Part shown: in pieces, positions 1 through 64,000 of the stretch | Layout of the letters: the number at the start of each line of letters is the position of its first letter | Position numbering within the stretch: the first letter of the stretch is position 1 | Assembly (NCBI RefSeq): GCF_054482525.1 | Contig: NZ_CM137006.1 | Length of the DNA stretch: 64,000 bases | Reading direction: 5' to 3' (one strand) | The notes under the pieces: model-generated | Database searches by the model: none | What the model saw: the letters and a program-made list of their open reading frames with translations, nothing else | Told to the model about the DNA's origin: nothing | Position numbers and translations under genes: made by a program

Positions 1-508
1 ATCATGCCAACACTTTTTTATTCAACATAAACTCTTTGCCTGGCTTAATTTAACGCCACAAGTGGCTACTTTATTATTAGACAGGGATAATTACGCGGGC
101 GAACTATTAAAATATCCGTTTATTGAACTGTTGATTAATGAGAATTACCCGCATCTCGATGAAGGAAAAGATAATCGCGATCTTTTGTCCTTATCGCAAA
201 TGTATCCCCTTGTGTTAGGTAATTTGGGCGCAGGCAATAGCACAATGAAAGCGGTTTTTGATGGTCTTTTCACCCGCGTCATGCTGGATAAAAGTTTTAT
301 TCAGCAACAAATCACGCATCGCTCCTTCGAACCGTTTATTCGTGCGATCCAGGCGCAAATTTCCCCATGTTGCAATTGCATCATCGCGGGGGGCATTGAT
401 ACGCCAGAAATAATGGCACAGATTACCCCCTTTGATTTCCATGCTCTCCAGGGATGCCTGTGGCCTGCCGTTCCCATAAATCAGATAACGACGTTGGTTC
501 AGCGATAA
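1..508 (+). CDS. ydiV: Anti-FlhDC EAL-like protein YdiV, 5'-truncated by window edge (C-terminal ~169 codons)
   Basis: Reading frame is open from position 2 to the stop at 508; lies immediately upstream of selO on the same strand as in K-12; sequence recognised as YdiV C-terminus. Confidence 0.7.
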   Translation, partial: SCQHFFIQHKLFAWLNLTPQVATLLLDRDNYAGELLKYPFIELLINENYPHLDEGKDNRDLLSLSQMYPLVLGNLGAGNSTMKAVFDGLFTRVMLDKSFIQQQITHRSFEPFIRAIQAQISPCCNCIIAGGIDTPEIMAQITPFDFHALQGCLWPAVPINQITTLVQR

Positions 509-531
509 CCCTCCTGTTTGCTGGTGTTTAA

Positions 532-2007
<1,476 letters not shown>

Positions 2008-2010
2008 AGG

Positions 2011-2202
2011 CTACTTGGTCAACAGCAGCTTGCCAGCCTGAGTTTTACGGAGCAGATATTCTTGCCCGTCATGATCGATAATCAGTTTGCCATCCGGACC
2101 TAACAGTGTCTGGCTGGAAATTCGCCGAATAGGCTGCGGGGAAGCGGTCTTGTGATTGGCATCCGTTTCAGGCGTGAGTTTTCTGCTATCCGTATAACGC
2201 AT
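2011..2202 (-). CDS. hemP: Hemin uptake protein HemP family (YdiE), 63 aa
   Basis: Internal ATG of the 72-aa ORF gives the 63-aa product [14 protein letters not shown]...; conserved position between selO and aroH. Confidence 0.8.
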
Positions 2203-2333
2203 AAAAATTAATAATAATTGATATAACAATGATTCTTATTATCAATATTCTGGCGGGCCAGAGCAAGCAGTAATTTGTTGAGAAGACAACAAGTTGCGCA
2301 GAAATGCCCATTCCGTCAGGAATGGGCACGCAT

Positions 2334-3380
2334 TCAGAAGCGGGTATCAACCGCAGAGGCGAGTTTTTCGACCAGGCGTTCGGTATCTTCCCAGCCCAGA
2401 CACGGGTCGGTAATCGATTGACCGTAAGTGAGCGGCTGACCGCCGACGATTTTTTGCGTTCCTTCGCGCAGGAAACTTTCCGCCATAATTCCAGCAATCG
2501 CCGTAGAGCCATTGCGGATTTGCTGACAAATATCCTCACAAACTTCTAACTGGCGACGGTGCTGCTTCTGGCAGTTACCGTGGCTGAAATCCACCACCAG
2601 ATGTTCAGGTAAATCAAACTCGTGCAGCGTATCGCAGGCTGCGGCGATATCATCGGCATGGTAATTCGGTTTTTTGCCGCCACGCATAATAATATGGCCA
2701 TACGGGTTGCCGCTGGTCTGATAGATGGTCATCTGACCATTTTTGTCTGGCGAGAGGAACATATGGCTGGCGCGGGCTGCGCGGATAGCATCCACAGCAA
2801 TCCGCGTGTTGCCATCGGTACCATTTTTAAAACCTACCGGACAGGAGAGTGCCGAAGCCATTTCACGGTGGATCTGACTTTCGGTAGTACGTGCGCCAAT
2901 CGCGCCCCAACTGATTAAATCAGCAATAAACTGACCGGTCACCATATCGAGGAACTCAGTCGCGGTGGGGACGCCCAGCTCATTTACCTGTAAAAGTAAT
3001 TTGCGCGCCAGCTCCAGACCGTGATTTACCCGATAGCTGCCGTTTAAATCCGGATCGGAGATTAGCCCTTTCCAGCCGACAACAGTTCGTGGTTTTTCAA
3101 AATAGGTGCGCATTACGATTTCCAGCCGTGACTGGTACTGGTTGCGCAGCGACTGCAGACGGGTGGCGTACTCCATTGCAGCGGTGAGATCGTGGATCGA
3201 GCAGGGGCCAATAATGACCAACAGTCGCTTATCTTCACCATTCAGTATTTTTTCAATTCTGCGGCGGGAGTCGGTGACATGGGTGGCGACGCCAGGCGTT
3301 ACGGGATACCGTAGCGCGAGTTCGGCGGGCGTTACCAGGCTCTCAATACGCGCAGTACGGAGTTCGTCAGTTCTGTTCAT
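2334..3380 (-). CDS. aroH: Trp-sensitive 3-deoxy-D-arabino-heptulosonate-7-phosphate synthase AroH, 348 aa
   Basis: 348-aa ORF MNRTDELRTARIESLVTPAEL...; DAHP synthase class I sequence; synteny with ppsR. Confidence 0.93.
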   Translation of the reverse strand: MNRTDELRTARIESLVTPAELALRYPVTPGVATHVTDSRRRIEKILNGEDKRLLVIIGPCSIHDLTAAMEYATRLQSLRNQYQSRLEIVMRTYFEKPRTVVGWKGLISDPDLNGSYRVNHGLELARKLLLQVNELGVPTATEFLDMVTGQFIADLISWGAIGARTTESQIHREMASALSCPVGFKNGTDGNTRIAVDAIRAARASHMFLSPDKNGQMTIYQTSGNPYGHIIMRGGKKPNYHADDIAAACDTLHEFDLPEHLVVDFSHGNCQKQHRRQLEVCEDICQQIRNGSTAIAGIMAESFLREGTQKIVGGQPLTYGQSITDPCLGWEDTERLVEKLASAVDTRF

Positions 3381-3536
3381 TACAAGTCTCAGAAATTTGT
3401 TGCTTCTACGGCAGGACTACCGGGAAGTGATGCGCATCACGATAAACCAATCGCAGCTGATTTCAAGTGCGAGGTGTGTCACACCTCGCCGGGTGGTTAG
3501 CATGATAACAAAAAAACAAGTTAATGCACTAGTTCT

Positions 3537-4370
3537 CTAGTACATTCGACGGCTAAGGCCCATGATATCGAGGATCTTGGTGGCAATCTCTTCTACCGAA
3601 TAATTGGTACTGTTAATCCACGGGATCTGATTTTTACGGTACAAGGCTTCTACTTCCGCGACTTCCATCCTGCACTGACGAAGCGAGGCATAGCGACTGT
3701 TCTCCCGACGTTCTTCGCGAATCGCCGCCAGACGTTCCGGGTCGATAGTCAGGCCGAACAATTTATGCTGAAGCGGTTTGAGCGACGCGGGTAGCACCAG
3801 ATTATCCATATCGTCGGCAATAAAGGGGTAGTTTGCCGCGCGGATACCAAATTGCATTGCCAGATACAGACTGGTGGGGGTTTTACCACAGCGAGAAACG
3901 CCGAGCAGGATCACCTGAGCCTGGTCCAGATTGCGTAACGAAATGCCATCATCGTGGGCGAGGGTGTAATCAATCGCAGCAATGCGCGCATCATATTTAT
4001 TGAGATTATTAGGGTTAAGGCCATGGGTACGATGAGCAATCGGCGTGGGATCCAGTTTCATCTCTTGTTGTAGCGGGGCAACCAGCGCCTGAACGATATC
4101 CTGGCAAAAGCCTTCACTTTGCAAGATGATGGCGCGAATCTCCGGCAACACGATGGAGTAGAAGACCAGCGGGCGCACACCTGTCTGGTGATAAATTGCG
4201 TCAATCTGATCCTTCACTGCCCGTGCACGGCTCTCATTTTCGACAAACGGCAGCGTAATGCTGCTGATAGTGACGGGAAATTGTGACATTACTGCGTGTC
4301 CTAATACCTCCGCAGTTATTGCCGTACCATCAGAAATATAAAAAACGTGGCGATCAACAGCATTATCCAT
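3537..4370 (-). CDS. ppsR: PEP synthase regulatory protein (bifunctional kinase/pyrophosphorylase) PpsR/YdiA, 277 aa
   Basis: 277-aa ORF; divergent from ppsA as in K-12. Confidence 0.92.
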
Positions 4371-4600
4371 TTTGTTCTTCCCGTGATGCAGACATAATTC
4401 TATGAAAGCATAAATTAAAAACGCACAGAAGCGTAGAATGTTATGTCTGGTTTATAAAATGAACCTTCAATTTTATTATTTATGAAAACAGCATTTCATT
4501 TTTATGGTTTCGTTTATACCGATGGTTTATGTGGAAATTGTCGAATAGAGCAGGTTTGCGCAACGCTGGGATCAGTCTTAAAAAGTAAAAAAATATATTT

Positions 4601-4616
4601 GCTTGAACGATTCACC
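4601..4616. promoter_or_regulatory. Candidate Cra (FruR) operator upstream of ppsA
   Basis: gcttgaacgattcacc resembles the Cra half-palindrome TGAA-CG-ATTCA, ~90 bp upstream of the ppsA start; ppsA is a known Cra-activated gene. Confidence 0.35.
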
Positions 4617-4702
4617 GTTTTTTTCATCCGGTTAAATATGCAAAGATAAATGCGCAGAAATGTGTTTCTCAAACCGTTCATTTATCACAAAAGGATTGTT
4701 CG

Positions 4703-7081
4703 ATGTCCAACAATGGCTCGTCACCGCTGGTGCTTTGGTATAACCAACTCGGCATGAATGATGTAGACAGGGTTGGGGGCAAAAATGCCTCCCTGGGTGA
4801 AATGATTACTAACCTTTCCGGAATGGGTGTTTCCGTTCCGAATGGTTTTGCCACAACCGCCGACGCGTTTAACCAGTTTCTGGACCAAAGCGGCGTAAAC
4901 CAGCGCATTTATGAACTGCTGGATAAAACGGATATTGACGATGTTACTCAGCTTGCGAAAGCGGGCGCGCAAATCCGCCAGTGGATTATCGACACTCCCT
5001 TCCAGCCTGAGCTGGAAAACGCCATCCGCGAAGCCTATGCACAGCTTTCCGCCGATGACGAAAACGCCTCGTTTGCGGTGCGTTCCTCCGCTACCGCAGA
5101 AGATATGCCGGACGCTTCTTTTGCCGGTCAGCAGGAAACTTTCCTCAACGTTCAGGGTTTTGACGCCGTTCTCGTGGCAGTGAAACATGTATTTGCTTCT
5201 CTGTTTAACGATCGCGCCATCTCTTATCGTGTGCACCAGGGTTACGATCACCGTGGCGTGGCGCTCTCCGCCGGTGTTCAGCGGATGGTGCGCTCCGACC
5301 TCGCATCTTCTGGCGTGATGTTCTCCATTGATACCGAATCCGGCTTTGACCAGGTGGTGTTTATCACTTCCGCATGGGGCCTTGGTGAAATGGTCGTGCA
5401 GGGTGCGGTTAACCCGGATGAGTTTTACGTGCACAAACCGACACTGGCGGCGAATCGCCCGGCTATCGTGCGCCGCACCATGGGGTCGAAAAAAATCCGC
5501 ATGGTTTACGCGCCGACCCAGGAGCACGGCAAGCAGGTTAAAATCGAAGACGTACCGCAGGAACAGCGTGACATCTTCTCGCTGACCAACGAAGAAGTGC
5601 AGGAACTGGCAAAACAGGCCGTACAAATTGAGAAACACTACGGTCGCCCAATGGATATTGAGTGGGCGAAAGATGGCCACACCGGCAAACTGTTCATTGT
5701 GCAGGCGCGTCCGGAAACCGTGCGCTCACGCGGTCAGGTCATGGAGCGTTATACGCTGCATTCACAGGGTAAGATTATCGCCGAAGGCCGTGCTATCGGT
5801 CATCGCATCGGCGCGGGTCCGGTGAAAGTCATCCATGACATCAGCGAAATGAACCGCATCGAACCTGGCGACGTGCTGGTTACTGACATGACCGACCCGG
5901 ACTGGGAACCGATCATGAAGAAGGCATCTGCCATCGTCACCAATCGTGGCGGTCGTACCTGTCACGCGGCGATCATCGCTCGTGAACTCGGCATTCCGGC
6001 GGTAGTGGGCTGTGGTGATGCAACAGAACGGATGAAAGACGGTGAGAACGTCACTGTTTCTTGTGCCGAAGGTGATACCGGTTATGTCTATGCGGAGTTG
6101 CTGGAATTTAGCGTGAAAAGCTCCAGCGTAGAAACGATGCCTGATCTGCCGTTGAAGGTGATGATGAACGTCGGTAACCCGGACCGTGCTTTCGACTTCG
6201 CCTGCCTGCCGAACGAAGGCGTCGGCCTTGCGCGTCTGGAATTTATCATCAACCGTATGATTGGCGTCCACCCACGCGCACTGCTTGAGTTTGACGATCA
6301 GGAACCGCAGTTGCAAAACGAAATCCGCGAGATGATGAAAGGTTTTGATTCTCCGCGTGAATTTTACGTTGGGCGTCTGACTGAAGGGATCGCGACGCTG
6401 GGTGCCGCGTTTTATCCGAAGCGCGTCATTGTCCGTCTCTCTGATTTTAAATCGAACGAATATGCCAACCTGGTCGGTGGTGAGCGTTACGAGCCAGATG
6501 AAGAGAACCCGATGCTCGGCTTCCGTGGCGCGGGCCGCTATGTTTCCGACAGCTTCCGCGACTGCTTCGCGCTGGAGTGTGAAGCAGTGAAACGTGTGCG
6601 CAACGACATGGGGCTGACCAACGTTGAGATCATGATCCCGTTCGTGCGTACCGTAGATCAGGCGAAAGCGGTGGTTGACGAACTGGCGCGTCAGGGGCTG
6701 AAACGTGGTGAGAACGGGCTGAAAATCATCATGATGTGTGAAATTCCGTCCAACGCCTTGCTGGCAGAGCAGTTCCTCGAATATTTCGACGGCTTCTCAA
6801 TTGGCTCAAACGACATGACACAGCTGGCGCTCGGTCTGGATCGTGACTCCGGCGTGGTGTCTGAACTGTTCGATGAGCGCAACGATGCGGTGAAAGCACT
6901 GCTGTCGATGGCGATTCGTGCCGCGAAGAAACAGGGCAAATATGTCGGGATTTGCGGTCAGGGTCCGTCCGACCACGAAGACTTTGCCGCATGGTTGATG
7001 GAAGAGGGGATCGATAGCCTGTCTCTGAACCCGGATACCGTGGTGCAAACCTGGTTAAGCCTGGCTGAACTGAAGAAATAA
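4703..7081 (+). CDS. ppsA: Phosphoenolpyruvate synthase PpsA, 792 aa
   Basis: 792-aa [37 protein letters not shown]; PEP-utilising enzyme family. Confidence 0.95.
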
Positions 7082-7116
7082 AATAAATCCCCGGCGGCGT
7101 TTTGTCGCCGGGTTTA
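7082..7116. terminator. Bidirectional Rho-independent terminator between convergent ppsA and fadK
   Basis: GC stem cccggcg...cgccggg with an A-run upstream and T-run downstream, directly after the ppsA stop. Confidence 0.6.
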
Positions 7117-7137
7117 TGTGATCCCCGAAGATGAAAC

Positions 7138-8838
7138 TTATTCAATCTCTTCACAGACATCCTGAGTTAATCGCCGCATAATATCTTTCCTTAACAAAAA
7201 CTTTTGTATTTTACCTGAGGCAGTGCGCGGTAGTTTTTCGATTACCACGATATGTTCAGGATATTTATATTTCGCGACCCGTTTACGGCTAAAAAAAGCC
7301 ACCACCTCTTCCAGCGATAATGAATGATGCGGTGCTTTCAGCACGACATAAGCGCATGAGCGTTCACCTAAACGTTCATCGGGCATCGCAACCACACAGG
7401 CATCGTGAATTTTAGGATGCTGCAATAAAATATCTTCTACTTCACGGCTGCTAATATTTTCGCCGCCGCGGACAATAATATCTTTCTTGCGCCCGGTTAT
7501 TTTTATATAGCCAGCCTCATCCATGCGGCAGAGATCGCCGCTGTAATACCAGCCTTCTTCATCCAGCGCACGGGCGGTTAATTCAGGTTCATCAAAATAC
7601 CCCATAAACACATTGGGGCCACGCGAGGCTTCTTCACCTTCGTAACCTGGCGGTAAGGTCTTGCGTGCGTCATCGACCACTTTAATCTCAACTCCTGCGG
7701 CAGCGTAACCATCGGTGTGCATAAAGCGCGATAAAGGATCGTCGAGATTCACCACTGCGTGCGGCGAACTTTCTGTGGAACCATAAACACTTAATAATTT
7801 AATGCCGTGCTGCTGGCATTCACGCGCCACTTTTTTGGGGATTGTGGTCCCGCCGCAAAGAAAGAAGCGCAGCGCTGAAAGGTCTGCGGGTTGTTTCTCC
7901 AGTAAATTCAAAAGATCATAGACAAACGGCGTTGCGCCGAGCATACAGGTGCAACGCTGCTGCTCAAGCAGCGCGAGACACGCATCAGGAGTGAAAATAT
8001 CTAACAACACGCTGCGAGCGCCAATTAAGAATGGTGCCGTTACGCCATGCAGAAAGCCCGTTGCATGACCAAGTGGCGCAGGCATCATAAAGACATCCTG
8101 CCAGGTCAGATTCAACCGCGCGCAATAAGCCCGCTCACTGGCGAGAATATTGTTATGCGTTAGCATCACGCCCTTTGGCAGACCCTCGGTTCCGGAGGTA
8201 AACAGCACCGCGGCTAATTCATCGCCGTGGACCGTTATCGCCGTGGTCAGAGGAGTATTGTCGGCGATAATCTGACTTAATGAGAGGGAAGAGGTGGCGG
8301 GAGCCAGTTTGTCCACGCCGACAATTTGTTGTAGTTGTGGAAGCTGATTTTGCAGCGGCAGGATTAAATCTACCGGACGCGTTTGTTTAAACAACGTCGG
8401 AGCAAAGAACATTTTTGCCTGACACTTATTGAGCACCCATACCAGTTCTGCTTCCCGCCAGGAAGGCAACAGCGGTACGGAAACCGCACCGATTTTCAGG
8501 CAGGCAAGATAGATAACGGTAAATTCACACCAGCCAGGCAGTTGAAATGCGATGCGATCGCCTGATTCAATACCCTTCGCTAACATCCAGTTTGCCAGAC
8601 AGCTCGCGGCGTGATCGAGCGCGCTATAGGTGTATGATGCACCATGATTATCGACCACGGCAATTTTGTCTGGCATCGCACGAGCGGTCTGCTGCCAGTA
8701 ATCGGCCAGCGAAGCATCGCCCCATAGCCCTTGCTGACGATACGCCGCACGACGTTGTTCGTTAAACGTTAATGTCACTTTCATTTTGGACTCTCGAGAC
8801 AGAACATCAGGCCCGAGATGCGGGCCTGTGGGATGCAT
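7138..8838 (-). CDS. fadK: Short/medium-chain acyl-CoA synthetase FadK (YdiD)
   Basis: 566-aa ORF with AMP-binding enzyme signature; an alternative internal start MKVTLTF at 8784 would give 548 aa. Confidence 0.88.
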   Translation of the reverse strand: MHPTGPHLGPDVLSRESKMKVTLTFNEQRRAAYRQQGLWGDASLADYWQQTARAMPDKIAVVDNHGASYTYSALDHAASCLANWMLAKGIESGDRIAFQLPGWCEFTVIYLACLKIGAVSVPLLPSWREAELVWVLNKCQAKMFFAPTLFKQTRPVDLILPLQNQLPQLQQIVGVDKLAPATSSLSLSQIIADNTPLTTAITVHGDELAAVLFTSGTEGLPKGVMLTHNNILASERAYCARLNLTWQDVFMMPAPLGHATGFLHGVTAPFLIGARSVLLDIFTPDACLALLEQQRCTCMLGATPFVYDLLNLLEKQPADLSALRFFLCGGTTIPKKVARECQQHGIKLLSVYGSTESSPHAVVNLDDPLSRFMHTDGYAAAGVEIKVVDDARKTLPPGYEGEEASRGPNVFMGYFDEPELTARALDEEGWYYSGDLCRMDEAGYIKITGRKKDIIVRGGENISSREVEDILLQHPKIHDACVVAMPDERLGERSCAYVVLKAPHHSLSLEEVVAFFSRKRVAKYKYPEHIVVIEKLPRTASGKIQKFLLRKDIMRRLTQDVCEEIE

Positions 8839-8840
8839 GA

Positions 8841-9134
8841 TTAGCCGTAGCGAAAATCAATACCGAAGGTGCCTGCGGGATATTGCCACTGTTCGAGAAT
8901 AGTGTTGCCGCACAGCACCCGACAGGTGCCGCACTCCAGACAACCGGCAGAATCAAAATGAATGTTGCCGGCGTCATCCTGCTTATAAAGTCCGGCAGGG
9001 CAGGCTTTCATTAATTTACGGAATTCATTGATATCGGGATTTGCCGCCAAAATGATATGCGGGTGGCCCTCATCAACATGGAATTTATTGACGCCTAATT
9101 TGATGTCGACGTTAACCGTAGCGTTCTGGCTCAT
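8841..9134 (-). CDS. ydiT: Ferredoxin-like protein YdiT (FixX-like), 97 aa
   Basis: 97-aa ORF with Cys cluster; follows ydiS with a 4-bp overlap. Confidence 0.88.
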   Translation of the reverse strand: MSQNATVNVDIKLGVNKFHVDEGHPHIILAANPDINEFRKLMKACPAGLYKQDDAGNIHFDSAGCLECGTCRVLCGNTILEQWQYPAGTFGIDFRYG

Positions 9135-10420
9135 AGCGCGGTTGCTCCCTTAATGCCATCTTTCAGCAAGTTGATCAGCCCAATTTTCTTCGCGTGTCCC
9201 ATGATCATTTTGCGTACCGGCTGGTTTGGTTTGCCGTCAATGGTGAACATATCGTTCATGATGTCGGCGACCATGCGCGGATACTGACTAAACAGGCGCG
9301 GGTTTTCCATCAGCGCCGGGACCTTGCGAAAATGCTGCATATCGCGCATAACACAACTTTGTTCCAGCTCACGTTTGTATTGCGCCAGACTGCTGGCGGA
9401 GAAATCCGCGCGTTCTTTGGCGGCAATCACTGTTGTGGCGGCAGCCTGAGCTGATGCAATGGCTAAATCCATGCCGCGAACTGTAAAACCCAAATTCAGG
9501 CAGAAGCCTGCGGCGTCACCAACGATCATCACGCCATCGTTAACCAGCTGCGGCACCATCGCCAGACCGCCTTCCGGTACCATATGCGCGGAGTATTCAA
9601 GCAGTTTGCCGCCGCTAATCAGCGGGCGAATGGCGGGGTGTTGTTTAAAATCTTCCAGCATTTGCGGCACACTTTTTTGCGCATGGGCGATATCACCCAA
9701 TCCACAAACCAGCCCCAACGATACGGAATCATTGTTGGTATAGAGAAATCCGCCGCCCATCAGGCCGTCAGAAGGGGAACCGGCAAACAGCCAGGCGGCA
9801 CCTTCCTCGCCCGTAATATTAAAGCGATCGTTGATCTGTTCTGGTGTGAGGCCAATAACCTCTTTAACACCAACAGCGTAATGATGCGGATCGGAAGCGG
9901 GAACCATTCCCAGCGAGCGGCCAAGCATCGAGTTAACGCCATCAGCCAGAATCACCACATTCGCTTCAAGAACATCATCCCCGGCCTGAACGCCAGTGAC
10001 CTTGTTTCCTTCACGAACCAGCGCATCGACACGAACGCCCGGGATAAACTGCGCGCCAGCCTGTTCGGCTTGTTCCATCAACCACGGGTCCAGACGATTA
10101 CGCAATACGGTATAAGAAGCGTGTTGCGGAACATCTGGTTGCTCGCGGTGAAAATCGAGGGTAACGGCGCTTTCTTCGGTTAAGAAGGAGATTTTCTCGC
10201 GTGTGACCTTGCGTTCTACCGGCGCTGATACTGCAAAGCCTGGAATGATTGCTTCAAGTGTGTGGGCATAAAGACGCCCGCCGGTCATGTTTTTACATCC
10301 GGCACTGTCGCCGCGTTCTATCACCAGGACATCCAGCCCGGCTCGCGCCATGACCAGTGCGGCAACGCTACCGGCAACGCCCGCACCGACCACAATGGCA
10401 TCAAATTTGTCATCCGACAT
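9131..10420 (-). CDS. ydiS: FixC-like flavoprotein (ETF-quinone oxidoreductase-like) YdiS, 429 aa
   Basis: 429-aa ORF with N-terminal FAD-binding GxGxxG (VVGAGVAGS). Confidence 0.88.
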   Translation of the reverse strand: MSDDKFDAIVVGAGVAGSVAALVMARAGLDVLVIERGDSAGCKNMTGGRLYAHTLEAIIPGFAVSAPVERKVTREKISFLTEESAVTLDFHREQPDVPQHASYTVLRNRLDPWLMEQAEQAGAQFIPGVRVDALVREGNKVTGVQAGDDVLEANVVILADGVNSMLGRSLGMVPASDPHHYAVGVKEVIGLTPEQINDRFNITGEEGAAWLFAGSPSDGLMGGGFLYTNNDSVSLGLVCGLGDIAHAQKSVPQMLEDFKQHPAIRPLISGGKLLEYSAHMVPEGGLAMVPQLVNDGVMIVGDAAGFCLNLGFTVRGMDLAIASAQAAATTVIAAKERADFSASSLAQYKRELEQSCVMRDMQHFRKVPALMENPRLFSQYPRMVADIMNDMFTIDGKPNQPVRKMIMGHAKKIGLINLLKDGIKGATAL

Positions 10421-10475
10421 GCGTTATGCTCCCTTCCCGCTGCGTTTACAGCGGGAGATGTGGTTGAAAGGGGAA

Positions 10476-11414
10476 TTAGCGGCTCAACTGGCTAATCAGG
10501 GCAGGGACGACTTTGTAGATATCGCCCACCAGACCGTAGTCGGCATAGTTGAAGATTGGCGCATTTTTATCTTTATTGATGGCGACAATCACTTTTGCGC
10601 CGTTGCCGCCAACCATATGCTGGATCTGCCCGGAGATCCCCAGCGTCAGGTAGAGATCGGATTTCAGCAACACGCCGGAGACACCGATATAACGTTCACG
10701 CTCCATCCAGTTCTCGCCTTCGGCAATTGGACGTGAACAGCCGACTTCAGCATTCAGAACCGCCGCCAGTTCGTGGACCATTTTCAGGTCATCCTGCGCA
10801 GCCAGACCACGACCGACGCCAACCACACGTTTTGCTTTGCTCAGGTCCACGCTGCTTGCCGCTTTCGCACGGCGTTCGCGACAGAGAATTTCATGACGCG
10901 GGGCAACATAAGGTACCGTTTCTGTCGGGCACTGATGAGCGGTATCACTGGTGCACGGTTCCTGAACACCGGGCGCAAGGGTAATGATCGCCAGCGGGCT
11001 GTTGATCTTTTCCTGTGCGAACGCTAACCCGCCATACATCCGGTGTTCGGCGCAAATGTGACCATCGACAATATCCACCGCAGTGGCATCGTTCACCAGC
11101 GCCGCATTCAGTTGCACACTTAACCGTGCTGCCAGAGCTTTACCACGTTTCGTCGCGGCCAGCAGCAACATAGAAGGGTGTTTATCTTTCAGCAGGGCAG
11201 CAATGCTTTCGGCGTAATTTTCAGTACGTTGCAGCGCATCATTTTGCTCAAGAACATAAATACATTTTGGACCATAAGGTATAACTGCCTGCGCCTGGTC
11301 GGTATTTTGTACAATGGCATACACCTGTTGGCCCCATTGCTGCGCGCCGCTAAACAGTTCAGCATAACGTTCAGGATTATCGCTAAAGACCCAGACGCTG
11401 TTTAATTGACTCAT
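10476..11414 (-). CDS. ydiR: Electron transfer flavoprotein alpha subunit-like YdiR, 312 aa
   Basis: 312-aa ORF; FixB/EtfA-like sequence; operon position. Confidence 0.88.
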   Translation of the reverse strand: MSQLNSVWVFSDNPERYAELFSGAQQWGQQVYAIVQNTDQAQAVIPYGPKCIYVLEQNDALQRTENYAESIAALLKDKHPSMLLLAATKRGKALAARLSVQLNAALVNDATAVDIVDGHICAEHRMYGGLAFAQEKINSPLAIITLAPGVQEPCTSDTAHQCPTETVPYVAPRHEILCRERRAKAASSVDLSKAKRVVGVGRGLAAQDDLKMVHELAAVLNAEVGCSRPIAEGENWMERERYIGVSGVLLKSDLYLTLGISGQIQHMVGGNGAKVIVAINKDKNAPIFNYADYGLVGDIYKVVPALISQLSR

Positions 11415-11433
11415 CGTTTCTTCTCCGTAGGCT

Positions 11434-12198
11434 TCAGTTCAGGGCTTTCTTCAGATGTTCCGCCAGCTCGGCAATGGCCTCCGGCGAATCGTTATCGAGA
11501 ATGATGTGCTTACGTTCTGTTTGCGGCGGTACGCGAATGCTGGTCAGTTCAGCAAGTGGCGCGCTCTGGCTCCAGCCAATGTCACTTGCCTGCCACTGAT
11601 TTATCGGTTTTTTACCCGCGCCGAGAATGGCTTTCATCGAAGGAATGCGTGGCATATTAATATCGGAGGTGACGCAGAGCACGGCTGGAACAGAGAGCTC
11701 AATAACTTCAACATCATCTTCAAGCGTGCGTTCAATCACCAGTGTATTGCCCTGACGCTGAATAGCACTCACTGCATTAATCACCGGAAGTTGTAGAATT
11801 TCTCCGACCAGCAAGCCAACCTGCTGGGCATAAAGGTCGCCGGAACCTTCACCAAAGATCAGTAAATCGAAGCCGATCTTTTCAACTGCTGCCGCCAGCG
11901 CCTTTGCGGTATCGAGAGGTAGTGCATGTTCAAGTTGCGCATCCTGCACCAAATACAGGCTATGTGGCCCGCGGGATAGCACGTCTTTGCGCACTTTCGA
12001 GTTCTGCAACAATGAGCCGCCAATGGTCAGCGCGGCTATCTCATCGTCATCTGTTGCAATCTGGCTTGCAGCTTCAATGGCATTGAGATCGAACTGGCTG
12101 ATTTTGGCGTCGGCATTGTCGAAATTCAGGGTATATTCTGGAGTGACAACAATGTCCTGTTCTTCAGGCACCAGCTTAAAGCAGGTTATTATTTTCAT
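11434..12198 (-). CDS. ydiQ: Electron transfer flavoprotein beta subunit-like YdiQ, 254 aa
   Basis: Internal ATG at 12198 (MKIITCFKLVPEEQD) preceded by an AGGAG Shine-Dalgarno; the longer ORF-track start is unlikely. Confidence 0.85.
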   Translation of the reverse strand: MKIITCFKLVPEEQDIVVTPEYTLNFDNADAKISQFDLNAIEAASQIATDDDEIAALTIGGSLLQNSKVRKDVLSRGPHSLYLVQDAQLEHALPLDTAKALAAAVEKIGFDLLIFGEGSGDLYAQQVGLLVGEILQLPVINAVSAIQRQGNTLVIERTLEDDVEVIELSVPAVLCVTSDINMPRIPSMKAILGAGKKPINQWQASDIGWSQSAPLAELTSIRVPPQTERKHIILDNDSPEAIAELAEHLKKALN

Positions 12199-12513
12199 GA
12201 TTTCTCCTGTGAGTCGCATACGGAACCATCTCCGATGGAAGGTAAAAATGGCCTGAAAATAGTGTGCGATAGCGGTGCGGGGTTTTCGACGGAGCAAGCT
12301 GTTTTCCTTGCCAACAATCTTGCAAAAAAAATGCGATCGCTAAAACAAAAGTGCAATTTGTGGCAATGTTGTTATTCCATGACCGTACAATCTTGCATTC
12401 AGTGTAAATAATCTTGTTTAGCTCTCGCTAAACGCGGTTGTATAACCGCAATACACGCCGTATTTTATCCGGCATATATTGTTTTTGCTTGCTCATGGAA
12501 TAGGGAGGTTGTC

Positions 12514-13425
12514 ATGTATCAACGCTGTTTTGATAACGCCAGCGAAACGCTGTTTGTCGCCGGTAAAACGCCACGGCTTTCACGTTTTGCATTTAGCGAT
12601 GATCCAAAATGGGAGTCCGGACATCACGTTCATGACAATGAAACCGAGTTGATTTACGTCAAGAAAGGGGTAGCAAGGTTTACCATCGATTCTTCGTTAT
12701 ATGTCGCGCATGCCGATGACATTGTGGTGATAGAACGTGGCAGGCTGCATGCGGTGGCCTCTGACGTTAACGATCCAGCAACGACGTGTACCTGTGCGCT
12801 GTACGGCTTTCAGTTTCAGGGGGCTGAGGAAAATCAGCTACTGCAACCGCATTCTTGCCCGGTAATTGCCGCAGGGCAGGGAAAAGAAGTCATTAAAACC
12901 TTATTTAATGAGCTAAGTGTGATTTTGCCGCAAAGTAAAAATAGCCAAACATCTTCGTTATGGGACGCATTTGCCTATACGTTAGCAATTCTTTACTATG
13001 AAAACTTTAAAAATGCTTATCGTTCGGAGCAGGGGTATATTAAAAAAGATGTTCTGATAAAAGATATTCTTTTCTATCTGAATAATAATTATCGCGAAAA
13101 AATCACTTTAGAGCAGTTATCGAAAAAATTTCGTGCCAGCGTCAGTTATATTTGCCATGAATTTACCAAAGAGTATCGTATTTCCCCTATTAACTATGTT
13201 ATTCAACGGCGTATGACGGAAGCGAAATGGTCACTCACTAATACTGAATTATCACAGGCAGAGATCTCCTGGCGTGTGGGTTATGAAAATGTCGATCACT
13301 TTGCCAAACTGTTTTTGCGCCATGTCGGCTGTTCGCCCAGCGATTACCGCAGGCAATTTAAAAACTGTTTTGCGGAACAAGAAATCCTATCTGAATTTCC
13401 TCAACCAGTAAGTCTTGCCGGATAA
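12514..13425 (+). CDS. ydiP: AraC-family transcriptional regulator YdiP, 303 aa
   Basis: 303-aa ORF with C-terminal AraC-type HTH; divergent from ydiQ. Confidence 0.85.
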   Translation: MYQRCFDNASETLFVAGKTPRLSRFAFSDDPKWESGHHVHDNETELIYVKKGVARFTIDSSLYVAHADDIVVIERGRLHAVASDVNDPATTCTCALYGFQFQGAEENQLLQPHSCPVIAAGQGKEVIKTLFNELSVILPQSKNSQTSSLWDAFAYTLAILYYENFKNAYRSEQGYIKKDVLIKDILFYLNNNYREKITLEQLSKKFRASVSYICHEFTKEYRISPINYVIQRRMTEAKWSLTNTELSQAEISWRVGYENVDHFAKLFLRHVGCSPSDYRRQFKNCFAEQEILSEFPQPVSLAG

Positions 13426-13467
13426 ATCTGGCGGCGCAGTTTGTTAAGAAGCTGCGCCGCCTGCAGA

Positions 13468-14619
13468 TTATTTGTTCTGATAATCTTTCAGGATCTGCCG
13501 ACCTGCTACGTAAATCATAATTTCGTCTGTACCGCCGCCGATACGTTCACAACGGACATCACGCCAGAAGCGGGAGACGCGCGCCTCATCGGTATAGCCC
13601 AGACCGCCCATGATTTGAATCGCATCATCAATGACTTCCATTGCGGTACGTGCGCAGTACAGTTTTGCCAGCGCCGCGCTGGTGCGCAGTGACTGATGCT
13701 GATCGGCTTGCCATGCCACTTTCAACACCATGTTGCGCATGTTGTCGATCTTAATCGCCATCAGCGCCAGTTTTTCCTGGATCATCTGGTTATGACCAAT
13801 TGGTTTACCAAAAGCGATACGTTGGTTGGCATAGCGGGCGGCATCTTCGAATGCGCATTCGGCAAAGCCGGTGCTGCGCGCGGCGTTGATCAGGCGCTCC
13901 ATCTCAAAGTTGTACATCACATTGAGGAAACCCATTCCTTCTTCGCCCACTATGTCGCTCTCTTCAACTTCCACGTTGTCGAGATAGACTTCGCAGGTGC
14001 TGAGCATATGCCAGCCGATTTTATGCAGCGGGTTAATCTTAATGCCGGGCTTACTGGAGTCGACCCACCACAGGGTGAAGGCTTTTTTGGGATCTTTCGG
14101 TTGCGGATCGCGCGCCAGCACCAGCATATACGGGTACTCTTTCGCACCGGTAATAAAGGTTTTCTGTCCATTGATGTAAACCTTGCCGTTTTTACGCGTG
14201 TAAGTGGTGGTAGCGCTGTTGTTATCTGAGCCAGCACCTGGTTCCGTCAACGCCAGGGCATAGGCGGGGTCGCCGGTTTCCAGGGTGCTTTCTGCCGTTT
14301 TACGTAGCTGCTCTGCAGAACCGAAACGGCGCATACTGTGAATACATTGACCGTTGGTGATCAAAAATGCCGGAGCACCGCATTTTGACACTTCCATCAG
14401 CGCCAGCATTTGGGTGACATAATCCGCAGGGATACCACCAAATTCTTCCGGCACGCCAAGCATGGAAATACCGTTATCCGCCAGTGCCCGCATAAACTCA
14501 CGCGGATATGTCCCGTTTTGATCGCAGGTGCGGAAATACTCTTCCGGAAAGTTAGTCGTAATCAGTTCGCGAATACTGGCCAGCAGCAGTTCTTGTTCTT
14601 CAGTTAAAGAAAAATCCAT
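13468..14619 (-). CDS. ydiO: Acyl-CoA dehydrogenase family protein YdiO, 383 aa
   Basis: Internal start MDFSLTEEQELL gives 383 aa; acyl-CoA dehydrogenase sequence. Confidence 0.88.
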   Translation of the reverse strand: MDFSLTEEQELLLASIRELITTNFPEEYFRTCDQNGTYPREFMRALADNGISMLGVPEEFGGIPADYVTQMLALMEVSKCGAPAFLITNGQCIHSMRRFGSAEQLRKTAESTLETGDPAYALALTEPGAGSDNNSATTTYTRKNGKVYINGQKTFITGAKEYPYMLVLARDPQPKDPKKAFTLWWVDSSKPGIKINPLHKIGWHMLSTCEVYLDNVEVEESDIVGEEGMGFLNVMYNFEMERLINAARSTGFAECAFEDAARYANQRIAFGKPIGHNQMIQEKLALMAIKIDNMRNMVLKVAWQADQHQSLRTSAALAKLYCARTAMEVIDDAIQIMGGLGYTDEARVSRFWRDVRCERIGGGTDEIMIYVAGRQILKDYQNK

Positions 14620-14632
14620 CATTATACTCCTG

Positions 14633-16228
14633 TTAATTAGCCGCTTCAGGCAGGACAAAACCCATCGCCGCATCGATAAATAATCTTTCGTCCATCAGTT
14701 TGAGTTCTGGCGAAATCACTGGGGTGAAATCCATTTTGTCGAGAATATCTTTTTGTAAATCGACGCCAGGAGCGATTTCGATTAAATGCAGGCCGTCTTC
14801 TTTTAGCGTGAATACGGCGCGCTCAGTGATATAACGAACATCCAGTCCTCGCTCGAGAGCGATTTTTCCGCTGAAAGTAATTTCTGGTAGTTCCCGAATA
14901 AATTTCTTCACCCGTCCTTCCTGGACGATATTTAATTTGCCGTCGGCAATTTCTGTTTTTAAACTGCCCGCAGTTAATGTGCCGCAGAAAACGATTTTCT
15001 TCGAAGTGGCACTGATATCAATAAATCCACCGGTGCCCATGATTTTACCATTGAATTTATGCACGCCGACGTTACCGTGCTGGTCGACTTCAGCAAAACT
15101 CAAATAACAAACATCCAGACCGCCACCGTGATAAAAATCAAACTGGGACGTCATATCCAGAATGGCACGGGTATTCACGTTCGCGCCAAAGGCGATCCCC
15201 TGTGAAGTAATACCGCCAATTGGGCCTGTTTCTACCGTCAGAATAAAGTCATCAGCACAACCTTCTTCCCGGGCGACCAGGCCAATGCCGTCAGCAATAC
15301 CGACGCCGACATTCCCCACTGCGCCTTTGCGCATTTCGAATAATGCACGCCGTGCAACTAATTTACGTTGGTTTAGGGGCAGGCTAAGTTTGGTGCTGTC
15401 ATCAAGGGTGAAGTCACCAGAAATAAAGCGGTTAACCGGTGCACCGCCATACAGTTGGGTTTGATCCGGATCGACTACCACAATATCCACCAGATAACCC
15501 GGAATACGGACAGATTTAGGATGCAGCGTGGCTTTCTTAACCATCTTCTGCACCTGCATCATCACAATACCGCCGTTATTGTGCACCGCCTGAGCAATAA
15601 CCAATGCGTCGAGATACATCACCTCATCTTCAAAAGTGGCGTAGCCTTCACTGTCGCAGGTGGTAGCGCGAATGAAGGCAATATCTGGCGCTATCGCTTT
15701 GTAATAGAGATATTCTTTGTTTTCAAACTCGACCAGTTTAATCAGGTCTTCTTTAGTGACTTCATTCAGTTTGCCGCCTTGCTGGCGTGGATCGACAAAT
15801 GTTCCGATACCAATATCACTAATAATACCAGGCTGGTGGGCTGCGGCGGCGCGTAAGGTTTGTGTAAGTACACCTTGTGGATAGTTATAAGCAATAATTT
15901 TATTTTGTTCTGCGAGATCAGAAATACGCGGCGATTGTCCCCAGTGCCCGCATAATGCCCATTTCACCAGACCTTCTTGCGCCAGCGGACTAATACCGCG
16001 GTCGGCGCGATCGCCAAGCCCTGTTGGACTAATAATCGATAAATTACGTGGCGTTTGAGTCTGTTTATATTTATCAGCAAGAGCAGTAATTAACGTGGTG
16101 GCTTCCAGAATACCGCCGCCAGCGCCTAACACACAAAGTGTTGCTTCGTCGGGAATATAATTCACCGCTTCCTGTGCCGACAGGACCGGCACTCGTCCAT
16201 TAATACGAGGTGGTTTTACAGGTTTCAT
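14633..16228 (-). CDS. ydiF: Acetate/short-chain acyl-CoA transferase YdiF, 531 aa
   Basis: 531-aa ORF; CoA-transferase family sequence. Confidence 0.9.
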   Translation of the reverse strand: MKPVKPPRINGRVPVLSAQEAVNYIPDEATLCVLGAGGGILEATTLITALADKYKQTQTPRNLSIISPTGLGDRADRGISPLAQEGLVKWALCGHWGQSPRISDLAEQNKIIAYNYPQGVLTQTLRAAAAHQPGIISDIGIGTFVDPRQQGGKLNEVTKEDLIKLVEFENKEYLYYKAIAPDIAFIRATTCDSEGYATFEDEVMYLDALVIAQAVHNNGGIVMMQVQKMVKKATLHPKSVRIPGYLVDIVVVDPDQTQLYGGAPVNRFISGDFTLDDSTKLSLPLNQRKLVARRALFEMRKGAVGNVGVGIADGIGLVAREEGCADDFILTVETGPIGGITSQGIAFGANVNTRAILDMTSQFDFYHGGGLDVCYLSFAEVDQHGNVGVHKFNGKIMGTGGFIDISATSKKIVFCGTLTAGSLKTEIADGKLNIVQEGRVKKFIRELPEITFSGKIALERGLDVRYITERAVFTLKEDGLHLIEIAPGVDLQKDILDKMDFTPVISPELKLMDERLFIDAAMGFVLPEAAN

Positions 16229-16370
16229 TGTTAATTCCTGATTCAGGTGTGATTTTCCCTACGCCTGATGGAGAATTAGCGCACAGAGACTCACGAAATA
16301 TTTTTATTAAATACGGTTGAATATATTTTTTAGTTCGGCGGGGAGGGTGTTCCCGCCGAAATATTATTGC

Positions 16371-17129
16371 TTATGCCTGGTGTAAAATAGTTAATACCGT
16401 GCGCAAATCATTTACCGAGATTTGCCCTGGCGCAGACGCTTTTTTTACCGCACCAAAAGTTGCCGCCGACCCAAATACTTCACCAGCCAGACGAGAAATT
16501 ACGCCAGTTTTTGCCATCGACATCGTGATAATTGGACGATCGGCATACTGCTCCTGCATCTCCAGGGTCGCGGCAAGCAACGTCAGCACATCGCTGGTAC
16601 TTTGCGGCATCAGCGCAATCTTAGGAATATCGGCGTCGAAGGACTGCATTTTGCGCAGACGGGCAATGATTTCTTCGGCTTCCGGCGTTTTATGGAAGTC
16701 ATGGTTGGACATGACAACTTTCACATCATGCGCGTGGGCGTAGGCGACGGTTTCTTTAACCTGATCATCACCGGTAAATAACTCCAGATCGATCATATCA
16801 ACCAGGCCGCTGTCGATGGCTGCACGATTGAGTGCAATATAAGCCTCGGTGGAAATCGCCTGCTCGCCGCCTTCTTTGGCACTGCGGAAGGTAAACAGCA
16901 GCGGTTTTTCTGGCATGGTCTCACGGAGAATTTTTGCCGCCGCCATGACAGACTCCACATTGGAGAGGTCGGCATAGTGGTCCACACGCCATTCCAGAAT
17001 ATCAAAGTCCGCTTCACGATAGGCGAGAGCTTCGGATTTCACGCTGGCGATATCTTTCGCCATCAGCGAGACGATGATTTTAGGTGCGCCCGTACCAATG
17101 ACGAGATCTTTTACAGTTACGGTTTTCAT
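16371..17129 (-). CDS. aroD: 3-dehydroquinate dehydratase type I AroD, 252 aa
   Basis: 252-aa [30 protein letters not shown]. Confidence 0.93.
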
Positions 17130-17159
17130 TTTTTACCCTTTCTGCACGCGGTCAGCCTG

Positions 17160-18026
17160 TCAGGCACCGAACCCCATGACCTGTTTAACATATTCCAGAG
17201 GGAAATCTTTGCCAGTCCATAACGTGAACTGTTCAGCCCCTTGCCACAACAACATGCCGTATCCATCAATTGTTTTGCAACCAGCTTGTTGCGCCTGCTG
17301 CAATAACTTCGTCATATGCGGGTTATACACGCATTCAGTGACCAGAAGTCCCGGATGTAACAGACTGATATCATTAACCAATGATTCATTCTCAAGGGGT
17401 TTCATACCCACTTTTGTGCCATTGGTTAAAATGTCGGCGGAAGCCAGGGCTTCAGCAAAGGCTTGCTGATCGGCGAGATCGGTAACCGTGACGACACAAT
17501 CGGTGTTTTCATTAACCCGCTGCGCGAAGGCGAGGGCTTTATCGAAGAACTCATCCCGACGGTTAAAGAGTTTAATTTCTTTTAAACCTTCAATTGCCCC
17601 CTGCGCGCCAATTGCCGTTGAGGCACCTCCGGCCCCTAACAGCACCATCGTTTTGCCTTTGATATCAAAACCGCTCTCTTTAATGGCGCGAATATGCCCC
17701 GTGCCGTCGGTGTTATAGCCACGCAGATAGCCATCATCATTAACGATGGTGTTGATGGCCCCCACCAGTTTGGCAGCTGGCGTTAATTCATCTACATATT
17801 CACACGCCAGTTGTTTGTTGGGCATCGATACACCAGTTCCGCGCATTTTGAGGGCTTTTAATCCTTCAATTGCTCCGGGAAAGCTATCGTTATCCACTTC
17901 GAAGGCCATATAGGTAAATGGCAATCCTGCTTTTTCTAAGGCTTTATTCTGCATTTCGGGCGATAAACTGTGGCGGATGGGATAGGCCATCAGCCCAATC
18001 AATTCGTATTTTGCGGTAACATCCAT
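17160..18026 (-). CDS. ydiB: Quinate/shikimate dehydrogenase YdiB, 288 aa
   Basis: 288-aa [30 protein letters not shown]; adjacent to aroD. Confidence 0.92.
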
Positions 18027-18037
18027 AATTAACTCCT

Positions 18038-19309
18038 TTAACCTCTATGCTTAATTGTGTTTAACCGGGTGCTAAATTTACGCTCGCCAAACCGCACATC
18101 ATTTTCAGGAATAATGAAAACGCGGTAATAGCGGATAAAGACAATAATTGCGGTAATCAGGGCCAGCAGCGCGAAAGTAAAATCGAGAACAATGATATAT
18201 TGCAGGCCGATGTTCGACAGATAACCGGTAATCAGCGGAATAACAAAGTTAGCCAGTCCACCCATCATCATATAAATACTGGTGACTTTGGCTTTGCTTT
18301 TTGGAAAAAACTCTGACATGACCGAAACGCCGAGCTGTAAAATGCCGCCAGCCGCTGAGAAACCGATAACAAAGGCTCCGGCATTGCACACCAGTGGAGA
18401 AGGGTACAGGTAGATAATGGCAGCTGTTATTGTTGCCAGTGCAGAGTTAAATACATTAGCCCAGATGGGCCGGATCATTTTTTTTAGTAGTGCGGCAAAA
18501 ATAAAGACACAGACTAATGAGCCCATACTGTAATAAGAGATGGTTTTTAATGCTTCAGCTTCTGACATACCAGCAAAAGCCATCGCATATTTGGGCATCC
18601 ACACCACAATCACATAAAAGGTCGAGAATGCGGCTACGCCGAACATTACCGATGAAACACCTTCCAGCCAGACTAATGGTTTGCTGTTCATTTGTGGTAA
18701 TTCATGAGCTACGCTGGCGTCCACCAACTGGCTGGGGAATTTGCTTTTCAACAGCATCAGCGTGATCAGTAAAAATAGGATGCCTGGAATAATCAGCCCA
18801 TAGCCGTACCAGATGTTATTGAGCAACATATAGCTCACCAGCATTGGGTAGAACATTTGTCCGAATGACACCATCGCTTTAACCAGTATGACCGCCGAAC
18901 CAGAGGCTTTCGGAAAGCATTCCATGAGCGCAGGGTAGCCACCCGTATCCAGCGCTGAGTTAGCGATACCTACGCACACTGCCAGACAGTAGGCGAGAGT
19001 TAAATTCGGGCAAGCGGGAATACCAAAGAAGAATAGCAGGTACATTATTACTGCCATTAATATCACCGCCCGACGACCAAACTTATCGGAGATCACACCG
19101 AAGAATAAAATACTGATCAATCGCCCCAAACCGATACCGGAAATTAAATAGGCAATGCCCGCGTTGTCAGTGGAAAACTTTTCTGCCAGAGATGACATAT
19201 TTTGGGCAAGCGTAATAACACTAATGCCGTGCAGGAAATAGCTGAAGTAAATACAAAGAACAGCCAGGATAAATGGCGTGCTGAAAGCCTTATTTTGAGA
19301 CATTTTCAC
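18038..19309 (-). CDS. ydiN: MFS transporter YdiN
   Basis: 423-aa hydrophobic multi-TM ORF; synteny. Confidence 0.85.
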
Positions 19310-19529
19310 AGCTCCTTGCTGAAAGATAATTTCGTTACCGTACGTATTGTTCTCCGACGGTTTACATAATTACTATACTGAAGATGATTTTCCCTGGGTA
19401 CATGGCATAAAGTTTATGTTTCCAGGAATATTGCATGTCATAGTTTGTTTTTGATCGCGATTTTCCTTAGTTAGCGCAGAAAGAGTTATTTATCCGTAAG
19501 ATCTTGCATGACCTGAAAAGAATATTGCA

Positions 19530-20744
19530 TTACCCACCCGGAGCGGCATTTTCCTTTAGCGAGTGATGCCACGTTTCTTTGCGGCTGCGTAAGCCGATAA
19601 ACAGTGCCAGTAAAAAGCCGATGGCAGCGATGGCGGTATCGAACCACATAATATCGGCAATACTTCTTTGGGACAGATGAGCCGTAATCAACGGAATAGT
19701 AAAGGTCGCAATACTGCCCGCACTGTAATAGATCCCTGTAGCTTTACCTTTAGCGTAGGGGAAACGTTCAGCCATTAATGTCAGGCCAATTTGCACAACA
19801 CCTCCAGCAGAGGTAAAACCAATGACAAAAGCAAATATTATCACCACATAAAATGTGGGATGCAGACAGACGGTAAACAGAGCAATAAATGAGATAAAGG
19901 TGTACAGCATCAGTAATGTTGTTGGGCGAACGGTATTACGAATGAGTGGAGCGGTGATAAATACACAAAGCAGCGAACCCACGGTGTAGATACTGAGTAG
20001 TTTGATCGACATAGTGTATGACATGCCTGCAACAAATTGTCCGTACTGTGCCAGCCACTGGCTAACCAGATAAAAGGTTGCCATTGAGATATAGCCATAT
20101 AAGGTATAACTGGCTAAATCGATTATTGAGCAGCGATGTTCCGTAGAGCTGGTGGTTTTCTCTATGACAGGTAAGCGACGACCCGGATGGGGTGGGAACG
20201 TACAACGGTATAAAAACAGAGCGTTAATAAACATAATGCCTGCGGCAATCATAAAGGACCAGCCGAACCACAGTTCAGCCCACACTAACAGGCTGATGAT
20301 TAGCGGTAATAAAAATTGCCCGCTGGAAACAAATGCTTTAATTAAAATATTGGCTGTACCCGGTGAGCGTGGAAAAGCTTCCATCAAACTGGGATAGGTG
20401 CCTGCATCGAGAAAACTGTTTGCCATTCCCGCCAGAAAGCCCAAACCATAAGCGATAATGATGTTATTGGTGTGCAGGATGCCAAAAAAGAAGGCCATAT
20501 AGCAGCACATCCCGAGCATGATAAAAGGGCGGCGACCAAAGCGATCGGATAATAATCCTGCAAAAAGCAAGACACTTAATCGACCAATACCCAGCGATGA
20601 GATAACTATTGAGACGCCTGCGGCATTAGTCTGCCAAAGCGTCTCCAGCGAGGCCATATTCAGGCTCATCAAAATGACGCCCATACCATGCACCAGGTAA
20701 TTAAAATACAACCCAAGTGCGGTAGGGAAATAGGGATTTTTCAT
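19530..20744 (-). CDS. ydiM: MFS transporter YdiM, 404 aa
   Basis: 404-aa hydrophobic multi-TM ORF; synteny. Confidence 0.85.
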   Translation of the reverse strand: MKNPYFPTALGLYFNYLVHGMGVILMSLNMASLETLWQTNAAGVSIVISSLGIGRLSVLLFAGLLSDRFGRRPFIMLGMCCYMAFFFGILHTNNIIIAYGLGFLAGMANSFLDAGTYPSLMEAFPRSPGTANILIKAFVSSGQFLLPLIISLLVWAELWFGWSFMIAAGIMFINALFLYRCTFPPHPGRRLPVIEKTTSSTEHRCSIIDLASYTLYGYISMATFYLVSQWLAQYGQFVAGMSYTMSIKLLSIYTVGSLLCVFITAPLIRNTVRPTTLLMLYTFISFIALFTVCLHPTFYVVIIFAFVIGFTSAGGVVQIGLTLMAERFPYAKGKATGIYYSAGSIATFTIPLITAHLSQRSIADIMWFDTAIAAIGFLLALFIGLRSRKETWHHSLKENAAPGG

Positions 20745-20843
20745 AGGTTCTACTTAGCAAAGGTGCTTTAAAAAGTGAAGCGATGTTGTATCAGCATCCG
20801 TTCATTATTGTTGTAACAACGACAATTCCTTTCTGTGGGAAAA

Positions 20844-21200
20844 TTAACAAAGGCGCTCCAGATCGTGTGCATATAATTCAGCGGCTACCGATTGATAGAT
20901 CTTCCAGTCAATAAAATTGCCATCAGGGTAGACACGTTGAAACGCGGTTAAGTCGGGGAAAAAACGCATGGTGTTGTTGCCGATGCGGTTATTTATTTTC
21001 TCTATGATGGCATGAAGATGTTTTTTTCGTTGCTGTCGCATAGCCAACAGTTGCTCGACCACACGATCAGGAATGGCGCATTTGCCATTTTCCCACTGAC
21101 GCCAGCTTTCATTGTCACCGGTCTGGGCAATCCAGGTCGCGCATTCATCAATAGTCATAGCAAAAATATGGCGAAGAGCCTGGAGTTCATAAGCGTTCAT
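20844..21200 (-). CDS. ydiL: Uncharacterised protein YdiL, 118 aa
   Basis: Internal start MNAYELQALRHIF gives 118 aa; this is the gene next to rprA in K-12. Confidence 0.8.
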   Translation of the reverse strand: MNAYELQALRHIFAMTIDECATWIAQTGDNESWRQWENGKCAIPDRVVEQLLAMRQQRKKHLHAIIEKINNRIGNNTMRFFPDLTAFQRVYPDGNFIDWKIYQSVAAELYAHDLERLC

Positions 21201-21337
21201 CGTGTAATGGCTGCATGAAATAAACAATAAAATATAAATAACATTATCAGCCTGCCGACGGCTTGAAGAGAGTCACAGTATCTTGTGCAACATTATTGGA
21301 AAGCGTGAGGGGCGAGGTAGCGAAGCGGAAAAATGTT

Positions 21338-21407
21338 AAAAAAAAGCCCATCGTGGGAGATGGGCAAAGACTACACACAGCAATTCGTTGTTTCACTCAG
21401 GGGATTT
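21338..21407. repeat. Left attachment-site direct repeat (duplicate of the rprA 3' end and terminator, 70 bp)
   Basis: Identical to 32979-33048: aaaaaaaagcccatcgtgggagatgggcaaagactacacacagcaattcgttgtttcactcaggggattt. Confidence 0.9.
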
Positions 21408-21424
21408 AAGTCATTGATTGATTT

Positions 21425-22054
21425 ATGGGTATGCGGTTTTTCGGCATAAACCAAATTAAGCAAGGCTTGAAAATGGACACACAAATTGCACACATATCGC
21501 ACACAAATAAAAAGGGGTATGTATGGCGCAAGCGTTATGAAAAACGCACGATTGAAATCATCCTACGCACCCGTGATAAATCAATTGCCATAAAAAGAGC
21601 GGCATCAATAACAATTCGCTATATGGAATTAAAATCACTTGACGTTCCATTTAAAGCAATGCTGGAAATGTTAAAAAAGTTTCGTGATGGTCTGATTACG
21701 TCACATGACATTGAGCGCTTAAGGTCGATTGCGATAGCTTCACAGGAAGCTCCACACGCCGCTGTAACCGCTTCGCCTATACAAAGTGTTGGCTATGATG
21801 TCAAAACCGCTCAGAAAGCCGCACAGGGGCATTCCCTTGGCGATGCTCAAAAAGTGTACTTTGGCGCCAACACCGAATGGAAAGAAAAAACCATCAAGGC
21901 TTATTCTGGTTGTATCGACCGCTTTATTTTATGGTGCGCTAATAAAAATATTCATACCGTGGAAGAAATAACGAAAGAGCATGTGATTTCATTTAAATCC
22001 AGCATGGATGAAGAAAAATTAGCCTCCATGACTAAATTTCGCATAATAATATGA
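21425..22054 (+). pseudogene. Tyrosine-integrase-like N-terminal fragment (core-binding/SAM-like region only, catalytic domain missing)
   Basis: 209-aa ORF; the segment KTIKAYSGCIDRFILWCANKNIHTVEEITKEHVISF resembles an integrase core-binding domain; no R..HxxR..Y catalytic region follows; sits next to the att repeat. Confidence 0.4.
21477..21509. repeat. Three tandem ~11-bp repeats (acacacaaatt / gcacacatatc / gcacacaaata), candidate integrase arm-type sites, left end
   Basis: Direct tandem repeats ~70 bp inside the left att repeat; a matching triplet lies ~70 bp inside the right repeat. Confidence 0.5.
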
Positions 22055-22362
22055 TTCGGGTTAGCATAACCAATACTTTTATTAAAGCCTATGTATGCAC
22101 CAATTTCTTTATACTTTAACTTAGTGAAATCTGAAATAATACTCAGTGGCTGCAATACGTTATGTCCATTGTGCGCCCCTTCATTAGCGCAAAATCCTGT
22201 ATTTGCAAACTGACCTTTATCACGCCAGATGAATCTATCAACGCCGCCACATACAGGACATGGTGTATGTTCATTTGGTTTAATATCAATTCCAAAATCA
22301 TTCATATGCACCAATGGATTCTTTTTAATATAATTATTCAAATCAGTAAAGAAATTAGCCAT
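21952..22362 (-). pseudogene. DNA primase zinc-ribbon domain fragment (Toprim and downstream domains absent)
   Basis: Motif HTPCPVCGGVDRFIWRD typical of primase Zn-ribbons; ORF stops soon after; its 3' end overlaps the convergent integrase fragment. Confidence 0.45.
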
Positions 22363-22681
22363 TATATTTGCTCCCGTATCGCCTTGCTGGATGCTTTGCA
22401 AAGAAATCAACGATATCTTGTTTGCGATACCAGATATAACCGTCTAATTCATGATGAATTTCTTGCGGAAATTCTTTAGGGTTAAAGCGTTTGGCGGCAT
22501 AAAACATTGGTTTAGTAACACCAGATAAAGCAATTGCATCATTGCCACACACAAGCCCTGTAAGTTGCACTTTCTGCGATTGTTCTTTTATCTGTGCCGC
22601 GATTAGCCTTTTATTCTCATTAACGTATTTTTCAATCTGTAGCTTACGCATTTTTTCGCGCATGTAATTTATATCGGTCAT
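22355..22681 (-). CDS. AlpA/Xis-like small DNA-binding protein, 108 aa
   Basis: C-terminal region FYAAKRFNPKEFPQE...YIWYRKQDIVDFF resembles the AlpA-family FPK...W..R..DI..W pattern. Confidence 0.45.
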   Translation of the reverse strand: MTDINYMREKMRKLQIEKYVNENKRLIAAQIKEQSQKVQLTGLVCGNDAIALSGVTKPMFYAAKRFNPKEFPQEIHHELDGYIWYRKQDIVDFFAKHPARRYGSKYNG

Positions 22682-22697
22682 TTTAGTATCCTATATA

Positions 22698-24200
22698 TTA
22701 AGTCATTATCTGTGCTGGTGGGGTAATGATATGAATTATCCCTCGATTATTCATAATGAATCTACATCGTTCAAGCCCTGTAATTGCTCGCTTTATATTA
22801 TTTGGCTGCATTTTATACTCAGTTTTTAATGCCTTCGTTAAATCGGATTCATGTACACAGCCATCAGCACTAAATTCCATTAACTGTATTATCATTTCTA
22901 AAACTCGTTCTTGTGCTGGTGCATTTTTCTTTTTTAACTCGCTCATATATGAGTCGTAAGCGAGAGTATTATTACGCGCAGCATTTTGAGTAAAATTAAC
23001 TCCTGCTTCATATGATTCTGCATTTACAGCGTTTTGCATTAATTGCTTATTTTGCTGTTGCGTTGTTAGTGGTTGCCGCTGTTGCGTGTGCATTTGCGCA
23101 TAATCATTTATCGGTGATTGCTGCATGATAAATGGTTCATCATTAGCTTGTTTGCGTTCTATTTTTCCTGCTGCAATTACTGGAGTTGGCCTATCAATAA
23201 ATACCAACGTCTTAGTATTGGCGTTTACCTGATAACCTTTTGCATTTTCTTCGGGATAATCGCATAATTCATTATTAATATCATGTAATTCACAGACGGT
23301 AATTCCGTTATCCGCTGTGCATAAATCAAATTGCATCACTGGTAATTTTGCAGCGCTACGGTTTTTTTCGATAGTGAGTGATACGGATAACCCAAAATCA
23401 TTACCCTGCATTTGCTCTAGTTTAATGACTGTATCAGAGTCATTTTTAAGGGTAATGGCTCCTTTCATACCTTTAGCCGCATCTTTGCCGCCGTGGTGAA
23501 CCATCAAGACAAAAGAATTTGTTTCTACTGCAATTCTTTTCAAAATCGAAATCAGCTTACGCATTGCAATAGCATCATTTTCATCAGGATTTTCCATATC
23601 CAAAATGGTTTTTCCATCAATGCTTTTTTTTGTGTAGTATGCCAAAAATGAAGAAAGCGTATCAAAACAAATGATGCCGCCTTTGTTATTGGTGATTTTA
23701 TTTACATCATTTATTATTCGATTCTGTATTTCTTTATCAAATAAGTTTATTTGTGGTGACAAGATGTGCATTCTGTCATTTTTAACGCCACTATTAAACT
23801 TATTAGACCACGCTGTATTTCGATCTTTGATTTCAACGCCTGTTTCACCATCAAAATAAAAAGCATGGCATTCTTTAGCAACTCGCAAACCAGCCCACGG
23901 TTTACCCTGTGCAACTCTGTTTAAAAGAGATAATGCCGCAAATGATTTGCCTGTGTTGGATTCACCATAAAGGAAGCCGACCTGTTTTCGGTTAAATAGA
24001 TTTTCAATTACAGGGCGTAACCGCTTTTCTGATTGCAATTGAATTTCAGCTAATTCAATTGCACACAATTCATCATTTATACCATCATATTCAGACCACT
24101 CACCGTAGTTGGCGGGTGCGTAATAATCAATCGCGAGAGTGTAATAATAATCAGGAATAGCAGACCAATCAATAAACATTCCTGTGCACATATCATTCAC
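22698..24200 (-). CDS. RecA-like (RepA/AAA_25-type) replication ATPase, 500 aa
   Basis: Walker A GESNTGKS near residue 80; hydrophobic strand plus HHGGKD Walker-B-like region; Q/N-rich linker and C-terminal domain; flanked by AlpA-like genes and iterons. Confidence 0.55.
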   Translation of the reverse strand: MNDMCTGMFIDWSAIPDYYYTLAIDYYAPANYGEWSEYDGINDELCAIELAEIQLQSEKRLRPVIENLFNRKQVGFLYGESNTGKSFAALSLLNRVAQGKPWAGLRVAKECHAFYFDGETGVEIKDRNTAWSNKFNSGVKNDRMHILSPQINLFDKEIQNRIINDVNKITNNKGGIICFDTLSSFLAYYTKKSIDGKTILDMENPDENDAIAMRKLISILKRIAVETNSFVLMVHHGGKDAAKGMKGAITLKNDSDTVIKLEQMQGNDFGLSVSLTIEKNRSAAKLPVMQFDLCTADNGITVCELHDINNELCDYPEENAKGYQVNANTKTLVFIDRPTPVIAAGKIERKQANDEPFIMQQSPINDYAQMHTQQRQPLTTQQQNKQLMQNAVNAESYEAGVNFTQNAARNNTLAYDSYMSELKKKNAPAQERVLEMIIQLMEFSADGCVHESDLTKALKTEYKMQPNNIKRAITGLERCRFIMNNRGIIHIITPPAQIMT

Positions 24201-24247
24201 CGTAATTTGGGTATTTAATTAAGAAAAATTCAATTACTTCTTCTTTT

Positions 24248-24400
24248 TTATATAGATGCTTTGTTTTTTTTGTTTTTATCGCAAGTAACTAAATGCTCTT
24301 TTGGAAATTCTTTAGGGTTAAAACGTTTAGCCATATAAAAAGCGGTTGAGCCAATTTTAGCCAAAAGTTGTGCTTCACGAGGTGTAATTAAGTCGCTCAT
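24248..24400 (-). pseudogene. Second AlpA-like fragment (50 codons), partial duplicate of the 22355-22681 gene
   Basis: Translation MSDLITPREAQLLAKIGSTAFYMAKRFNPKEFPKEH... shares the FY-AKRFNPKEFP motif with the downstream AlpA-like gene; weak RBS; not in the ORF track (<60 aa). Confidence 0.3.
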
Positions 24401-24750
24401 GTAGGGTATCTCTTAGATGTATTCTGAGTGCGGTCATGGTAGGCGAGGGGAGGAATAGCGGCAAGCATTACCGGATATAGTAAGCACTACCAGCTAAAGT
24501 CTAACTAACTGTCAACAGATTGAGGCTAAAACCACTGTATGTAAATTCAATTTTAAAAATTAAAAATCATTCTGGCTTAACTAATTATGCTCAATTTAAA
24601 TTGAATCTGATAATAAAAAGAATCAATAAAATGGATTTAGTGATTTTTAGTTGGACGAAATCGTTCATTTTATGTGCATTGCTCGCTGGTGATAATTCAA
24701 CCAATCCATTCAACCTATTCGAATGGGTGGTGAATTTTTGACCGAATTAA

Positions 24751-24920
24751 ATTCACCTGAATATTCACCGAATGATTCACCTGAATCATTCAGCCCTTCA
24801 TTCACCACGAAACCCAGGCGCGGCGGGGCTTACAGGCCGATTCATTCACCTGAATATTCACCTGAATATTCACCTGAATTATTCAACCAAAAATTCACCT
24901 TCATATTCACTCATTCACCT
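24751..24920. repeat. Iteron array: two clusters of three 12-bp tandem repeats (ATTCACCTGAAT) plus degenerate copies
   Basis: Units at 24751, 24763, 24775 and at 24844, 24856, 24868 with further TTCACC copies; lies upstream of the Rep ATPase operon. Confidence 0.6.
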
Positions 24921-24957
24921 CTCTATAAATAAGCATTGGAATGCTTTTTATAGAGGT
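24921..24957. other. Long near-perfect inverted repeat (ctctataaataagcatt gg aatgctttttatagag), hairpin or operator
   Basis: About 16-bp arms with a 2-nt loop, T-run on one side; lies between the iterons and the ner-like gene. Confidence 0.4.
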
Positions 24958-25236
24958 TGATGAATGAAGGTCGTTCAAGTGAATGAACTGTGAGTTGGGT
25001 AAACCCCTAGGGGTTGGGGGTGTTGTCGATTTGTGGTAAATTCCTTCTGCCAGCGTGAAAAAGGCGCTGGTGGGGATTTGCAGCCCCAAACAAACAAAAC
25101 CATTGGCAAGGAATTGCCGATGCGCGTGCGCACGTCAGTTATGGCGGTCACGGCGAGGGAGTCGAAAGGCTCGCCAGTTTTGTTTGTTTGCTGGTACTGC
25201 AAACCTCGTCGTGATCGTCACCACGGGGATGCATGT

Positions 25237-25488
25237 ATGCAGGAAACAGACTGGCACAAAGCGGATATTCTTGCCTCTTTAAAGAAAAAGAAAATCAGCA
25301 TGGCGGGATTATCCCGTGAACATGGTTTATCAAGTAGCACGTTGCTAAATGCACTTAGTAGAGAATGGCCTAGAGGCGAATTAATTATTGCTAATGCAAT
25401 TGGTGTGTCACCTCAAGAAATATGGCCTTCTAGGTATTTTGAAAAAGATGGCTCTCCAAAAAATCGTGTGATTCGTAAACCTGTTTAA
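25237..25488 (+). CDS. Ner/Nlp (SfsB)-family HTH DNA-binding regulator, ~83 aa
   Basis: MQETDWHKADILASLKKKKISMAGLSREHGLSSSTLLNALSREWPRGELIIANAIGVSPQEIWPSRY closely resembles Ner/Nlp; I prefer the internal ATG at 25237 over the 151-aa ORF start. Confidence 0.6.
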   Translation: MQETDWHKADILASLKKKKISMAGLSREHGLSSSTLLNALSREWPRGELIIANAIGVSPQEIWPSRYFEKDGSPKNRVIRKPV

Positions 25489-25705
25489 ATAAGTCAATGC
25501 GTCTCTGATTAAAAGGGGCGCATTTTTGTTTTTACTGACTTGTTGCAATGTGGGATATGTTGCGCACGTGTGTGCGATAGTTGTTAATTGTTTTTTGTAC
25601 TAGTTAACAAATACGAATTTTCTGAGGGTGCTATTTTGGGTTTTAGCTGCGGCTTCGCCTTGCTGCCCTTCGGGCTGGTGGTGCAAGAAGAATGTTTGAA
25701 AACTT

Positions 25706-25751
25706 CCTTTTCTTTGCTTCACCAGCCCCGTAGGGGCGTGAGCGTAGCGAA
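25706..25751. repeat. 46-bp direct repeat, copy 1 (ccttttctttgcttcaccagccccgtaggggcgtgagcgtagcgaa)
   Basis: Identical to 29912-29957; contains a gcccc-gta-ggggc hairpin; ~100 bp upstream of the 383-aa gene. Confidence 0.85.
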
Positions 25752-25849
25752 CCTAATCACTTTGATTTTGACACATATCGGTTCTATCATTTTCAGGAAA
25801 ATCATCATAGAATTATATAAAACATACGATTTTTAAGGTGAATTTTTAA

Positions 25850-27001
25850 ATGCACGAGAAAGCGCAAACAAAAATAAAAGATACTATTAGAGAAATACTA
25901 ATCACTCCAGCAATCGCTTTTACTGGTCGTGCAGGTCATTTTGATTTTTCATTATATGAAGTTTTAGCAAATGAGCTTAACAAAAGAAAGATAAAGTTTA
26001 AAATTGATAAATTATCATGTTGGATTATTTTTGATGGCGCAAAAAAACATTACTTTCAAGATAAATCAATTACTGACGCACAAGCGATAAATGATTTTGT
26101 GGATACGTTATGTAGTATTTACTGTGAAACACCTATGGATTACTCCATCGATTTTCACTTTAGAAATTTAAAAATCGATATCAACCCGATTGATTATGAG
26201 TTTGTTTCAATTAGAGCGGGTGAGGATATTGGTATTGGTTTGTTCGCTGAAAAAGAAAAGTATGCGATTGCGAGCATTAAAAAGAATGGCTATCTTTCAG
26301 GTGGTTATCCTAGCTCATTTATAAAATCGATTTTGCAAGATTTGAAAATCTTCATTTTTTTGATTAAAAGCATTAATTTGATTAAGACAGGAAAAACCAA
26401 TTTAGCATCCACGTTATTTCAATCGATGTCCGGTCATGCTGACACAATTAAGATTGATTGCGTTAATGTTAAATATCCTTGGATGAATAGCAGTGTCCAT
26501 ATTTCAGAGTCGGTAGGGAAATTTTTACACAACTTTATCTTCAATTATGAATTTGAAGAAGGCTACATTATAGAAAAAATAGATCATTCGCTTCAGCTAA
26601 TGAATGCAATAGTAAAAGATGAGTCAAAAGAAGCCTTGCGTATCAAGGCTGCAATTGATTGGTTGGTGCAATCTGAAATCACTGATGATGAAACCATGTC
26701 TTTTATTCAAATTTGCATGGGGCTTGAATCAATTTTTGGTGATGATGATTATGAGGGTGGCCTAACAAACATACTATCTGATAGATGCGCCTACTTAATA
26801 GGGAATAAAATTAAAGAGAGGAGATTTATAAAGGACACATTTAAAAAAATATATCAAGTTAGGTCAAAGATAGTGCATGGCGTAAGAAATCATTTATCAG
26901 ATGATGAATTATATTTTAGGCATTTAGCATATTCATATTTAGAGCGTTCTATTCTAAAAGAAATTCAAAATTTAGACCTGCAATCCCATCAGGCGACGTG
27001 A
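25850..27001 (+). CDS. Hypothetical protein with C-terminal HEPN-like R-x4-H-G motif, 383 aa
   Basis: AGGTGA RBS 8 nt upstream; C-terminal ...KKIYQVRSKIVHGVRNH matches the R-x4-6-H signature of HEPN RNases; strongly AT-rich. Confidence 0.4.
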   Translation: MHEKAQTKIKDTIREILITPAIAFTGRAGHFDFSLYEVLANELNKRKIKFKIDKLSCWIIFDGAKKHYFQDKSITDAQAINDFVDTLCSIYCETPMDYSIDFHFRNLKIDINPIDYEFVSIRAGEDIGIGLFAEKEKYAIASIKKNGYLSGGYPSSFIKSILQDLKIFIFLIKSINLIKTGKTNLASTLFQSMSGHADTIKIDCVNVKYPWMNSSVHISESVGKFLHNFIFNYEFEEGYIIEKIDHSLQLMNAIVKDESKEALRIKAAIDWLVQSEITDDETMSFIQICMGLESIFGDDDYEGGLTNILSDRCAYLIGNKIKERRFIKDTFKKIYQVRSKIVHGVRNHLSDDELYFRHLAYSYLERSILKEIQNLDLQSHQAT

Positions 27002-27236
27002 AGCTTGTGCGCTTCATTATGGGGCTAGCCGCCATCAGGCAAGGCGATTGCATGTCTTTGCGCTTCGTCGCCTCCTGATGCGTTCTGTGAAGATGTCGAT
27101 CATTTAGTGAGCGCGGCGGATGTTGCTGATGGATAGTGTGGATGCAACTGAACCATACCGCGAAAAGTGGCAGGATTGCGCCGGAATCGTACCGCTAGCA
27201 GGTGTTGAGTGTAAGAAGTAGTGATTGGGTGAAATG

Positions 27237-27275
27237 AAGATAGAAGGCCGCATAGAGGCATACAACTAGCCTTAT
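27237..27275 (-). terminator. Hairpin downstream of the lipoprotein gene (candidate terminator)
   Basis: ccgcata...tatgcgg stem followed, on the minus strand, by a T-rich tract. Confidence 0.35.
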
Positions 27276-27288
27276 GCGGTTGGCTGGT

Positions 27289-27732
27289 TCAGCACTGGTA
27301 AAAGTTGGCGAGGTGTGGAATATGGCTGGTGGTGGTTTCGAAAGCCTTGAGGCGTCCATTTTTATCTTTTTTCAAGTAGAGCATTTTTAGTGCTGGTGGA
27401 AATACTGAATCCATAATTCCATAAACTCCCACATTTTCGTTTTCTTCTTTAAGCATTCCCCAATATTGATAACCATTTAATGCGCTATCATCAATGCCCG
27501 TTCCAACGCGCTTAATGTGGGCAAGATATCGGCCTTTTATCGTAAAGCTAAATGATTCATCACGTTCATTTGTGCAAGTGTAAAATCCATCATCGCTTTC
27601 ATTTATAACTTCAGATGCTTCACGATTTAATGAGTACTTGTCTAAGTTGTTTATGATGTCACTTCGCTGTGCGCATCCAGTCAAATTTAGAATGGTAAAA
27701 ATTAGTACAGAAGATGCAAGATATTTGTTCAT
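27289..27732 (-). CDS. Predicted lipoprotein, ~147 aa
   Basis: N-terminus MNKYLASSVLIFTILNLTGC carries a signal peptide with lipobox LTGC; internal ATG at 27732 preferred. Confidence 0.55.
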   Translation of the reverse strand: MNKYLASSVLIFTILNLTGCAQRSDIINNLDKYSLNREASEVINESDDGFYTCTNERDESFSFTIKGRYLAHIKRVGTGIDDSALNGYQYWGMLKEENENVGVYGIMDSVFPPALKMLYLKKDKNGRLKAFETTTSHIPHLANFYQC

Positions 27733-27818
27733 TTTGATTATCCATATGAAAAGCAAGGTACTTAGATTAAATTACCCTGCTTAAGCAGTAATTAGCGGTT
27801 CCGTTAATAGAGGGTAGA

Positions 27819-28178
27819 TTATTTGTTAATTTGTTTTTTAGTGTGTGAGATAAAATTTCTAAGTAAATCTTTTTCAATTACAATTTCACATTTTAGGTTT
27901 TGGCTATCGACCGCATCAATTCTATCAAACCAAAACATTAATTCCTGGCTTGCATCGCATTTACGTTTGAATTTAATTGCCCTGCCGAATTTTTCACTTA
28001 AAGAATCATCATCACATAAAAAATAAATTTTATTATTAATGGTGATTTGAATTAAATATGTCTTCCTCGTTAGGTAATCTAACCTTTCGTTAGCTTTCAG
28101 TAAGTTAGCTTCAGCTTGTTTGATGCGTATAAGAGCATCCTCTTTGCTTAAAGGGGATGTATTGACAGACTTGATCAT
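27819..28178 (-). CDS. Hypothetical protein, 119 aa, upstream partner of the lipoprotein
   Basis: AAGGA RBS 8 nt upstream of the ATG; co-oriented with the lipoprotein gene, 86-bp gap. Confidence 0.5.
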   Translation of the reverse strand: MIKSVNTSPLSKEDALIRIKQAEANLLKANERLDYLTRKTYLIQITINNKIYFLCDDDSLSEKFGRAIKFKRKCDASQELMFWFDRIDAVDSQNLKCEIVIEKDLLRNFISHTKKQINK

Positions 28179-28287
28179 AATTTAATCCTTTGGTTAAGAT
28201 TCATCAAAAATATGCCATAAATAGCCTTGAAGGTTGTGTGGAATACATATTATGATAGCTTCATCTAATCAGCAAGGGGAATAATAG

Positions 28288-28443
28288 ATGCCTTCTAAAC
28301 GTGTTATATGCTCACTTGATGAGCAAGAGTTAGATATTCTCGAAAAATATAAATTACATTATAAAAATATGCATGGCGTAAAATTAAACAGAACGGCAAT
28401 TATCAAAATGTTGATTAGTCGTCTATCAAAAGAAATTCAATAA
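28288..28443 (+). CDS. Ribbon-helix-helix (Arc/CopG-like) small DNA-binding protein, 51 aa
   Basis: MPSKRVICSLDEQELDILEKYKLHYKNMHGVKLNRTAIIKMLISRLSKEIQ shows a beta-strand/helix/helix pattern; GGGGA RBS; divergent from the 27819-28178 operon; below ORF-track length cutoff. Confidence 0.45.
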   Translation: MPSKRVICSLDEQELDILEKYKLHYKNMHGVKLNRTAIIKMLISRLSKEIQ

Positions 28444-28495
28444 TAATTCTAATTACCAATTAATTTAAACTTCACATAATTAAAGAGGCAACTCT

Positions 28496-28810
28496 ATGCA
28501 CACTCTTTTTTCTAAATTTAAAAACAGGAAAATTAAAATGTATCAACCACGTTATAAAAGCAGAATGATTGACGATAATGAATATAATCAGGTGCTTCAA
28601 TCGAGAATGCAAAATCTTTTAAATCAATATAATAATGAGGTTTCAAACTTAACCCGCATTGGTGTTACAAATTTGGGTTTCGGCCGATGGGATAATGGAG
28701 AGAGCAAAATCAATAACCACGTTAATAAAGTAAGTGAGACTTTGGAAAAGATGCAATCTACGCAAGCCTTGATTGATGCTCTTGCAAATGAAATTACACA
28801 AACTAATTAA
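28496..28810 (+). CDS. Hypothetical protein, 104 aa
   Basis: AAGAGG RBS 8 nt upstream; no recognisable motif. Confidence 0.45.
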   Translation: MHTLFSKFKNRKIKMYQPRYKSRMIDDNEYNQVLQSRMQNLLNQYNNEVSNLTRIGVTNLGFGRWDNGESKINNHVNKVSETLEKMQSTQALIDALANEITQTN

Positions 28811-28894
28811 TCGAATGGGGGATGCTTTAAATGGTAATCGCAATCATGGTTGTAATGTTTTGGGCTTTCCTGATTCTTAAAGAGGAAATGAAAT

Positions 28895-29179
28895 ATGGTT
28901 AAATTTGGAGTGTTTTACCATCATGCATGGGGTGATGGTAAAAAGGAAATCCCGCCACCTGATTTAAATTACATCCGAACCGATCCACATAAAAATAATG
29001 AAATTGCTTTAGATGTTTTTGATTCAAGAATGGACGCACAAAAACGCGCTGATTTACTAAATTCACGCATGGCAAAAAATCAAACTGGTCAGCATTATGT
29101 TGCGCCAACAACGCAAGAAACCAAAACGGCTCAAAAGCGCTTTAAGTTTCCTTGTACTAGCATTTATGGGTGGAAATGA
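28895..29179 (+). CDS. Hypothetical protein, 94 aa (paralog family A)
   Basis: AGAGGA RBS; N-terminus MVKFGVFYHHAWGDG is similar to the next gene's N-terminus. Confidence 0.45.
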   Translation: MVKFGVFYHHAWGDGKKEIPPPDLNYIRTDPHKNNEIALDVFDSRMDAQKRADLLNSRMAKNQTGQHYVAPTTQETKTAQKRFKFPCTSIYGWK

Positions 29180-29181
29180 AA

Positions 29182-29556
29182 ATGAGTAAACAATTCGGTG
29201 TTTTCTTTTGGCGAAAAGGTGACGCTATTACCGATATCCCGTCAGATAAAAATGTTGCAAATCGCGGAGTAAAGCCTAAGCGCATTTTTTCAGATTATAT
29301 TGATGGAATGCGATATAAAGATAAAATGAATGCAACAATTCCAGCGGCGCAAAAAGGTAAATATGAATATGTATTAGCGGAAATTGTTGAACCAGACCCG
29401 AACAATACAAAGGTGTTGTTTAAATCTGGAAATTTAACAGAAGCATTAAGGGCGAAGCGACAAACAACCGAACAAATCAACCGAAATAAAATTGATGCAA
29501 TGATTAAAGAAGCCGCACACGATTACCTTTACACTATTACAGGAATGGAAAAATGA
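29182..29556 (+). CDS. Hypothetical protein, ~124 aa (paralog family A)
   Basis: N-terminus MSKQFGVFFWRKGDA parallels the upstream gene; GGTGGA RBS; start at 29182 preferred over 29170. Confidence 0.45.
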   Translation: MSKQFGVFFWRKGDAITDIPSDKNVANRGVKPKRIFSDYIDGMRYKDKMNATIPAAQKGKYEYVLAEIVEPDPNNTKVLFKSGNLTEALRAKRQTTEQINRNKIDAMIKEAAHDYLYTITGMEK

Positions 29557-29852
29557 TTATTGACGAGCGATTTATTAAATGGTCAATGGTGCTGGTGGAG
29601 GCCGGAAAGCCATCACCCAGCCTCGCGGGGCTTTATAAAGGAAACACTAAAGGATTAATCTTTTATAAAACACGTGAATTGGCATCAAATGCAGCCACTA
29701 AACGGAATGAGCAATTAGCAGGAACTAAATCAACCAGCCGATTTAAAATCATTAAATTGCATGACGCAGAAGCACAACAGAAACATGATTTTCAGTTAAA
29801 ACAGGAACGCCAGCGCCGCGATGCACGCCATATGCGCCGATTTGGTTTCTAA
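29553..29852 (+). CDS. Hypothetical basic protein, 99 aa
   Basis: 4-bp ATGA overlap with the upstream gene suggests translational coupling; Lys/Arg-rich C-terminus. Confidence 0.4.
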   Translation: MIIDERFIKWSMVLVEAGKPSPSLAGLYKGNTKGLIFYKTRELASNAATKRNEQLAGTKSTSRFKIIKLHDAEAQQKHDFQLKQERQRRDARHMRRFGF

Positions 29853-29911
29853 ATATAACTCAATAACTCAACCAATGGTGATGTTAAAGAATAAGGTGGC
29901 CTTAAATTTCA

Positions 29912-29957
29912 CCTTTTCTTTGCTTCACCAGCCCCGTAGGGGCGTGAGCGTAGCGAA
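29912..29957. repeat. 46-bp direct repeat, copy 2
   Basis: Identical to 25706-25751; 37 bp upstream of the tape-measure-like gene. Confidence 0.85.
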
Positions 29958-29993
29958 ATAAGTAACATTAATATCAAATCAGAGGTAAATAAA

Positions 29994-31982
29994 ATGGCAG
30001 GTGAAAATGCTCAATTGGGCTTTTCCGTCGATACATCGGAAGTGGAAACAGCATCAAAAAGGCTTAATGAATTAGCTAAATCAGCGCAAGGGGCGGCTGA
30101 TTCGGCTGGCAAATTATCAGATTCATTTGAGGAAAGTATGAAGGGTGTTAATTCATCAATTACTTCCAATCATCAGGCTATGCGCGAATTAACGGTAATG
30201 ATGCACGAAGCAATGTCTGGTAATTGGTCGCGCTTGCGTGGTTCTGCAATGATTATGGGCGGCGCATTGGGATTTGGTGGATTAACTAGCGGTGCGGTAG
30301 TTGGTGGAATTACGCTTGTTTCGGAAGGCATTGAATCGCTAATTGAAGGAATGCGAGAAGCTCAAAAAGCAGAAACTGAATTAAATAATTCTGCTGTAAT
30401 TACAGCAGATGTAAGCCTTTTAAATAGTGATTATGTTGATTCACTTACTATTGGTTATGAGAAATTAGGCTATTCAGCAACACAAGCAAAAGGCATGATT
30501 GCAGCGTTAAGTAATGCGGGTATGTTTGGTGATGAATTTAGTGTTGCAGGTAAACAAATTGCCGCACTATCTAAAGCGTTAGGCGGTAATTCAGACGAAC
30601 AAAAAAAATTAGCTGGTCAATTTGGTGGCTTGTATTCTGACCCGCTAGGACACGTTAACGAATTTTTCCAAGTAACAAACGGATGGATTACCAAAACCGA
30701 ACAAAACCGAATTAATGCGGCTGAACAATCGCATAATTCAGCACAAGCTGAAATGGCTATGCAAGAAGCGCTATTAGATGTTTATAAGCGTCAAACCGAT
30801 ATGCTACAGCTTAAAGCCTATTTGGAAACTAACGCCGCTACATATTCAGCCTTTCAGACGCGCGAACAATTCGGCAGCGCATGGGGTAAGGGCGAAAAAG
30901 AAAAGGCAGACGCATTTATCAAGCAATATGACGAGCGCCAGCAATCATTTAATCAGGGCGTTGAAAAGCTAAAAGGAAGCATTCACGAAACAGGACGCCA
31001 GATAAGGGAAAATGTAGAAGAATTTAATAAAGGAATGCATCCCCATAAAGTGCATACACACCACGGATTAACAGCAATTGAGAAAGCAGCTAAACAATTG
31101 GTGACCTACCAAACCCAAATTAAACAGGCTGGTTTGCAATTTGACCAGCAAATTAATTCAATTGGTGATTCAGTAAATAATGCGTGGAGTAATAAATTAT
31201 ACTCTTATTCAATGTCTTCTGACCAGAATGATTTTGCAAACCGAATTGAACAAATCAATGAACAATTCGACCGTATGCGCGAAAATGTAGACCGTTTGGC
31301 GCTGCAACATCATAAATCAATTGGTTCAAAAGAATATGTTGAAATGTTCCAAAAAATCGAATTAGGGCGCAAAAACGTATTGGCTGAAAACGTTGCTGGA
31401 TTTAATGAAATGGAGTCATTGCAGCATTCAGCGCTGGCGGGAATGGATGAGGGATGGATTAAATACCAGAAGCAGGTTAATGATGTTGCAAGCCAATCAG
31501 AGAAAGTTTTTGATACGGCTGTTGAGGGAATGACAAATTCATTAACTGATTTCTTTACAACTGGTGAGGCTGGTTGGACTAATTTTGTAAAATCAATCGC
31601 AACAATCACTGAAAAATACATGGTTCAAGATTGGATTGTTGAGCCGCTAGCAGGATTAGTAAAAGGGGGGATTAGCTCGCTATTTTCATCAAATCCATTG
31701 AGTTCAACGGCTAACACTTTTGCCGTTCCCGATATTCCAAAATTGGGCGCAACTCATTTAGGAGGCGGTCTAGGTTCGACCGCACCAGTTATCAATATCA
31801 CCATTAATGACAATGGCAACAAAGGCGGCGTTGATAGCAATGTTAGCGGCACAACAGGGCAAGTACAAAAAATGGGGGCGGCGCTAGATAAATTCCTGCA
31901 AAACTATATCAAAGAGCAAAACGTAAAATCCAACCGTCAGGGCGGGTTAAACAAAACAATGGGGAACTGGTCGACAAGATAA
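29994..31982 (+). CDS. Phage tail tape-measure protein homolog (lambda gpH-like), 662 aa, orphan
   Basis: Glycine-rich hydrophobic segment MIMGGALGFGGLTSGAVVGGITLV near the N-terminus, long helical middle, C-terminal FDTAVEGMTNSLTDFFTTGEAGWTNFVKSI and ...VINITINDNG matching, from memory, the lambda H C-terminal region; AGAGGT RBS. Confidence 0.6.
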   Translation: MAGENAQLGFSVDTSEVETASKRLNELAKSAQGAADSAGKLSDSFEESMKGVNSSITSNHQAMRELTVMMHEAMSGNWSRLRGSAMIMGGALGFGGLTSGAVVGGITLVSEGIESLIEGMREAQKAETELNNSAVITADVSLLNSDYVDSLTIGYEKLGYSATQAKGMIAALSNAGMFGDEFSVAGKQIAALSKALGGNSDEQKKLAGQFGGLYSDPLGHVNEFFQVTNGWITKTEQNRINAAEQSHNSAQAEMAMQEALLDVYKRQTDMLQLKAYLETNAATYSAFQTREQFGSAWGKGEKEKADAFIKQYDERQQSFNQGVEKLKGSIHETGRQIRENVEEFNKGMHPHKVHTHHGLTAIEKAAKQLVTYQTQIKQAGLQFDQQINSIGDSVNNAWSNKLYSYSMSSDQNDFANRIEQINEQFDRMRENVDRLALQHHKSIGSKEYVEMFQKIELGRKNVLAENVAGFNEMESLQHSALAGMDEGWIKYQKQVNDVASQSEKVFDTAVEGMTNSLTDFFTTGEAGWTNFVKSIATITEKYMVQDWIVEPLAGLVKGGISSLFSSNPLSSTANTFAVPDIPKLGATHLGGGLGSTAPVINITINDNGNKGGVDSNVSGTTGQVQKMGAALDKFLQNYIKEQNVKSNRQGGLNKTMGNWSTR

Positions 31983-32043
31983 TATTATGTTGCTTAGTAA
32001 GTCTAAACTTTACGCCCTAATTAGGGCGTTTTATTTAAAAAAG

Positions 32044-32661
32044 TTAATTTGCTGTATTTTCTCTCATCTTTCTAAGTTCTGGCAATACTTTCTTATAGAA
32101 TTTCGTAGTGGAATCAGCGCAGTAGTTTTGCAGATACTTATAGTTTTCTTCAAATTTAGGGAGATCTTTAGCTACCGTCAATTGCTTTGGTAAAGTTCCG
32201 GTAGCATCATCGGTTATATCAAATGTTATTGAATTATGTTTTCGATCTTCATTAACTTTTTTTAAAGTGGCAACAATAGGGCTTTTATCCATAGAACCAT
32301 CTATTAGTTGGCGAACTTGAAACTTCCTTGGGATTATAAAATTAATTACTGACGGAGGTTCACTATTTAATGTTATATTCCAAGTTATTGGCATAGCATC
32401 ACATAAACCTTCAGATATTATTTCACCATCAATTGAACCATCAGAATTGGCGATAAATTGTATTATAACAAGTGGTTGATCTTTATTTAAGCCAAGATCT
32501 CCACTATTTATTATATATTCAGCGTCTGTCGACCATTTGCCTGTTAGAAATTCTTTTTGATAAAGTGCTTCATTTATTTCACCTCTATATGGTAAATATA
32601 GACCTATAGCACCAATTGCAACACCTAATACAGTGCATATTGTTGTTATTCGTCCACTCAT
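32044..32661 (-). CDS. Membrane-anchored hypothetical protein, 205 aa
   Basis: N-terminal hydrophobic helix ITTICTVLGVAIGAIGLYLPY; AT-rich; at the island edge. Confidence 0.45.
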   Translation of the reverse strand: MSGRITTICTVLGVAIGAIGLYLPYRGEINEALYQKEFLTGKWSTDAEYIINSGDLGLNKDQPLVIIQFIANSDGSIDGEIISEGLCDAMPITWNITLNSEPPSVINFIIPRKFQVRQLIDGSMDKSPIVATLKKVNEDRKHNSITFDITDDATGTLPKQLTVAKDLPKFEENYKYLQNYCADSTTKFYKKVLPELRKMRENTAN

Positions 32662-32875
32662 ATCACACTCGTTATCTTATCCTTGTTGTAGTTAAGCATT
32701 TTATTTTATTTTTTTATTGTGAAAATGGCTAGTTTTAGTTGGGTCTTGCGCTGAATCTAACGAGTGCTTACCCCGTGAAGTGATTTATGATTAAAGTTCG
32801 TTTTGTTTTTGGTTAAAAAATGAACATGTGAGTGCTTTGGAAAATTTCTGTAACACTCACCTGATTTACGCTGGT

Positions 32876-32909
32876 AGCACACAAATGGTACACAAACGGC
32901 ACACAGGTA
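32876..32909. repeat. Three tandem ~11-bp repeats (agcacacaaatgg / tacacaaacgg / cacacaggtaa), candidate integrase arm-type sites, right end
   Basis: Mirrors the left-end triplet; same orientation; ~70 bp inside the right att repeat. Confidence 0.5.
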
Positions 32910-32978
32910 ATCGCATACCTTTAATGACCTAATTTCTTCAAGCCCCTGCATTGCTGCGTTTGTCGTGATTTTCGGCAT

Positions 32979-33048
32979 AAAAAAAAGCCCATCGTGGGAG
33001 ATGGGCAAAGACTACACACAGCAATTCGTTGTTTCACTCAGGGGATTT
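32979..33048. repeat. Right attachment-site direct repeat (3' 70 nt of intact rprA)
   Basis: Identical to 21338-21407. Confidence 0.9.
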
Positions 33049-33084
33049 CCATGCTTATAAATCAATATGTTGATTTATAACCGT
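32979..33084 (-). ncRNA. rprA: Small regulatory RNA RprA (activator of rpoS translation)
   Basis: Minus-strand sequence ACGGTTATAAATCAACATATTGATTTATAAGCATGGAAATCCCCTGAGTGAAACAACGAATTGCTGTGTGTAGTCTTTGCCCATCTCCCACGATGGGCTTTTTTTT matches RprA from memory, including the intrinsic terminator; lies between ydiK and ydiL. Confidence 0.85.
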
Positions 33085-33269
33085 GAGCTAATAGTAGGCA
33101 TACGGACTTTTTGCGTCGATCAGATTCGTCTCATTAGTTTAAAAACTGTAAAGAATTTGCGACAGGTACTACCAGCTGAATGGCGGTAAGCAGGAAAATA
33201 TGGGGAAGAGCAAGCAAATATCAATTAGCGGTGGTTAACAATCAGGCGGCAGAGCCGCCTGATGAGAAA

Positions 33270-34382
33270 TTACTTATTCGGTTTCTCTATTTCGCCAAGT
33301 TCTTCGAGAACTTCTTCCGGTTGGTCAGTCGGCGGTGGGACTTCTTCCACCCACGCGGCAAAAAGACGCCAGGAAACGGCTAACAGAACCGGACCAATAA
33401 ACAGGCCGATCATCCCGAAAGCAATCAAACCACCAATAACGCCAGAGAGGATCAGGATCAGCGGTAAATCGGCACCCATGCGAATTAACATTGGGCGGAT
33501 GACGTTATCCAGCGTGCCGACCACACCGCTCCACACTAACAGTACCGTTCCCCAGGTGGTATCACCGGTCCAGTAGAGCCAGATAATCGCCGGAATCAGT
33601 ACCGGCAATGGTCCAAGCTGGACAAGGCAGGAGAGGATCATTAACACCGTGAGCAAAGTTGCATAAGGTACGCCGGATACGGCGAGGCCGATACCGCCAA
33701 GCACTGCCTGTACTAACGCTGTCACCACAACACCCAGCGCCACCGCGCGGATAGCTTGTGCCGCTAGCAGCACGGCGGCATCTCCACGAACGCCTGCCAG
33801 ACGGGTTGCAAAATGGCGAATGCCTTGTGCCACCTGTTCACCGCGCCAGTACAGCAGGGCACTGAAGAGAAGCATCAGCGCACAATGCACCATAAAGCGC
33901 CCGATATGCGCCGCTTGCCCAACGAACCAGGTGGTGGTGGTGCCAATATAAGGACGGACTTTTGCCATGATCGCCGTCCCCCCCATATCCAGCAAGTTGT
34001 GCCAGCCTGCATACAGCTTCGCGCCAATCACCGGAATGGTATTAAGCCACGCCAGATCGGGTAACGTCATGTCACCGCTGGAAATGGCTTTAATTAGCGG
34101 GCCGCTGCCGTCGACGATACTGTTAACCAGCAAGGCAATAGGGATGATAAACACCATCACTAATAACAGCGTCATCACCAGAACGGCGAGAGAGCGGCGA
34201 CCAAACATGATCTTTTGCAAACGTAACAATACCGGCCAGGTGGCGATGACCACCGTACCAGCCCATGCAAAGCCGAGAATAAAGGGTTGTACAATCCACA
34301 GACATGCCACAATCATGATGGCTAAAAAGAGCACCGAAAGCAGAATTTGTGCGACATCCCTGGGCTGACGAACATTTACCAT
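33270..34382 (-). CDS. ydiK: AI-2E family (UPF0118) inner-membrane transporter YdiK, 370 aa
   Basis: 370-aa multi-TM ORF; upstream neighbour of rprA as in K-12. Confidence 0.88.
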   Translation of the reverse strand: MVNVRQPRDVAQILLSVLFLAIMIVACLWIVQPFILGFAWAGTVVIATWPVLLRLQKIMFGRRSLAVLVMTLLLVMVFIIPIALLVNSIVDGSGPLIKAISSGDMTLPDLAWLNTIPVIGAKLYAGWHNLLDMGGTAIMAKVRPYIGTTTTWFVGQAAHIGRFMVHCALMLLFSALLYWRGEQVAQGIRHFATRLAGVRGDAAVLLAAQAIRAVALGVVVTALVQAVLGGIGLAVSGVPYATLLTVLMILSCLVQLGPLPVLIPAIIWLYWTGDTTWGTVLLVWSGVVGTLDNVIRPMLIRMGADLPLILILSGVIGGLIAFGMIGLFIGPVLLAVSWRLFAAWVEEVPPPTDQPEEVLEELGEIEKPNK

Positions 34383-34770
34383 AACTACTTTTCACCTTTT
34401 TTGTGCGTCAAATCGTCGACGCGACGTGAACACGCGAAACTCACTTGCATAATGATGAGCAATTTCAGCGGTTTTTAACAGGCCGATTCTGCCCTTAATT
34501 CTGATGGGCGTGTTAGAAAAAAATGTGGTACAACAACTCAGGCAACACGCAAACGATTTACTCGTCGTATTTCAAGTTGCATGTGCTGCGGCTACGTTCA
34601 TTCACCCCAGTCACTTACTATTGTAAGCTCCTGGAGTTCACTCGCTTGCCGCCTTCCTGCAACACGAAATCCATAGAGTAAACAAACATCACCTTTCAGT
34701 GCGCTATTGCAGCAGCCTGAAAGAATAGTGTATCGACCTACATCACAGACCGCAGGAAAGGGTCAATATA

Positions 34771-37700
34771 ATGATTCCACAGATTTCCCAGGCACCCGGC
34801 GTCGTTCAACTGGTGCTTAATTTTTTGCAAGAGCTGGAGCAACAGGGGTTTACCGGCGATACGGCGACAAGTTATGCCGATCGTCTGACAATGTCGACCG
34901 ACAACAGTATTTACCAACTTCTCCCCGATGCGGTGGTATTTCCGCGTTCAACCGCAGATGTGGCGCTGATCGCCCGTCTTGCCGCGCAGGAACGCTATTC
35001 ATCGCTGATCTTTACCCCCCGCGGCGGCGGCACCGGCACTAACGGTCAGGCGCTCAACCAGGGGATTATTGTTGATATGTCCCGCCATATGAACCGCATC
35101 ATCGAAATTAACCCTGAAGAGGGCTGGGTGCGCGTTGAGGCCGGGGTGATAAAAGACCAACTCAATCAGTACCTGAAACCGTTCGGCTACTTTTTTGCGC
35201 CGGAGCTTTCGACCAGCAACCGGGCAACGCTCGGCGGGATGATCAATACCGATGCGTCCGGTCAGGGATCGCTGGTCTATGGCAAAACGTCAGATCACGT
35301 ACTTGGCCTACGTGCGGTATTGTTGGGGGGCGATATTCTCGATACGCAACCTTTACCCGTCGAGCTGGCGGAAACGCTGGGTAAATCCAATACCACAATC
35401 GGGCGAATTTATAACACGGTTTATCAACGTTGCCGTCAGCAACGCCAGTTAATCATCGACAACTTCCCCAAACTTAACCGCTTTCTTACCGGTTACGATC
35501 TGCGTCATGTCTTTAACGATGAGATGACCGAGTTCGACCTGACGCGCATTCTGACGGGTTCAGAAGGGACGCTGGCCTTTATTACCGAAGCGCGGCTGGA
35601 TATTACGCCCTTGCCTAAAGTGCGCCGTCTGGTGAACGTCAAATATGACTCTTTTGACTCCGCGCTGCGTAACGCGCCGTTTATGGTTGAGGCGCGGGCG
35701 CTTTCGGTAGAGACGGTGGACTCAAAAGTGCTGAATTTGGCGCGGGAAGATATTGTCTGGCATTCCGTCAGCGAGTTGATTACCGATGTGCCTGACAAAG
35801 AAATGCTCGGGCTGAACATTGTGGAATTTGCTGGTGATGATGAGACGCTGATTGATGAGCGGGTAAATGCACTCTGTGCGCGGTTGGATGAACTGATTGC
35901 CAGCCAACAGGCAGGTGTGATTGGCTGGCAGGTGTGCCGCGAACTGGCGGGTGTTGAACGTATCTATGCGATGCGCAAAAAAGCTGTTGGTCTGCTTGGC
36001 AATGCCAAAGGTGCCGCTAAGCCAATTCCGTTTGCTGAGGATACCTGCGTACCGCCGGAACATCTGGCAGATTATATTGCTGAATTTCGCGCGCTGCTCG
36101 ACAGCCACGGCTTAAGCTACGGTATGTTCGGTCACGTCGACGCAGGTGTCTTGCACGTCCGTCCGGCACTGGATATGTGCGATCCGCAACAAGAGATTTT
36201 GATGAAGCAAATCTCTGATGATGTAGTGGCGCTTACCGCGAAATACGGTGGTTTGTTGTGGGGCGAACACGGCAAAGGTTTTCGCGCCGAATACAGCCCG
36301 GCGTTTTTTGGTGAGGAACTTTTTGCAGAACTGCGTAAAGTGAAAGCGGCATTTGACCCGCATAACCGACTCAACCCTGGGAAGATTTGCCCGCCAGAAG
36401 GTCTCGATGCGCCGATGATGAAAGTGGACGCGGTGAAGCGCGGTACATTCGATCGACAGATCCCCATTGCGGTACGCCAGCAGTGGCGTGGTGCAATGGA
36501 GTGTAACGGCAACGGTTTATGCTTCAACTTTGATGCCCGCAGTCCGATGTGCCCGTCGATGAAGATTACCCAGAACCGGATTCATTCACCGAAAGGGCGC
36601 GCAACGCTGGTGCGTGAATGGCTGCGTTTGTTGGCAGATCGCGGCGTTGACCCACTCAAACTGGAACAAGAGCTGCCTGAATCAGGCGTCAGTTTGCGGA
36701 CGTTAATTGCCCGCACGCGCAATAGCTGGCATGCGAATAAAGGCGAATATGACTTCTCCCACGAAGTCAAAGAGGCGATGTCTGGTTGCCTGGCCTGTAA
36801 AGCGTGTTCGACACAGTGCCCAATCAAAATTGACGTGCCTGAGTTTCGTTCTCGCTTTCTGCAACTCTATCACACCCGTTATTTGCGCCCGCTGCGCGAC
36901 CACCTCGTCGCCACGGTCGAGAGCTACGCACCGCTGATGGCACGCGCGCCGAAAACCTTTAACTTCTTCATTAACCAGCCGCTGGTGCGCAAACTCTCGG
37001 AAAAACATATCGGCATGGTTGATTTGCCGCTGCTGTCGGTCCCCTCGCTACAACAACAAATGGTGGGGCATCGCTCGGCAAACATGACGCTGGAACAGCT
37101 TGAAGCTCTCAGTGCAGAGCAGAAAGCGCGCACGGTGCTGGTGGTGCAGGACCCCTTTACCAGCTATTACGATGCGCAAGTGGTGGCGGATTTTGTCCGT
37201 CTGGTCGAAAAATTAGGTTTCCAGCCGGTGTTACTGCCATTTTCGCCAAATGGCAAAGCCCAGCATATCAAAGGCTTTCTTAATCGTTTTGCGAAGACGG
37301 CGAAAAAGACGGCGGATTTCCTCAACCGTGTGGCGAAGCTGGGGATGCCAATGGTGGGCGTCGATCCGGCGCTGGTACTTTGTTATCGCGATGAATATAA
37401 ACTGGCGCTGGGCGAGGAACGTGGCGAGTTTAACGTCTTACTGGCGAATGAATGGCTGGCAAGCGCACTTGACTCACAGCCAGTGGCTACAGTCAGCGGT
37501 GAATCATGGTATTTCTTTGGTCACTGTACCGAAGTTACCGCTTTGCCGGGCGCGCCAGCACAATGGGCCGCGATATTTGCCCGTTTTGGCGCGAAACTGG
37601 AAAATGTCAGCGTGGGTTGCTGCGGCATGGCAGGGACTTACGGACATGAAGCGAAAAACCATAAAAATTCGCTCGGGATCTATGAGTTATCCTGGCATCA

Positions 37701-37827
37701 GGCGATGCAGCGACTGCCGCGTAATCGCTGTCTGGCGACCGGATATTCCTGCCGTAGCCAGGTAAAACGGGTCGAAGGCACGGGGGTACGCCATCCTGTG
37801 CAGGCTTTACTGGAGATTATTAAATGA
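34771..37827 (+). CDS. ydiJ: FAD-linked oxidoreductase with Fe-S/CCG domains YdiJ, 1018 aa
   Basis: 1018-aa ORF; FAD-binding (PCMH-type) N-terminus and Cys-rich C-terminus. Confidence 0.9.
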   Translation: MIPQISQAPGVVQLVLNFLQELEQQGFTGDTATSYADRLTMSTDNSIYQLLPDAVVFPRSTADVALIARLAAQERYSSLIFTPRGGGTGTNGQALNQGIIVDMSRHMNRIIEINPEEGWVRVEAGVIKDQLNQYLKPFGYFFAPELSTSNRATLGGMINTDASGQGSLVYGKTSDHVLGLRAVLLGGDILDTQPLPVELAETLGKSNTTIGRIYNTVYQRCRQQRQLIIDNFPKLNRFLTGYDLRHVFNDEMTEFDLTRILTGSEGTLAFITEARLDITPLPKVRRLVNVKYDSFDSALRNAPFMVEARALSVETVDSKVLNLAREDIVWHSVSELITDVPDKEMLGLNIVEFAGDDETLIDERVNALCARLDELIASQQAGVIGWQVCRELAGVERIYAMRKKAVGLLGNAKGAAKPIPFAEDTCVPPEHLADYIAEFRALLDSHGLSYGMFGHVDAGVLHVRPALDMCDPQQEILMKQISDDVVALTAKYGGLLWGEHGKGFRAEYSPAFFGEELFAELRKVKAAFDPHNRLNPGKICPPEGLDAPMMKVDAVKRGTFDRQIPIAVRQQWRGAMECNGNGLCFNFDARSPMCPSMKITQNRIHSPKGRATLVREWLRLLADRGVDPLKLEQELPESGVSLRTLIARTRNSWHANKGEYDFSHEVKEAMSGCLACKACSTQCPIKIDVPEFRSRFLQLYHTRYLRPLRDHLVATVESYAPLMARAPKTFNFFINQPLVRKLSEKHIGMVDLPLLSVPSLQQQMVGHRSANMTLEQLEALSAEQKARTVLVVQDPFTSYYDAQVVADFVRLVEKLGFQPVLLPFSPNGKAQHIKGFLNRFAKTAKKTADFLNRVAKLGMPMVGVDPALVLCYRDEYKLALGEERGEFNVLLANEWLASALDSQPVATVSGESWYFFGHCTEVTALPGAPAQWAAIFARFGAKLENVSVGCCGMAGTYGHEAKNHKNSLGIYELSWHQAMQRLPRNRCLATGYSCRSQVKRVEGTGVRHPVQALLEIIK

Positions 37828-38234
37828 TATGGAAACGAAAAATCACCCTGGAAGCACTGAATGCTATGGGTGAAGGAAACATGGTGGGGTTGCTGGATAT
37901 TCGCTTTGAACATATTGGTGATGACACCCTTGAAGCGACAATGCCAGTAGACTCGCGGACAAAGCAGCCTTTCGGGTTGCTGCATGGAGGAGCATCCGTG
38001 GTACTGGCCGAAAGTATCGGTTCCGTTGCCGGTTATTTATGTACCGAAGGTGAGCAAAAAGTGGTTGGTCTGGAAATCAATGCTAACCACGTCCGCTCGG
38101 CACGAGAAGGGCGGGTGCGCGGCGTATGCAAACCGTTGCATCTCGGTTCGCGTCACCAGGTCTGGCAGATTGAAATCTTCGATGAGAAAGGGCGTTTGTG
38201 CTGTTCGTCACGATTGACGACCGCGATTTTGTGA
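37824..38234 (+). CDS. menI: 1,4-dihydroxy-2-naphthoyl-CoA hydrolase (hotdog thioesterase) MenI/YdiI, 136 aa
   Basis: 136-aa ORF; 4-bp overlap with ydiJ. Confidence 0.9.
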   Translation: MIWKRKITLEALNAMGEGNMVGLLDIRFEHIGDDTLEATMPVDSRTKQPFGLLHGGASVVLAESIGSVAGYLCTEGEQKVVGLEINANHVRSAREGRVRGVCKPLHLGSRHQVWQIEIFDEKGRLCCSSRLTTAIL

Positions 38235-38333
38235 CGTTGTCACCAGAAAAGTGTGACGCATATTGCTTTTGGTCATTATCTGCACAGTAAACGGTGGTAT
38301 ACTGTGCAGGTCTTGTCTAAAAGCGAGGATGCT

Positions 38334-38522
38334 ATGTCTACTCAACTTGATCCCACCCAGCTGGCCATTGAATTTTTACGCCGTGACCAGAGCAATCTTT
38401 CACCTGCCCAATATCTCAAACGTCTGAAACAACTAGAACTTGAATTTGCTGACCTGCTTACTCTCTCTTCTGCTGAATTAAAAGAAGAAATCTACTTTGC
38501 CTGGCGTCTGGGCGTGCATTGA
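38334..38522 (+). CDS. ydiH: Uncharacterised small protein YdiH, 62 aa
   Basis: Internal ATG gives MSTQLDPTQLAIEFLRRDQSNLSPAQYLKRLKQLELEFADLL (62 aa). Confidence 0.7.
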   Translation: MSTQLDPTQLAIEFLRRDQSNLSPAQYLKRLKQLELEFADLLTLSSAELKEEIYFAWRLGVH

Positions 38523-38747
38523 TCCTGACTTAATGCCGCAATTTCGCCAAATCGACCTGGATTAACCTCCGTCCAGGTTCGATGACCTTCTTAATACTGC
38601 TTATCTACCCGCCTGATATTGTTCAAAAATAATACTAATCGCAGTTTGTGTTAAAACGGCGGGTTAGCTTTATGAGATTATTCTTATCGCCCCTTCAAGA
38701 GCTAAGCCACTGAGAGTGCCGGAGATAAGCGCCGGATGGGGTAGAAA

Positions 38748-38788
38748 CCCTTAAGCCTGTGTCGCACAGACTTAAGGGTTTTCTTATT
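38748..38788 (+). terminator. Rho-independent terminator-like hairpin in the ydiH-sufA intergenic region
   Basis: cccttaagcctgtg...cacagacttaaggg stem followed by ttttcttattt. Confidence 0.5.
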
Positions 38789-38874
38789 TCTGAACGCTGC
38801 ACTTTTTTACCTATCTCTTAAATAGTCATTTTCAATACAACTTTTTCTTTTTCATCACAGCCTTAATGCTCCTT

Positions 38875-38890
38875 AGATAATAATCATTAT
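38875..38890. promoter_or_regulatory. Fur-box-like sequence in the suf promoter region (distal)
   Basis: gataataatcattatc resembles the Fur consensus GATAATGATAATCATTATC. Confidence 0.5.
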
Positions 38891-39010
38891 CTAACAATGA
38901 GATACCTAATTCTTAGCGTGCCTGTTAACCCACACATCAGGGTCTATGCTTATTAAAAGCAGGAAAAAAGCATGTTTTACGGTAAAGCCCCTGCGTTTGC
39001 TGGGTTGAAC

Positions 39011-39025
39011 TGATAATCATTATCA
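39011..39025. promoter_or_regulatory. Fur box in the sufA promoter (proximal)
   Basis: tgataatcattatca is a near-perfect Fur palindrome ~50 bp upstream of sufA; the suf operon is known to be Fur-repressed. Confidence 0.6.
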
Positions 39026-39070
39026 CTAACATGCTGTTATACGCTGAAAGCGATGAAGTGAGGTAAATCG

Positions 39071-39439
39071 ATGGACATGCATTCAGGAACCTTTAATCCA
39101 CAGGATTTTGCCTGGCAGGGCTTAACGCTGACACCCGCAGCCGCTGTCCACATCCGCGAGCTGGTGGCAAAGCAGCCGGGTATGGTCGGCGTGCGCTTAG
39201 GCGTGAAGCAAACGGGCTGCGCGGGCTTTGGCTATGTGCTCGACAGTGTTAGCGAGCCGGACAAAGACGATCTGCTGTTTGAACACGACGGCGCGAAGCT
39301 GTTTGTCCCGCTGCAAGCGATGCCGTTTATTGATGGCACGGAAGTCGATTTCGTTCGTGAAGGACTTAATCAGATATTTAAATTTCACAACCCTAAAGCC
39401 CAGAATGAATGTGGCTGTGGCGAAAGCTTTGGGGTATAG
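39071..39439 (+). CDS. sufA: Fe-S cluster assembly A-type carrier SufA, 122 aa
   Basis: 122-aa ORF with C-terminal CGCGESF motif. Confidence 0.93.
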
Positions 39440-39447
39440 GCGGTACT

Positions 39448-40935
39448 ATGTCTCGTAATACTGAAGCAACTGACGATGTCAAAACCTGGACCGGCGGCCC
39501 GCTGAATTATAAAGAAGGATTCTTCACCCAGTTAGCCACCGATGAGCTGGCAAAGGGGATAAACGAAGAGGTGGTGCGCGCAATTTCGGCGAAGCGTAAT
39601 GAGCCGGAGTGGATGCTGGAGTTTCGTCTCAACGCCTATCGCGCATGGCTGGCGATGGAAGAGCCGCACTGGTTGAAAGCGCACTACGACAAGCTGAATT
39701 ATCAGGATTACAGCTACTACTCAGCACCATCGTGCGGTAATTGTGACGACAACTGCGCGTCTGAACCCGGCGCGGTGCAGCAAACTGGCGCGAACGCCTT
39801 TTTAAGTAAAGAGGTGGAGGCGGCGTTTGAGCAGTTGGGCGTTCCCGTGCGGGAAGGCAAAGAGGTGGCGGTGGATGCCATTTTCGACTCTGTTTCGGTT
39901 GCCACCACTTATCGCGAAAAACTGGCGGAGCAGGGAATTATTTTCTGTTCCTTTGGCGAGGCGATCCACGATCACCCGGAACTGGTGCGTAAATATCTCG
40001 GCACCGTGGTGCCGGGGAATGACAACTTCTTTGCCGCACTTAATGCGGCGGTAGCCTCTGACGGTACGTTTATTTATGTGCCTAAAGGCGTGCGCTGCCC
40101 GATGGAACTTTCCACCTATTTTCGTATTAACGCGGAAAAAACCGGGCAGTTTGAGCGCACCATTCTGGTGGCCGACGAAGACAGCTACGTTAGCTACATT
40201 GAAGGCTGTTCCGCTCCGGTGCGTGACAGCTATCAGTTACACGCGGCGGTGGTGGAAGTCATCATCCATAAAAACGCCGAGGTGAAATATTCCACGGTAC
40301 AAAACTGGTTCCCTGGCGATAACAACACCGGCGGTATTCTCAACTTCGTCACCAAGCGTGCTTTGTGCGAAGGCGAAAACAGCAAAATGTCATGGACGCA
40401 ATCAGAAACCGGGTCAGCGATTACGTGGAAATATCCCAGCTGTATTTTGCGCGGCGATAACTCCATTGGTGAGTTTTACTCAGTGGCGCTGACCAGCGGT
40501 CATCAGCAAGCGGATACCGGCACCAAGATGATCCACATCGGTAAAAACACCAAATCAACCATTATCTCGAAAGGGATCTCTGCCGGACATAGTCAGAACA
40601 GTTATCGCGGCTTAGTGAAAATCATGCCGACGGCAACCAATGCGCGCAATTTCACTCAGTGCGACTCAATGCTGATTGGCGCTAATTGTGGGGCGCATAC
40701 CTTCCCGTATGTCGAATGTCGCAATAACAGTGCACAACTGGAGCACGAGGCAACGACATCACGTATTGGTGAAGATCAACTGTTTTACTGCCTGCAACGC
40801 GGGATCAGCGAAGAAGACGCCATCTCGATGATTGTTAACGGTTTCTGCAAAGACGTGTTCTCAGAACTGCCGCTGGAATTTGCCGTTGAAGCACAAAAAC
40901 TCCTCGCCATCAGTCTTGAACACAGCGTCGGATAA
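39448..40935 (+). CDS. sufB: Fe-S cluster assembly scaffold SufB, 495 aa
   Basis: Internal [17 protein letters not shown] gives 495 aa. Confidence 0.93.
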
Positions 40936-40944
40936 GGAATAAAC

Positions 40945-41691
40945 ATGTTAAGTATTAAAGATTTACACGTCAGCGTGGAAGATAAAGCTATCCTGCGTCG
41001 ATTAAGCCTCGACGTTCGTCCCGGCGAAGTTCACGCCATTATGGGGCCAAACGGTTCGGGCAAAAGTACCTTATCGGCAACGCTTGCCGGGCGAGAAGAT
41101 TATGAGGTGACGGGCGGCACGGTTGAGTTCAAAGGCAAAGATTTGCTTGCGCTGTCGCCGGAAGATCGTGCAGGTGAAGGCATCTTTATGGCCTTCCAGT
41201 ATCCGGTGGAAATTCCCGGCGTCAGTAACCAGTTTTTCCTGCAAACGGCACTTAATGCGGTGCGCAGCTATCGCGGCCAGGAAACGCTCGACCGCTTTGA
41301 TTTTCAGGATTTGATGGAAGAGAAAATCGCTCTCCTGAAGATGCCGGAGGATTTATTAACCCGTTCGGTAAACGTTGGTTTTTCCGGCGGCGAGAAAAAG
41401 CGCAACGATATTTTGCAAATGGCGGTGCTGGAACCGGAGTTATGCATTCTTGATGAGTCGGACTCCGGGCTGGATATTGACGCATTAAAAGTGGTTGCCG
41501 ATGGCGTGAACTCGCTGCGTGACGGCAAGCGCTCATTCATCATTGTTACGCACTACCAACGCATTCTCGACTACATCAAGCCTGATTACGTCCATGTGCT
41601 GTATCAGGGACGAATTGTGAAATCCGGCGATTTCACGTTGGTCAAACAACTGGAGGAGCAGGGTTATGGCTGGCTTACCGAACAGCAGTAA
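40945..41691 (+). CDS. sufC: Fe-S cluster assembly ATPase SufC, 248 aa
   Basis: ABC ATPase with Walker A GPNGSGKST. Confidence 0.95.
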   Translation: MLSIKDLHVSVEDKAILRRLSLDVRPGEVHAIMGPNGSGKSTLSATLAGREDYEVTGGTVEFKGKDLLALSPEDRAGEGIFMAFQYPVEIPGVSNQFFLQTALNAVRSYRGQETLDRFDFQDLMEEKIALLKMPEDLLTRSVNVGFSGGEKKRNDILQMAVLEPELCILDESDSGLDIDALKVVADGVNSLRDGKRSFIIVTHYQRILDYIKPDYVHVLYQGRIVKSGDFTLVKQLEEQGYGWLTEQQ

Positions 41692-42937
41692 CGCGCTGCA
41701 ACAGTGGCATCACTTGTTTGAAGCTGAAGGGACAAAACGCTCACCGCAAGCACAGCAGCATTTACAACAATTGCTGCGTACCGGACTGCCGACACGTAAA
41801 CATGAAAACTGGAAATATACGCCGCTGGAAGGGCTGACCAATAGCCAGTTTGTCAGCATTGCGGGAGAGATATCCCCACAGCAGCGTGATGCCTTAGCGT
41901 TAACGTTAGACGCCGTGCGGCTGGTGTTTGTCGATGGACGTTACGTGTCAGCACTGAGCGATGCAACTGAAGGCAGCGGATATGAAGTGAGCATTAACGA
42001 CGACCGTCAGGGGTTACCCGACGCTATTCAGGCGGAAGTGTTTCTGCATTTGACGGAAAGCCTGGCACAAAGCGTGACGCATATCGCCGTGAAGCGCGGT
42101 CAACGACCGGCAAAGCCATTGCTGTTAATGCATATCACCCAGGGCGTGGCAGGTGAAGAGGTCAACACTGCCCATTACCGACATCATCTGGATCTGGCGG
42201 AAGGTGCCGAAGCAACGGTGATCGAACATTTTGTCAGCCTTAATGATGCTCGTCACTTCACCGGCGCACGGTTCACTATCAACGTCGCAGCGAACGCCCA
42301 CTTGCAGCATATCAAGCTGGCGTTTGAAAACCCGCTCAGTCACCACTTTGCCCATAACGATTTGTTGCTGGCTGACGATGCCACCGCATTTAGCCACAGT
42401 TTCCTGCTGGGTGGCGCAGTGTTACGACACAACACCAGTACGCAACTCAATGGCGAAAACAGCATGTTGCGGATCAATAGCCTGGCGATGCCGGTGAAAA
42501 ACGAGGTGTGTGATACCCGTACCTGGCTGGAACACAATAAAGGTTTTTGTAACAGCCGACAGTTGCACAAAACTATCGTCAGCGACAAAGGCCGCGCGGT
42601 ATTTAACGGTTTGATCAACGTCGCGCAGCACGCCATCAAAACGGATGGTCAGATGACCAACAATAATCTGCTGATGGGCAAACTGGCGGAAGTGGATACG
42701 AAACCGCAGCTGGAAATCTATGCAGATGATGTGAAATGCAGCCACGGCGCGACGGTGGGGCGTATTGATGATGAACAGATGTTCTATCTGCGCTCGCGCG
42801 GGATCAATCAGCAGGATGCCCAGCAGATGATCATTTACGCCTTTGCTGCCGAATTGACGGAAGCACTGCGTGATGAGGGGCTTAAACAGCAGGTGCTGGC
42901 CCGAATCGGTCAACGGCTGCTAGGAGGTGCAAGATGA
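41666..42937 (+). CDS. sufD: Fe-S cluster assembly protein SufD, 423 aa
   Basis: 423-aa ORF overlapping the sufC 3' end. Confidence 0.93.
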
Positions 42938-44154
42938 CTTTTTCCGTCGACAAAGTGCGGGCCGATTTTCCGGTGCTTTCTCGTGAGGTGAACGGTTTGC
43001 CGCTGGCTTATCTCGACAGCGCCGCCAGTGCGCAGAAACCAAGCCAGGTGATTGACGCCGAGGCTGAGTTTTATCGTCACGGCTACGCGGCGGTGCATCG
43101 CGGTATTCATACCTTAAGCGCCCAGGCGACCGAGAAAATGGAGAACGTGCGCAAGCGGGCATCGCTGTTTATTAATGCCCGTTCGGCGGAAGAGCTGGTG
43201 TTCGTCCGCGGCACGACGGAAGGGATCAATCTGGTCGCCAATAGTTGGGGCAACAGCAACGTGCGGGCGGGCGATAACATCATCATCAGTCAGATGGAGC
43301 ACCACGCTAACATTGTTCCCTGGCAGATGCTTTGCGCACGCGTTGGCGCAGAGCTGCGTGTGATCCCTCTCAACCCCGACGGTACGCTGCAACTGGAGAC
43401 GCTGCCTACGCTGTTTGATGAGAAAACTCGCCTGCTGGCAATTACCCATGTCTCCAACGTGCTTGGGACAGAAAATCCGCTGGTGGAGATGATCACGCTT
43501 GCGCATCAACATGGCGCAAAAGTACTGGTGGATGGCGCTCAGGCGGTGATGCATCATCCGGTGGATGTTCAGGCGCTGGATTGCGATTTTTACGTGTTCT
43601 CCGGGCATAAACTGTATGGCCCCACCGGGATTGGCATTCTTTATGTCAAAGAAGCCTTGCTACAGGAGATGCCGCCGTGGGAAGGGGGCGGTTCTATGAT
43701 CGCCACCGTCAGCCTGAGTGAAGGCACTACCTGGACCAAAGCACCGTGGCGGTTTGAAGCCGGCACACCCAATACCGGAGGCATCATTGGTCTTGGCGCG
43801 GCGCTGGAGTATGTGTCGGCGCTGGGGCTTAATAACATAGCCGAGTATGAACAGAATCTGATGCACTACGCGCTATCACAGCTGGAATCTGTACCGGATC
43901 TCACTCTCTATGGTCCCCAGAACAGACTTGGCGTTATTGCTTTTAATCTTGGTAAACACCACGCCTATGATGTTGGCAGTTTTCTCGATAATTACGGCAT
44001 TGCTGTGCGTACCGGACATCACTGCGCTATGCCATTAATGGCCTATTACAACGTTCCTGCCATGTGTCGGGCGTCGCTGGCTATGTATAACACCCATGAA
44101 GAAGTGGATCGTCTGGTGACCGGCCTGCAACGTATTCACCGTCTGCTGGGATAA
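42934..44154 (+). CDS. sufS: Cysteine desulfurase SufS, 406 aa
   Basis: Class V aminotransferase sequence; 4-bp overlap with sufD. Confidence 0.95.
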
Positions 44155-44166
44155 CAGGGAGGCACT

Positions 44167-44583
44167 ATGGCTTTATTGCCGGATAAAGAAAAATTGCTGC
44201 GTAATTTTTTACGCTGCGCCAACTGGGAAGAGAAATATCTCTACATTATTGAGCTGGGCCAGCGTCTGCCAGAATTACGCGACGAAGACCGAAGCCCACA
44301 AAATAGCATTCAGGGCTGCCAGAGTCAGGTGTGGATTGTCATGCGCCAGAATGCCCAGGGAATTATTGAATTGCAGGGCGACAGCGATGCGGCGATTGTG
44401 AAAGGGCTTATTGCGGTCGTCTTTATTCTCTATGATAAAATGACGCCGCAGGATATTGTCAATTTCGATGTGCGTCCGTGGTTTGAAAAAATGGCGCTGA
44501 CCCAACATCTCACCCCATCTCGTTCACAAGGTCTGGAAGCGATGATTCGCGCAATTCGCGCCAAAGCCGCTGCACTTAGCTAA
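44167..44583 (+). CDS. sufE: Sulfur acceptor SufE, 138 aa
   Basis: 138-aa ORF; last gene of the suf operon. Confidence 0.93.
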
Positions 44584-44731
44584 ACTAAAGGGACAGCTTT
44601 CATCCGGTTGGCTCACATTGCCGGATGGTCAATGTTTACACTGACCTGCACAGGAGTGTTTTGGTTTCAGGTGAACATAAGTACCATCCGACGTTTCAGC
44701 GTGAGTCTCCGGCAAATACAGGAGGTTTACA

Positions 44732-45736
44732 ATGAAACGCGCGTCTTTGCTTACACTCACGCTTATCGGCGCTTTCAGCGCCATCCAGGCTGCCTGGGCG
44801 GTTGATTATCCGCTACCTCCAACCGGAAGCCGACTGGTTGGGCAAAATCAAACGTATACGGTGCAAGAAGGGGATAAAAACCTTCAGGCCATCGCCCGAC
44901 GTTTTGATACTGCGGCAATGTTGATCCTTGAAGCCAATAACACTATCGCCCCGGTGCCAAAACCTGGTACGACGATAACTATTCCTTCGCAACTGTTATT
45001 ACCTGATGCGCCGCGTCAGGGGATTATCGTTAACCTGGCAGAGCTGCGCCTTTATTATTATCCGCCGGGAGAAAATATCGTGCAGGTCTATCCGATAGGT
45101 ATTGGTTTGCAGGGGCTGGAAACGCCAGTGATGGAAACGCGTGTGGGGCAGAAAATCCCTAACCCAACCTGGACGCCTACGGCGGGCATTCGTCAGCGTT
45201 CGCTGGAGCGTGGCATTAAATTACCGCCAGTCGTTCCTGCCGGGCCAAATAACCCACTAGGACGTTACGCACTGCGCCTCGCGCATGGTAATGGCGAATA
45301 CCTCATTCACGGCACCAGTGCGCCGGACAGCGTCGGTTTGCGCGTCAGTTCAGGGTGTATTCGCATGAATGCACCGGATATTAAAGCCTTATTCTCCAGC
45401 GTGCGGACGGGAACGCCGGTGAAAGTGATCAACGAACCTGTGAAATATTCCGTGGAGCCTAACGGGATGCGTTATGTTGAAGTACATCGACCACTATCGG
45501 CAGAAGAACAGCAGAACGTTCAGACAATGCCATACACACTGCCAGCAGGCTTTACGCAATTTAAAGACAATAAGGGTGTAGATCAGAAATTAGTCGATAA
45601 AGCGTTGTATCGTCGGGCAGGGTATCCGGTTGCGGTGAGCAGTGGAGCAACTCCCGCAGCCAGCAATGCGCCTTCAGTAGAGTCAGCGCAGAATGGTGAA
45701 CCAGAGCAAGGGAATATGTTACGCGCGACGCAGTAG
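44732..45736 (+). CDS. ldtE: L,D-transpeptidase LdtE (YnhG), 334 aa
   Basis: Signal peptide, LysM-like N-terminus and YkuD domain with the catalytic ...SSGCIRM... region. Confidence 0.9.
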
Positions 45737-45751
45737 CGGTAAATGGCAGGC

Positions 45752-45784
45752 AAAAAAAATGGCGCACAATGTGCGCCATTTTTC
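45752..45784. terminator. Bidirectional Rho-independent terminator between ldtE and lpp
   Basis: aaaaaaaa-tggcgcacaatgtgcgcca-ttttt: perfect hairpin with A-run and T-run flanks. Confidence 0.75.
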
Positions 45785-45799
45785 ACTTCACAGGTACTA

Positions 45800-46048
<249 letters not shown>

Positions 46049-46291
46049 CTAGATTGAGTTAATCTCCATGTAGCGTTACAAGTATTACACAAAGTTTTTT
46101 ATGTTGAGAATATTTTTTTGATGGGAAGGCACTTATTTTTGATCGTTCGCTCAAAGAAGCATCGAACGCTGGGTTTTAGATAAAAAAATTGAGAGAAAAC
46201 AGGATGCTTCCATCGGATTCATCTTAGATAAAGTGAGATTATATAGTGAAATCCGATTTGATTTTTTATTGCTTCTGGTTATCGATTAAAT

Positions 46292-46316
46292 AAAAAAAGC
46301 GCCCATCAGGGCGCTT
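46292..46316 (-). terminator. Rho-independent terminator downstream of pykF
   Basis: gcgccctgatgggcgc hairpin followed by a T-run on the minus strand. Confidence 0.6.
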
Positions 46317-46346
46317 CGATATACAAATTAATTCACAAAAGCAATA

Positions 46347-47759
46347 TTACAGGACGTGAACAGATGCGGTGTTAGTAGTGCCGCTCGGTACCAGTGCACC
46401 AGAAACCATAACTACAACGTCACCTTTGTGTGCCAGACCGCTCTGCAGAGCCAGTTCTTTACCCAGACGGTAGAAATCATCAGTAGAAGTGATCTCTTTA
46501 ACCAGCTGCGGCACAACGCCTTTGCTCAGTACCAACTGATGAGCCGTTTTTTCGTTGGTGGTCAGTGCCAGGATGGTGGCATCCGGGAAGTATTTACGTA
46601 CTGCGCGAGCAGATTTACCGCCCTGGGTAGCAACCACGATCAGCGGAGCATCCAGTTTTTCAGCAGTTTCAACGGCACCACGGCATACCGCTTCGGTAAT
46701 GCGCAGTTTACGGTTGTCATTGTTGAACTCGAGACGGCTGTTCATCACGCGGTCGGTACGTTCGCAGATGGTCGCCATGATAGAAACCGCTTCCAGCGGG
46801 TATTTACCTTTTGCGGATTCACCAGACAGCATCACTGCGTCAGTACCGTCGAGGATGGCGTTTGCAACGTCACCGGCTTCTGCGCGAGTCGGGCGTGGGT
46901 TTTTGATCATGGAATCCAACATCTGGGTCGCAGTGATAACGACTTTACGTGCACGGATACATTTTTCGATCATCATCTTCTGGGCGAAGATAACTTCTTC
47001 TACCGGGATTTCTACACCCAGGTCGCCACGCGCAACCATGATGCCGTCAGAGGCTTCGAGGATTTCGTCGAAGTTGTTGAGGCCTTCCTGGTTTTCGATT
47101 TTGGAGATGATGTGGATGTTTTCGCCGCCGTGCGCTTTCAGGTGCTCACGGATTTCGATAACGTCAGAACGCTTACGAATAAAGGAAGCAGCAACAAAGT
47201 CAACGCCTTGTTCGCAACCAAAGATCAGGTCCTGTTTGTCTTTTTCAGCCAGTGCTGGCAGGGCAATGGAAACGCCTGGCAGGTTCACACCTTTGTTTTC
47301 GCCCAGGTCGCCGTTGTTCAGCACTTTACAGATAACTTTGTTACCTTCAATGGCGGTAACTTCCATACCGATCAGACCATCGTCAACCAGTACGGTGTTG
47401 CCAACAGACAGGTCAGTAGTGAAACCTTCATACGTTACCGCAACCATTTCGCTGTTGCCGATAACAGATTTATCAGTGGTGAAAGTAAAGGTCTGACCCG
47501 CTTTCAGAGAAACGTCGTTACCGCCTTCCAGTTTCATGGTGCGGATTTCCGGACCTTTGGTATCAAGCAGGATAGCGGCGGTTTTACCAGTTTTGCTCAT
47601 CACGTTGCGCAGATTCTGAATGCGCTGACCGTGTTCTGCATAGTCACCATGAGAGAAGTTCAGACGCATAACGTTCATGCCAGCGTCCAGCATTTTAGCT
47701 AACATCTCTTCAGATTCGGTTTTCGGTCCGATGGTGCAAACAATTTTGGTCTTTTTCAT
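46347..47759 (-). CDS. pykF: Pyruvate kinase I PykF, 470 aa
   Basis: Internal [41 protein letters not shown] gives 470 aa; the longer ORF-track start is not credible. Confidence 0.95.
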
Positions 47760-48315
47760 GACAGTCTTAGTCTTTAAGTTGAGAAGGATGGGAGAAACTT
47801 GCTTTCTGGGCGCACTGCCGGAAAGCGAATCCGGTATTACGAAAGTGGTGGTGCCTCGCTCTAAGGATAGGTGACATCGAAAAAGCGTGCAGAGGAATGT
47901 GTGCTTGTGTCTCAGCCCAACGTGAGTGCCTGTTTTTGAGTCGTTGAGTTCTACAGTCCAAAGTGCTGAAACCATTCAAGAGTCAATTGGCGCGCATTAT
48001 ACGCTGAAATTAATCCAAAAGGAAAACAAAAACAGCGTTTCAAAAAATATACAACTTGTTAGACAATAAATTGTTATCAAAGATTTAACGTTCCAGGGAA
48101 AAGGTTACGCAAAAACTTCGCTGTTTGCGCAACGTCTGGTGCCGGGGTTGTCAGTGTGAGGATAAGTGAGAGTTCATCCGGTGTATAAATACATCATCGC
48201 TCAATTGCTACAGTGAAAATAATTTATCGCGTTATTTGTCTGATTTTGTTTGGTTTTTGTTTAATTGGTTAGATTGATATATGCTGATAGTTGGCATGAT
48301 AAATAGGTATAAAGA

Positions 48316-48525
48316 ATGGGAAACCGGACAAAAGAGGATGAACTGTACCGAGAAATGTGCAGAGTTGTCGGTAAAGTTGTGCTGGAAATGCGCGATCTGG
48401 GGCAGGAACCAAAGCATATTGTTATCGCAGGCGTATTACGTACAGCATTAGCCAATAAACGCATTCAGCGCAGTGAGCTGGAAAAGCAGGCGATGGAAAC
48501 CGTCATTAACGCACTGGTAAAATGA
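48316..48525 (+). CDS. ydhZ: Small protein YdhZ (FumD), 69 aa
   Basis: 69-aa ORF MGNRTKEDELYREMCRVVGKVV...; synteny next to pykF. Confidence 0.8.
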   Translation: MGNRTKEDELYREMCRVVGKVVLEMRDLGQEPKHIVIAGVLRTALANKRIQRSELEKQAMETVINALVK

Positions 48526-48765
48526 CCATTCAGGATGAGGCGGTAAGCTTCATCCTGATATTCTTGCTTCAGTTGCGCTCCAGTTAATCACTCTAAATAA
48601 CAACTGCTGAAATTATACGAATTTCGGTATGTATTTTAATTTATAGCGATAATGTTATTTTTATTTTCTGCAATGAACGTCACAAATAATTGTCGCTTAA
48701 GTTAAATTTATTTCAAATGATAATAAATATCAGTTCACTTATAATTTCTTGCTTTGTGATTTTAA

Positions 48766-48779
48766 TTGATAACGATCAA
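48766..48779. promoter_or_regulatory. FNR-box-like site (TTGAT-aacg-ATCAA) upstream of ydhY
   Basis: Perfect TTGAT-N4-ATCAA in the AT-rich region upstream of the ydhYVWXUT operon, which is known to be FNR-dependent. Confidence 0.55.
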
Positions 48780-48980
48780 TGTTAAGGGCTCAGAATAATC
48801 ACATTATTTTTTCTCCTAACCATAAAGGATTAGTTTATCGGCGTTAAATCTTTTCTCATACACTATCGGGTTAGGGAAAATATCTGGTGTTGGGGACAGA
48901 GTCAGCAGCGTATTAGTTGAATGCTTAATATCAGGCTGCTGAATTGTCAGCACTGTGTTTGCGAAGAGGATGCGAAATAA

Positions 48981-51730
<2,750 letters not shown>

Positions 51731-51733
51731 GGA

Positions 51734-52381
51734 ATGGGTGAGATGAACCATCAGGATGAATTGCCGTTAGCGGAAGTCAGCGAAGTTGATGAGGCGAAGC
51801 GGCAATGGTTGCAGGGGATGCGTCACCCCGTTGATAAGGTAACCGAACCAGAACCTGCTGAAATCCTGGCAGAGTTCATTCGCCAGCATTCTGCGGCTGG
51901 GCAGCTGGTGGCGCGCGCCGTGTTTCTCTCGCCACCCTATTCGGTTGCAGAAGAGGAACTGTCAGTTTTGCTGGAAAACATTAAGCAGAACGGAGACTAC
52001 GCGGATATCGCGTGTATGACGGGAAGCCAGGATGATTACTATTACTCAACGCAGGCCATGAGTGAAAACTACGCGGCGATGTCTTTGCAAGTTGTGGAGC
52101 AGGACATTTGTCGCGCCATTGCACATGCCGTTCGTTTTGAGTGCCAGACGTATCCTCGTCCTTACAAAGTCGCCATGCTGATGCAAGCGCCATATTACTT
52201 CCAGGAAGCGCAGATTGAAGCCGCGATCGCCGCGATGGATGTTGCACCTGAATATGCCGATATACGGCAGGTGGAGTCATCGACGGCGGTGTTGTACTTG
52301 TTTAGCGAGCGATTTATGACCTATGGCAAGGCGTATGGCTTATGCGAATGGTTCGAGGTAGAGCAGTTTCAGAACCCCTGA
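51734..52381 (+). CDS. ydhW: Uncharacterised protein YdhW, 215 aa
   Basis: 215-aa ORF; operon position. Confidence 0.85.
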   Translation: MGEMNHQDELPLAEVSEVDEAKRQWLQGMRHPVDKVTEPEPAEILAEFIRQHSAAGQLVARAVFLSPPYSVAEEELSVLLENIKQNGDYADIACMTGSQDDYYYSTQAMSENYAAMSLQVVEQDICRAIAHAVRFECQTYPRPYKVAMLMQAPYYFQEAQIEAAIAAMDVAPEYADIRQVESSTAVLYLFSERFMTYGKAYGLCEWFEVEQFQNP

Positions 52382-52444
52382 AATTTCAGGGAGATGTCAT
52401 GGATAGGGTGGACAGTTGCAGCCACTGCATTAGGGGATAATCAG

Positions 52445-53113
52445 ATGTCCTTCACTCGACGCAAATTTGTTCTGGGGATGGGAACAGTAATCTTTTTTAC
52501 TGGTTCTGCGTCTTCTCTGTTAGCGAACACGAGGCAAGAAAAGAAAGTTCGGTATGCCATGATTCATGACGAGTCACGGTGCAATGGCTGTAATATTTGC
52601 GCCCGCGCATGCCGTAAAACCAATCACGTCCCCGCTCAGGGAAGCCGTTTATCGATAGCACACATTCCAGTCACCGATAACGACAACGAAACGCAGTATC
52701 ACTTTTTTCGCCAGTCATGTCAGCACTGCGAAGATGCTCCGTGCATCGACGTTTGTCCGACAGCGGCATCGTGGCGTGATGAGCAGGGGATCGTACGGGT
52801 AGAAAAATCGCAGTGCATCGGCTGCAGTTATTGCATTGGCGCTTGTCCTTACCAGGTTCGCTACCTTAACCCTGTCACTAAAGTGGCAGATAAATGTGAT
52901 TTCTGCGCTGAGTCCCGACTGGCAAAAGGCTTTCCGCCCATTTGCGTCAGCGCCTGCCCGGAACACGCCTTGATCTTTGGTCGCGAAGATAGCCCAGAAA
53001 TTCAGGCGTGGTTGCAGGAAAATAAATACTATCAATATCAGCTACCTGGTGCCGGGAAACCGCACCTGTATCGCCGGTTCGGTCAACATTTGATTAAAAA
53101 GGAAAATGTATGA
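52445..53113 (+). CDS. ydhX: Tat-signal 4Fe-4S ferredoxin-like protein YdhX, 222 aa
   Basis: Internal ATG MSFTRRKFVLGMG carries a twin-arginine motif; Cys clusters. Confidence 0.88.
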   Translation: MSFTRRKFVLGMGTVIFFTGSASSLLANTRQEKKVRYAMIHDESRCNGCNICARACRKTNHVPAQGSRLSIAHIPVTDNDNETQYHFFRQSCQHCEDAPCIDVCPTAASWRDEQGIVRVEKSQCIGCSYCIGACPYQVRYLNPVTKVADKCDFCAESRLAKGFPPICVSACPEHALIFGREDSPEIQAWLQENKYYQYQLPGAGKPHLYRRFGQHLIKKENV

Positions 53114-53895
53114 ACCCGTCGCAACATGCTGAACAGTTTCAGAGCCAGTTGGCGAACTATGTGCCACAGTTCACTCCCCAATTTTGGCCGGTGTGGTTGA
53201 TCATTGCCGGACTATTGCTGGTAGGGATGTGGTTGGTGCTGGGGCTGCATGCCTTGCTTCGTGCTCGTGGCGTGAAGAAATCAGCCACCGATCATGGTGA
53301 GAAGATTTATCTTTACAGCAAAGCGGTCAGATTATGGCACTGGTCGAATGCGTTACTCTTTGTATTGTTGCTGGCAAGTGGGCTGATAAATCACTTTGCG
53401 CTGGTGGGCGCAACTGCGGTTAAAAGTCTGGTTGCGGTGCATGAAGTTTGCGGATTTTTGTTACTGGCATGCTGGCTTGGCTTTGTTCTGATCAATGCCG
53501 TTGGGGGTAATGGTCACCACTATCGCATTCGTCGTCAGGGGTGGCTGGAGCGAGCGGCAAAACAAACGCGATTCTATTTGTTTGGCATTATGCAGGGGGA
53601 AGAACATCCTTTCCCGGCAACAACCCAGTCTAAATTTAATCCCTTACAGCAGGTTGCCTATCTTGGTGTCATGTATGGATTGCTGCCGTTGTTACTATTG
53701 ACGGGGCTGCTGTGTCTCTATCCGCAAGCCGTGGGAGATGTGTTTCCTGGCGTAAGATACTGGTTATTGCAGGCGCATTTTGCTCTGGCATTTATAAGCC
53801 TCTTTTTTATCTTCGGTCATCTTTATCTTTGCACCACGGGGCGTACGCCACACGAAACCTTTAAAAGCATGGTCGATGGCTATCACCGGCACTAA
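53110..53895 (+). CDS. ydhU: Membrane cytochrome b-like protein YdhU (PhsC-like), 261 aa
   Basis: Multi-TM ORF; 4-bp overlap with ydhX. Confidence 0.88.
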   Translation: MNPSQHAEQFQSQLANYVPQFTPQFWPVWLIIAGLLLVGMWLVLGLHALLRARGVKKSATDHGEKIYLYSKAVRLWHWSNALLFVLLLASGLINHFALVGATAVKSLVAVHEVCGFLLLACWLGFVLINAVGGNGHHYRIRRQGWLERAAKQTRFYLFGIMQGEEHPFPATTQSKFNPLQQVAYLGVMYGLLPLLLLTGLLCLYPQAVGDVFPGVRYWLLQAHFALAFISLFFIFGHLYLCTTGRTPHETFKSMVDGYHRH

Positions 53896-53898
53896 CGA

Positions 53899-54711
53899 AT
53901 GATCATTACACGAGCAGACCTGCGAGAATGGCGTATCGGAGCGGTGATGTATCGCTGGTTTCTGCGCCATTTCCCACGCGGCGGTAGTTATGCCGATATT
54001 CATCATGCACTGATTGAGGAAGGATATACGGACTGGGCGGAGAGTCTAGTTGAGTATGCGTGGAAAAAATGGCTGGCGGATGAAAACTTCGCGCATCAGG
54101 AAGTTTCTTCTATGCAAAAACTGGCCACAGATCCCGGAGAGAGACCATTTTGCAGTCAGTTTGCCCGCAGCGACGATCATGCTCGCATCGGCTGTTGTGA
54201 GGATAATGCCAGAATCGCAACTGCTGGGTATGCCGCGCAAATTGCCAGTATGGGTTATAGCGTGCGGATTGGAAGTGTCGGCTTTAACAGTCACATTGGC
54301 AGCTCCGGTGAACGCGCACGGGTTGCTGTAACCGGTAATTCTTCGCGGATAAGCAGCGCTGGAGATAGTAGTCGGATTGCGAATACCGGAATGCGAGTAC
54401 GCGTTTGTACATTGGGTGAACGGTGTCATGTCGCCAGTAATGGTGACCTGGTGCAAATCGCCAGCTTTGGCGCAAACGCCAGAATTGCCAACAGCGGCGA
54501 CAATGTACACATCATTGCCAGCGGTGAAGATTCAACAATAGTGAGCACGGGCGTGGTCGACTCAATTATTCTCGGGCCAGGGGGAAGCGCCGCACTGGCA
54601 TATCATGACGGCGAAAGAGTTCGCTTCGCCGTCGCCATTGAAGGTGAAAACAATATTCGAGCCGGAGTCCGCTATCGCCTTAATGAACAGCATCAGTTTG
54701 TTGAGTGCTGA
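53899..54711 (+). CDS. ydhT: Uncharacterised protein YdhT, 270 aa
   Basis: 270-aa ORF; last gene of the ydhYVWXUT operon. Confidence 0.85.
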   Translation: MIITRADLREWRIGAVMYRWFLRHFPRGGSYADIHHALIEEGYTDWAESLVEYAWKKWLADENFAHQEVSSMQKLATDPGERPFCSQFARSDDHARIGCCEDNARIATAGYAAQIASMGYSVRIGSVGFNSHIGSSGERARVAVTGNSSRISSAGDSSRIANTGMRVRVCTLGERCHVASNGDLVQIASFGANARIANSGDNVHIIASGEDSTIVSTGVVDSIILGPGGSAALAYHDGERVRFAVAIEGENNIRAGVRYRLNEQHQFVEC

Positions 54712-54716
54712 TAGCT

Positions 54717-56327
54717 TTACATTTGATTAAACGAAAGACGCTGACGAGCACGGGATGCAGGCTTTACGACCGCCTGAGCCATCGCCTCACCAATTTCTGC
54801 ACATGCCGTAAGTCCCTGAACGAAAGGCTGGTCGTGCATTAACCAGGGCAACGCGCCGAACGCTACGCGCCCACGAATATCTTCGGGTTGCTGTAACGTA
54901 TAATCTTCGCCAACATCAGGGATTTCATCCCCTGTTTTCTGTAATTGTTCGCGTAGTCCAGGGAAAGGAATATCTTTCACTTTAAGCGGACGCTGCCCAC
55001 GGGCATCAATAAAAACGTCAAACGAGTAGCTGTTGTCTTCCGTTTTCAGGACGGTGCGCGACTCATTAATTTCCATTTCGTAGTCTTCACCGAGGGCGAG
55101 AATATGAATGATTCCCGCTTCACGTAAGGCCAGCAGCCGACGAATAGACTCTGAAGGGATTGCTGCATAATTATCTATGAAAACTCGGGCAAGGCCTTTA
55201 CTGAACCGTTTATGGTCGTGTTCATTCAGATGAGGAACAATTTCCTGTACGGCTTCATGCAGGCGCAGAATGACATAACGCCAGGGAACAGTATGTTTTT
55301 CTCGTTTATTGCGTTCGACTTCCTGGAGATTTTTTTCTGCCCAGTCAAATGGGTCGCGTTGTTTGCGCTCGGCAAACCAGGCTTGAGCAAAGGAATCAAC
55401 ATTCAGGCTCTCTAAGGCTATGCGTTGGCTCCAGTCTGGATCAGCAAACTTGATTTCCTCTACTATCAATCTAAATACCCGATCCAAAAGGCCCTCTTCG
55501 CCTTTTTGAATCTCAGCATTTAATGCCTGATCAGTGACGATGTGTAAGGGCTCGTAGGGAATAGGGCAATAGAAATCGGCTTCGGGTAAAATACCCGTGC
55601 GCGACATTAACGTAATATTTAGCTTTTCACTTGCGTTATCGCGGTGAAAAACGACGTGTTGTTTATCATCTTCAATGAACGAACCATGCTGAATAGCCAC
55701 TGCCATTGCCGCATCCAGTCCGCTCAAGGATGTTCCCATAATACCCACGTTACACGCATCGACCTTTGCTTCCATCAGGCCTGACCACGGGCTGGGAAAA
55801 TACGTTCTGGTTGCTTCTTCTTCATCAGGCCAGACGTGACCCGTCGCGATCACTGCTAAATCAAACGTCTCGCTGGGTAAATCCTGATTTGTAGCGAGCA
55901 TGACGCCAGCATTTATAATTTGCAGATCGGTAACCTGGCATGATTCATAAACAGCCACTGCAAATTTTTGCTGTCGTGCCTGGTCTACTAATCGTAAAAA
56001 TTGATCGCGGAAATATTCGCCCAGCAGAATTCGCGGTAAAAACTGACGATCGTGCAAGGTTTCTTTTTTAACGCCATAACGCTGGAGATGGCTGGCTTCT
56101 TGCTTTTGTAGCCATTCGAGATACGTACAATAAATCGGCGGTATTTCAATACTGGCAATATTTGCCAGCATCAGTTTTGAGTTTTCCTCATCACTGTATG
56201 GCATCCCGACACCGGCTTCATCAGCCTGCTCGAAGATAGAAATAGAAAGTGGAGTTTGTTGCTGTAGAAGCGAGAATAAGGTGTAGATCCCCGTAGGCCC
56301 GGCACCCACAATAGCAATTTTTTTCAT
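54717..56327 (-). CDS. ydhS: FAD/NAD(P)-binding domain protein YdhS
   Basis: N-terminal GAGPTG dinucleotide-binding motif; synteny. Confidence 0.88.
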   Translation of the reverse strand: MKKIAIVGAGPTGIYTLFSLLQQQTPLSISIFEQADEAGVGMPYSDEENSKLMLANIASIEIPPIYCTYLEWLQKQEASHLQRYGVKKETLHDRQFLPRILLGEYFRDQFLRLVDQARQQKFAVAVYESCQVTDLQIINAGVMLATNQDLPSETFDLAVIATGHVWPDEEEATRTYFPSPWSGLMEAKVDACNVGIMGTSLSGLDAAMAVAIQHGSFIEDDKQHVVFHRDNASEKLNITLMSRTGILPEADFYCPIPYEPLHIVTDQALNAEIQKGEEGLLDRVFRLIVEEIKFADPDWSQRIALESLNVDSFAQAWFAERKQRDPFDWAEKNLQEVERNKREKHTVPWRYVILRLHEAVQEIVPHLNEHDHKRFSKGLARVFIDNYAAIPSESIRRLLALREAGIIHILALGEDYEMEINESRTVLKTEDNSYSFDVFIDARGQRPLKVKDIPFPGLREQLQKTGDEIPDVGEDYTLQQPEDIRGRVAFGALPWLMHDQPFVQGLTACAEIGEAMAQAVVKPASRARQRLSFNQM

Positions 56328-56452
56328 TGTTACTTACCTGTACGCATTCTTTCGAATTTAGTGTTATCAGATAAGTTTGGTTGAGATTTTTAGAATTTGA
56401 GAAATTTCAGACAGGGATGAAAAGGGCGCTAACCGCCCTTGATTAAATTCTG

Positions 56453-56758
56453 TCAGGCGAGTTTTGCCTCATTGATTTGACTCAGTGGCTCATTGACATC
56501 GAAAACTTTGGCGACAACTTCCTCAACGCCGAGATTTTTCAGTCGGGCAGTATGTTTTTCCAGATAGGCAAGGGCGCTTTTTTCATCAGTGAAAAGGTAG
56601 ATCCCACCGGCTTCGTGGTTCTTTTCACTTTCTGTCCATACCTTCCACAGAAAACCAGGTTCCTGATTAATCGACTCAGCAAGTGGTTTAAGCTGCTCAG
56701 CCATTGCGTCGCCAAATGGGCCATTAAAAGCAAAATGAAGTTGTAACAAAGTTGCCAT
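56453..56758 (-). CDS. ydhR: Putative monooxygenase-like protein YdhR, 101 aa
   Basis: 101-aa ORF; synteny. Confidence 0.85.
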
Positions 56759-56866
56759 AGCGATTCTCCTTCTGATAACGCATACGAAGACAGTGTAAAT
56801 CTTTTAACGTATTGGATACAGAGAAGAAACAGAGGGAAAAAAGGAGAAGACCAGATTAAGAAAATC

Positions 56867-56943
56867 TGGTGCGTCCGAGTGGACTCGAACCACCGACCCC
56901 CACCATGTCAAGGTGGTGCTCTAACCAACTGAGCTACGGACGC
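56867..56943 (-). tRNA. valV: tRNA-Val (GAC)
   Basis: Reverse complement reads GCGTCCGTAGCTCAGTTGGTTAGAGCACCACCTTGACATGGTGGGGGTCGGTGGTTCGAGTCCACTCGGACGCACCA, a cloverleaf with anticodon GAC and encoded CCA. Confidence 0.95.
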
Positions 56944-56947
56944 AGGA

Positions 56948-57024
56948 TGGTGCGTTCAATTGGACTCGAACCAACGACCCCCACCATGTCAAGGTGGTGC
57001 TCTAACCAACTGAGCTATGAACGC
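56948..57024 (-). tRNA. valW: tRNA-Val (GAC), second tandem copy
   Basis: Reverse complement reads GCGTTCATAGCTCAGTTGGTTAGAGCACCACCTTGACATGGTGGGGGTCGTTGGTTCGAGTCCAATTGAACGCACCA. Confidence 0.95.
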
Positions 57025-57332
57025 AACGTTGTAGGTGACAACGGGGACGAATATTAGCGGCAGAGTGGGAAGGTGGCAAGAGGCAAAACGTAATTTTCTG
57101 CGGTATTTCGACCGTTTGCAGAGCTTTTAAGCAAATTGGCTATATTTTGTTGATTTGCAAGGGCGATTTTTATTCAGGATCGCATTTACATCTGACACAA
57201 CCCAATAATCTGTGTATCAGAGTTTAAACAGAGTTGTTTGCCACCATCTCAAAATCTGTCGTGGATAAATCCTCCGTAGCCTTTACACTTAAGTAGCAAT
57301 AAAGGCACACAGATGCAGCAAAGGAATAAATC

Positions 57333-58589
57333 ATGGGATCTGATGCGAAAAACTTGATGAGCGACGGGAACGTGCAAATTGTTAAGACCGGCGAGGTCAT
57401 TGGCGCGACGCAACTTACTGAAGGTGAGTTAATTGTTGAAGCTGGCGCAAGAGCCGAAAATACCGTGGTCATGGGGGCCGGTTGGTTGAAAGTGGCAACT
57501 GGTGGGATCGCCAAATGCACACAGTACGGTAACAATGGCACGCTATCGGTCAGTGACGGTGCCATTGCCACAGATATTGTTCAGTCAGAGGGAGGCGCAA
57601 TTAGTCTCTCTACGCTCGCTACGGTTAATGGCCGCCATCCCGAAGGTGAATTCAGCGTTGATCAGGGTTATGCCTGCGGTTTGTTGCTGGAAAATGGCGG
57701 TAACCTGCGTGTACTGGAAGGACATCGCGCGGAAAAAATCATTCTCGATCAAGAGGGCGGCCTGTTGGTTAATGGGACAACCTCAGCGGTCGTGGTAGAT
57801 GAAGGTGGTGAATTGTTGGTGTATCCAGGTGGGGACGCCAGCAATTGTGAGATTAATCAGGGCGGCGTTTTTATGCTGGCGGGGAAAGCCAGTGATACAT
57901 TGCTTGCTGGTGGCACCATGAATAATCTCGGTGGTGAAGACTCTGACACTATTGTTGAGAATGGATCCACTTATCGTCTGGGGACGGATGGTCTTCAGCT
58001 CTACAGTTCCGGTAAGACGCAAAACCTGTCCGTTAATGTGGGTGGTCGGGCTGAAGTGCATGCCGGTACGCTGGAAAATGCGGTAATACAAGGTGGGACA
58101 GTCATCCTGTTGTCACCCACCAGCGCGGACGAAAATTTTGTCGTAGAGGAAGATCGCGCACCGGTTGAACTGACCGGTAGTGTTGCATTACTGGACGGCG
58201 CTTCAATGATTATTGGCTATGGCGCAGATCTGCAACAATCAACGATTACTGTACAGCAGGGCGGTGTATTGATTCTCGACGGCAGTACGGTAAAAGGTGA
58301 CAGTGTCACTTTCAGTGTTGGTAGCATCAATCTAAATGGCGGAAAACTGTGGCTAATCACTGGTGCGGCAACGCATGTGCAACTGAAAGTGAAACGCCTG
58401 CGCGGAGAGGGAGCGATTTGCCTGCAAACCAGTGCGAAAGAAATTTCACCTGACTTCATCAATGTGAAAGGGGAAGTTACTGGTGATATACACGTTGAGA
58501 TAACAGATGCCAGTCGGCAAACTCTGTGTAACGCACTGAAACTACAGCCAGACGAAGACGGGATTGGCGCAACGCTCCAGCCTGCGTAA
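57333..58589 (+). CDS. ydhQ: Autotransporter-adhesin-related repeat protein YdhQ, 418 aa
   Basis: 418-aa Gly-rich repeat protein; synteny. Confidence 0.85.
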   Translation: MGSDAKNLMSDGNVQIVKTGEVIGATQLTEGELIVEAGARAENTVVMGAGWLKVATGGIAKCTQYGNNGTLSVSDGAIATDIVQSEGGAISLSTLATVNGRHPEGEFSVDQGYACGLLLENGGNLRVLEGHRAEKIILDQEGGLLVNGTTSAVVVDEGGELLVYPGGDASNCEINQGGVFMLAGKASDTLLAGGTMNNLGGEDSDTIVENGSTYRLGTDGLQLYSSGKTQNLSVNVGGRAEVHAGTLENAVIQGGTVILLSPTSADENFVVEEDRAPVELTGSVALLDGASMIIGYGADLQQSTITVQQGGVLILDGSTVKGDSVTFSVGSINLNGGKLWLITGAATHVQLKVKRLRGEGAICLQTSAKEISPDFINVKGEVTGDIHVEITDASRQTLCNALKLQPDEDGIGATLQPA

Positions 58590-58629
58590 AAACACAGGCG
58601 CGACCCGTGAAGGTTGCGCCTTGTCTTTA

Positions 58630-60024
<1,395 letters not shown>

Positions 60025-60217
60025 TTATATGAGAGACTAAAAAGCCGCCTGAATGGGCAGCAAAAAGAAGAAGCAGGGGAAATTCAGTCTATTGTAGCGA
60101 GGATTTATTAATTCTCCAGTGAAAAAATAGTCATTCTTACCCCTTCACTGGTAAGGGCGTTTTCCACCTGCTATTGTGCTGAACAGAATGTCTTAACTGA
60201 TTTCAGGAGTTGTAAGT

Positions 60218-60859
60218 ATGTTTACGGGGATTGTACAGGGCACCGCAAAACTGGTGTCAATTGACGAGAAACCAAATTTTCGCACGCATGTGGTGGAGTT
60301 ACCCGACCACATGCTGGACGGCCTGGAAACCGGTGCGTCCGTGGCGCATAACGGTTGCTGCCTGACCGTAACGGAAATTAACGGCAACCATGTCAGTTTT
60401 GACCTGATGAAAGAAACGTTACGCATTACCAATCTTGGCGATTTAAAAGTGGGGGATTGGGTAAACGTTGAGCGTGCGGCGAAATTCAGCGATGAAATTG
60501 GCGGACACTTAATGTCAGGTCATATTATGACCACCGCTGAAGTCGCGAAAATATTAACCTCGGAAAATAATCGCCAGATCTGGTTTAAAGTCCAGGATAG
60601 TCAGTTGATGAAATATATCTTGTACAAAGGATTTATTGGCATCGACGGTATTAGCCTGACCGTCGGCGAAGTCACGCCAACGCGTTTTTGCGTCCATTTA
60701 ATTCCGGAAACACTGGAACGCACGACTCTTGGGAAGAAAAAACTTGGCGCACGCGTCAACATTGAAATCGATCCACAAACTCAGGCAGTGGTAGATACGG
60801 TAGAACGAGTGCTGGCGGCACGAGAAAATGCCATGAATCAACCAGGTACAGAAGCCTGA
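60218..60859 (+). CDS. ribC: Riboflavin synthase (alpha subunit), 213 aa
   Basis: 213-aa [24 protein letters not shown] with internal duplication typical of riboflavin synthase. Confidence 0.93.
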
Positions 60860-60898
60860 TCTGAAATCGCCCCCGGAGAGGGGGCGATAGAATAGCCT

Positions 60899-62047
60899 TT
60901 AGCGAGCCACTCGAAGGCCGTTTTCAACACCGCGTGAGAACACGACCTGCCAGAGCTGAATATCACGGGCGCGGAAAGCACCTGCACAGGCATTCAGATA
61001 ATAGGTAAACATTCGTTTAAAGCGTTCACTGTAGTTATCCGCAATTTCTGGCCATGCGGCGAGGAATCGTTCATACCACGCCATCAACGTAGTATCGTAA
61101 TCAGCACCGAAGTTATGCCAGTCTTCCATCACAAAGTGGGGTTCGCTGGACTGAGCAATCTGGCGTACAGAGGGCAGGCAACCGTTCGGAAAAATATATT
61201 TATTAATCCAGGGATCAACATTCAGATCGGTTTTTTTCGAACCGATAGTATGGAGCAGGAATATGCCTTCCGGTTTCAAATTACGATCCACCACCGCAAA
61301 ATAGGTATCGTAATTTTTCGGTCCGACGTGCTCGAACATCCCCACAGAAACAATACGATCAAACTGGTCGTTCATGTCACGATAATCTTGCAGCAAAATG
61401 GTGACATCCAGGCCTTCACAGCGTTCCTGAGCCATTTTTTGCTGTTCGGCAGAAATGGTGACGCCAACCACGCTTACGTCATAATTAGATGCCATGTAGT
61501 GCGCCAGTCCGCCCCAGCCGCAGCCAATATCCAGTACGCGCATCCCTGGTTTTAACTGCAATTTTTCACAAATCATTTTGAGCTTCGCCTGCTGGGCAGA
61601 TTCCAGATTATCGGCATCTTTCCAGTAAGCGCAGGAATATTGCATGAAGGGATCAAGCATGCGGCTGAACAAGTCATTACCCAAATCGTAATGCTCTTTG
61701 CCGACTATCCAGGCACGTTTTTTACTCTGAAGATTGAAGAGACGAGCGCCGACAATACGCAGCGTGTCTTTGAAATGATGGGGGAGTTGGTTCTCGAGAC
61801 CTGCGCGTAAGACTTTGCTAAAAAACATATCCAGTCGGTCACATTCCCACCAGCCATCCATATAACTTTCGCCTAACCCCAAAGAGCCTTCCTGCAGAAC
61901 GCGTTTAAAAAAATCGGGGTTTTTCACACGAATATCCGCCGGGGCAGAACCGTTAATGGCTATACCGGCACGGCTAAGTAATTCGTTGGCGATACGGTAC
62001 CAGTTGTCATCCGGTACACTGACTTCTTCTATACACGATGAACTCAT
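60899..62047 (-). CDS. cfa: Cyclopropane-fatty-acyl-phospholipid synthase Cfa, 382 aa
   Basis: 382-aa ORF with SAM-dependent methyltransferase motif VLDIGCGWGG. Confidence 0.95.
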   Translation of the reverse strand: MSSSCIEEVSVPDDNWYRIANELLSRAGIAINGSAPADIRVKNPDFFKRVLQEGSLGLGESYMDGWWECDRLDMFFSKVLRAGLENQLPHHFKDTLRIVGARLFNLQSKKRAWIVGKEHYDLGNDLFSRMLDPFMQYSCAYWKDADNLESAQQAKLKMICEKLQLKPGMRVLDIGCGWGGLAHYMASNYDVSVVGVTISAEQQKMAQERCEGLDVTILLQDYRDMNDQFDRIVSVGMFEHVGPKNYDTYFAVVDRNLKPEGIFLLHTIGSKKTDLNVDPWINKYIFPNGCLPSVRQIAQSSEPHFVMEDWHNFGADYDTTLMAWYERFLAAWPEIADNYSERFKRMFTYYLNACAGAFRARDIQLWQVVFSRGVENGLRVAR

Positions 62048-62337
62048 AGTTTCTCCATCACTGGTCGGTGATCAGAACCTTAAAACAGCGTAGACGCTTT
62101 TTGGGCTTTGTGAGAAATCTCGCAGAAAAAACCGCGAGTCTATAATCCGACGTAGAACAGAGGGAAAGGAGGAACCCTTGCCGAAATGACCATCCATAGT
62201 GAGTCGGGAACGATCCTGTCCCCGTAAAAACATAATATTTATCGTAGCTTTAACAACTCGAAATTAGTATAGGCCGCTAATTTCAATCATACAACAAAAT
62301 TTTGTTAGCAGCCTAAGTATAAGTATATCGATATAGA

Positions 62338-63549
62338 TCAGTGTGATTCGCTATGAGCGACTTCGGCATTGCCATGATTCTGACAGTCTACTTCTTCACA
62401 ACGTTGCATCATGTAACCCAGAGCGACCAGCACTACTGTTGATAACATCACGCTGGTGGTGGTGAGCAATGGCGTGCTGATACTGATAAGCCAGGAAACT
62501 ACCAGACTTGCGAGGAAGCACAGACCCAGTTGTAGAGTGTTCTGCAACGCTGCGGCGCGACCAGTTGCATGTGGGAAGGGACGCAGCGCCTGGGCGACAA
62601 CAATCGGGTAGATCGCGCCATTGGCAATCGCCATCACACAGAATGGGATCAGGATTTCGACTAGCGACACATGGCTAATGAAGCCCGCAGCCCAGGTCGC
62701 AATGACGCTGACAGCAAACAGTACCAGCAACCACGGTAATAACTGCTTGCCTTGCCATTTCTGCAGTGCGGCGCGACAGCCATAACCACCAATCAGAAAC
62801 GCGATAGTTTGCGGGACATAACTTAAACCAATAACTGCCGGGCTGTAGCCCATTTCACTAAGGATGAACGGTGAGCCGGTCAGCCATGCAAAAAAACTGG
62901 CTGAACAGGCCGCATATATCAGCACGTTGCCGCGATAGGTTTTAGAACGTAGCAGGTCGGTAAAGGTCAGACCATCCTGACTATTGTTACGGGCCTTCGT
63001 CGTGGGTTTGAGCCAGAAAATAGGCAGAATCAGCACCACGGTAATGGCAAACAGGGTGGCGAAAATCGCCTGCCAGGAAAAATGGACCAGCAGCCAGCTT
63101 CCTAACAGAGGAGCCAGTGCTGGAGATAGACCCACCAGCGGCATGATGGTCGCAAAAATACGGTTAACTTTCTGTGAAGGATAATAATCCGTCACTAACG
63201 CTTGCCAGATAACCGCCGCGGCGCAGACACCCACAGCCTGTACAAAACGCAATACCAACAGCGTAGCGGCGTTTTCTACCCACAGCATCCCCAGACTACC
63301 TAACGCAAAAATTGTCAGGCCGATTAATAATACCGGTTTACGACCATAACGGTCGGAGAGCGGCCCCCACAGAAGCTGGGCTGCGGCAAAACCGGCAAGG
63401 AACAGACTAAGGCTGGCACTGACAGCAGACGCAGGCGTTTGCAGGTCGGCCTGTATGGCGGCGAAAGCAGGCAGATACATATCGGTTGCCAGAAAACCGA
63501 GTACGCTCAAACCCGCCAGCCAGACTAAAAATCTTTTCCCAGGTTGCAT
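62338..63549 (-). CDS. ydhC: MFS transporter YdhC (PunC), 403 aa
   Basis: 403-aa 12-TM ORF; synteny. Confidence 0.88.
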
Positions 63550-63661
63550 GTATATTCTCTAAATCTCTCAATTAAACACCGCCGCAAAGTGTAGGGAGTG
63601 AAATTAGTGTTGTGAAACGGTAATATTTGATGACTGGTTTCAAAAATTTTGCAGGCAGACT

Positions 63662-64000
63662 ATGTGGTCAGAATATTCACTCGAAGTTGTTGATGCGGTA
63701 GCGCGTAATGGTAGTTTTAGCGCTGCGGCACAGGAGTTGCATCGCGTTCCTTCTGCGGTCAGCTATACCGTGCGTCAGCTGGAAGAGTGGCTGGCGGTGC
63801 CGCTGTTTGAACGACGTCACCGTGATGTGGAACTGACCGCTGCCGGGGCGTGGTTTCTCAAAGAAGGGCGCTCTGTTGTCAAAAAAATGCAGATCACCCG
63901 GCAGCAATGTCAGCAGATAGCGAACGGCTGGCGCGGTCAGTTAGCTATCGCAGTGGATAATATTGTCAGGCCAGAACGTACACGGCAGATGATCGTTGAT
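63662..64000 (+). CDS. ydhB: LysR-family transcriptional regulator YdhB (PunR), 3'-truncated by window edge
   Basis: ATG at 63662; MWSEYSLEVVDAVARNGSFSAAAQELHRVPSAVSYTVRQLEEWL is a LysR-type HTH; divergent from ydhC; no stop in window. Confidence 0.8.
   Translation, partial: MWSEYSLEVVDAVARNGSFSAAAQELHRVPSAVSYTVRQLEEWLAVPLFERRHRDVELTAAGAWFLKEGRSVVKKMQITRQQCQQIANGWRGQLAIAVDNIVRPERTRQMIVD

Follow-up and report, generated by a model that had tools for sequence, protein, structure and literature searches.

The ppsR-ppsA intergenic region and the Cra (FruR) operator of the ppsA promoter

The intergenic region and its promoter elements

The window analysed here is a stretch of 64,000 nucleotides of contig NZ_CM137006.1 (assembly GCF_054482525.1). 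It contains ppsA (4703-7081, + strand), which encodes a PEP synthase of 792 amino acids (NCBIfam NF005057 and TIGR01418, E = 0), and its divergent neighbour ppsR (3537-4370, - strand), which encodes the PEP synthase regulatory kinase/phosphorylase of 277 amino acids (NCBIfam NF049928, PpsR, 2.1e-129); aroH and fadK are farther neighbours, beyond ppsR and ppsA. The divergent intergenic region (4371-4702, 332 bp) contains the 16-bp box gcttgaacgattcacc at 4601-4616 (+ strand reading, centre 4608.5), located upstream of ppsA with 86 nt between the box and the ATG. In the direction of ppsA the box is composed of the halves GCTTGAAC and GATTCACC, and the opposite strand reads GGTGAATCGTTCAAGC. The initial annotation had placed gcttgaacgattcacc in a divergent ppsR-ppsA gap and had called it a Cra (FruR)-like operator; the sequence is found exactly at 4601-4616, and both flanking genes are confirmed by NCBIfam.

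No canonical ppsA promoter was found by a scan for consensus sigma-70 promoters; the ppsA promoter is visible only through conservation. In a MAFFT alignment of the intergenic regions of 18 Enterobacteriaceae, columns T269/G270, A273 and T277 (window positions 4639-4640, 4643 and 4647) are invariant, and these columns correspond to the TG, to hexamer position 2 (A, at -11) and to hexamer position 6 (T, at -7) of an extended -10 element, TGcAAAGAT (4639-4647, + strand), in which the TG occupies -15/-14 and the hexamer AAAGAT occupies -12 to -7. When 40 Enterobacterales sequences are anchored on the box, the pattern TGC-nAGnnT recurs 22-23 nt downstream of it (22 nt in E. coli). With a 17-bp spacer, the -35 position is occupied by TTTTTT (4619-4624, + strand), which matches TTGACA at two of six positions and is essentially no -35 element at all; a T-run at this position is conserved in Enterobacteriaceae. 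The combination of TTTTTT at -35 with the absence of any ppsA promoter from the sigma-70 scan fits an activator-dependent promoter, and the features expected of such a sigma-70 promoter (an extended -10, a poor -35 and an upstream activator site) are all found here, in so far as they can be recognized from sequence.

Transcription of ppsA is predicted to start at the G at 4654 (+ strand), 7 nt after the -10 hexamer, with an uncertainty of 1-2 nt; a literature search for a mapped ppsA start site returned nothing usable. With a start at 4654, the box spans -53 to -38 and is centred at -45.5, which is the published figure. This centre follows from the end of the box being 22 nt before the extended -10, provided that transcription begins 7 nt past the hexamer. 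The box is immediately preceded by a conserved A/T-rich tract (4578-4600, + strand, about -76 to -54), of which columns C207, A210-A213 and T230 (window positions 4577, 4580-4583 and 4600) are invariant in the 18 genera; an A-rich consensus upstream of the box also appears in the anchored comparison of 40 species. This tract may possibly serve as UP-like DNA for the alpha-subunit C-terminal domain of RNA polymerase.

The 5' untranslated region of ppsA ends with CACAAAAGGATTGTTCG (4686-4702, + strand), which includes the Shine-Dalgarno sequence AAGGA (4691-4695), and columns A321-G328 within the untranslated region are invariant or nearly so among the 18 Enterobacteriaceae. The near-invariance of CACAAAAGGATTGTTCG across Enterobacteriaceae goes beyond what a Shine-Dalgarno sequence alone should need. 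Its ACAnnGGA context resembles the GGA motifs bound by CsrA, which we offer as an idea only. A scan of 4300-4800 against Rfam at E<=1 found no RNA family.

Two further conserved blocks are located in the half of the intergenic region that is proximal to ppsR. One is AT-rich (4456-4505) and contains the inverted repeat ATGAAA-N6-TTTCAT (4482-4499), which overlaps with the promoter-like match found on the strand of ppsR (4499-4470); this block could be the ppsR promoter or a site for an unassigned regulator. The other, ATGAAAGCATAAATTAAAA (4402-4420), shows strong conservation in most of the 18 Enterobacteriaceae. It precedes the start codon of ppsR by 32-50 nt and presumably belongs to the 5' untranslated region or promoter of this gene.

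Motif matches and identity with the published operator

On the minus strand, the 14-mer GGTGAATCGTTCAA (4603-4616) agrees at 14 of 14 positions with the asymmetric Cra consensus RSTGAAWCSNTHHW, which is said to derive from Ramseier (1995). The window contains four matches to RSTGAAWCSNTHHW where 0.51 would be expected, and four or more were obtained in only one of 100 shuffles; the number expected per 150-bp promoter region, derived from the expectation for the window, is about 0.001. Two of the four matches are at known Cra-regulated promoters, those of ppsA and pykF (46347-47759, - strand). Part of the excess in the window is thus due to the pykF match, GCTGAAACCATTCAAG at 47965-47980, about 205-220 nt upstream of the start codon, which is very probably the known pykF Cra operator. 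Like the ppsA box, the pykF operator fits the same consensus and is located upstream of a Cra-regulated gene of central carbon metabolism, but Cra acts as a repressor of pykF and as an activator of ppsA (PMC5555440). The remaining two exact 14-mer matches, ACTGAATCCATAAT (27404-27417) in an unannotated 155-aa ORF of a strain-specific region and AGTGAAACCTTCAT (47418-47431) inside the pykF coding sequence, are probably due to chance. The sign of control by Cra is set by the place of the operator, either upstream of the promoter or else overlapping it or downstream of it (Saier and Ramseier 1996).

Compared with the ideal palindrome GCTGAATCGATTCAGC, the ppsA box has four mismatches (12 of 16 positions agree) and one perfect half, TGAATCG. 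A search of the window with GCTGAATCGATTCAGC at three or fewer mismatches missed the ppsA box, and the asymmetric consensus was needed to find it; the palindromic motif gcTGAAtCGaTTCAgc and Cra motifs from ChIP-exo are quoted in PMC5888115. By a simple weighted score, six positions in the window reach or exceed the score of the ppsA box, versus 2.4 +/- 1.6 in Markov-simulated sequence, and the five positions other than the box are mostly intragenic. Because of the four palindrome mismatches and the six positions that reach this score, resemblance to the Cra motif by itself is weak and only suggestive, and the case for a Cra operator rests on position, conservation and literature rather than on the motif score.

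The intergenic region is 99% identical to that of E. coli K-12 MG1655, and its last 148 bp, comprising the box and the core promoter, are identical. The four SNPs that distinguish the two sequences (alignment columns 69, 108, 176 and 184) are all at least 47 bp upstream of the box, which by alignment corresponds to NC_000913.3 1787199-1787214. The published operator OppsA, ggtgaatcgttcaagc (Table S5 in the supplement of PMC9948231), is the exact reverse complement of 4601-4616, and confers Cra control on synthetic promoters built with it (PMC9948231). In comparison with the Cra operator of K-12 ppsA (OppsA; Negre et al. 1998, J Mol Biol 276:355), which has the same 16 bp in the same 148-bp context, no difference is detectable in the site, the promoter context or the inferred centre at -45.5. 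Full-text literature searches with 16-, 14- and 12-mers of the operator returned no match, and those with 10- to 12-mers returned only unrelated primers. The initial annotation had proposed comparison with the mapped K-12 site, a different position of which would have told against it; the mapped site proved to have the same sequence and the same inferred centre, and the reading of the box as consistent with known Cra activation of ppsA is borne out by the identity of the published operator and of the K-12 promoter sequence. Thus a real 16-bp operator had been placed to the base from raw sequence. We conclude with high confidence that 4601-4616 is the operator of the ppsA promoter for Cra (FruR), a regulator of the LacI/GalR family. 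It is already known and unchanged from K-12, and nothing about it is new.

Farther from ppsA the window departs from K-12: the distance between ppsA and pykF is 43.1 kb here and 31.4 kb in K-12. About 11.6 kb of extra DNA (window about 21000-32700) is located between the two genes, and the offset between window and K-12 coordinates, valid near ppsA, fails farther on because of it. Among the ORFs scanned around about 21000-32700, four of six had no NCBIfam family, and in one of the other two (29994-31982, 662 aa) a domain resembling phage tail tape-measure proteins scored below the family cutoff, which suggests that the extra DNA is a prophage remnant or island.

Conservation in the Enterobacterales and within E. 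coli

A single scan of species-representative genomes with residues 1-250 of PpsA as the query yielded 80 loci, of which 40 are from Enterobacterales (among them Escherichia, Citrobacter, Enterobacter, Kluyvera, Pluralibacter, Erwinia, Pectobacterium, Brenneria, Serratia, Rahnella, Yersinia, Photorhabdus, Xenorhabdus, Providencia, Edwardsiella, Budvicia and Arsenophonus) and 40 are from other gammaproteobacteria (among them Shewanella, Pseudoalteromonas, Colwellia, Idiomarina, Rheinheimera, Alteromonas and Tolumonas). The most constrained part of the operator is its promoter-proximal, consensus-like half-site CGATTCACC (4608-4616; GGTGAATCG on the - strand), which is present upstream of ppsA with no more than one mismatch in 40 of 40 Enterobacterales loci, with this invariant half toward the promoter. 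The distal half-site is variable and degenerate (GCTTGAA, GCTTACA, GGTTGAT, GCTGGAT). The best Cra-like sites in Enterobacterales score 18-23 of 26, versus 13-19 for coding-sequence controls. Among the 40 loci outside the Enterobacterales, no consistent Cra-like site was found upstream of ppsA, and scores were no better than those of the coding controls. Closer to E. coli, the alignment of 18 Enterobacteriaceae intergenic regions has a mean column identity of 68% and 50 invariant columns; 13 of these are among the 16 columns of the box, which is the longest invariant block.

Divergence of ppsR and ppsA was observed in 78 of 78 checkable loci, with an intergenic length of 160 to 643 bp in Enterobacterales and mostly about 100-170 bp outside the order. 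Because this arrangement is shared outside Enterobacterales and the box is absent there, the sequence comparison indicates that the Cra box is an order-specific addition to an older ppsR-ppsA pair. An order-specific expansion of the FruR regulon has reportedly been described already; a literature search for a comparative paper on the FruR regulon that mentions ppsA found none.

The same conserved divergence, together with the location of the box in the shared intergenic region, would fit a box that also or instead controlled ppsR, so that PEP synthase and its regulatory kinase/phosphorylase would be expressed in a coupled way. The distances are against it, for the start codon of ppsR is 231 bp away, the sole promoter-like match on the ppsR strand (4499-4470) has the box about 110-145 bp upstream of it, and across the Enterobacterales the spacing from the box to the -10 of ppsA stays at 22-23 nt despite the several-fold variation in intergenic length. 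Control of ppsR is unlikely because the distance of the box is fixed with respect to the -10 of ppsA and varies several-fold with respect to ppsR; moreover, PMC7897506 and PMC5555440 describe the promoter only as activating ppsA.

A pseudo-palindrome of 16-18 bp with CG at its centre is common to operators of the LacI family, and PdhR and CRP have both been reported by genomic SELEX to target ppsA, so that the box might be thought to belong to another LacI/GalR-family regulator or to PdhR or CRP. This is very improbable, as TGAATC is the half of the consensus that is specific to Cra and neither the PdhR consensus (ATTGGTnnnACCAAT-like) nor the CRP consensus (TGTGAn6TCACA) matches at 4601-4616. 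The PdhR box reported by genomic SELEX for the ppsA/ppsR region is AGTTGGTTATACCAAAG, and ppsA mRNA is more than 2-fold lower in a pdhR mutant (PMC7660256); this box differs from the Cra box in sequence and in place. It occurs exactly at 4733-4749 (- strand), inside codons 11-16 of ppsA rather than in the intergenic region. The window has no more CRP-like matches than chance would give (214, versus 236 expected), and a CRP site in the intergenic region was considered and rejected, none of the matches overlapping the box and the nearest (4530-4545) having three mismatches. Finally, despite the four palindrome mismatches and the five other positions with scores as high or higher, the idea that the box resembles the Cra consensus by chance and regulates nothing can be set aside as extremely improbable, given that the box is identical to a functional operator, that it is conserved in 18 genera within a region of much lower identity, that its proximal half-site is kept at a fixed distance from the -10 in all 40 Enterobacterales species, and that so few consensus matches are expected per promoter region.

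Within E. coli the operator of ppsA is almost unvarying. The intergenic region is present in 5420 of 5426 complete genomes of this species, to which the window belongs. By megablast, 5358 of 5426 have the 40 bp around the box without change, and of a 30-mer consisting of the box with 7 nt on each side, 28 or more contiguous bases are matched exactly in 5365 of 5426, so that about 55 of the 5420 genomes that have the region lack a 28-base exact word around the box. The 90-bp core is identical in 4187 genomes and slightly different in 1231. SNPs inside the box were considered as the reason why about 57 genomes are absent from the 40-mer megablast, but the variants sampled have indels or SNPs in the flanks instead: five of five variant strains keep the box, and their differences are confined to the A-tract or the T-run. 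The sites of flank variation among E. coli are the A-tract at 4580-4593 and the T-run at 4618-4624. Between the box and the -10, the T-run is T7 here and in K-12, T6 in SCU-485 and T5 in isolate ecoli019. These differences in length may be genuine or may reflect misassembly of homopolymers; if genuine, they change the position of the Cra box with respect to the promoter by 1-2 bp.

Predicted control of ppsA by Cra

The model that follows is the established one and has the best support; what it says of binding by Cra, of activation, of the part played by the alpha C-terminal domain and of the response to effectors comes from literature on the identical sequence. At low glycolytic flux (growth on acetate or pyruvate), effector-free Cra would bind the 16-bp pseudo-palindrome and would sit about 45.5 bp upstream of the ppsA start, immediately upstream of the would-be -35. 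The core promoter should be weak on its own because its extended -10, TGcAAAGAT, is combined with essentially no -35 (TTTTTT). Bound Cra would bend the DNA and help the alpha C-terminal domain to engage, which would yield more PEP synthase for gluconeogenesis. On glycolytic sugars, fructose-1-phosphate (F1P) or, more debatably, fructose-1,6-bisphosphate (FBP) would release Cra, and ppsA expression would drop. The cra gene is far from ppsA on the E. coli chromosome, outside the window, and a cra/fruR gene is expected in the same genome from the identity of the species.

The published data on E. coli FruR at ppsA agree with several of these steps. As described in PMC7897506, citing Negre 1998, FruR is a class I activator of ppsA with an operator centred at -45.5, where it makes the alpha C-terminal domain of RNA polymerase bind more strongly; F1P interferes with binding of FruR at the promoter; and ppsA transcription persists without FruR. 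The signal of the native ppsA promoter is 16-fold higher on acetate than on glucose, and a ppsA promoter whose Cra site had been scrambled was used as a constitutive control (PMC5555440). Whether the physiological effector of Cra is F1P or FBP is debated, according to PMC4050194. The orthologous FruR of Vibrio cholerae is also a transcription activator, at the fru promoter, where it binds between -35 and -10 in a MerR-type mode and needs F1P (PMC7897506). In contrast, the E. coli protein binds at -45.5 at ppsA, works by way of the alpha C-terminal domain and is hindered in its binding by F1P (PMC7897506).

The asymmetry of the operator sets it apart from other members of its class. Generic operators of the LacI/GalR family, such as lacO and the PurR boxes, are 16-bp pseudo-palindromes with a central CG step that are bound by a dimeric protein with a helix-turn-helix and a hinge helix, and they usually serve to repress by occlusion. 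The ppsA box differs from these in being placed to activate and in being markedly asymmetric, with one consensus half and one degenerate half. It is conceivable, though doubtful, that the invariant proximal half, the degenerate distal half, the A/T tract as DNA for the alpha C-terminal domain and the extended -10 at 22-23 nt form a fixed composite module across the Enterobacterales, in which asymmetry and spacing are required for activation. If this were true, the variants of E. coli that differ in the length of the A-tract or the T-run would tune the output of ppsA.

Read simply as the Cra operator of ppsA, the box is a textbook element of the control of carbon flux in E. coli, and it has already been used in engineered biosensors of glycolytic flux (PMC9948231, PMC5555440). 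The present check serves mainly as a calibration, for which the pykF promoter in the same window is a positive control of the motif. Its modest added value is the comparative picture, in which the box, its orientation and its distance from the -10 are kept in the sampled Enterobacterales, and this arrangement is absent from other gammaproteobacteria that share the ppsR-ppsA gene order.

Follow-up and report, generated by a model that had tools for sequence, protein, structure and literature searches.

An integrative island at the 3′ end of the small RNA gene rprA in Escherichia coli, with relatives in other Enterobacteriaceae

The window analyzed here, 64,000 nt of NZ_CM137006.1 (GCF_054482525.1), contains a direct repeat of 71 nt whose two copies, at 21,337–21,407 and 32,978–33,048, were found by a repeat search to be 100% identical. 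They start 11,641 nt apart and enclose 11,570 bp of DNA (21,408–32,977). An exact repeat of this length is way beyond chance expectation for 64 kb. The enclosed DNA has a GC content of 0.373 versus 0.495 elsewhere in the window, and according to the gene tables it is flanked by the chromosomal genes ydiL (20,844–21,200, minus strand) and ydiK (33,270–34,382, minus strand). The initial annotation had described an AT-rich island of 11,571 bp bracketed by identical 70-nt copies; composition, bracketing and exact identity hold, and both lengths have to be corrected by one nucleotide.

The repeat represents the 3′ two-thirds of the regulatory RNA RprA. A complete rprA gene (RF00034), as claimed earlier, lies on the minus strand at the ydiK end (32,977–33,084). 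Its Rfam score is 118.8 bits, where 70 is the gathering score, and the match spans model positions 1–108, from the 5′ stem-loop through the pairing region to the terminator. Positions 32,978–33,084 equal K-12 RprA through the U-run when compared with the K-12 derivative EPI300 (locus L023), and base 32,977, the first outside the repeat, is the sole difference from EPI300 RprA. The 3′ part of this intact gene is attR (32,978–33,048, minus strand), as assigned by repeat search, Rfam and locus comparison. The displaced copy, attL (21,337–21,407, minus strand), adjoins ydiL and contains most of the rpoS-pairing region, the terminator hairpin and the U-run. It gives a weaker Rfam RprA match (21,336–21,456, minus strand, 81.4 bits) that is still above the gathering score and derives its score from the 71 shared nucleotides; the 5′ part is poorly aligned with a 21-nt insertion, and the 5′ stem-loop is not conserved. 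RprA is unchanged by the insertion, the gene having been regenerated and its 3′ part duplicated. No tRNA or tmRNA was found at either island end; the target is RprA (RF00034).

The empty site, with ydiL, rprA and ydiK contiguous and the flanks joined by a single repeat copy, was present in 5,386 of 5,426 complete E. coli genomes, and it was seen directly in EPI300, in agreement with the contiguity in K-12 from which a strain-specific insertion had been proposed. The island family is carried by five of the 5,426 genomes, each time at rprA. The 71-mer occurs at 5,428 chromosomal places in these genomes, which rules out a common dispersed repeat and is consistent with one copy per genome and one extra per island-bearing genome (n = 5); all chromosomal duplications of the 71-mer are accounted for by the five island genomes. 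Three E. coli variants occupy the rprA site (100%, 88%, and 82% identity). The PCN033 island copy is identical to that in the window, FREC5 and S10 carry intact relatives, and L020 is a further E. coli island. These observations support a strain-specific insertion of an island that is rare in E. coli.

The left part of the window copy is truncated. Blastn against the FREC5 island (L002) and the gene tables place a deletion junction at 22,036–22,037, where 1,874 bp (L002 3,630–5,503) are missing, taking with them the C-terminal half of int, a nuclease gene (GIY-YIG/T5orf172) and all but the N-terminal third of the primase. The integrase gene (21,473–22,054, plus strand) retains its first ~188 codons homologous to the 401-aa integrase, and its catalytic domain is deleted; DNA homology to FREC5 int ends at nt 564, and the PCN033 copy carries the RefSeq name N-terminal SAM-like domain protein. 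Only the zinc-binding N-terminus of the primase is left (21,952–22,362, minus strand), with PHROG DNA-primase matches at residues 43–86 only; intact homologues have 330 aa with Zn_Ribbon_Prim and Toprim_3. The integrase and primase genes that had been recognized initially are thus present, as N-terminal stumps and not as intact genes. Because the deletion removed the integrase catalytic half, the nuclease gene and the Toprim part of the primase, the window copy is an immobile fossil, incapable of self-excision or self-replication and vertically inherited. It measures 11.6 kb, and intact E. coli relatives about 13–14.5 kb.

Next to the primase remnant, the replication operon encodes a 108-aa protein (22,355–22,681, minus strand), which has 108 aa in all island variants and no family match. 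The adjacent gene (22,698–24,200, minus strand) encodes a replicative helicase-like ATPase of the AAA_25 or DUF3987 class (PHROG 2850, 3228, and 906, helicase-primase, E down to 1e-33), with ~30% identity to siphovirus replicative helicases. Between divergent operons, the repeat search found five exact copies of the palindrome ATTCACCTGAAT (24,751–24,879, plus strand); with up to two mismatches it has 24 matches in the window, a number reached in 0 of 100 shuffles, and the copies are candidate operators or iterons.

A C4-type antisense RNA (RF01695; gathering score 45) is present at 25,137–25,225 (plus strand) with 65.8 bits; it immediately precedes the gene for an 83-aa Ner/SfsB-like HTH regulator (HTH_35; 25,237–25,488, plus strand). 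The RNA is kept in all island variants examined with Rfam, with six further loci at 60–66 bits, and no specific complementarity was seen between it and the internal repeats of the island. The regulator matches PHROG 769 (transcriptional repressor, E 1.8e-30) and NCBIfam SfsB (E 3e-28, below the SfsB cut-off). An AlpA-like function had been proposed for the island; there is no AlpA, and the small HTH protein is this Ner/SfsB-like one.

Farther to the right lies the gene for a variable 383-aa protein (25,850–27,001, plus strand), named “HEPN domain-containing” (putative) in RefSeq and without a match in Pfam, PADLOC, NCBIfam or PDB; between island variants this gene shows about 70% or no DNA identity. 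Two conserved leftward genes in the gene tables (27,289–28,178, minus strand) encode proteins of about 147–155 aa and 119 aa, neither with a significant family match, and the 119-aa protein is found in every island variant. They are followed by an operon of five small ORFs of 51–128 aa (28,288–29,852, plus strand; gene tables), which has no family matches and no G/GT-type slippery site and leads into a tape-measure-like gene. The 662-aa product of this gene (29,994–31,982, plus strand) is homologous to the tape-measure proteins of siphovirus tails (Tape_meas_lam_C, PF09718, E 9.6e-15; PHROG 339 and 24), and PHROG 339 aligns with it across residues 17–572. It matches lambda gpH (8iyk_H residues 532–702, E 3.6e-7) and scores 82 against TIGR01541, below the cut-off of 104.75. 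By these matches, the protein qualifies as a lambda gpH-type tape-measure homologue, with a putative role in tails.

A ~60-nt repeat with a GC hairpin (CAGCCCCGTAGGGGCG) is found at 25,706–25,766 and, just upstream of the tape-measure-like gene, at 29,912–29,972 (plus strand, copies 89% identical), and is likewise duplicated in L019, an island at another site, ybjS. Variant comparison delimits a variable cargo slot adjoining attR (31,984–32,839, minus strand), which here holds a 205-aa protein (32,044–32,661) without a Pfam or PADLOC match; its gene is missing in FREC5, and S10 has a 381-aa PIN-domain protein instead. The set of the island family consists of integrase, GIY-YIG nuclease, primase, helicase, the C4-type RNA followed by the Ner-like regulator, variable cargo and the tape-measure homologue.

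Islands of the same family were found in Enterobacter, Salmonella, and Citrobacter, where the gene for a 401-aa PF00589 integrase follows a 70-nt RprA fragment at a distance of ~65 nt, and decayed copies in Phytobacter and metagenomes. Two copies, L014 and L016, are more decayed than the window copy. The integrase of intact relatives has 401 aa (PF00589/PHROG_1) and lies ~65 nt from attL. Gene order is the same in five or more genera, and tandem or remnant occupancy of the site is seen in Enterobacter and Phytobacter. A comparison of rprA occupancy across Enterobacteriaceae, as suggested in the initial annotation, thus yields relatives adjoining an RprA fragment in Salmonella, Citrobacter, Enterobacter, and Phytobacter. 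Salmonella also carries sister islands at the ybjS–ybjT site, among them L019, and at rprA and ybjS–ybjT the island backbone is joined to integrase and att modules that are unrelated to each other. Intact copies of which both ends were seen (FREC5, S10, and L019) measure about 12–14.5 kb.

Related integrases (49–58% identical) occur in full prophages of E. coli and Klebsiella aerogenes. At the prophage integrase loci (L009, L010, and L011), the adjoining sequence matches RprA only in its terminator, exactly over 32 nt; this terminator copy borders ydiL in E. coli and ppsA in K. aerogenes. These rprA-site prophages possess SU10-type portal and adaptor genes and have the integrase alone in common with the island, whose identity block with rprA is 39 nt longer (71 versus 32 nt). 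Because islands and prophages of several genera adjoin the RprA fragment or terminator, the rprA 3′ end is the attB for an entire clade of Enterobacteriaceae integrases, carried by both prophages and islands.

The repeat and the insertion might in principle stem from a non-site-specific event, for example a transposition that duplicated its target, illegitimate recombination, or an error of assembly. The window copy is without a functional recombinase, as such an event would allow, and nothing else speaks for it specifically, whereas a 71-bp duplication far exceeds transposon target duplications and the identical structure is present in independent complete genomes and a metagenome contig. In several genera, moreover, diverged relatives with intact tyrosine integrases occupy exactly this nucleotide position. 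An origin of this kind is extremely improbable and is effectively refuted by the independent genomes together with the same-position relatives across genera. Taken as a whole, the data are best explained, with high confidence, by horizontal acquisition of 21,408–32,977 through tyrosine-integrase insertion at the rprA 3′ end, the window copy being a fossil of that event. The earlier proposal of an insertion that regenerates and duplicates its site is borne out by the 71-nt repeats, the intact RprA and the prevailing empty site.

In this site-specific insertion by a tyrosine integrase, an attP carrying RprA 3′ sequence would recombine with the 3′ end of chromosomal rprA. Strands would be exchanged within the block of identity that both sites have, most likely at the terminator hairpin or immediately 5′ of it (RNA sense). 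The 32-nt core (21,337–21,368, second copy 32,978–33,009) that is common to the related prophages consists of T, A8, the hairpin GCCCATC-GTGGGA-GATGGGC and AAA; from the exact prophage matches, the terminator scan and the terminator SNPs, strands are probably exchanged in this core or at its border. Three GCACACAWAT-type repeats with 11-nt spacing at the left end (21,477–21,508, plus strand), kept in E. coli and Enterobacter copies, and a CACACA repeat set with 11-nt spacing at the right end (32,877–32,908, plus strand), 79% identical to the left set, are candidate arm-type integrase sites. No attP junction or circular form was found in the viral, genome or metagenome collections scanned, and no sign of excision was seen.

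After such an exchange, the working rprA at the ydiK end would keep its own promoter and 5′ part and would receive its terminator and U-run from the island, and the displaced host 3′ fragment would stay at the ydiL end beside the integrase gene. The logic of tRNA/tmRNA islands would thereby be transferred to an Hfq-dependent sRNA gene. The integrase gene adjoins the displaced fragment and not the intact rprA, which is the less usual arrangement among tRNA islands. At positions 19 and 25 of the repeat, the terminator in Salmonella attL departs from all E. coli/island copies, and we take this variant to be the native Salmonella rprA terminator. Salmonella attR has island/E. coli-type bases at both positions; this comparison is between different Salmonella strains. 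On the island side, the sequence flanking Salmonella attL is the same as in the Citrobacter copy. Because of these terminator SNPs, donation of the terminator of the working rprA by the island is suggested, as in tRNA/tmRNA islands. FREC5 attL has a single SNP, inside the pairing region, that could be post-integration drift.

Conceivably, attP carries the RprA regulatory core on purpose, and island transcripts ending at attL yield an extra RprA-like sRNA. The 71-nt block starts close to where the rpoS-pairing region has its 5′ boundary, exceeds that of the related prophages by 39 nt (71 versus 32 nt), and has left a fragment that retains terminator and U-run, passes the Rfam gathering score and has the leftward replication operon pointing at it. 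Any leftward transcript would, however, need to cross the convergent int gene, and the minus strand shows no sigma-70-like promoter ahead of the fragment, whose 5′ stem-loop is not conserved. The FREC5 SNP falls within the pairing region, and a long block is equally explained by an island crossover near the 5′ edge of the block, as in tRNA islands. We regard an active attL copy as very unlikely.

As for the kind of element, PHROG scans of the island ORFs gave primase, helicase, repressor, tape-measure, integrase and nuclease families only, with no capsid, terminase or packaging gene and no Psu, Sid, Delta or AlpA homologue. No helper phage was identifiable for the island, and no close relative of it was found in IMG/VR. 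The island could be what is left of a siphovirus-type prophage once at rprA, with the tape-measure gene as the last surviving structural gene. This gene is indeed the only structural homologue present, packaging functions were not found in the PHROG scans of island ORFs, and the window copy is demonstrably decaying, with L014 and L016 decayed further. Independent random decay, however, is not expected to converge on one architecture, and a single gene order is found in at least five genera, with intact copies of about 12–14.5 kb where both ends are seen. The backbone also pairs with two unrelated integrase/att modules (rprA and ybjS–ybjT), and full rprA prophages with SU10-type portal and adaptor genes share only the integrase with the island. 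A decayed prophage is an unlikely origin on these grounds.

Probably, the island family is a phage-dependent, satellite-like element, and it looks like an undescribed satellite-like family. It is possible, and proposed here only tentatively, that the rprA islands and their ybjS–ybjT sisters constitute a new satellite family that has its own tape-measure and C4-RNA/Ner immunity module but lacks capsid and packaging genes, with a phage-borrowed integrase/attP, and possibly expression or buffering of RprA via the long attP, whose identity takes in the entire RprA regulatory core. The phages lending integrase and attP to such a satellite would be temperate ones that carry genes for an SU10-type portal and adaptor and have the rprA terminator as their target.

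The resemblance to P4-like satellites and Gram-negative PICIs lies in the small size (about 12–15 kb intact), the integrase, the primase-helicase replicon, a small-RNA regulatory module (C4-type RNA) and variable cargo near an end. The CI RNA of P4 is analogous to C4-type RNA. Unlike P4-like satellites, the island is without Psu, Sid, Delta and epsilon, and primase and helicase are separate genes and not an alpha-type fusion; unlike Gram-negative PICIs, it is without AlpA, terS and capsid-redirecting homologues and has the int and pri/rep parts only. No report of a tape-measure homologue in a satellite was found in the satellite literature. As in immI of P1/P7, an RNA that exceeds the RF01695 gathering score immediately precedes the first ORF of an operon, but downstream of it are the Ner-like HTH and the variable 383-aa protein, not icd/ant.

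Integration into a small RNA gene at its 3′ end, with the gene regenerated, is already an established mechanism, and we found no report in the literature of rprA as attB. Other non-tRNA small-RNA attB sites include the ffs 4.5S RNA for Enterococcus phage phiEf11 and csRNA genes in pneumococcus (PMC12540744). There, rprA figures only as an Rfam model added to Phage_Finder and not as a demonstrated target, and phiEf11 is described as splitting ffs within the gene (PMC12540744). The rprA site is like these sites in having a small non-coding RNA gene as the place of attB; host clade, RNA and integrases all differ, and rprA, unlike ffs with phiEf11, is regenerated unchanged.

The closest parallel had been sought in islands that use tRNA or tmRNA 3′ ends, and the intact gene, the displaced 3′ fragment and the integrases of relatives agree with it. 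With such islands (P4 at leuX, CP4-57 at ssrA; the Islander/Williams model), the rprA island has in common a tyrosine integrase at one end, an attP with the 3′ part of a small stable-RNA gene, the intact gene and displaced fragment as direct repeats, a highly conserved hairpin-containing target, and tandem or remnant arrays at the site. It differs in that rprA is an Hfq-dependent regulatory sRNA gene whose hairpin is a Rho-independent terminator and not a tRNA-like arm, that the integrase gene is beside the displaced fragment, and that the block spans 71 nt versus 32 nt in the prophages. Islander criteria seen here are an integrase near one end (in intact relatives), an intact gene with a displaced fragment and an uninterrupted attB. 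The rprA island works like the Islander tRNA/tmRNA 3′-end class and is not a strict member of it, because its target is neither a tRNA nor a tmRNA gene.

A pair of 71-nt repeats, 100% identical, was found by repeat search at 21337-21407 and 32978-33048 of the window and encloses 11,570 bp (21408-32977) with a GC content of 0.373 vs 0.495 in the rest of the window. The initial annotation had described this AT-rich segment and its two identical brackets correctly, although it gave the repeat as 70 nt and the segment as 11,571 bp. Its placement of a complete RprA on the minus strand at the ydiK end was likewise borne out, as Rfam matches this sRNA at 32977-33084 with 118.8 bits (gathering score 70). 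A second RprA match (21336-21456, 81.4 bits) represents true RprA in its 3' 71 nt only, the 5' stem-loop part being poorly aligned in the Rfam alignment and carrying a 21-nt insertion. Following RefSeq annotation of the identical locus in PCN033, the flanking genes are ydiL (20844-21200) and ydiK (33270-34382), both on the minus strand. The ydiL product, encoded next to attB, matches Pfam Aca2_YdiL (PF08965), an anti-CRISPR-associated-type HTH; the gene is absent from the corresponding site in Enterobacter and Klebsiella aerogenes, which is flanked by ppsA or other genes. Elsewhere in the window, Rfam identifies rydB (38689-38749, plus strand) and two tRNA genes (56870-56943 and 56951-57024, minus strand), while a match to the HPnc0260 antisense-RNA family (56742-56905) overlaps these genes on the other strand (combined span 56742-57024).

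A query joining both flanks via a single repeat copy was searched against 5,426 complete E. coli genomes. It matched contiguously, across a locus annotated ydiL-rprA-ydiK, in 5,386 of them, so the insert is not a fixture of this locus in E. coli. That ydiK, rprA and ydiL are contiguous in K-12, as stated earlier, was read directly in the K-12 derivative EPI300, whose RprA equals that of the window over 32978-33084; the sole difference is base 32977, the first outside the repeat. Island DNA is present in five of the 5,426 genomes, with an identity to the window of 100% in PCN033, SCU-102 and 19KM1776, 88% in FREC5 and approximately 82% over parts in S10. In all five, ydiL lies on one side of it and rprA-ydiK on the other, and RprA is annotated at each end, as expected of a strain-specific insertion. 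The 71-mer occurs at 5,428 chromosomal places, a count that fits one per genome plus one extra per island genome (n = 5), and is thus not a dispersed repeat; identity is 99% or higher in 5,405 of the 5,424 E. coli records matched. The insertion is therefore real, and the initial interpretation is right in its essentials. Approximately 19 further E. coli chromosomal records match the empty-site query in two places, and according to the 71-mer count the RprA 3' end is not duplicated there. The RprA terminator region also has three plasmid places, one of them a 48-nt match (95.8%) without annotated feature at 31068-31115 of an E. coli CH468 plasmid (NZ_JBRBPZ010000006.1, an 89-kb record).

The earlier statement that the island encodes an integrase and a primase holds only for its relatives, since the window copy is truncated in both by a deletion of 1,874 bp relative to FREC5 (junction 22036/22037, corresponding to 3629/5504 of the FREC5 island locus, L002). 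DNA homology to the 1,206-nt int gene ends at nt 564, and the integrase is lost from about codon 189 on, including its entire catalytic domain. Also removed are the GIY-YIG/T5orf172 nuclease gene and the C-terminal two-thirds of the 330-aa primase, Toprim part included. On the identical PCN033 copy, RefSeq annotates proteins of 193 aa (“integrase N-terminal SAM-like domain”) and 136 aa (“primase-helicase zinc-binding domain”). Three complete genomes share this deleted form, as does one metagenome contig still bearing chromosomal flanks, a distribution that fits vertical inheritance of an immobilised element. The island of the window is a defective passenger which leaves RprA unchanged and has a small biological consequence here.

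A conserved architecture was read from the window and loci L002, L003, L006-L008 and L019-L026. The integrase is followed by a leftward replication operon encoding the GIY-YIG nuclease, a Zn-ribbon/Toprim primase, a 108-aa protein, an AAA_25- or DUF3987-type helicase and a small ORF. The control region (24751-24879) contains five exact copies of a 12-bp palindrome, ATTCACCTGAAT, and lies between the divergent replication and C4/Ner operons; the palindromes are likely operators or iterons. A C4-type antisense RNA, oriented rightward and exceeding the Rfam gathering score in each of the copies examined, immediately precedes the gene for an 83-aa Ner/SfsB-like HTH protein; this is the small HTH of the island, and the AlpA-like function originally proposed was not found. 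Most copies then encode a variable protein of approximately 383-400 aa, named HEPN by RefSeq, a name for which the searches run gave no confirming match. Two leftward genes without assigned function follow, and then small ORFs in a rightward operon, the last gene of which encodes a protein of 662-737 aa. Its matches to Pfam PF09718 (E 9.6e-15), to PHROG 339 over residues 17-572 and to lambda gpH (8iyk_H, E 3.6e-7) identify this protein as a genuine homologue of siphovirus tape-measure proteins. Residues 482-581 also match chain 5 of PDB 25vf (612 aa, “Lambda phage tail tape-measure protein (Tape_meas_lam_C)”) with an E of 4.2e-7, about equal to that of lambda gpH. Two overlapping ORFs before the tape-measure gene were considered as a G/GT tail-assembly chaperone pair, which was not supported: no slippery heptamer lies close to where they overlap, the second ORF starts with an ATG of its own, and neither has a PHROG match.

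The slot adjoining attR varies in its cargo: a 205-aa ORF occupies it in the window and a PIN-domain protein in S10, and in FREC5 it is empty. Searches of PADLOC, Pfam, NCBIfam and PDB returned no match for the 383-, 205-, 155- and 119-aa proteins and lend no support to a defence annotation of the cargo. The 383-aa gene is preceded by a repeat of approximately 60 nt (25706-25766) that contains a GC-rich hairpin (CAGCCCCGTAGGGGCG); a second copy lies just upstream of the tape-measure-like gene (29912-29972), and the repeat is duplicated in the ybjS-site island L019 as well. Pairing of the C4 RNA with these two repeats was rejected, as the duplex energies are at the island-wide background.

A search with the intact integrase (401 aa) gave 75 homologues at E <1e-20, and all those with an organism name are Enterobacteriaceae. 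Genomic contexts were taken at graded identity distances. Integrases 78-87% identical, from Enterobacter hormaechei, Salmonella enterica and Citrobacter freundii, lie within the same island family; a 70-nt RprA 3' fragment is found approximately 65 nt upstream of int at these loci, and the island-side junction is near-invariant in the alignment. Those at 58%, 53% and 49% (two E. coli and one K. aerogenes) reside in full prophages with SU10-type portal and adaptor genes. Each directly adjoins an exact copy, 32 nt long, of the RprA terminator alone. This copy consists of a T, eight A, the hairpin GCCCATC-GTGGGA-GATGGGC and AAA, and has ydiL as its neighbour in E. coli and ppsA in K. aerogenes. 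In the DNA visible, the integrase and this 32-nt core are all that island and prophages have in common. More distant integrases (47%, L013; 37%, L012) occupy other sites and have no RprA fragment. Neither the island type nor the prophage type occurs in 50,697 phage records, none of which exceeds 28% identity, and the prophage type was not found in the 5,426 complete E. coli genomes. These contexts delineate a coherent integrase clade, present in both prophages and small islands across Enterobacteriaceae and specialised on the rprA terminator site.

Some loci bear additional terminator copies. In E. hormaechei (L006, 6575-6607 and 9017-9134), an extra 33-nt copy lies 3.3 kb upstream of the island's attL, with an IS1222-type frameshift element in between, and Phytobacter massiliensis has two copies (L014, 481 and 2249) and a gutted island. 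Such extra copies are what is left of earlier occupants of the site, or reflect its occupation in tandem. A metagenome contig from a different enterobacterial host (L016, ERZ1106949 NODE-1383) carries a mini-island of approximately 6.7 kb between attL and attR, reduced to parts of int, of the 383-aa gene region and of the tape-measure gene.

In the prophages, the exchange must take place within the 32-nt block. For the island, SNPs specific to the host are informative. E. coli and island copies read GCCCATC GTGGGA GATGGGC on the plus strand, with G and T at positions 19 and 25. The Salmonella attL fragment (L007) reads GCCCATC GTAGGA GACGGGC, with A and C; this is the form of the Rfam RprA consensus, and we take it to be the native Salmonella terminator. 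Salmonella attR, the working rprA (L024, L025), reads GCCCACC GTGGGA GATGGGC, again with G and T, and with a T15C change peculiar to it. On the island side, L007 has the same flanking sequence as the Citrobacter copy, in which the attL terminator is of the E. coli type. On the simplest reading, which compares different Salmonella strains and takes the L007 form as native, positions 1-25 would be host DNA in attL and island DNA in attR. The crossover would then lie beyond position 25, at the hairpin or on its 5' side in the RNA sense, and the working rprA would owe its terminator and U-run to the island, just as a tRNA gene receives its 3' end from a tRNA island. Should the integrases of island and prophages cut at the same place, the crossover would fall at positions 26-32 (GGGCAAA). 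The identity block of the island is 39 nt longer than that of the prophages (71 vs 32 nt) and may mark a different crossover; that it instead reflects retention of the RprA core by the island is improbable. The single SNP of the FREC5 attL, at position 51, was dropped as a crossover marker, since such a displaced fragment can drift freely. Each island end has, 70-100 nt to the inside, a set of three CACACA-type repeats spaced at 11 nt, and these are plausible candidates for arm-type integrase sites.

The transcribed sequence of the window's RprA is unchanged, no consequence is visible, and the ydiL upstream region is still on the chromosomal side of attL. The attL fragment keeps the terminator and most of the rpoS-pairing region. 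A promoter of its own was rejected, as a promoter scan found no promoter-like site upstream. For sRNA biology, lysogens hold a second RprA 3' module and, on the reading above, a terminator that would be island-derived. Several temperate E. coli phages (vB_EcoM-606R2, 689R2, 611R5, LLS, Eeyore and Flotzy) contain a stretch, ATTGCTGTGTGTAGTCTTTGCCC, identical to the RprA 3' region (L004, ON470579, ~2997-3110; L005, PQ299149, ~2501-2526; compare window 32978-33026). It is intergenic, lies near the repressor and is followed by a different terminator hairpin and U-run. The vB_EcoM-606R2 element reaches 50 bits with the RF00034 model, short of the gathering score. With no adjoining integrase these stretches are ruled out as attP; they look like a phage-borne RprA-like sRNA.

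The tape-measure family comprises 24 members at E <1e-10, the named ones all enterobacterial. The same backbone recurs in Salmonella (L019, L021, L022, L026/L034) with an unrelated 450-aa integrase, between 55-nt direct repeats that separate ybjS- and ybjT-like genes, a site at which no Rfam RNA was found. This recurrence speaks against a random prophage remnant and indicates a coherent, modular element. With 891 sequences behind the tape-measure cluster representative of the ybjS site, this sister lineage is far more common than the one at rprA. A helper search found no phage sharing the regulatory region, and the rprA prophages share only the integrase and core. In IMG/VR the excised or packaged junction pattern had 0 matches, the tape-measure protein had no close relative, and the DNA adjoining an island call was ordinary chromosome; genomes and metagenomes yielded integrated forms only. 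Across phage, genome, metagenome and IMG/VR searches, neither a helper nor a packaged form nor an attP came to light. Our best guess, with the chances about even, is that the element depends on phages in the manner of a satellite; the backbone, tape-measure homologue included, may represent a new type of satellite.

The literature searched, which included the PCN033 genome paper and the TIGER/Islander paper and supplements, yielded no description of integration at rprA, ydiL or ydiK, nor did the search find a paper linking satellites with tape-measure genes. PMC12540744 notes that small-RNA attB sites other than tRNA and tmRNA are occasionally reported, for example ffs and csRNA. The nearest trace of rprA is in the same paper, where the RprA Rfam model is one of the candidate target RNAs in a recent version of Phage_Finder. 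The target and the integrase clade thus appear unreported and the island backbone undescribed. The rprA terminator adds an Hfq-dependent sRNA to the conserved small-RNA targets of integrases. It is of use for island-mapping software, which mostly inspects tRNA and tmRNA genes, and for integrase bioprospecting, given the conservation of rprA over 71 nt in E. coli.

Family searches of the ORFs found no AlpA, Psu, Sid, Delta, terS or capsid genes, so by gene content the island is neither a P4-like satellite, lacking Psu, Sid and Delta, nor a PICI, lacking AlpA, terS and capsid genes. Its mode of insertion has a familiar counterpart. An intact RprA and its displaced 3' 71 nt bracket the insert, and the initial annotation was correct that a small regulatory RNA gene is used here as tRNA and tmRNA 3' ends are. 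The principle of 3'-end-regenerating integration is textbook, and the island at rprA follows the same classical mechanism as integration at tRNA and tmRNA genes.

Follow-up and report, generated by a model that had tools for sequence, protein, structure and literature searches.

In the attP site of phage lambda, the arm-type sites (P1, P2, and P'1-P'3) share a short motif distinct from the core that occurs on both sides of it within about 250 bp, three of these sites lie in tandem roughly one helical turn apart on the int-proximal arm, and the cognate integrase joins a three-strand-plus-helix N-terminal domain via a linker to its core-binding and catalytic domains. In the mycobacteriophages L5, Giles, Cluster K CrimD, and Pixie, predicted 11-bp arm repeats flank the core 5' of int, with those of Pixie forming a pair and a set of three in direct orientation, and the arm-site consensus co-varies with substitutions at the Int N-terminus (PMC3203893). 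Features of this sort are the routine basis for inferring arm-type sites in phages. A further arrangement is found in systems of the KplE1 IntS / P4 Int type, in which int overlaps attL and represses itself; in KplE1, an arm site overlaps the -10 box of the int promoter (PMC2951348). The current study concerns a mobile island of E. coli with likenesses to all of these. Both of its ends carry arrays of 11-bp direct repeats, which, judging from sequence comparison and a predicted structure, are very likely to be bound by the island's own tyrosine integrase as its arm-type (P and P') sites. As in lambda, the repeat is short, distinct from the core, and present on both sides of it, with three tandem units about one helical turn apart on the int-proximal arm and the same order of domains predicted for the integrase. 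As in the mycobacteriophages, the flanking repeats are 11 bp in length, direct, and co-varying with Int N-termini, and as in KplE1 IntS and P4, int is read outward from attL with arm sites overlapping its 5' control region. There are clear distinctions as well. Unlike lambda, the island has three sites per arm, all in one orientation, its int gene is transcribed away from att with the P' sites inside the coding sequence, its target is the terminator end of an sRNA gene, its arm sites are predicted ones, and its integrase gives no Pfam arm-domain match. The mycobacteriophage arm sites lie outside the int ORF and belong to unrelated hosts and integrases, whereas the P' sites of the island lie inside it.

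The window, by which we mean the entire 64-kb stretch of DNA that was analyzed, is E. coli chromosome with the gene order ydiL - rprA - ydiK and with rydB and two tRNA-Val genes beyond. An 11.6-kb mobile island has inserted into rprA, a minus-strand sRNA gene, within its 3' part. Repeat finding and comparison with the empty attB yielded a perfect 71-bp duplication in direct orientation, the attL copy (21337-21407) being the displaced 3' part of rprA and the attR copy (32978-33048) the 3' part of the intact gene. The latter is the integration target and occupies 32977-33084 on the minus strand, as identified by Rfam (RF00034, 118.8 bits) and the RefSeq annotation of the identical SCU-102 region. 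The empty sites of other E. coli, for which short contigs served as the attB references, read B + 71 bp + B', whereas the ends in the window read B-O-P' and P-O-B', which is the signature of conservative site-specific integration. No description of rprA as an attachment site was found in the literature searched. The identical island is present in 3 of 5,426 complete E. coli genomes (SCU-102, 19KM1776, and PCN033), and relatives with 83-88% identity occupy the same site in FREC5 and S10, where they encode an intact 401-aa tyrosine recombinase (WP_157898536.1 in FREC5). As a separate observation, RefSeq lists a second rprA gene at the attL partial copy (21336-21456, minus strand; 81 bits for RprA). 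Only its 3' 71 nt are rprA sequence, the remainder being island DNA, so this second gene is probably an annotation artefact.

Among the genes of the rprA islands are those for a helicase-primase, a HEPN protein, and a tape-measure-like protein, together with one for a C4-type antisense RNA. In the window, the HEPN-domain protein is encoded at 25850-27001 and a 662-aa protein matching tail tape-measure families at 29994-31982, without capsid genes, and the island looks like a phage satellite of an undescribed type. The C4-type RNA (25137-25225, plus strand; Rfam RF01695, 65.8 bits) lies directly 5' of an HTH repressor gene (25237-25488, plus strand; PHROG 769), a pairing that has the appearance of a P1/P4-style RNA immunity module. 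At 24751-24910, with the helicase-primase operon on one side and the genes for the C4 RNA and the repressor on the other, the 12-bp direct repeat ATTCACCTGAAT forms two blocks (3.4 and 5.5 copies), which are in part inverted with respect to each other and are probably an origin or operator of the island. The island also contains two copies (25706-25766 and 29912-29972) of a 61-nt repeat that includes a GC-rich hairpin (CAGCCCCGTAGGGGCGTG), and a third copy is found 3' of int in the intact FREC5 relative (L002 21290-21359). Outside the island, a match to the Rfam family HPnc0260 (112 bits) at 56742-56905 on the plus strand adjoins or overlaps the tRNA-Val genes (56867-57024); the family name comes from Helicobacter, which makes this an odd match in E. 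coli.

The anatomy of the two arrays is simple. The left (P'-arm) array, ACACACAAATT GCACACATATC GCACACAAATA, occupies 21477-21509 on the plus strand and supplies the candidate sites P'1-P'3, while the right (P-arm) array of candidate sites, GCACACAAATG GTACACAAACG GCACACAGGTA, is non-coding and occupies 32877-32909 on the plus strand. Each consists of three head-to-tail 11-bp units, and Tandem Repeats Finder calls a period of 11 for both alike. The original prediction had placed three such units about 70 bp inside the left att repeat, which agrees with a gap of 69 bp from array to att block. It had also described a mirror set about 70 bp inside the right repeat. The array is there, 68 bp from the att block, but it starts at 32877 rather than 32876, and the mirroring extends to position only, as both arrays share the plus-strand orientation and are direct rather than inverted repeats.

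Additional sequence features accompany the arrays. In the P' arm, the spacer that separates the att block from int (21408-21472, plus strand) has a weak Shine-Dalgarno sequence (AAGG at -11) together with the 8-mer GGTATGCG at 21428-21435, and the P-arm spacer from the right array to the att block (32910-32977, plus strand) starts with CGCATACC at 32911-32918. The latter is the inverse of the former, with one copy per arm, and the pair is kept in relatives. Immediately 5' of the right array, a 39-bp block (32838-32876, plus strand; GAAAATTtcTGTAACACTCaCCTGATTTACGC) is retained in the window, FREC5, S10, and a Citrobacter freundii island, whereas the sequence further out is unrelated. Both this block and the GGTATGCG/CGCATACC pair may be sites for accessory proteins. 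No good match to the IHF consensus was seen by eye between the arm sites and the core, and no RDF site was identified there. Within the arms, we found no extra single arm sites above background, other than a weak minus-strand match at 32825.

It is evident from computation that arrays of this kind are not a general property of the surrounding DNA. When both strands of the 64-kb window are searched, YACACA at positions i, i+11, and i+22 occurs in exactly two places, namely the two arrays, against an analytic expectation of 6.75e-6 over 128,000 strand positions and 0 occurrences in 500 block shuffles; YACACA pairs at any other period from 6 to 19 are absent from the window. Similarly, a single-unit matrix run over the whole window places the six array units among its nine best matches. 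With up to 2 mismatches allowed, the plain 10-mer shows no enrichment across the window (67 occurrences against 92.6 expected). A motif occurring throughout at comparable density would have spoken against the original prediction; within the window, the triple is confined to the arrays.

The left array is also part of the integrase gene. As listed, the int ORF starts with an ATG at 21425, but several lines of evidence place the real start at the ATG at 21473, giving a truncated gene of 193 codons (21473-22054, plus strand). This is the equivalent of the CDS start used by PGAP in SCU-102 (an identical record), FREC5, and S10; the homologues all begin M-x-T-Q... at the equivalent position; relatives have an in-frame stop 3-6 codons 5' of this ATG; and a Shine-Dalgarno sequence (GAGG/AAGG) is located at -11. 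The start codon and the att block are 66 bp apart, int is read outward from attL, and the array, at +4 to +36, encodes residues 2-12 (DTQIAHISHTNK), a peptide stretch that is conserved in the protein family. It had been proposed that the array falls within the first ~30 codons and that the true start may be downstream of the repeats. The first statement is superseded by the precise placement at codons 2-12. The second is ruled out by the PGAP starts, the homologues, and the 5' stops, by the conservation of the array peptide, which includes a predicted β-strand, and by the absence of any in-frame ATG, GTG, or TTG from the left array to the GYVWRKRY core (with its invariant G15, W18, and R19), the next start being Met53.

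Pfam and NCBIfam recognize only the SAM-like core-binding and catalytic domains of Int. Nevertheless, its first 55-60 residues are conserved over 21 homologues (34-100% identity) and are followed by a variable linker. In an AlphaFold2 model, this N-terminal portion forms three strands (residues 8-11, 15-22, and 25-30) and a helix (36-54), succeeded by a long helix (60-89), and a disordered linker (90-117), with the core-binding and catalytic domains after it. When the whole model is compared with the PDB, full-length lambda Int structures match best (1z1g and 1z1b, with more than 400 aligned columns), while the predicted three-strand-plus-helix N-domain matches the arm-binding domains of lambda Int (2wcc) and the Yersinia HPI Int (3jtz). 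Sequence identity to the HPI arm-binding domain and to AP2 DNA-binding domains is only 11-12%, and HPI Int differs further in belonging to the P4-like group with tRNA gene targets, whereas the island Int targets rprA. The fold predicted for the island Int N-domain is thus of the kind that reads arm-type sites, and the model provides the separate N-terminal domain and linker expected of an arm-binding integrase. The codons for the first strand of this domain, β-1 (residues 8-11, ISHT), lie in units 2 and 3 of the left array.

This dual role complicates any argument from conservation. Across the window, FREC5, and S10, the left region shows 98% identity, which says little because the region is coding; selection on the peptide product confounds any conservation seen in the left array. 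The right array is more informative in being non-coding. It lies within an 80-bp block (32838-32918) that is kept in the window, FREC5, and S10, whereas the DNA outside this block is unrelated among the three islands owing to a different neighboring gene in each. In S10, the DNA from the conserved block to att (after 32918) diverges as well. Beyond these close relatives, a period-11 triplet is found within a few bases of the int start codon at 9 of 12 loci of the integrase family, and an additional locus outside those 12 (L029) has three CACACA at 11-bp spacing. Three distant relatives (L018, L009, and L007) exhibit no clear period-11 array at the int 5' end.

A stricter comparison comes from matrices whose weights were taken from the three left units only and which were then scanned across the whole locus on both strands (29,000-44,000 windows each), for those loci with both ends at hand. 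In 7 of 7 loci from 5 lineages, the best non-self match was the same-strand array just inside attR. In the window, this match is at 32877 (28.0 bits), and in the FREC5 (L002) and S10 (L003) islands it is at 32823 (24.5 bits) and 34348 (25.2 bits), respectively. The C. freundii rprA island (L013), scanned with a matrix from the left units of L004, gave its top match at 14117 (22.8 bits), and L010, a 6.3-kb rprA element with a 52% identical Int, gave it at 16120 (21.4 bits). The loci with the two least similar integrases of this set behaved in the same manner, with top matches at 13076 (33.6 bits) in a C. freundii element whose Int is 37% identical (L015) and at 14585 in an Enterobacter hormaechei element whose Int is 36% identical (L017), the latter being a weak array of 16.6 bits. 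For a single locus, the chance of a top match falling within ~150 bp of attR on the right strand is roughly 0.004. The expectation that related islands carry the arrays at both ends is therefore borne out by FREC5, S10, C. freundii, and the matrix test as a whole.

These results also bear upon the possibility that the left array arose merely from the demands of coding or translation, in which case its likeness to the right array would be incidental. Such an origin has some appeal, since the peptide is conserved down to 36% identity and translation in E. coli can be enhanced by CA-rich sequence 3' of the start codon, as this CA-rich stretch might do. However, the 11-bp period is not divisible by 3, and the units are consequently read in three frames; the right array is non-coding, on the same strand, and the top matrix match in every locus tested; the layout recurs in the L015 lineage, whose unit is not CA-rich; and the chance expectation is only 7e-6. 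We consider this explanation very improbable, the matrix test having already largely refuted it. Codon usage points in the same direction as the preferred arm-site reading. In 7 of 7 loci of the YACACA group (Int identity from 100% to 52%), which are not independent of one another, Thr3 is encoded by ACA and His7 by CAC, and this synonymous choice is consistent with a constraint at the DNA level.

The arm units change with the integrase. In the E. coli islands the unit is GCACACAAAT, with CACACA five times and TACACA once, whereas the C. freundii island, with a 78% identical Int whose N-terminus reads MGTQLAHKQYT..., has GYRCACA, with TACACA and CGCACR in both arms and no CACACA. The element L015, which occupies the 5' end of a peptidase M32 gene, uses the unit TTCATGCAC in both arms; a reading of its ends suggests an identity block of ~99 bp. 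Its units at int codons 2-12 are ATTCATACACG, ATTCATGCACT, and TTTCATGCACC, and those located 37 bp inside attR are CTACATGCACG, ATTCATGCACT, and TTTCATACGCC. A 21-nt identical stretch is common to both arrays, which suggests concerted evolution rather than independent maintenance. Just past attR of this element (13222-13320), there is also a decayed second P' arm with an int 5' end (GTGATTCACTCACTTTTCATAAACAC), evidently the remnant of an earlier tandem insertion in the same peptidase M32 site.

In the family as a whole, the arrays are found not only in satellite-like islands but also at the left end of SU10-like prophages and in small, unrelated elements. L005, L006, L018, and L029 are SU10-like prophages, L015 has siphovirus tail genes, and L017 is small and decayed. 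With cargo so wholly different among the elements, the arrays belong to the integrase module, and the sites follow the Int lineage whatever the cargo or target. This pattern is difficult to reconcile with the arrays serving the island as packaging signals or as iterons for replication. Iterons do typically consist of short tandem direct repeats, but these arrays are placed at the extreme ends around att rather than by the helicase-primase genes, they accompany int across elements with unrelated replication or structural genes, and the ATTCACCTGAAT repeats near the replication and immunity genes make a better candidate. Of the explanations considered, we regard this one as the least probable.

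A protein other than Int could conceivably bind the arrays, such as an excisionase/RDF or a host bending protein. The Xis sites of lambda are likewise tandem direct repeats with a spacing of about one turn, the conserved block adjoins the right array, and no RDF of the island was identified. Conversely, RDF sites normally occupy one arm, whereas here equal triplets are present on both; the motif changes with the Int lineage among elements that are otherwise unrelated in gene content; and Int has a dedicated predicted arm-binding domain that needs sites. We judge an accessory protein to be an unlikely occupant. The comparative evidence together with the predicted structure strongly supports the arm-type (P/P') reading originally proposed, as well as its use in marking the boundaries.

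If the arrays are arm-type sites of Int, several inferences can be made regarding their function. Firstly, upon excision, the right end of the island would be joined to the left via a single att block, producing an attP of ~275 bp in the order array (33 bp), 68 bp, 71-bp block, 69 bp, and array (33 bp), with all six sites facing the same way. The N-domain of Int (residues ~1-55) would presumably dock on each 11-bp unit, the one-turn spacing would place the three sites of an arm on one helix face, and the core-binding and catalytic domains at the C-termini of the same protomers would hold the core. With bending proteins folding the arms back, the resulting recombination complex could then carry out integration into, or excision from, rprA. 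Secondly, the crossover within the 71 bp probably lies at the rprA terminator hairpin (GCCCATC-N6-GATGGGC), as suggested by relatives with shorter identity. Both copies of this candidate core are on the minus strand, at 21346-21365 in attL and 32987-33006 in attR. In the SU10-like prophages at rprA and in L010, identity with the host extends over only ~31 bp (AAAAAAAAGCCCATCGTGGGAGATGGGCAAA), which is the terminator hairpin, and its 7-bp inverted repeat with a 6-nt spacer resembles a core-type pair around an overlap. Counting from the center of the hairpin, the arrays begin at about -120 (P) and about +121 (P').

Thirdly, the position of the P' array has implications for the expression of int. 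As the array corresponds to codons 2-12, Int bound there would occupy the 5' end of the gene that encodes it and would probably lower int expression. The gene is arranged as in known autoregulated systems, being read outward from attL with its 5' control region inside the recombination site, and the likeness to KplE1 IntS and P4 int predicts negative autoregulation by analogy. Unlike KplE1, the island sites are 3' of the start codon (+4 to +36), and a promoter search over 21250-21650, which covers the P' arm, gave no sigma-70 consensus promoter for int. The presence of P' sites inside the first twelve int codons throughout the family is the unusual aspect of these elements; a literature search for arm sites inside an int ORF gave nothing specific. 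The layout is kept from 100% to ~36% identity in the family. One might speculate that P' sites placed within the codons of their own reader, including those for β-1, constitute a built-in self-repression as well as an evolutionary lock, a proposal we consider plausible rather than probable.

The copy in the window has lost much of this machinery. The observation that its integrase is not intact was correct: compared with FREC5, the window has a 1,874-bp deletion at 22036/22037, which has removed a GIY-YIG nuclease gene along with int codons 189-401 and the 3' portion of the primase gene. What is left of Int comprises the arm-binding domain, the linker, and some of the core-binding domain; the catalytic domain is gone. 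Consequently, the sites are orphaned here and would be usable only with a related Int in trans, and this copy of the island should be immobilized and unable to excise alone.

A potential source of such an Int can be observed among the prophages. Members of the same Int family (47-58% identity) are found at the left end of SU10-like prophages, which were recognized by Pfam matches to portal and adaptor proteins. Two of these, in E. coli (L005, 10001-21224) and Klebsiella aerogenes (L006, 10001-21200), are located at the rprA terminator, and a third, in K. quasipneumoniae (L018), has a different insertion site. It is possible that SU10-like prophages act as helpers or as a source of Int in trans for the island. 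Copies of the L005-type prophage were absent from the complete E. coli genomes. The INPHARED phages include no close integrase, the best being 26-28% identical, and a search of IMG/VR for relatives returned one distant locus, ending at int, with no rprA terminator core among its viral contigs. A metagenome scan for a phage-type core/P' junction gave no match, a scan of GTDB genomes gave only 4 loci, and a 24-kb Logan contig with P0034 ends exactly at att.

Taken together, these integrases constitute a previously uncharacterized enterobacterial family that targets the rprA terminator and the 5' end of the peptidase M32 gene, and the boundaries and attP anatomy are now fixed for a rare satellite-like island. 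The sequences should be usable for designing int/attP tools. Were the P' sites indeed to function as both codons and operators, any new arm-site specificity would have to alter the Int N-terminus and be matched in the non-coding P arm, and the shifts from CACACA to CGCACA and to TTCATGCAC in both arms would represent snapshots of this co-evolution. The family would thus offer a compact natural case in which the co-evolution of arm-site specificity and the Int N-terminus may be followed at a site that lies within the gene.

Follow-up and report, generated by a model that had tools for sequence, protein, structure and literature searches.

Defective prophages and decayed islands of E. coli are flanked by att sites, contain a recombinase without a catalytic domain and are locked in place and inherited vertically, with their other genes still open. 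Phage satellites of the P4-like and PICI types encode an integrase close to attL as well as a primase and a helicase, and P4-like satellites also carry a small helix-turn-helix (HTH) regulator and an immunity RNA. Satellite P4 has a CI immunity RNA, and P1 and P7 have a C4 RNA; both are hairpin RNAs processed by RNase P and are related to each other (PMC5499578). In primases of the T7 gp4 and P4 alpha type, a zinc ribbon precedes the Toprim domain.

We analysed a 64,000-nt stretch of DNA (the window; contig NZ_CM137006.1 of assembly GCF_054482525.1), which belongs to an E. coli chromosome and matches strains SCU-102 and 19KM1776 at 100% identity and PCN033 at 99.9%. It contains an island of ~11.6 kb that is located between ydiL and ydiK and inserted in the 3′ end of the small RNA (sRNA) gene rprA. 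Two convergent open reading frames (ORFs) at positions 21425–22410 correspond to the truncated integrase and primase genes of this island. We consider the region to be the scar of one illegitimate deletion of ~1.9 kb within the integrative island, and assign this reading a probability of about 92%. As in cryptic prophages, the element is att-flanked, its recombinase is without a catalytic domain and its other genes are open. In contrast to cryptic prophages, one deletion disabled two convergent genes here and removed a third, and the 11.6-kb island sits in an sRNA gene and contains no capsid, terminase or packaging genes detectable with PHROGs or NCBIfam.

The hallmarks of an integrative island are present: repeats that duplicate the target, an integrase gene at one end, an empty site in other genomes and an rprA gene rebuilt at attR (Table 1). 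Both att repeats are undamaged and identical to each other, and the integrase stub starts 66 bp away from attL. Most E. coli genomes align to the query only up to position 21407, which corresponds to the empty site. The island family is found in 5 of 5,426 complete genomes, and our literature searches returned no island or satellite that integrates in rprA. The complete rprA gene at attR has a functional-looking sequence. RefSeq labels the hybrid at attL (21336–21456) a second rprA gene. This copy is devoid of the native 5′ part and the promoter, and the strain probably carries one real rprA and one hybrid pseudo-copy.

Table 1 Features of the rprA island. Positions refer to the window; those prefixed L003 refer to the related island of FREC5.
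Feature	Position	Strand	Evidence and remarks
Hybrid pseudo-RprA at attL	21336–21456	-	Rfam, 81.4 bits, over the gathering threshold
attL, 71-bp direct repeat	21337–21407	-	Copy of the rprA 3′ end; identical to 32978–33048
Integrase stub, 193 aa	21473–22054	+	Pfam; alignment to the 401-aa FREC5 integrase
Primase stub, 136 aa	21952–22362	-	Pfam; alignment to the 330-aa FREC5 primase
Deletion junction	22036–22037		1,874 bp absent relative to FREC5 (L003 1338–3211); blastn blocks and flank comparison
108-aa protein	22355–22681	-	Intact; 8-nt overlap with the primase start; FREC5 and S10 orthologues of the same length; dN/dS ~0.1
Replicative-helicase-like ATPase, 493 aa, AAA_25/RepA-DnaB type	22698–24179	-	Intact; partner of the lost primase
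C4-type antisense RNA	25137–25225	+	Rfam RF01695, 65.8 bits against a gathering score of 45
Ner/SfsB-like HTH regulator, 83 aa	25237–25488	+	phrog_769 (1.8e-30); NF007670 below its cutoff
~90-bp repeat copies	25665–25757, 29912–29957; L003 1999–2068, 7107–7215, 11351–11409
Other island genes	25850–32661		383-aa HEPN-annotated protein, seven small ORFs, 662-aa and 205-aa ORFs
Tape-measure-like protein, 662 aa, lambda-type	29994–31982	+	PHROG 339/24; TIGR01541 82 bits, below cutoff
205-aa ORF	32044–32661	-	In a variable slot (31984–32839) adjoining attR
attR and complete rprA	32977–33084	-	RprA 118.8 bits, full-length model; repeat core 32978–33048

Related intact islands occupy the same rprA site in the E. 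coli genomes FREC5 and S10. Each encodes a 401-aa tyrosine integrase, a 165-aa nuclease of the GIY-YIG/T5orf172 type and a 330-aa primase. The integrase gene runs rightward from attL and faces the nuclease and primase genes. In blastn alignments, window positions 20700–22036 correspond to positions 1–1337 of the FREC5 locus (L003) and positions 22037–22636 to 3212–3811. The left breakpoint is the same in three references, with the alignments of FREC5, S10 and the L010 lineage (94.7% identical to the integrase part of the window) all ending at 22036; the right breakpoint is set at the nucleotide level by FREC5 alone. The original prediction, made from the window sequence, held that a deletion had taken the 3′ portions of both convergent genes and proposed a search for full-length relatives and mapping of the junction. 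Both steps were carried out, and the intact FREC5 and S10 genes together with a 1,874-bp gap at the single break between 22036 and 22037 support this claim. The loss of a whole nuclease gene between integrase and primase had not been foreseen. The deletion has fused integrase codon 188 to primase codon 108/109. It has taken away the catalytic domain and the last part of the core-binding domain of the integrase, the entire GIY-YIG/T5orf172 nuclease gene, one copy of an island repeat of ~90 bp and the Toprim domain of the primase.

The 209-aa plus-strand ORF (21425–22054) is the longest possible frame. The likely start is the ATG at 21473 (MDTQ..., with AAGG ahead), which is the RefSeq start, is conserved in the relatives and gives 193 aa. 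Codons 1–188 (21473–22036) are native, followed by five junk codons (FRIII), read in antisense from the primase gene, and a stop. This native part shares 82% identity with residues 1–188 of the FREC5 integrase, and divergence begins at the DNA junction. The sole Pfam match of the 209-aa ORF is Phage_int_SAM_4 (PF13495, E 1.5e-6), which covers model positions 14–60 of 85. In the FREC5 integrase this domain spans model positions 14–79; the window copy is present but cut. The catalytic Phage_integrase domain (PF00589), located at residues 234–385 in FREC5, has no Pfam match in the window ORF, and the inferred catalytic residues R264, H348, R351, H374 and Y384 of the FREC5 integrase all lie past residue 188. 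Judged by these domains, what remains in the window is a fragmentary member of the tyrosine recombinase family, not a working one.

On the minus strand, the longest possible ORF encodes 152 aa (22410–21952). Its likely start, again the one chosen by RefSeq and conserved in the relatives, is the ATG at 22362 (MANFF..., GGGAG ahead), which gives 136 aa. Codons 1–108 (22362–22037) are native, include the zinc ribbon and are 95% identical to residues 1–108 of the FREC5 primase, and the following 28 codons are antisense to the integrase gene. Pfam detects only Zn_Ribbon_Prim (PF08273, E 1.1e-8) in the 152-aa ORF, at residues 48–82 and spanning the motif CPVCGGVDRF, with no match to the Toprim domain (PF13362). 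In the FREC5 primase, the zinc ribbon (residues 32–66) is followed by Toprim_3 (216–310), the same order as in T7 gp4 and P4 alpha-type primases, and the protein is encoded beside a separate helicase gene. Unlike these enzymes, the window copy is reduced to the zinc ribbon and ~40 further residues. Both Toprim motifs are missing from it: IGEG, which starts at residue 218 of the FREC5 primase, and TDND, which lies within LTDNDIS (starting at residue 269). By its domain content, the predicted product cannot be a primase.

Pfam agrees with the earlier assignment of the plus-strand ORF to the N-terminal part of a recombinase and of the minus-strand ORF to a primase zinc ribbon that ends ahead of Toprim, and adds that the core-binding domain itself is also cut. 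Both ORFs, as well as the overlap of their 3′ ends at 21952–22054, were found as described. The overlap measures 103 bp and exists because each stub reads over the junction into the antisense strand of its partner until a stop is reached.

No bases are shared between the two breakpoints in the flank comparison, for which FREC5 was the only reference; both this result and the lost length rest on a cousin that is ~93% identical near the scar, and not on the parent. As far as such a cousin can tell, the mechanism would be illegitimate rather than repeat-mediated recombination. Microhomology was judged against FREC5 only, because a closer intact ancestor was not found. The FREC5 integrase retrieved no relative from the GTDB species-representative genomes, and the window helicase retrieved nothing from IMG/VR. 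In a protein search with the 188 native integrase residues, the only matches were the truncated cluster and proteins that are fragments or more distantly related, and PDB sequence searches with the intact integrase and the intact primase gave no match.

The same junction is present in three complete genomes and hundreds of draft contigs and thus goes back to a single, real event. The exact 193-aa stub is found on 297 contigs (422 index blocks) and the 136-aa stub on 316, with the intact FREC5-type integrase on 67. In both protein clusters at 90% identity, every member has the same junction tails, ...MTKFRIII and ...IIMRNLVMEANF... An assembly artefact was rejected on the basis of the identical stretch in the three independent complete genomes and of the truncated proteins on ~300 contigs. 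The flanks of the three scar-bearing complete genomes are 100% identical over ~45 kb (98.7–98.9% in the next best genome), and these genomes therefore represent one clone. The chromosomal context on the ydiL side is the same in 24 of 24 contigs read, and we saw no sign of the deleted island moving between backgrounds among these contigs and the three complete genomes. No second integrase or primase copy was detected in the scar-bearing genomes by blastn with words of 11 and the FREC5 integrase–nuclease–primase region as the query. In PCN033, an IS1B element interrupts ydiF (L015 27509–29261, approximately window positions 15350–15950); the gene is intact in the window and in the other two strains of the clone.

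To test for relaxed selection on the integrase stub, changes were counted in a three-taxon comparison: 22 of those on the window branch are synonymous and 28 nonsynonymous, a ratio of ~0.4 and not 1, which does not establish that selection has relaxed. Most of this divergence is probably older than the deletion. Relative to FREC5, dS is 0.38 in the integrase part and 0.08 in the primase part, and the island is a mosaic. A branch dN/dS below 1, a frame that is open across hundreds of contigs and intact att repeats as putative binding targets would all fit a real deletion after which the integrase stub was retained as useful, either as an att-binding regulator or as a dominant-negative blocker serving to stabilise the island or to exclude relatives from rprA. 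We regard such a role as improbable. The core-binding domain that it would depend on is itself cut, and the members of the cluster show just single-residue variants and N-terminally shortened calls, with no conserved new function apparent. PCN033 differs from the window by seven SNPs over 34 kb, two of which are nonsynonymous changes in the 564-nt stub; the events are few, but the pattern looks like drift. The open frame is equally explained by a recent deletion.

It is more doubtful still that the two ORFs encode complete stand-alone small proteins, one a SAM-like DNA-binding protein and the other a zinc-ribbon protein. RefSeq does give both as ordinary CDSs and not as pseudogenes, and both frames are open and have plausible ribosome-binding sites. 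However, the ORFs are colinear with the N-termini of full-length proteins of 401 and 330 aa, from which both depart at a single DNA position, the SAM_4 match breaks off at model position 60 of 85, and the C-terminal tails are antisense of each other; the junction mapping leads us to reject this reading. We likewise dismiss as next to impossible that the short form is ancestral and that FREC5 and S10 gained 1.9 kb by insertion, a reading that has nothing specific in its favour beyond the lack of polarity in a two-state comparison, since the extra DNA is common to two islands with a mutual identity of only ~77%, completes two frames in frame and adds both catalytic domains, which is implausible for an insertion.

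The deletion scar, our preferred reading, has consequences for the mobility of the island. We infer that both stubs are non-functional pseudogenes. The loss of the catalytic residues strongly suggests that the island has lost the ability to excise and to prime its replication, as originally predicted, along with the ability to integrate; the clonal distribution fits this view. Unable to move, it would therefore have vertical transmission within its host clone as its only route of inheritance. In principle, the missing functions could be supplied in trans by an unrelated integrase, by a helper phage or by DnaG of the host. The scar would explain why the island occupies a constant site and is restricted to one E. 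coli clone, to which the porcine ExPEC strain PCN033 belongs. The two RefSeq CDSs, one of them annotated as "primase-helicase zinc-binding domain-containing protein", are the halves of one scar and should be marked as pseudogenes.

All 12 of the other island genes that were compared are free of internal stops and match their FREC5 counterparts in length. The dN/dS values against FREC5 range from 0.08 to 0.52, the highest coming from genes with only a handful of changes. This set comprises the genes for the 493-, 108-, 83-, 383- and 662-aa proteins and seven small ORFs, leaving out the 50-aa and 205-aa ORFs. The intact remainder is compatible with selection on cargo and equally with a recent deletion, and most of the divergence from FREC5 is older than the event.

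The 493-aa helicase matches PHROG 3228 (replicative helicase-primase, 2e-32), PHROG 2850 and Pfam AAA_25, and has a dN/dS of 0.08 relative to FREC5. The helicase is swapped within the family: the window and FREC5 encode the AAA_25 type, and S10 a 594-aa DUF3987 protein that is P4-alpha-like (L004 16915–18699). FREC5 contains an extra 96-aa ORF (L003 3867–4157) that is absent from the window. The helicase gene is flanked by the genes of the 108-aa protein (22355–22681, minus strand) and of a 50-aa protein (24248–24400, minus strand), which share the motif AKRFNPKEFP. No family match was found for the 108-aa protein in PHROGs and NCBIfam, or for the 50-aa protein. The two may be paralogous small DNA-binding proteins of the excisionase/AlpA-like kind.

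Intact relatives of the island resemble P4-like and PICI satellites in their size (~12–14.5 kb), in the integrase gene by attL and in the possession of a primase and a helicase. The small HTH regulator and the C4/CI-type RNA, which resembles the P4 immunity RNA, are further features in common with P4-like satellites. Unlike in the P4-like satellite, primase and helicase are separate genes in the rprA island, which also adds the 662-aa tape-measure-like and HEPN-annotated proteins. Homologues of Sid, Psu, Delta, AlpA, capsid-redirection proteins and the small terminase were not found among the island proteins scanned with PHROGs and NCBIfam. In its gene content, the island looks like a phage satellite.

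The C4-type RNA lies directly upstream of the 83-aa HTH gene and the 383-aa HEPN-annotated gene. C4 RNA and HTH gene likely form the immunity or regulatory region of the island, and suggest that the island contains an RNA-based immunity or antirepressor switch of the kind known from P1/P7 or P4. The closest phage tape-measure proteins are ~32% identical to the 662-aa protein over 14% of its length, and no other virion gene was recognised in the island. Five small unassigned ORFs at 28288–29852 precede the tape-measure-like gene, and two of them, of 124 and 99 aa, overlap. The tape-measure gene is split in one sub-lineage (L016).

Other routes of decay can be observed in the family. In FREC5-like islands, the A7 tract of the integrase gene (FREC5 L003 ~1400–1410, integrase codons ~210–213) has slipped by +1 or -1 in five independent assemblies (loci L005, L007, L008 and L009), to A8 in two and to A6 in three, which splits the integrase into 224 + 185 or 216 + 185 aa. 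These variants represent either recurrent slippage that inactivates the integrase or homopolymer sequencing errors. The L009 and L010–L012 lineages have lost the DNA that extends from the nuclease gene as far as the HTH regulator (FREC5 L003 ~2069–7215), and the L010–L012 form was seen in at least seven samples. This loss is attributed to recombination between the ~90-bp direct repeats after the integrase gene and before the 383-aa gene, although the L009 and L010 contigs come from short reads and a mis-join at the repeat is possible in principle. The repeat contains a hairpin and occurs in up to three copies per island: one follows the integrase gene, and the others precede the 383-aa and tape-measure genes. 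Its first copy has gone from the window with the deletion. L010 has additional integrase frameshifts and an IS insertion, and retains only the 383-aa homologue and a PIN_12 gene. Within the family, the mobility and replication module is lost repeatedly and the HEPN-annotated gene is kept. This pattern lends a degree of indirect support to the original idea that the island may be a domesticated remnant persisting for its cargo.

A wider reading, which we put forward tentatively and consider unlikely to hold as a whole, is that these islands form an undescribed satellite family that encodes its own tape-measure protein and combines a primase-helicase replicon with an RNA switch of the C4/CI type. 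The mobility module, comprising integrase, nuclease and primase-helicase, would be lost by four routes (scar deletion, A7 slippage, recombination at the ~90-bp repeats and further frameshifts), and the scar would be a snapshot of fixation as a cargo or defence island. This reading includes that most non-mobility genes stay open and that the deleted form is the one most frequently sampled. The decay itself is of the ordinary kind for mobile elements, and the island family is the more interesting object. As a rare, apparently undescribed family that targets an sRNA gene, it may offer a compact case of satellites or islands becoming fixed host genes.

The 383-aa and 205-aa proteins have no match in Pfam or PADLOC. 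PADLOC matched no defence system among the island proteins scanned, and the FREC5 nuclease gave only weak PDC-S57 matches. The slot adjoining attR may be a hotspot for cargo or defence genes. It holds the 205-aa ORF in the window, is empty in FREC5 and carries the gene for a 381-aa PIN_12 protein in S10 (L004 26588–27733) and in L010 (4146–5291).

What the first reader, a model, noticed from the sequence alone, without database searches (positions are those of the whole stretch)
24751..24920. Array of 12-bp iterons (ATTCACCTGAAT) in two phased clusters: candidate origin or operator
Exact 12-bp units occur head-to-tail three times at 24751-24786 (middle copy degenerate) and three times at 24844-24879, with further TTCACC half-sites on both strands nearby. 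The array sits directly upstream of the AlpA'/Rep operon and next to a Ner-like regulator, which is the classic iteron-origin-next-to-rep arrangement. It is not a CRISPR array (no spacers, units too short). The repeats also create spurious ORFs with repetitive HSPEYSPEYSPE peptides.
Basis: seen in the sequence. Interest (0 to 1): 0.55.

Follow-up and report, generated by a model that had tools for sequence, protein, structure and literature searches.

The report
Iteron origin of a satellite-like island
The short repeats are real and are most likely the docking sites where a small mobile island's own replication helicase binds to start copying the island: an ordinary kind of replication origin, here in a rare, partly decayed and apparently unnamed E. 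coli island.

Summary
Observation confirmed. ATTCACCTGAAT occurs exactly five times, only at 24751-24879. The core TTCACC occurs 10 times exactly, plus 7 one-mismatch copies, in 24696-24984 at 12-13 bp spacing.

The array lies in an ~11.7 kb island inserted in rprA of E. coli, between a leftward small-gene/helicase/primase operon and a rightward C4-RNA/Ner-like operon.

The key evidence is comparative. In 13 related loci, plus two that repeat L003, the repeat sequence falls into three classes: TTCACC, CCACCAG and GGTTGATT. These classes match three classes of the last ~115 residues of the Rep helicase, which are predicted to form a winged helix.

The Ner-like protein, small protein, 108-aa protein, primase and integrase do not track the repeat class. 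Rep's C-terminal domain and the repeats are 1.7 kb apart, separated by a conserved helicase core.

Every class keeps the same layout: a conserved 23-nt box, an AT-rich tract, iteron cluster 1, a GC-rich spacer, cluster 2, an AT-rich palindrome, then inverted iterons.

Best reading: an iteron replication origin bound by Rep's C-terminal domain. The layout and TTCACC core recall the P4 origin, but the proteins are unrelated.

The window copy has lost most of its integrase and primase, so it is probably a relic. Verdict: new member of a known kind, modest interest.

The parts
24530..24552 (+). Conserved 23-nt box AAC(C/T)ACTGTATGT(A/T)AATTCAATT at the outer edge of the origin region. Its binder is unknown.
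   Evidence: Present in all three iteron classes. Used as a search pattern, it retrieved 5 metagenome loci, all of this family.
24520..24680 (.). AT-rich tract (GC 20-25%), a candidate DNA-unwinding region.
   Evidence: Composition profile. An AT-rich stretch sits at the same place in every related locus.
24696..24806 (+). Iteron cluster 1: seven direct sites (two TTCAAC, four TTCACC, one TTCAGC) at 12-13 bp spacing from 24752 on, plus one inverted TTCACC at 24729-24734.
   Evidence: A 56-nt unit at 24751-24806 is 82% identical to 24844-24899 (family D1).
24807..24843 (.). GC-rich spacer between the two clusters (acgaaacccaggcgcggcggggcttacaggccgattc).
   Evidence: A GC-rich spacer with a similar CCCAGxCGGCG...GGCC pattern separates the clusters in classes B and C too.
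24845..24919 (+). Iteron cluster 2: seven direct sites, comprising three exact head-to-tail ATTCACCTGAAT units, then TTCAAC, TTCACC, TTCACT and TTCACC.
   Evidence: Copy number varies in relatives: FREC5, L005 and L024 have two exact units instead of three.
24921..24955 (.). AT-rich palindrome or hairpin (15 paired positions) between the direct and inverted iterons. It is a candidate melting or extrusion site.
   Evidence: DNA fold -10.4 kcal/mol, z = -4.5. A hairpin of different sequence sits at the same position in L005, L014, class B and class C, with z from -4.1 to -6.2.
24959..24984 (-). Two inverted, degenerate iterons (TTCATC, TTCACT) on the far side of the palindrome.
   Evidence: and inverted-repeat pairs I8 and I13. 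Classes B and C have inverted copies at the same place.
22698..24200 (-). Rep: a RepA-like (AAA_25) P-loop helicase and putative initiator. Walker A is GESNTGKS. RefSeq annotates the start at 24191.
   Evidence: Pfam AAA_25, E = 2.3e-21. PHROG 'replicative helicase-primase'. About 30% identity to replicative helicases of E. coli siphoviruses. One homologue is named 'helicase RepA family protein' by NCBI.
22701..23045 (-). Rep C-terminal ~115 residues: a predicted winged-helix domain and the proposed iteron reader.
24248..24400 (-). First gene of the leftward operon. It is 68 aa in relatives but frameshifted to 50 aa here. An excisionase/AlpA-like motif is visible by eye only.
   Evidence: No Pfam, PHROG or NCBIfam hit.
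21952..22410 (-). Remnant of the island primase. Only the N-terminal Zn-ribbon part is left, against 330 aa in intact relatives.
   Evidence: Zn_Ribbon_Prim.
25137..25225 (+). C4-type antisense RNA gene on the rightward transcript. It bounds the origin region on the right but is not part of the iteron array.
   Evidence: Rfam RF01695, 65.8 bits against a gathering score of 45. P4's CI RNA hits the same family.
25237..25488 (+). Ner/SfsB-like HTH_35 regulator. It is conserved across iteron classes, so it is not the iteron binder.
   Evidence: PHROG 769, E = 1.8e-30. NCBIfam SfsB, 97.5 bits, below the cut-off. By eye from the sequences, at most about 7 of 83 residues differ between loci of different iteron class.

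Best explanation
The array is the iteron part of the vegetative replication origin of an ~11.7 kb integrated element in rprA, probably a phage satellite.

Shown by comparison: each TTCACC-type unit is a binding site for the C-terminal winged-helix domain of the element's own RepA-like helicase, Rep (22698-24200, minus strand).

Inferred:
- Many Rep subunits bind the ~14 direct sites in two clusters and the inverted sites beyond the AT-rich palindrome.
- This assembles the hexameric helicase on the DNA.
- The duplex opens either at the AT-rich palindrome (24921-24955), which is flanked by opposed iterons, or in the 160-bp AT-rich tract (24520-24680).
- The island's separate Zn-ribbon/Toprim primase then primes, and host polymerase extends.
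- No DnaA box is present, so initiation would be DnaA-independent, as in P4.
- Because the sites lie upstream of both divergent promoters, Rep binding may also modulate transcription.

In this window the integrase and primase genes are largely deleted and the first operon gene is frameshifted. This copy of the origin is therefore probably a non-autonomous relic that could fire only with functions supplied in trans.
For: 1. The repeats are real and far above chance.

2. There is three-way covariation across the 13 loci tabulated.
- TTCACC iterons occur with C-terminal class A in the window, L002, L005/L006 and L014. L014's Rep is only 57% identical overall but 56% in the C-terminal domain.
- CCACCAG(T) iterons occur with class B in L003/L004, L007, L010, L011 and L012.
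- GGTTGATT iterons occur with class C in L015/L016.
- Motif counts are clean: 6-9 TTCACC against 0-1 in the other classes.
- Class C worked as a prediction. The third C-terminal type was seen first, and its locus then showed a third repeat.

3. The specificity maps to the C-terminal domain. The window Rep and P0009 (L003) are 93.4% identical over residues 51-340 but 27.8% identical over residues 386-500.

4. At the DNA level there are two divergent patches, 22700-23000 and 24200-25000. They are separated by about 1.1 kb that is 77-92% identical. A single hitch-hiking tract therefore does not explain the link.

5. Other candidate binders do not covary.
- The Ner-like protein differs at no more than about 7 of 83 residues across classes.
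- The 68-aa small protein, the 108-aa protein and the primase are conserved across classes.
- L003 has a different small protein but class B iterons.
- The 401-aa integrase occurs with classes A, B and C.

6. The C-terminal domain is predicted to be a winged helix. Its best structural matches are the winged-helix domains that follow the ATPase in Orc1/Cdc6/MCM initiators.

7. The architecture is typical of an origin and is preserved in all classes although the sequences differ: an AT-rich tract, two iteron clusters, and an AT-rich palindrome with inverted iterons beyond it.

8. Within class A the iteron segment is better conserved (83-97%) than the neighbouring AT-rich DNA (70-74%).

9. Rep has an AAA_25 / replicative-helicase core.
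Against: - There is no experiment. Neither binding nor replication has been shown for any member of this family.
- The sample is small and its loci are related. There are perhaps three or four independent associations, not thirteen.
- The origin lies upstream of the rep operon, not 3' of rep as in PICIs and SaPIs (PMC6092414).
- The 12-13 bp unit is shorter than typical plasmid iterons.
- No viral-contig copy was found, so there is no evidence that the element replicates or is packaged.
- The window copy lacks a complete primase and integrase.
- The full-length Rep model was too poor to confirm a hexameric helicase fold.
- Sites upstream of two promoters would also fit a purely regulatory role.
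Confidence: 0.75

Rival explanations
1. The repeats are Rep-binding operator sites only. Rep, or Rep together with another factor, binds them to autoregulate the leftward operon or to control the rightward C4/Ner promoter, and replication starts elsewhere or not at all.
For: The array lies between two divergent transcription units. The nearest inverted sites (24959-24984) sit about 65-90 bp upstream of the inferred start of the C4/Ner transcript, downstream of the extended -10 TGgTAAATT at 25034-25042. Covariation with Rep's C-terminal domain fits any Rep-binding role. Initiators of iteron plasmids commonly autoregulate (general knowledge).
Against: Seventeen sites spread over 290 bp, with none overlapping a recognisable -35/-10, is far more than an operator needs. 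The adjacent AT-rich tract and the position-conserved AT-rich palindrome are origin features. The binder is a helicase with a Walker A motif, not a repressor. No other iteron cluster exists in the island.
Confidence: 0.12
2. The repeats are binding sites for another island protein: the Ner-like regulator, the small AlpA-like protein, the 108-aa protein, or integrase arm-type sites.
For: These are DNA-binding or putatively DNA-binding proteins encoded next to the array.
Against: All of them are conserved across loci whose repeats are completely different, and one of them is swapped without any change of repeat. The Ner-like protein differs at no more than about 7 of 83 residues between classes. 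L003 has a different small protein but the same iterons as L007. The same 401-aa integrase type occurs with classes A, B and C. The array is also about 3 kb from the att end.
Confidence: 0.04
3. The repeats are a packaging (pac) or partition (centromere-like) site, not an origin.
For: Arrays of short direct repeats also mark plasmid centromeres and some pac sites (general knowledge). The island carries a tape-measure-like gene, which suggests it travels in phage particles.
Against: No ParA/ParB or small-terminase gene was recognised in the island. The covariation is with the helicase's C-terminal domain.
Confidence: 0.04
4. The repeats are part of a real protein-coding gene, the 69-aa ORF at 24723-24932 with SPEY repeats.
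For: The ORF is open in the window, FREC5 and L005. The copy-number change in FREC5 is 12 bp, which keeps the frame.
Against: The three genomes that keep the ORF open are about 90% identical in DNA. In L005 a 1-bp indel changes the C-terminus. In L014 the frame starts and ends elsewhere. Classes B and C have no corresponding protein. RefSeq annotates no gene there. The repeat unit itself contains no stop codon in that frame, which explains the open frame.
Confidence: 0.01

Closest known systems
Satellite phage P4 ori and crr: type-1 repeats TGTTCACC bound by the C-terminal winged-helix domain of the alpha primase-helicase
   Same: The placement matches. P4's ori type-1 repeats (9310-9413) lie in the divergent intergenic region just upstream of the leftward vis(ORF88)-cI-epsilon-alpha operon, opposite the rightward sid operon. 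The repeat core is shared: P4 has TGTTCACC, with variants such as TATTCACC in crr, and this array has (A/T)ATTCACC. P4's crr is two duplicated blocks of repeats, and here there are two clusters 82% alike. In both, the initiator is a helicase with a C-terminal winged-helix reader (PMC2777425). Neither region has a DnaA box. Both elements carry an RNA of Rfam family C4; P4's CI RNA scores 74.9 bits.
   Different: The proteins are unrelated in sequence. BLASTP of Rep against alpha finds nothing, and hhalign of the C-terminal domains gives probability 0.1%. Rep is an AAA_25 RecA-type helicase with a separate primase gene, whereas alpha is a fused DnaG-type primase and SF3 helicase. There is one origin region here, not ori plus a distant crr. 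The C4-type RNA is on the strand opposite to rep. None of the island ORFs scanned matched a P4 sid, psu or delta family, though not every ORF was scanned.
Replication origins of PICIs and SaPIs (e.g. EcCICFT073, SaPIbov1)
   Same: [quoted passage not shown] 2 legend). Rep and origin come in several allelic specificity types.
   Different: In PICIs the origin lies immediately 3' of pri-rep, and Gram-negative PICIs are transcribed in one direction. Here it lies 5' of the operon between divergent units. The Rep family is different, and there is no verified AlpA.
PLE (Vibrio cholerae satellite) RepA and its iteron origin
   Same: A satellite-encoded initiator binds semi-palindromic direct repeats in a non-coding region, and those repeats are required for replication (PMC7145576). 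The 12-mer here, ATTCA-CC-TGAAT, is also semi-palindromic.
   Different: PLE RepA is a RepA_N-family initiator with no helicase domain and has an N-terminal DNA-binding domain. It shows no sequence relation to this Rep.
Orc1/Cdc6-type initiators (AAA+ ATPase followed by a winged helix)
   Different: This is a match of fold class only, at 7-14% identity. The ATPase here is Pfam AAA_25, a different family from the AAA+ ATPase of Orc1/Cdc6.

Membership tests
Iteron-type replication origin (generic class) | Multiple copies of a short motif, mostly in direct orientation and at regular spacing | tested here: met
   17 sites, 14 of them direct, at 12-13 bp spacing.
Iteron-type replication origin (generic class) | An adjacent AT-rich region that can unwind | tested here: met
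   24520-24680 has GC 20-25%. An AT-rich palindrome at 24921-24955 is flanked by opposed iterons.
Iteron-type replication origin (generic class) | A cognate initiator encoded nearby whose DNA-binding domain matches the iterons | tested here: met
   By comparison only: three iteron classes match three Rep C-terminal winged-helix classes, and no other protein covaries.
Iteron-type replication origin (generic class) | Initiator binding to the iterons, and origin activity in vivo | not testable with these tools
   Needs EMSA or footprinting and a replication assay.
P4-like satellite (ori/crr with alpha protein) | An alpha-type primase/SF3 helicase/winged-helix replicase | tested here: not met
   No BLASTP similarity to P4 alpha. 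Pfam gives AAA_25 only. hhalign of the C-terminal domains gives probability 0.1%.
P4-like satellite (ori/crr with alpha protein) | Type-1 octamer TGTTCACC repeats in ori plus a separate crr | tested here: inconclusive
   The core TTCACC is shared, and TATTCACC occurs in both. However, the full unit differs, and there is a single region with two clusters and no distant crr.
P4-like satellite (ori/crr with alpha protein) | sid, psu and delta capsid-size and late-control genes | tested here: not met
   PHROGs returned no match to a sid, psu or delta family for the ten island ORFs scanned, and RefSeq lists the remaining island ORFs as hypothetical proteins. No search with the P4 proteins themselves was run.
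Gram-negative PICI | int-alpA-pri-rep transcribed in one direction, with the origin immediately 3' of rep | tested here: not met
   The array is 5' of the operon, between divergent units. The small gene has no AlpA profile hit. Definition taken from PMC6092414.
Gram-negative PICI | [quoted passage not shown] | tested here: met
   Direct iterons up to 24919, the AT-rich palindrome at 24921-24955, and inverted iterons at 24959-24984.
CRISPR array | Repeats of about 24-48 bp separated by unique spacers of similar length | tested here: not met
   The units are 12 bp and abut head to tail with no spacers.

The most novel reading that the evidence does not exclude
The island family could be an undescribed family of enterobacterial phage satellites. 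Its gene set is int, a GIY-YIG-like protein, primase, a 108-aa protein, an AAA_25 helicase with a swappable winged-helix domain, a small HTH-like protein, the iteron origin, a C4/CI-type RNA, a Ner-like regulator, a variable slot holding a HEPN protein, and a lambda-type tape-measure C-terminal protein. On this reading it has independently arrived at P4-like control logic: an antisense-RNA immunity element, an iteron origin in the divergent control region, and even the same TTCACC core. It would use unrelated replication proteins and would hijack siphovirus tails through its own tape-measure protein. The shared TTCACC/TATTCACC core could then allow cross-talk with co-resident P4-like satellites.
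Probability: 0.3. Interest if true: 0.6.

Novelty: new member of a known kind. Interest (0 to 1): 0.35.

Why it matters
The array gives a concrete, testable origin and initiator pair for a rare island family with no functional annotation. The family was found in 5 of 5426 complete E. coli genomes, and also in Salmonella, Enterobacter and metagenomes.

The three natural specificity swaps are a ready-made system for studying how a helicase-linked winged helix reads DNA, and how incompatibility types arise in satellites. Each swap pairs a C-terminal domain with its own iterons across a conserved helicase core.

For genome annotation, it explains an 840-bp 'empty' intergenic region and flags the overlapping ORFs as spurious.

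In itself, an iteron origin next to rep is textbook biology.

Tried and rejected
- Sequence searches of the array region found no match in phages or plasmids.
- Rep peptide patterns found nothing in viral contigs.
- A scan of one genome per species with the 19-nt conserved box gave only 7 hits in unrelated phyla, about what chance predicts (my own estimate is ~4), so the family is absent from species representatives.
- Rep has no solved relative by sequence, either as a single sequence or as a profile.
- The full-length Rep AlphaFold model was too poor to use (mean pLDDT 46.5), so the helicase fold was not checked by structure.
- Homology between the Rep C-terminal domain and the P4 alpha origin-binding domain was tested and not found. 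PDB entry 1KA8 was not among the top structural matches.
- An exhaustive search with the class A C-terminal domain found only one other full-length protein, P0023.
- DnaA boxes and IHF sites are not conserved in the region.
- I considered a LexA box for the conserved CTGT-N8-TCAA box but did not accept it, because the right half lacks the CAG.
- The 'AlpA' identity of the small gene and the 108-aa protein has no Pfam hit.
- No island protein gave a credible PADLOC match; the only hit was a weak Cas7g match at E = 0.0023.
- Literature searches for a description of this island family, or of an rprA-integrated satellite, found nothing relevant. One search for the P4 octamer returned only unrelated primer sequences.
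- The simple promoter scan found no convincing promoter inside the array.

Full report
**Observation**

ATTCACCTGAAT occurs exactly at 24751, 24775, 24844, 24856 and 24868, with a degenerate copy at 24763.
- Allowing one mismatch, these five are the only matches in the 64 kb window. Shuffles expect 0.34, and none of 100 reaches five.
- Tandem Repeats Finder reports two period-12 arrays.
- The core TTCACC occurs 10 times in 24690-24990. Shuffles give a mean of 0.14, and no other 301-bp window has more than 4.
- A site map lists 17 sites in 24696-24984. Ten are exact and seven have one mismatch. Fourteen are direct at 12-13 bp spacing, and three are inverted.
- The two clusters are a duplication: a 56-nt unit is 82% identical between 24751 and 24844.

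**Context**

The window is E. coli chromosome, 100% identical to strain PCN033 over the region.
- Two RprA hits, at 21336-21456 and 32977-33084, bracket an ~11.7 kb insertion.
- The leftward genes are a small ORF (24248-24400), an AAA_25 helicase here called Rep (22698-24200), a 108-aa protein, and a primase Zn-ribbon fragment that overlaps an integrase N-terminal fragment.
- The rightward genes are a C4-family antisense RNA (25137-25225, 65.8 bits), a Ner/SfsB-like HTH protein, a HEPN protein, several unknowns, and a tape-measure C-terminal protein.
- An intact relative in E. coli FREC5 has a 401-aa integrase, a GIY-YIG-like protein, a 330-aa primase and a 68-aa small protein.
- The window copy has therefore suffered a deletion and a frameshift and is probably defective.
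- The region occurs in only 5 of 5426 complete E. coli genomes. It was found in no phage or plasmid record.

**Comparative test**

Rep homologues were found at 57-98% identity in E. coli, Enterobacter, Salmonella and metagenomes. Their loci were fetched.
- All have the same gene order and an 750-1100 bp non-coding region at the same place.
- The repeats in that region fall into three classes:
  - Class A, TTCACC: the window, L002, L005/L006 and L014.
  - Class B, CCACCAG(T): L003/L004, L007, L010 and L012, with a CGCCAGT-enriched variant in L011.
  - Class C, GGTTGATT/AATCAACC: L015/L016.
- A metagenome scan with the conserved 23-nt box added five family loci. One is a new class A variant (L024), one is identical to the window (L025), two repeat L003, and one is L006 again.

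**What covaries**

Only the C-terminal ~115 residues of Rep follow the repeat class.
- The window Rep and P0009 (L003) are 93.4% identical over residues 51-340 but 27.8% over residues 386-500.
- P0009's C-terminus is 56-77% identical to the other class B proteins.
- P0023 (L014) has a divergent core, but its C-terminal domain is 56% identical to the window's, and its locus has TTCACC iterons.
- A third C-terminal type (P0036) was noticed in the protein list. Its locus then turned out to carry a third repeat, so this worked as a prediction.
- The other proteins do not track the repeat class:
  - The Ner-like protein, the 68-aa small protein, the 108-aa protein and the primase are conserved across classes.
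  - L003 has a different small protein but class B iterons.
  - The same 401-aa integrase type occurs with all three classes.
- In DNA, the window and L003 show two divergent patches, 22700-23000 and 24200-25000. About 1.1 kb of 77-92% identity lies between them. The association is therefore not one recombination tract carrying neighbours along.
- Within class A the iteron segment is more conserved (83-97%) than the AT-rich DNA beside it (70-74%).

**The reader domain**

An AlphaFold2 model of the last 112 residues is confident over the core (pLDDT above 90).
- It shows three helices followed by a beta-hairpin.
- Foldseek matches are all winged helices.
- No sequence homology to the P4 alpha origin-binding domain was detectable.

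**Architecture**

All classes share the same order of elements, although the sequences differ:
- a conserved 23-nt box (24530-24552);
- an AT-rich tract (24520-24680, GC 20-25%);
- iteron cluster 1, a GC-rich spacer, then cluster 2;
- an AT-rich palindrome (24921-24955; -10.4 kcal/mol, z = -4.5);
- inverted iterons.

The palindrome exists at the same position with different sequence in four other loci, with z from -4.1 to -6.2. No DnaA box or IHF site is conserved. The overlapping ORFs are not conserved beyond near-identical relatives and are not annotated.

**Mechanism**

Shown by comparison: the repeats are the partners of the Rep C-terminal domain.

Inferred:
- Rep binds the array through its winged helix and assembles as a helicase.
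- It opens either the palindrome between opposed iterons or the AT-rich tract.
- The island primase then primes synthesis.
- The sites may also affect the two divergent promoters.
- I infer the rightward promoter from an extended -10, TGgTAAATT, at 25034-25042, which is conserved in the relatives.

I put 0.75 on 'origin bound by Rep', 0.12 on 'Rep operator only', and small values on the other readings.

**Comparison with known systems**

P4 is the closest in layout.
- Its type-1 repeats TGTTCACC lie in the divergent region upstream of the vis-to-alpha operon. Its crr is a duplicated block of the same repeats, including the variant TATTCACC.
- Its alpha protein carries a C-terminal winged helix (PMC2777425).
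- Its CI RNA hits the same Rfam family, C4.
- The replication proteins are unrelated, and no P4 sid, psu or delta family was matched among the island ORFs scanned. This is not a P4-family member.

PICI origins also have two iteron sets around an AT-rich segment. They lie 3' of pri-rep in a unidirectional layout (PMC6092414), which differs from the arrangement here.

PLE RepA binds semi-palindromic iterons but belongs to a different protein family (PMC7145576).

**Verdict**

This is a new member of a known kind, an iteron origin with its cognate initiator. It sits in a rare island family for which I found no description. In this window it is probably a relic.

Noticed in passing
window 21336-33084: An ~11.7 kb island is inserted in the sRNA gene rprA. 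A partial RprA copy lies at 21336-21456 and a full copy at 32977-33084. The window copy has a deletion that leaves only an integrase N-terminal fragment (21425-22054) overlapping a primase Zn-ribbon fragment (21952-22410). Intact relatives (FREC5, OU349849) have a 401-aa integrase, a GIY-YIG-like protein and a 330-aa primase.
   Followed up: partly
window 25087-25100 and 25137-25225: This is a C4-family antisense RNA, the same Rfam family as P4's CI RNA and P1's c4. Its loop GUUUUGUUUGUUUG (25177-25190) is 14/14 complementary to CAAACAAACAAAAC in the leader of the same transcript, 76 nt upstream. That suggests P4/P1-style RNA immunity acting on the Ner-like operon. The RNA and leader are nearly invariant across iteron classes A and B.
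   Followed up: partly
window 24530-24552: The 23-nt box AAC(C/T)ACTGTATGT(A/T)AATTCAATT is conserved in all iteron classes at the edge of the AT-rich tract. Its left half looks like a LexA half-site (TACTGTAT), but the right half lacks CAG. The binder is unknown, and a conserved regulator or a helper-phage or host factor are candidates.
   Followed up: partly
window 24921-24955 (and the same position in L005, L007, L014, L015): An AT-rich palindrome of 15-18 bp is kept at the same place in every class but with a different sequence. It is flanked by the last direct iteron and the first inverted iteron. Its role (melting site, cruciform, or priming signal) is unexplained.
   Followed up: partly
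window 25850-27001: A 383-aa HEPN-domain protein (RefSeq name; an R-x4-H motif is visible in QVRSKIVHG) sits in a slot that varies between islands. L007 lacks it and L012 has other genes there. This looks like a defence-gene hotspot, as in other satellites. PADLOC and PHROGs gave no hit.
   Followed up: partly
window 29994-31982: Every island of the family encodes a 660-715 aa protein with a lambda-type tape-measure C-terminal domain (Tape_meas_lam_C; PHROG tail length tape measure). This is unusual cargo for a small integrated element and hints at hijacking of siphovirus tails.
   Followed up: no
window 24248-24400: The first gene of the leftward operon is frameshifted in an A-run, giving 50 aa against 68 aa in relatives. 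It shares the motif FY(M/A)AKRFNPKEFP with the 108-aa protein (22355-22681). Neither protein has any Pfam hit.
   Followed up: yes
Rep N-terminus, window 24050-24200 (minus strand); P0023, P0024, P0025: The Rep N-terminus carries one or two copies of a short (M)xIDWxAKP motif whose number varies between homologues. Its function is unknown, and it may be a protein-interaction peptide.
   Followed up: no
L013 (P4) 4366-4373 against window 24762-24769 and others: One annotated P4 crr type-1 repeat is TATTCACC, the same 8-mer as in the window's ...AATATTCACC... units. This raises the untested possibility of cross-recognition between P4 alpha and this island's origin.
   Followed up: partly
L011 (Salmonella), origin region: Within class B, L011 has several iterons changed from C(C/A)ACCAG to CGCCAG at corresponding positions. 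Its Rep (P0034) has a variant C-terminal end (...TIMVDKGVIEMDNKTISLPKKQAPIMSV). This may be fine-scale co-evolution of the reader domain and its sites.
   Followed up: no
window 38689-38749 and 56742-57024: Ordinary chromosomal RNA genes lie outside the island: rydB, two tRNA-Val(GAC) genes, and an Rfam 'HPnc0260' antisense hit overlapping the tRNA region.
   Followed up: no

Follow-up and report, generated by a model that had tools for sequence, protein, structure and literature searches.

A probable C4/CI-type antisense RNA and its upstream target in the leader of a ner-like gene of a small Escherichia coli island

The region described here belongs to a small, defective island inserted at rprA, contained in a window of 64 kb (by "the window" we mean the whole stretch of DNA analysed, 64,000 nucleotides) that shows 100% identity with E. 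coli PCN033. The island is about 11.6 kb long and low in G+C, lies between ydiL and ydiK, and is flanked by full and partial copies of the small RNA gene rprA (21336-21456 and 32977-33084). It is also rare: of 5426 complete E. coli genomes, 5 carry it. The leftward genes of the island are for AlpA-like proteins and for a helicase-primase-like ATPase (phrog_3228); on the rightward side lie the leader, a C4-like RNA and a ner-like gene, together with genes for a HEPN protein and for a tape-measure C-terminal-domain protein and several small ORFs. An integrase fragment and a primase zinc-binding fragment are present as well. None of sid, psu, delta and epsilon, the hijacking genes of P4-like satellites, is annotated in the island, in which sid, psu and delta were not matched either, and PADLOC gave no matches for the cargo proteins of the island. 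We found nothing relevant in the literature on C4 RNAs associated with Ner or with satellites inserted at rprA. The module is preceded at a short distance by an array of ATTCACC repeats.

The ner-like gene is annotated by PGAP as encoding a helix-turn-helix (HTH) protein (Table 1), which matches the NCBIfam model SfsB (NF007670) with E = 3.4e-28, under the curated cutoff, and phrog_769, 'transcriptional repressor', with E = 1.8e-30. Its Shine-Dalgarno sequence begins 2 nt 3' of the A-CCA tail of the C4-like RNA. Furthermore, homologues of about 62% identity that were found via the protein alone also have a C4-like RNA immediately upstream, so that the linkage between C4 and ner is conserved.

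The most conspicuous feature upstream of ner is a perfect 14-nt inverted repeat, caaacaaacaaaac at 25087-25100 and gttttgtttgtttg at 25177-25190, whose arms lie 76 nt apart and whose 3' end is 46 nt 5' of the ner ATG (25237), in agreement with the initial annotation of a perfect repeat around a 76-nt interior. The repeat is real and goes beyond chance expectation: inverted repeats with a 12-nt exact seed and arms at most 150 nt apart number four in the 64-kb window, a long spacer being found only in the 25087/25177 pair, and the 14-mer has no further perfect copy in the window. When both strands of 25080-25200 were folded, as that annotation had suggested, the + strand gave -55.5 kcal/mol (z = -5.35) and the - strand a weaker -45.6 kcal/mol (z = -3.32). 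The hairpins and the palindrome that it had noted in the interior are all present, of which only the ggcaa-ggaa-ttgcc hairpin (full stem 25101-25122) is structurally conserved in relatives; the palindrome cgtgcgcacg (25126-25135) is absent in the close relative L136, and the pairing of ggcgag (25153-25158) with ctcgcc (25171-25176) is displaced by a fold of the C4 type that is supported by covariation. The earlier idea of a cis-regulatory RNA leader or a small RNA is partly supported, as the locus holds a + strand RNA element in the leader of the ner-like gene that contains a discrete small RNA, whereas the treatment of 25087-25190 as a unit with its own closing stem had to be given up. The module comprises a leader (about 25049-25141) and a C4-family RNA (25137-25225), and the repeat does not serve as a stem that closes 105 nt into one unit. 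We consider it likely, jointly with the identity of the element, that the repeat reflects the pairing of an antisense loop (b') with an upstream target (b1).

Table 1. Positions in the window of the predicted and annotated features of the leader, the C4-like RNA and the ner-like gene.
Feature	Position	Strand	Basis or remark
Putative extended -10, TGgTAAATT	25034-25042	+	Read from sequence
Leader hairpin P1, GCCAGCGU / GCGCUGGU, loop GAAAAAG	25049-25071	+	Predicted fold; counterpart of hairpin one in the c4-a1b1 motif
Leader hairpin P2, GGGG-AUUUGCAG-CCCC	25072-25087	+	Loop shows a1 (UUUGCAG, 25077-25083), complementary to a'
b1, upstream target CAAACAAACAAAAC, 5' arm of the repeat	25087-25100	+	Perfect complement of the hairpin-2 loop
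Leader hairpin P3, CAUUGGCAA-GGAA-UUGCCGAUG	25101-25122	+	Predicted folds; position of the intrinsic terminator in classical elements
Spacer from P3 to the C4-like RNA	25123-25141	+	Contains the palindrome cgtgcgcacg, not conserved in L136
C4/CI-type antisense RNA	25137-25225	+	Rfam RF01695 (gathering score 45): 65.8 bits, E = 1.6e-10, model 1-87/87
Predicted mature C4-like RNA, 81 nt	~25143-25223	+	Ends predicted on the model of P1 C4 and P4 CI RNA, both processed by RNase P
C4 closing stem	25142-25158 / 25204-25220	+	Rfam alignment
C4 hairpin 1, GAAA loop	25159-25172	+	Rfam alignment
C4 hairpin 2, GCCAG-UUUUGUUUGUUUG-CUGGU	25173-25195	+	Rfam alignment
b', hairpin-2 recognition loop GUUUUGUUUGUUUG, 3' arm of the repeat	25177-25190	+	25178-25190 in the loop by the Rfam alignment
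a', CUGCAAA, single-stranded junction	25197-25203	+	In the J region, which the Rfam consensus leaves unpaired; complements and covaries with a1
A-CCA 3' tail	25220-25223	+	NCCA after the stem in all relatives
Shine-Dalgarno sequence GGGGA	25225-25229	+
ner-like gene, 83 aa	ATG 25237, stop 25488	+	PGAP, HTH protein
Intrinsic terminator, 11-bp stem then TTTGTTTTT	25496-25534	+	Terminator scan, 25496-25524 followed by a T-run; closes the leader-C4-ner unit

The match of the window to the Rfam C4 model covers the full length of the model, and relatives of the element score between 61.2 and 69.9 bits against it. Our own covariance model (R1) also detects the C4-like RNA of the window, and gives 74-78 bits for loci outside its training set and 62.6 bits for phage P4. 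Covariation in homologues, a check that the initial annotation had proposed, was examined for the C4 fold across 13 distinct sequences and 23 base pairs: 99.3% of the cells in the fold are paired, compared with 81% in shuffles, 13 of the 23 pairs have changes on both sides, and none of 500 shuffles was as good. In a control in which the pairing partner was slid by 1-3 columns, at most 44% of the cells were paired. The loop of hairpin 2 behaves quite differently from the remainder of the molecule, since between the window type and L136 it is 31% identical while the rest of the RNA is 96% identical, and more generally loop identities of 31-80% are seen between RNAs that are 93-96% identical elsewhere. 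Judged from these alignments, such a hypervariable loop is the signature of a specificity determinant. This variability can be likened to the heteroimmunity differences between phages P1 and P7 that Citron and Schuster reportedly described in 1990.

The C4 and CI RNAs are substrates of RNase P (PMC5499578), and the sequence prerequisite for release by this enzyme, a stem followed by NCCA, is present here and conserved in all relatives. The gene for the C4-like RNA is left unannotated by PGAP/RefSeq in all carrier genomes whose annotation was checked. We regard the element as a probable member of the known C4/CI family of phages P1 and P4, one that is ordinary apart from having no downstream target.

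In the c4 family, a' and b' pair with sites called a1 and b1 upstream of the c4 RNA and with sites a2 and b2 downstream (Weinberg 2010, PMC2864571), and the c4-a1b1 motif consists of two hairpins that encompass a1 and lie directly 5' of b1 (Weinberg 2010 Additional file 1, PMC2864571). The leader described here gave no match to the Rfam c4-a1b1 model (RF03163) at E <= 10, and its match to isrK (RF01394), at 10.6 bits and E = 2.6, falls below threshold. Despite the miss by the model, the c4-a1b1 layout is present, with two hairpins, the second of which carries a1, directly 5' of b1. In all of the relatives compared, b1 lies 1-7 nt 3' of leader hairpin P2, and the stem sequences of the leader vary among relatives while the pairing is kept. 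At the position of P1, for example, a hairpin with a CAAAAU-like loop and other stem sequences is found in L127, L133, L126, L131, L137, L033, L203-L208 and L209. P3 shows compensatory changes in L128 (G-C to A-U and U-G to U-A), the leader of which is otherwise near-identical, and its position is taken by unrelated hairpins in S10, L127, L133, Dickeya and L203-L208. Classical elements have an intrinsic terminator at this point (...GCGUCUUUUUU), whereas the terminator scan found no + strand terminator at P3 in the window, the hairpin being followed by CGCGUGC instead of a U-tract.

From the position of the putative -10, transcription would plausibly start at about 25049. The window and the S10 island, which are 81% identical, become conserved from TGTGGTAAATTC / TGTGATAGATTC onward, and in other relatives a -10-like hexamer lies 7-9 nt 5' of the first leader hairpin. 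The putative -10 was not flagged in a consensus promoter scan because the -35 is weak. The 3' arm of the repeat is the loop of hairpin 2, and pairing of b1 with b' competes with the C4 fold rather than enclosing the C4 RNA. The two alternatives are isoenergetic for the leader from 25049 to 25236 (-86.5 kcal/mol for the C4 fold and -86.2 kcal/mol for the b1:b' fold), and they differ by at most 3.5 kcal/mol in 7 of 9 leaders.

The relatives used for these comparisons were gathered by BLAST (S10, FREC5 and C5), by a gapped DNA pattern in viral and metagenome contigs, and by similarity of the Ner protein, independently of the RNA sequence. A scan of genome contigs with a 16-nt pattern was too unspecific, and the 120 loci that it returned were mostly due to chance, with real elements only in Pantoea and Dickeya. 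Those elements that we refer to as the Ner-linked subgroup are the window, L136, S10, L127, L133, Dickeya, L203-L208 and C5.

The two arms of the repeat differ from one relative to another and nevertheless remain complementary. The b1 and b' sequences are CAAACAAACAAAAC and GUUUUGUUUGUUUG in the window (14 bp, perfect), CUAAUGACG and UGUCAUUAG in S10, CUAACACC and GGUGUUAG in L133, AUGAUACCAA and UUGGUAUUGU in L136, CCAUGUUUCC and GGAAACAUGG in Dickeya, GAUUCAUCAA and UUGAUGAAUC in L203, CGUUCAU and AUGAACG in L204, and GCAAAUUACC and GGUUAUUUGC, with one mismatch, in C5. At least eight specificities are seen overall, and L203, L204, L208 and L209 supply types beyond those in the matrix described next. 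In a 9 x 9 matrix of loop-leader duplexes, the mean of the diagonal is -11.3 kcal/mol, compared with -6.7 +/- 2.1 kcal/mol off the diagonal, and the cognate leader is the best partner for six of the nine elements. L002 and L127, which have one common specificity, each rank their own leader second only to that of the other, and the loop of L126 pairs narrowly better with the leader of L133 (-11.5 kcal/mol) than with its own (-11.2 kcal/mol).

The same holds for the second pair of sites. In the window type, a1 and a' are UUUGCAG and CUGCAAA (7 bp); they are GUCGCAG and CUGCGAA in L203, L208 and ASU11, UUAGCAG and CUGCUAA in L209, and GUGAGAA and UUCUCAC in P4. The sites a1 and a' switch together, in four variants. 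This comparative evidence shows that the complementarity both of b1 with b' and of a1 with a' is maintained by selection. In addition, the b1:b' duplexes of L136 and S10 contain G-U wobbles, as do many positions in the stems, and these pair only as + strand RNA, which argues for an RNA encoded on the + strand and disfavours a DNA operator or cruciform.

We then considered whether the C4-like RNA has a target downstream, as classical elements do. In the latter, a2 (7 bp) is accompanied by a b2 that overlaps GGAG, and each of the three classical elements in the matrix ranks its own downstream site first. In contrast, the 93 nt downstream of six Ner-linked elements pair no better with their own loop than foreign sequences do, in six cases out of six (ranks 3-9 of 9). 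A search of both strands of the island, in the window and in relatives, for a second site complementary to b' gave isolated A-rich matches only (for example at 30580 and 25865), none of them conserved, and when 2.9 million viral contigs were scanned for an a2 with a window-type b2 after it, nothing was matched except the island and, by chance, A-rich sequences. The anti-Shine-Dalgarno sequence UCC/CUCC, which is present in all classical b' loops, is absent from those of the Ner-linked type. As far as these comparisons go, the Ner-linked subgroup lacks a downstream a2/b2, an anti-Shine-Dalgarno in the loop and a terminator after b1, so that the classical read-outs, namely blocking of a ribosome-binding site and seqC-dependent termination, are missing. 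In having lost the downstream target, the subgroup departs modestly, and in a way that can be tested, from a known family.

This arrangement shares its order of parts with the immunity region of P4, in which a promoter (PLE) is followed by a two-hairpin leader with an upstream complementary site (seqA) and then by a processed C4-family RNA (seqB), all within an untranslated operon leader. Both are small integrative elements with primase/helicase functions in which the specificity of the loop varies among related elements. When run on the P4 genome, the Rfam models gave 74.9 bits for C4 on the CI RNA, and 60.8 bits for isrK and 44.1 bits for c4-a1b1 on the upstream seqA region, while the Pantoea locus scored 47.9 bits with c4-a1b1 and 75 bits with isrK. 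Since P4 CI and seqA match the C4 and the isrK/c4-a1b1 models, the module here is homologous to the immunity core of P4 and P1. P4 differs in having a downstream seqC target (b2 of 9 bp and a2 of 7 bp), which is without an equivalent here, an anti-Shine-Dalgarno-like UCCU in the loop and a terminator, t1, after seqA, neither of which is found here, and in the downstream genes, which are those of the left operon in P4 and a Ner-like repressor gene in the island. Termination at P4 t1 is said, by Briani et al. in 2000, to require both CI RNA and seqA. The CI RNA of P4 is a product of leader processing that base-pairs with both seqA and seqC and so brings about premature termination, and IsrK is a structural homologue of the SeqA RNA (PMC4825925).

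The C4 RNAs of phages P1 and P7 share the three-stem fold, in which hairpin 2 carries b' in its loop and the junction carries a', with an a1 in a hairpin loop directly 5' of b1, and a tRNA-like 3' NCCA for RNase P. In P1, however, C4 blocks the icd/ant ribosome-binding site via a2 and b2, whereas the island has no a2/b2 and any gene under such control would be ner. IsrK/STnc1160 of Salmonella Gifsy-1 and the isrK-C4 pairs of lambdoid phages such as ASU11 likewise combine an a1b1-type element with a processed C4-type RNA in one transcript, and the a' of these prophage IsrK/C4 systems is identical or nearly so to that of the island. IsrK, on the other hand, has an intrinsic terminator at its end and, as a short RNA in its own right, activates translation of the downstream orf45/anrP, while the leader here is without such a terminator and has no a2/b2 before the gene.

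In the mechanism that we propose, a transcript from about 25049 would comprise P1, P2 with a1, b1, P3, the C4-like RNA of about 81 nt and then the ner ribosome-binding site. By analogy with P1 and P4, RNase P would recognise the tRNA-like stem with its A-CCA and cut the C4-like RNA (about 25143-25223) from the leader, and the RNA so freed may bind a1 and b1 on newly made leaders; alternatively, a1 and b1 may pair in cis with a' and b' within the precursor, in a state isoenergetic with the C4 fold. Either form of pairing would be expected to lower the output of the element's own C4-ner transcript. Because no downstream a2/b2 or seqC is present, control would run purely via the upstream site, and the hypervariable b1 and b' would set an element-specific immunity type. 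Element-specific self-regulation of the C4-ner transcript is a read-out that we put forward tentatively. A broader proposal, in which we have somewhat less confidence still, is that Ner-linked C4 modules may form a distinct functional subclass whose sole target is their own leader, with b1/b' as a self-recognition code that gives each island or satellite its immunity type and adjusts the amount of a Cro/Ner-like switch protein by means of a read-out unlike that of P1 or P4. Candidates for such a read-out would include Rho-dependent termination, RNase cleavage of the composite duplex of about 21 bp, and control of RNase P processing.

Comparative data alone would fit an RNA acting in trans and one acting only in cis equally well, and the cis-only version is a live rival, albeit one that we think rather unlikely: a bistable leader that alternates between the C4 fold and a fold in which a1b1 pairs with a'b' would by itself set the expression of ner or the stability of its mRNA, with no trans-acting small RNA. 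The near-equality of the two folds in energy is in keeping with such a switch, as is the fact that the sole conserved complementary site lies in the same transcript, and it has been noted that c4 RNAs may sometimes be cis elements (Weinberg 2010, PMC2864571). However, the RNase P-type stem with its A-CCA end is conserved, the loop and b1 evolve far faster than the other stems, which better fits discrimination between self and non-self, and the predicted accessibility of the ner start shows no consistent change from one of the two folds to the other. Less probable again is an action in trans on the a2/b2 of an unlinked target, in a helper phage or another island, with a1/b1 serving as a competitor or decoy, an idea that Citron and Schuster proposed for P1 (per Weinberg 2010, PMC2864571). 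The identity of a' with that of many lambdoid-prophage C4 RNAs would suit this, and the island is satellite-like in having a helicase-primase and a tape-measure fragment and no capsid genes. The searches described above nevertheless weigh against it, since neither the islands nor the viral contigs yielded a second site beyond chance A-rich matches, and the Ner-linked loops lack the anti-Shine-Dalgarno of a classical b'.

Two further readings seem to us very improbable. The initial annotation had allowed for a DNA cruciform or operator, which might serve the Ner-like or a replication protein; proteins can bind at perfect inverted repeats, the gene that follows codes for a repressor, and the ATTCACC array is close by. 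This reading is set aside because the complementarity in L136 and S10 relies on G-U wobbles, in place of which DNA or the opposite strand would have A-C mismatches; moreover, the arms are wholly different between islands with close Ner proteins, and one arm lies within the RNA fold supported by covariation. More remote still is the notion that the region codes for the N-terminal part of a 151-aa ORF (25033-25488), the frame of which, read back from the ner ATG, stays free of stops over 234 nt in the window and over 126-243 nt in five of nine relatives. In L079, L203, L204 and L208, however, a stop closes the frame 30-33 nt before the ATG, the substitutions in the region are compensatory changes in RNA stems, and PGAP gives the 83-aa protein in every annotated carrier genome examined. 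Furthermore, the predicted transcript starts 3' of the GTG of the ORF. The 151-aa ORF is an artefact and is not conserved, which accords with the earlier suspicion that it is not translated from its first start.

The favoured reading, a C4-like RNA that pairs with its own upstream leader, explains a striking inverted repeat as the loop of an antisense RNA together with its target. It also provides a precise annotation for an RNA gene missing from PGAP, and removes a spurious 151-aa ORF. As the Ner-linked subgroup keeps only the upstream target, it offers a simple system in which to address the role of a1/b1 (seqA), a question open since the P1 work, and its relatives amount to a natural experiment on RNA-RNA specificity, with at least eight specificities in RNAs that are otherwise 93-96% identical. 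In addition, the module marks a switch region in a poorly known family of small primase-helicase islands at rprA and tRNA genes.

Two observations concern the start of ner itself. A candidate downstream target at this position (UAUGCAGGAAACAGAC, 25235-25250) was rejected, as it shows no covariation with the loop in relatives; the GCAGGA motif found at the ner start is explained by Gln-Asp codons or by the Shine-Dalgarno sequence. Finally, a possible pairing of the spacer with the start of ner translation was not significant: cognate pairs, at -13.1 kcal/mol, have no clear advantage over non-cognate ones, at -10.7 +/- 3.2 kcal/mol, and shuffled spacers often equal the cognate energy.

Two matches to the Rfam model of RprA flank a low-G+C stretch (32-45%) of ~11.6 kb in the ydiL/ydiK interval and mark it as an island whose insertion point is the 3' end of rprA, an sRNA gene that is partly duplicated as a result. 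The island is rare, with only 5 carriers among 5426 complete E. coli genomes. When compared with the 81%-identical S10 island, the copy in the window lacks ~2 kb at 21425-22410, comprising a GIY-YIG gene together with the greater part of both the integrase and the toprim primase; a 209-aa N-terminal fragment of the integrase is left there, overlapped by a 152-aa zinc-binding fragment of the primase. With both integrase and primase reduced to fragments, the window copy is probably immobile.

Features of the island and of a related module
Feature	Coordinates	Strand	Details
RprA (Rfam)	21336-21456	-	81.4 bits
RprA (Rfam)	32977-33084	-	118.8 bits
ATTCACC(TGAAT) repeat array, dense	24729-24925		12-nt period
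34-nt G+C-rich element, copy 1	25718-25751	+	identical to copy 2
34-nt G+C-rich element, copy 2	29924-29957	+	identical to copy 1
HEPN-domain protein	25850-27001		383 aa
Tape-measure-domain protein	29994-31982		662 aa; lambda-type C-terminal domain
Additional Ner-linked C4 module	3960-4419 of L209 (E. coli C5)		decayed island adjoining tRNA-Asn

The module formed by the C4-type antisense RNA and the ner-like gene moves among differing island backbones, as shown by an additional Ner-linked C4 module in E. coli C5 that sits in a decayed island next to tRNA-Asn. The C5 island carries two integrase genes and an IS3, and its complementary a1 (leader) and a' (C4 RNA) sites have the variant form UUAGCAG/CUGCUAA. 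C4 RNAs were also seen in other elements. In phage ASU11 (2361-3023), a C4 RNA lies together with a match to isrK, the Rfam model of the upstream a1b1-type element, inside an ORF annotated as 'putative antirepressor' or 'ash family protein', and C4-like matches lie inside ORFs with these same annotations in the lambdoid prophages of E. coli matches H11-H30. These lambdoid-prophage ORFs are probably over-calls that span non-coding RNA genes.

Between the C4-ner unit and the divergent replication operon, there are 10 exact copies of ATTCACC within 191 nt, against an expectation of ~8.6 for the entire 64 kb, and this array is a candidate iteron-type origin or set of operators. A further repeated sequence, the 34-nt element TTCACCAGCCCCGTAGGGGCGTGAGCGTAGCGAA, contains a CCCC-GUA-GGGG hairpin. 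Copy 1 precedes the HEPN gene by ~100 nt and is conserved in the S10 island too, and copy 2 precedes the tape-measure-domain gene by ~40 nt; the element may represent a shared promoter, an activator site or an RNA signal. The HEPN-domain protein has no match in PADLOC, PHROG or NCBIfam, and the island has no virion genes other than that for the tape-measure-domain protein, a cargo that is odd for a small primase-helicase element.

The remaining Rfam matches in the window (56742-56905, +; 56870-57024, -; 38689-38749, +) are to HPnc0260 antisense RNA, which overlaps a pair of tRNA genes encoded on the other strand, and to rydB; both look like ordinary chromosomal features.
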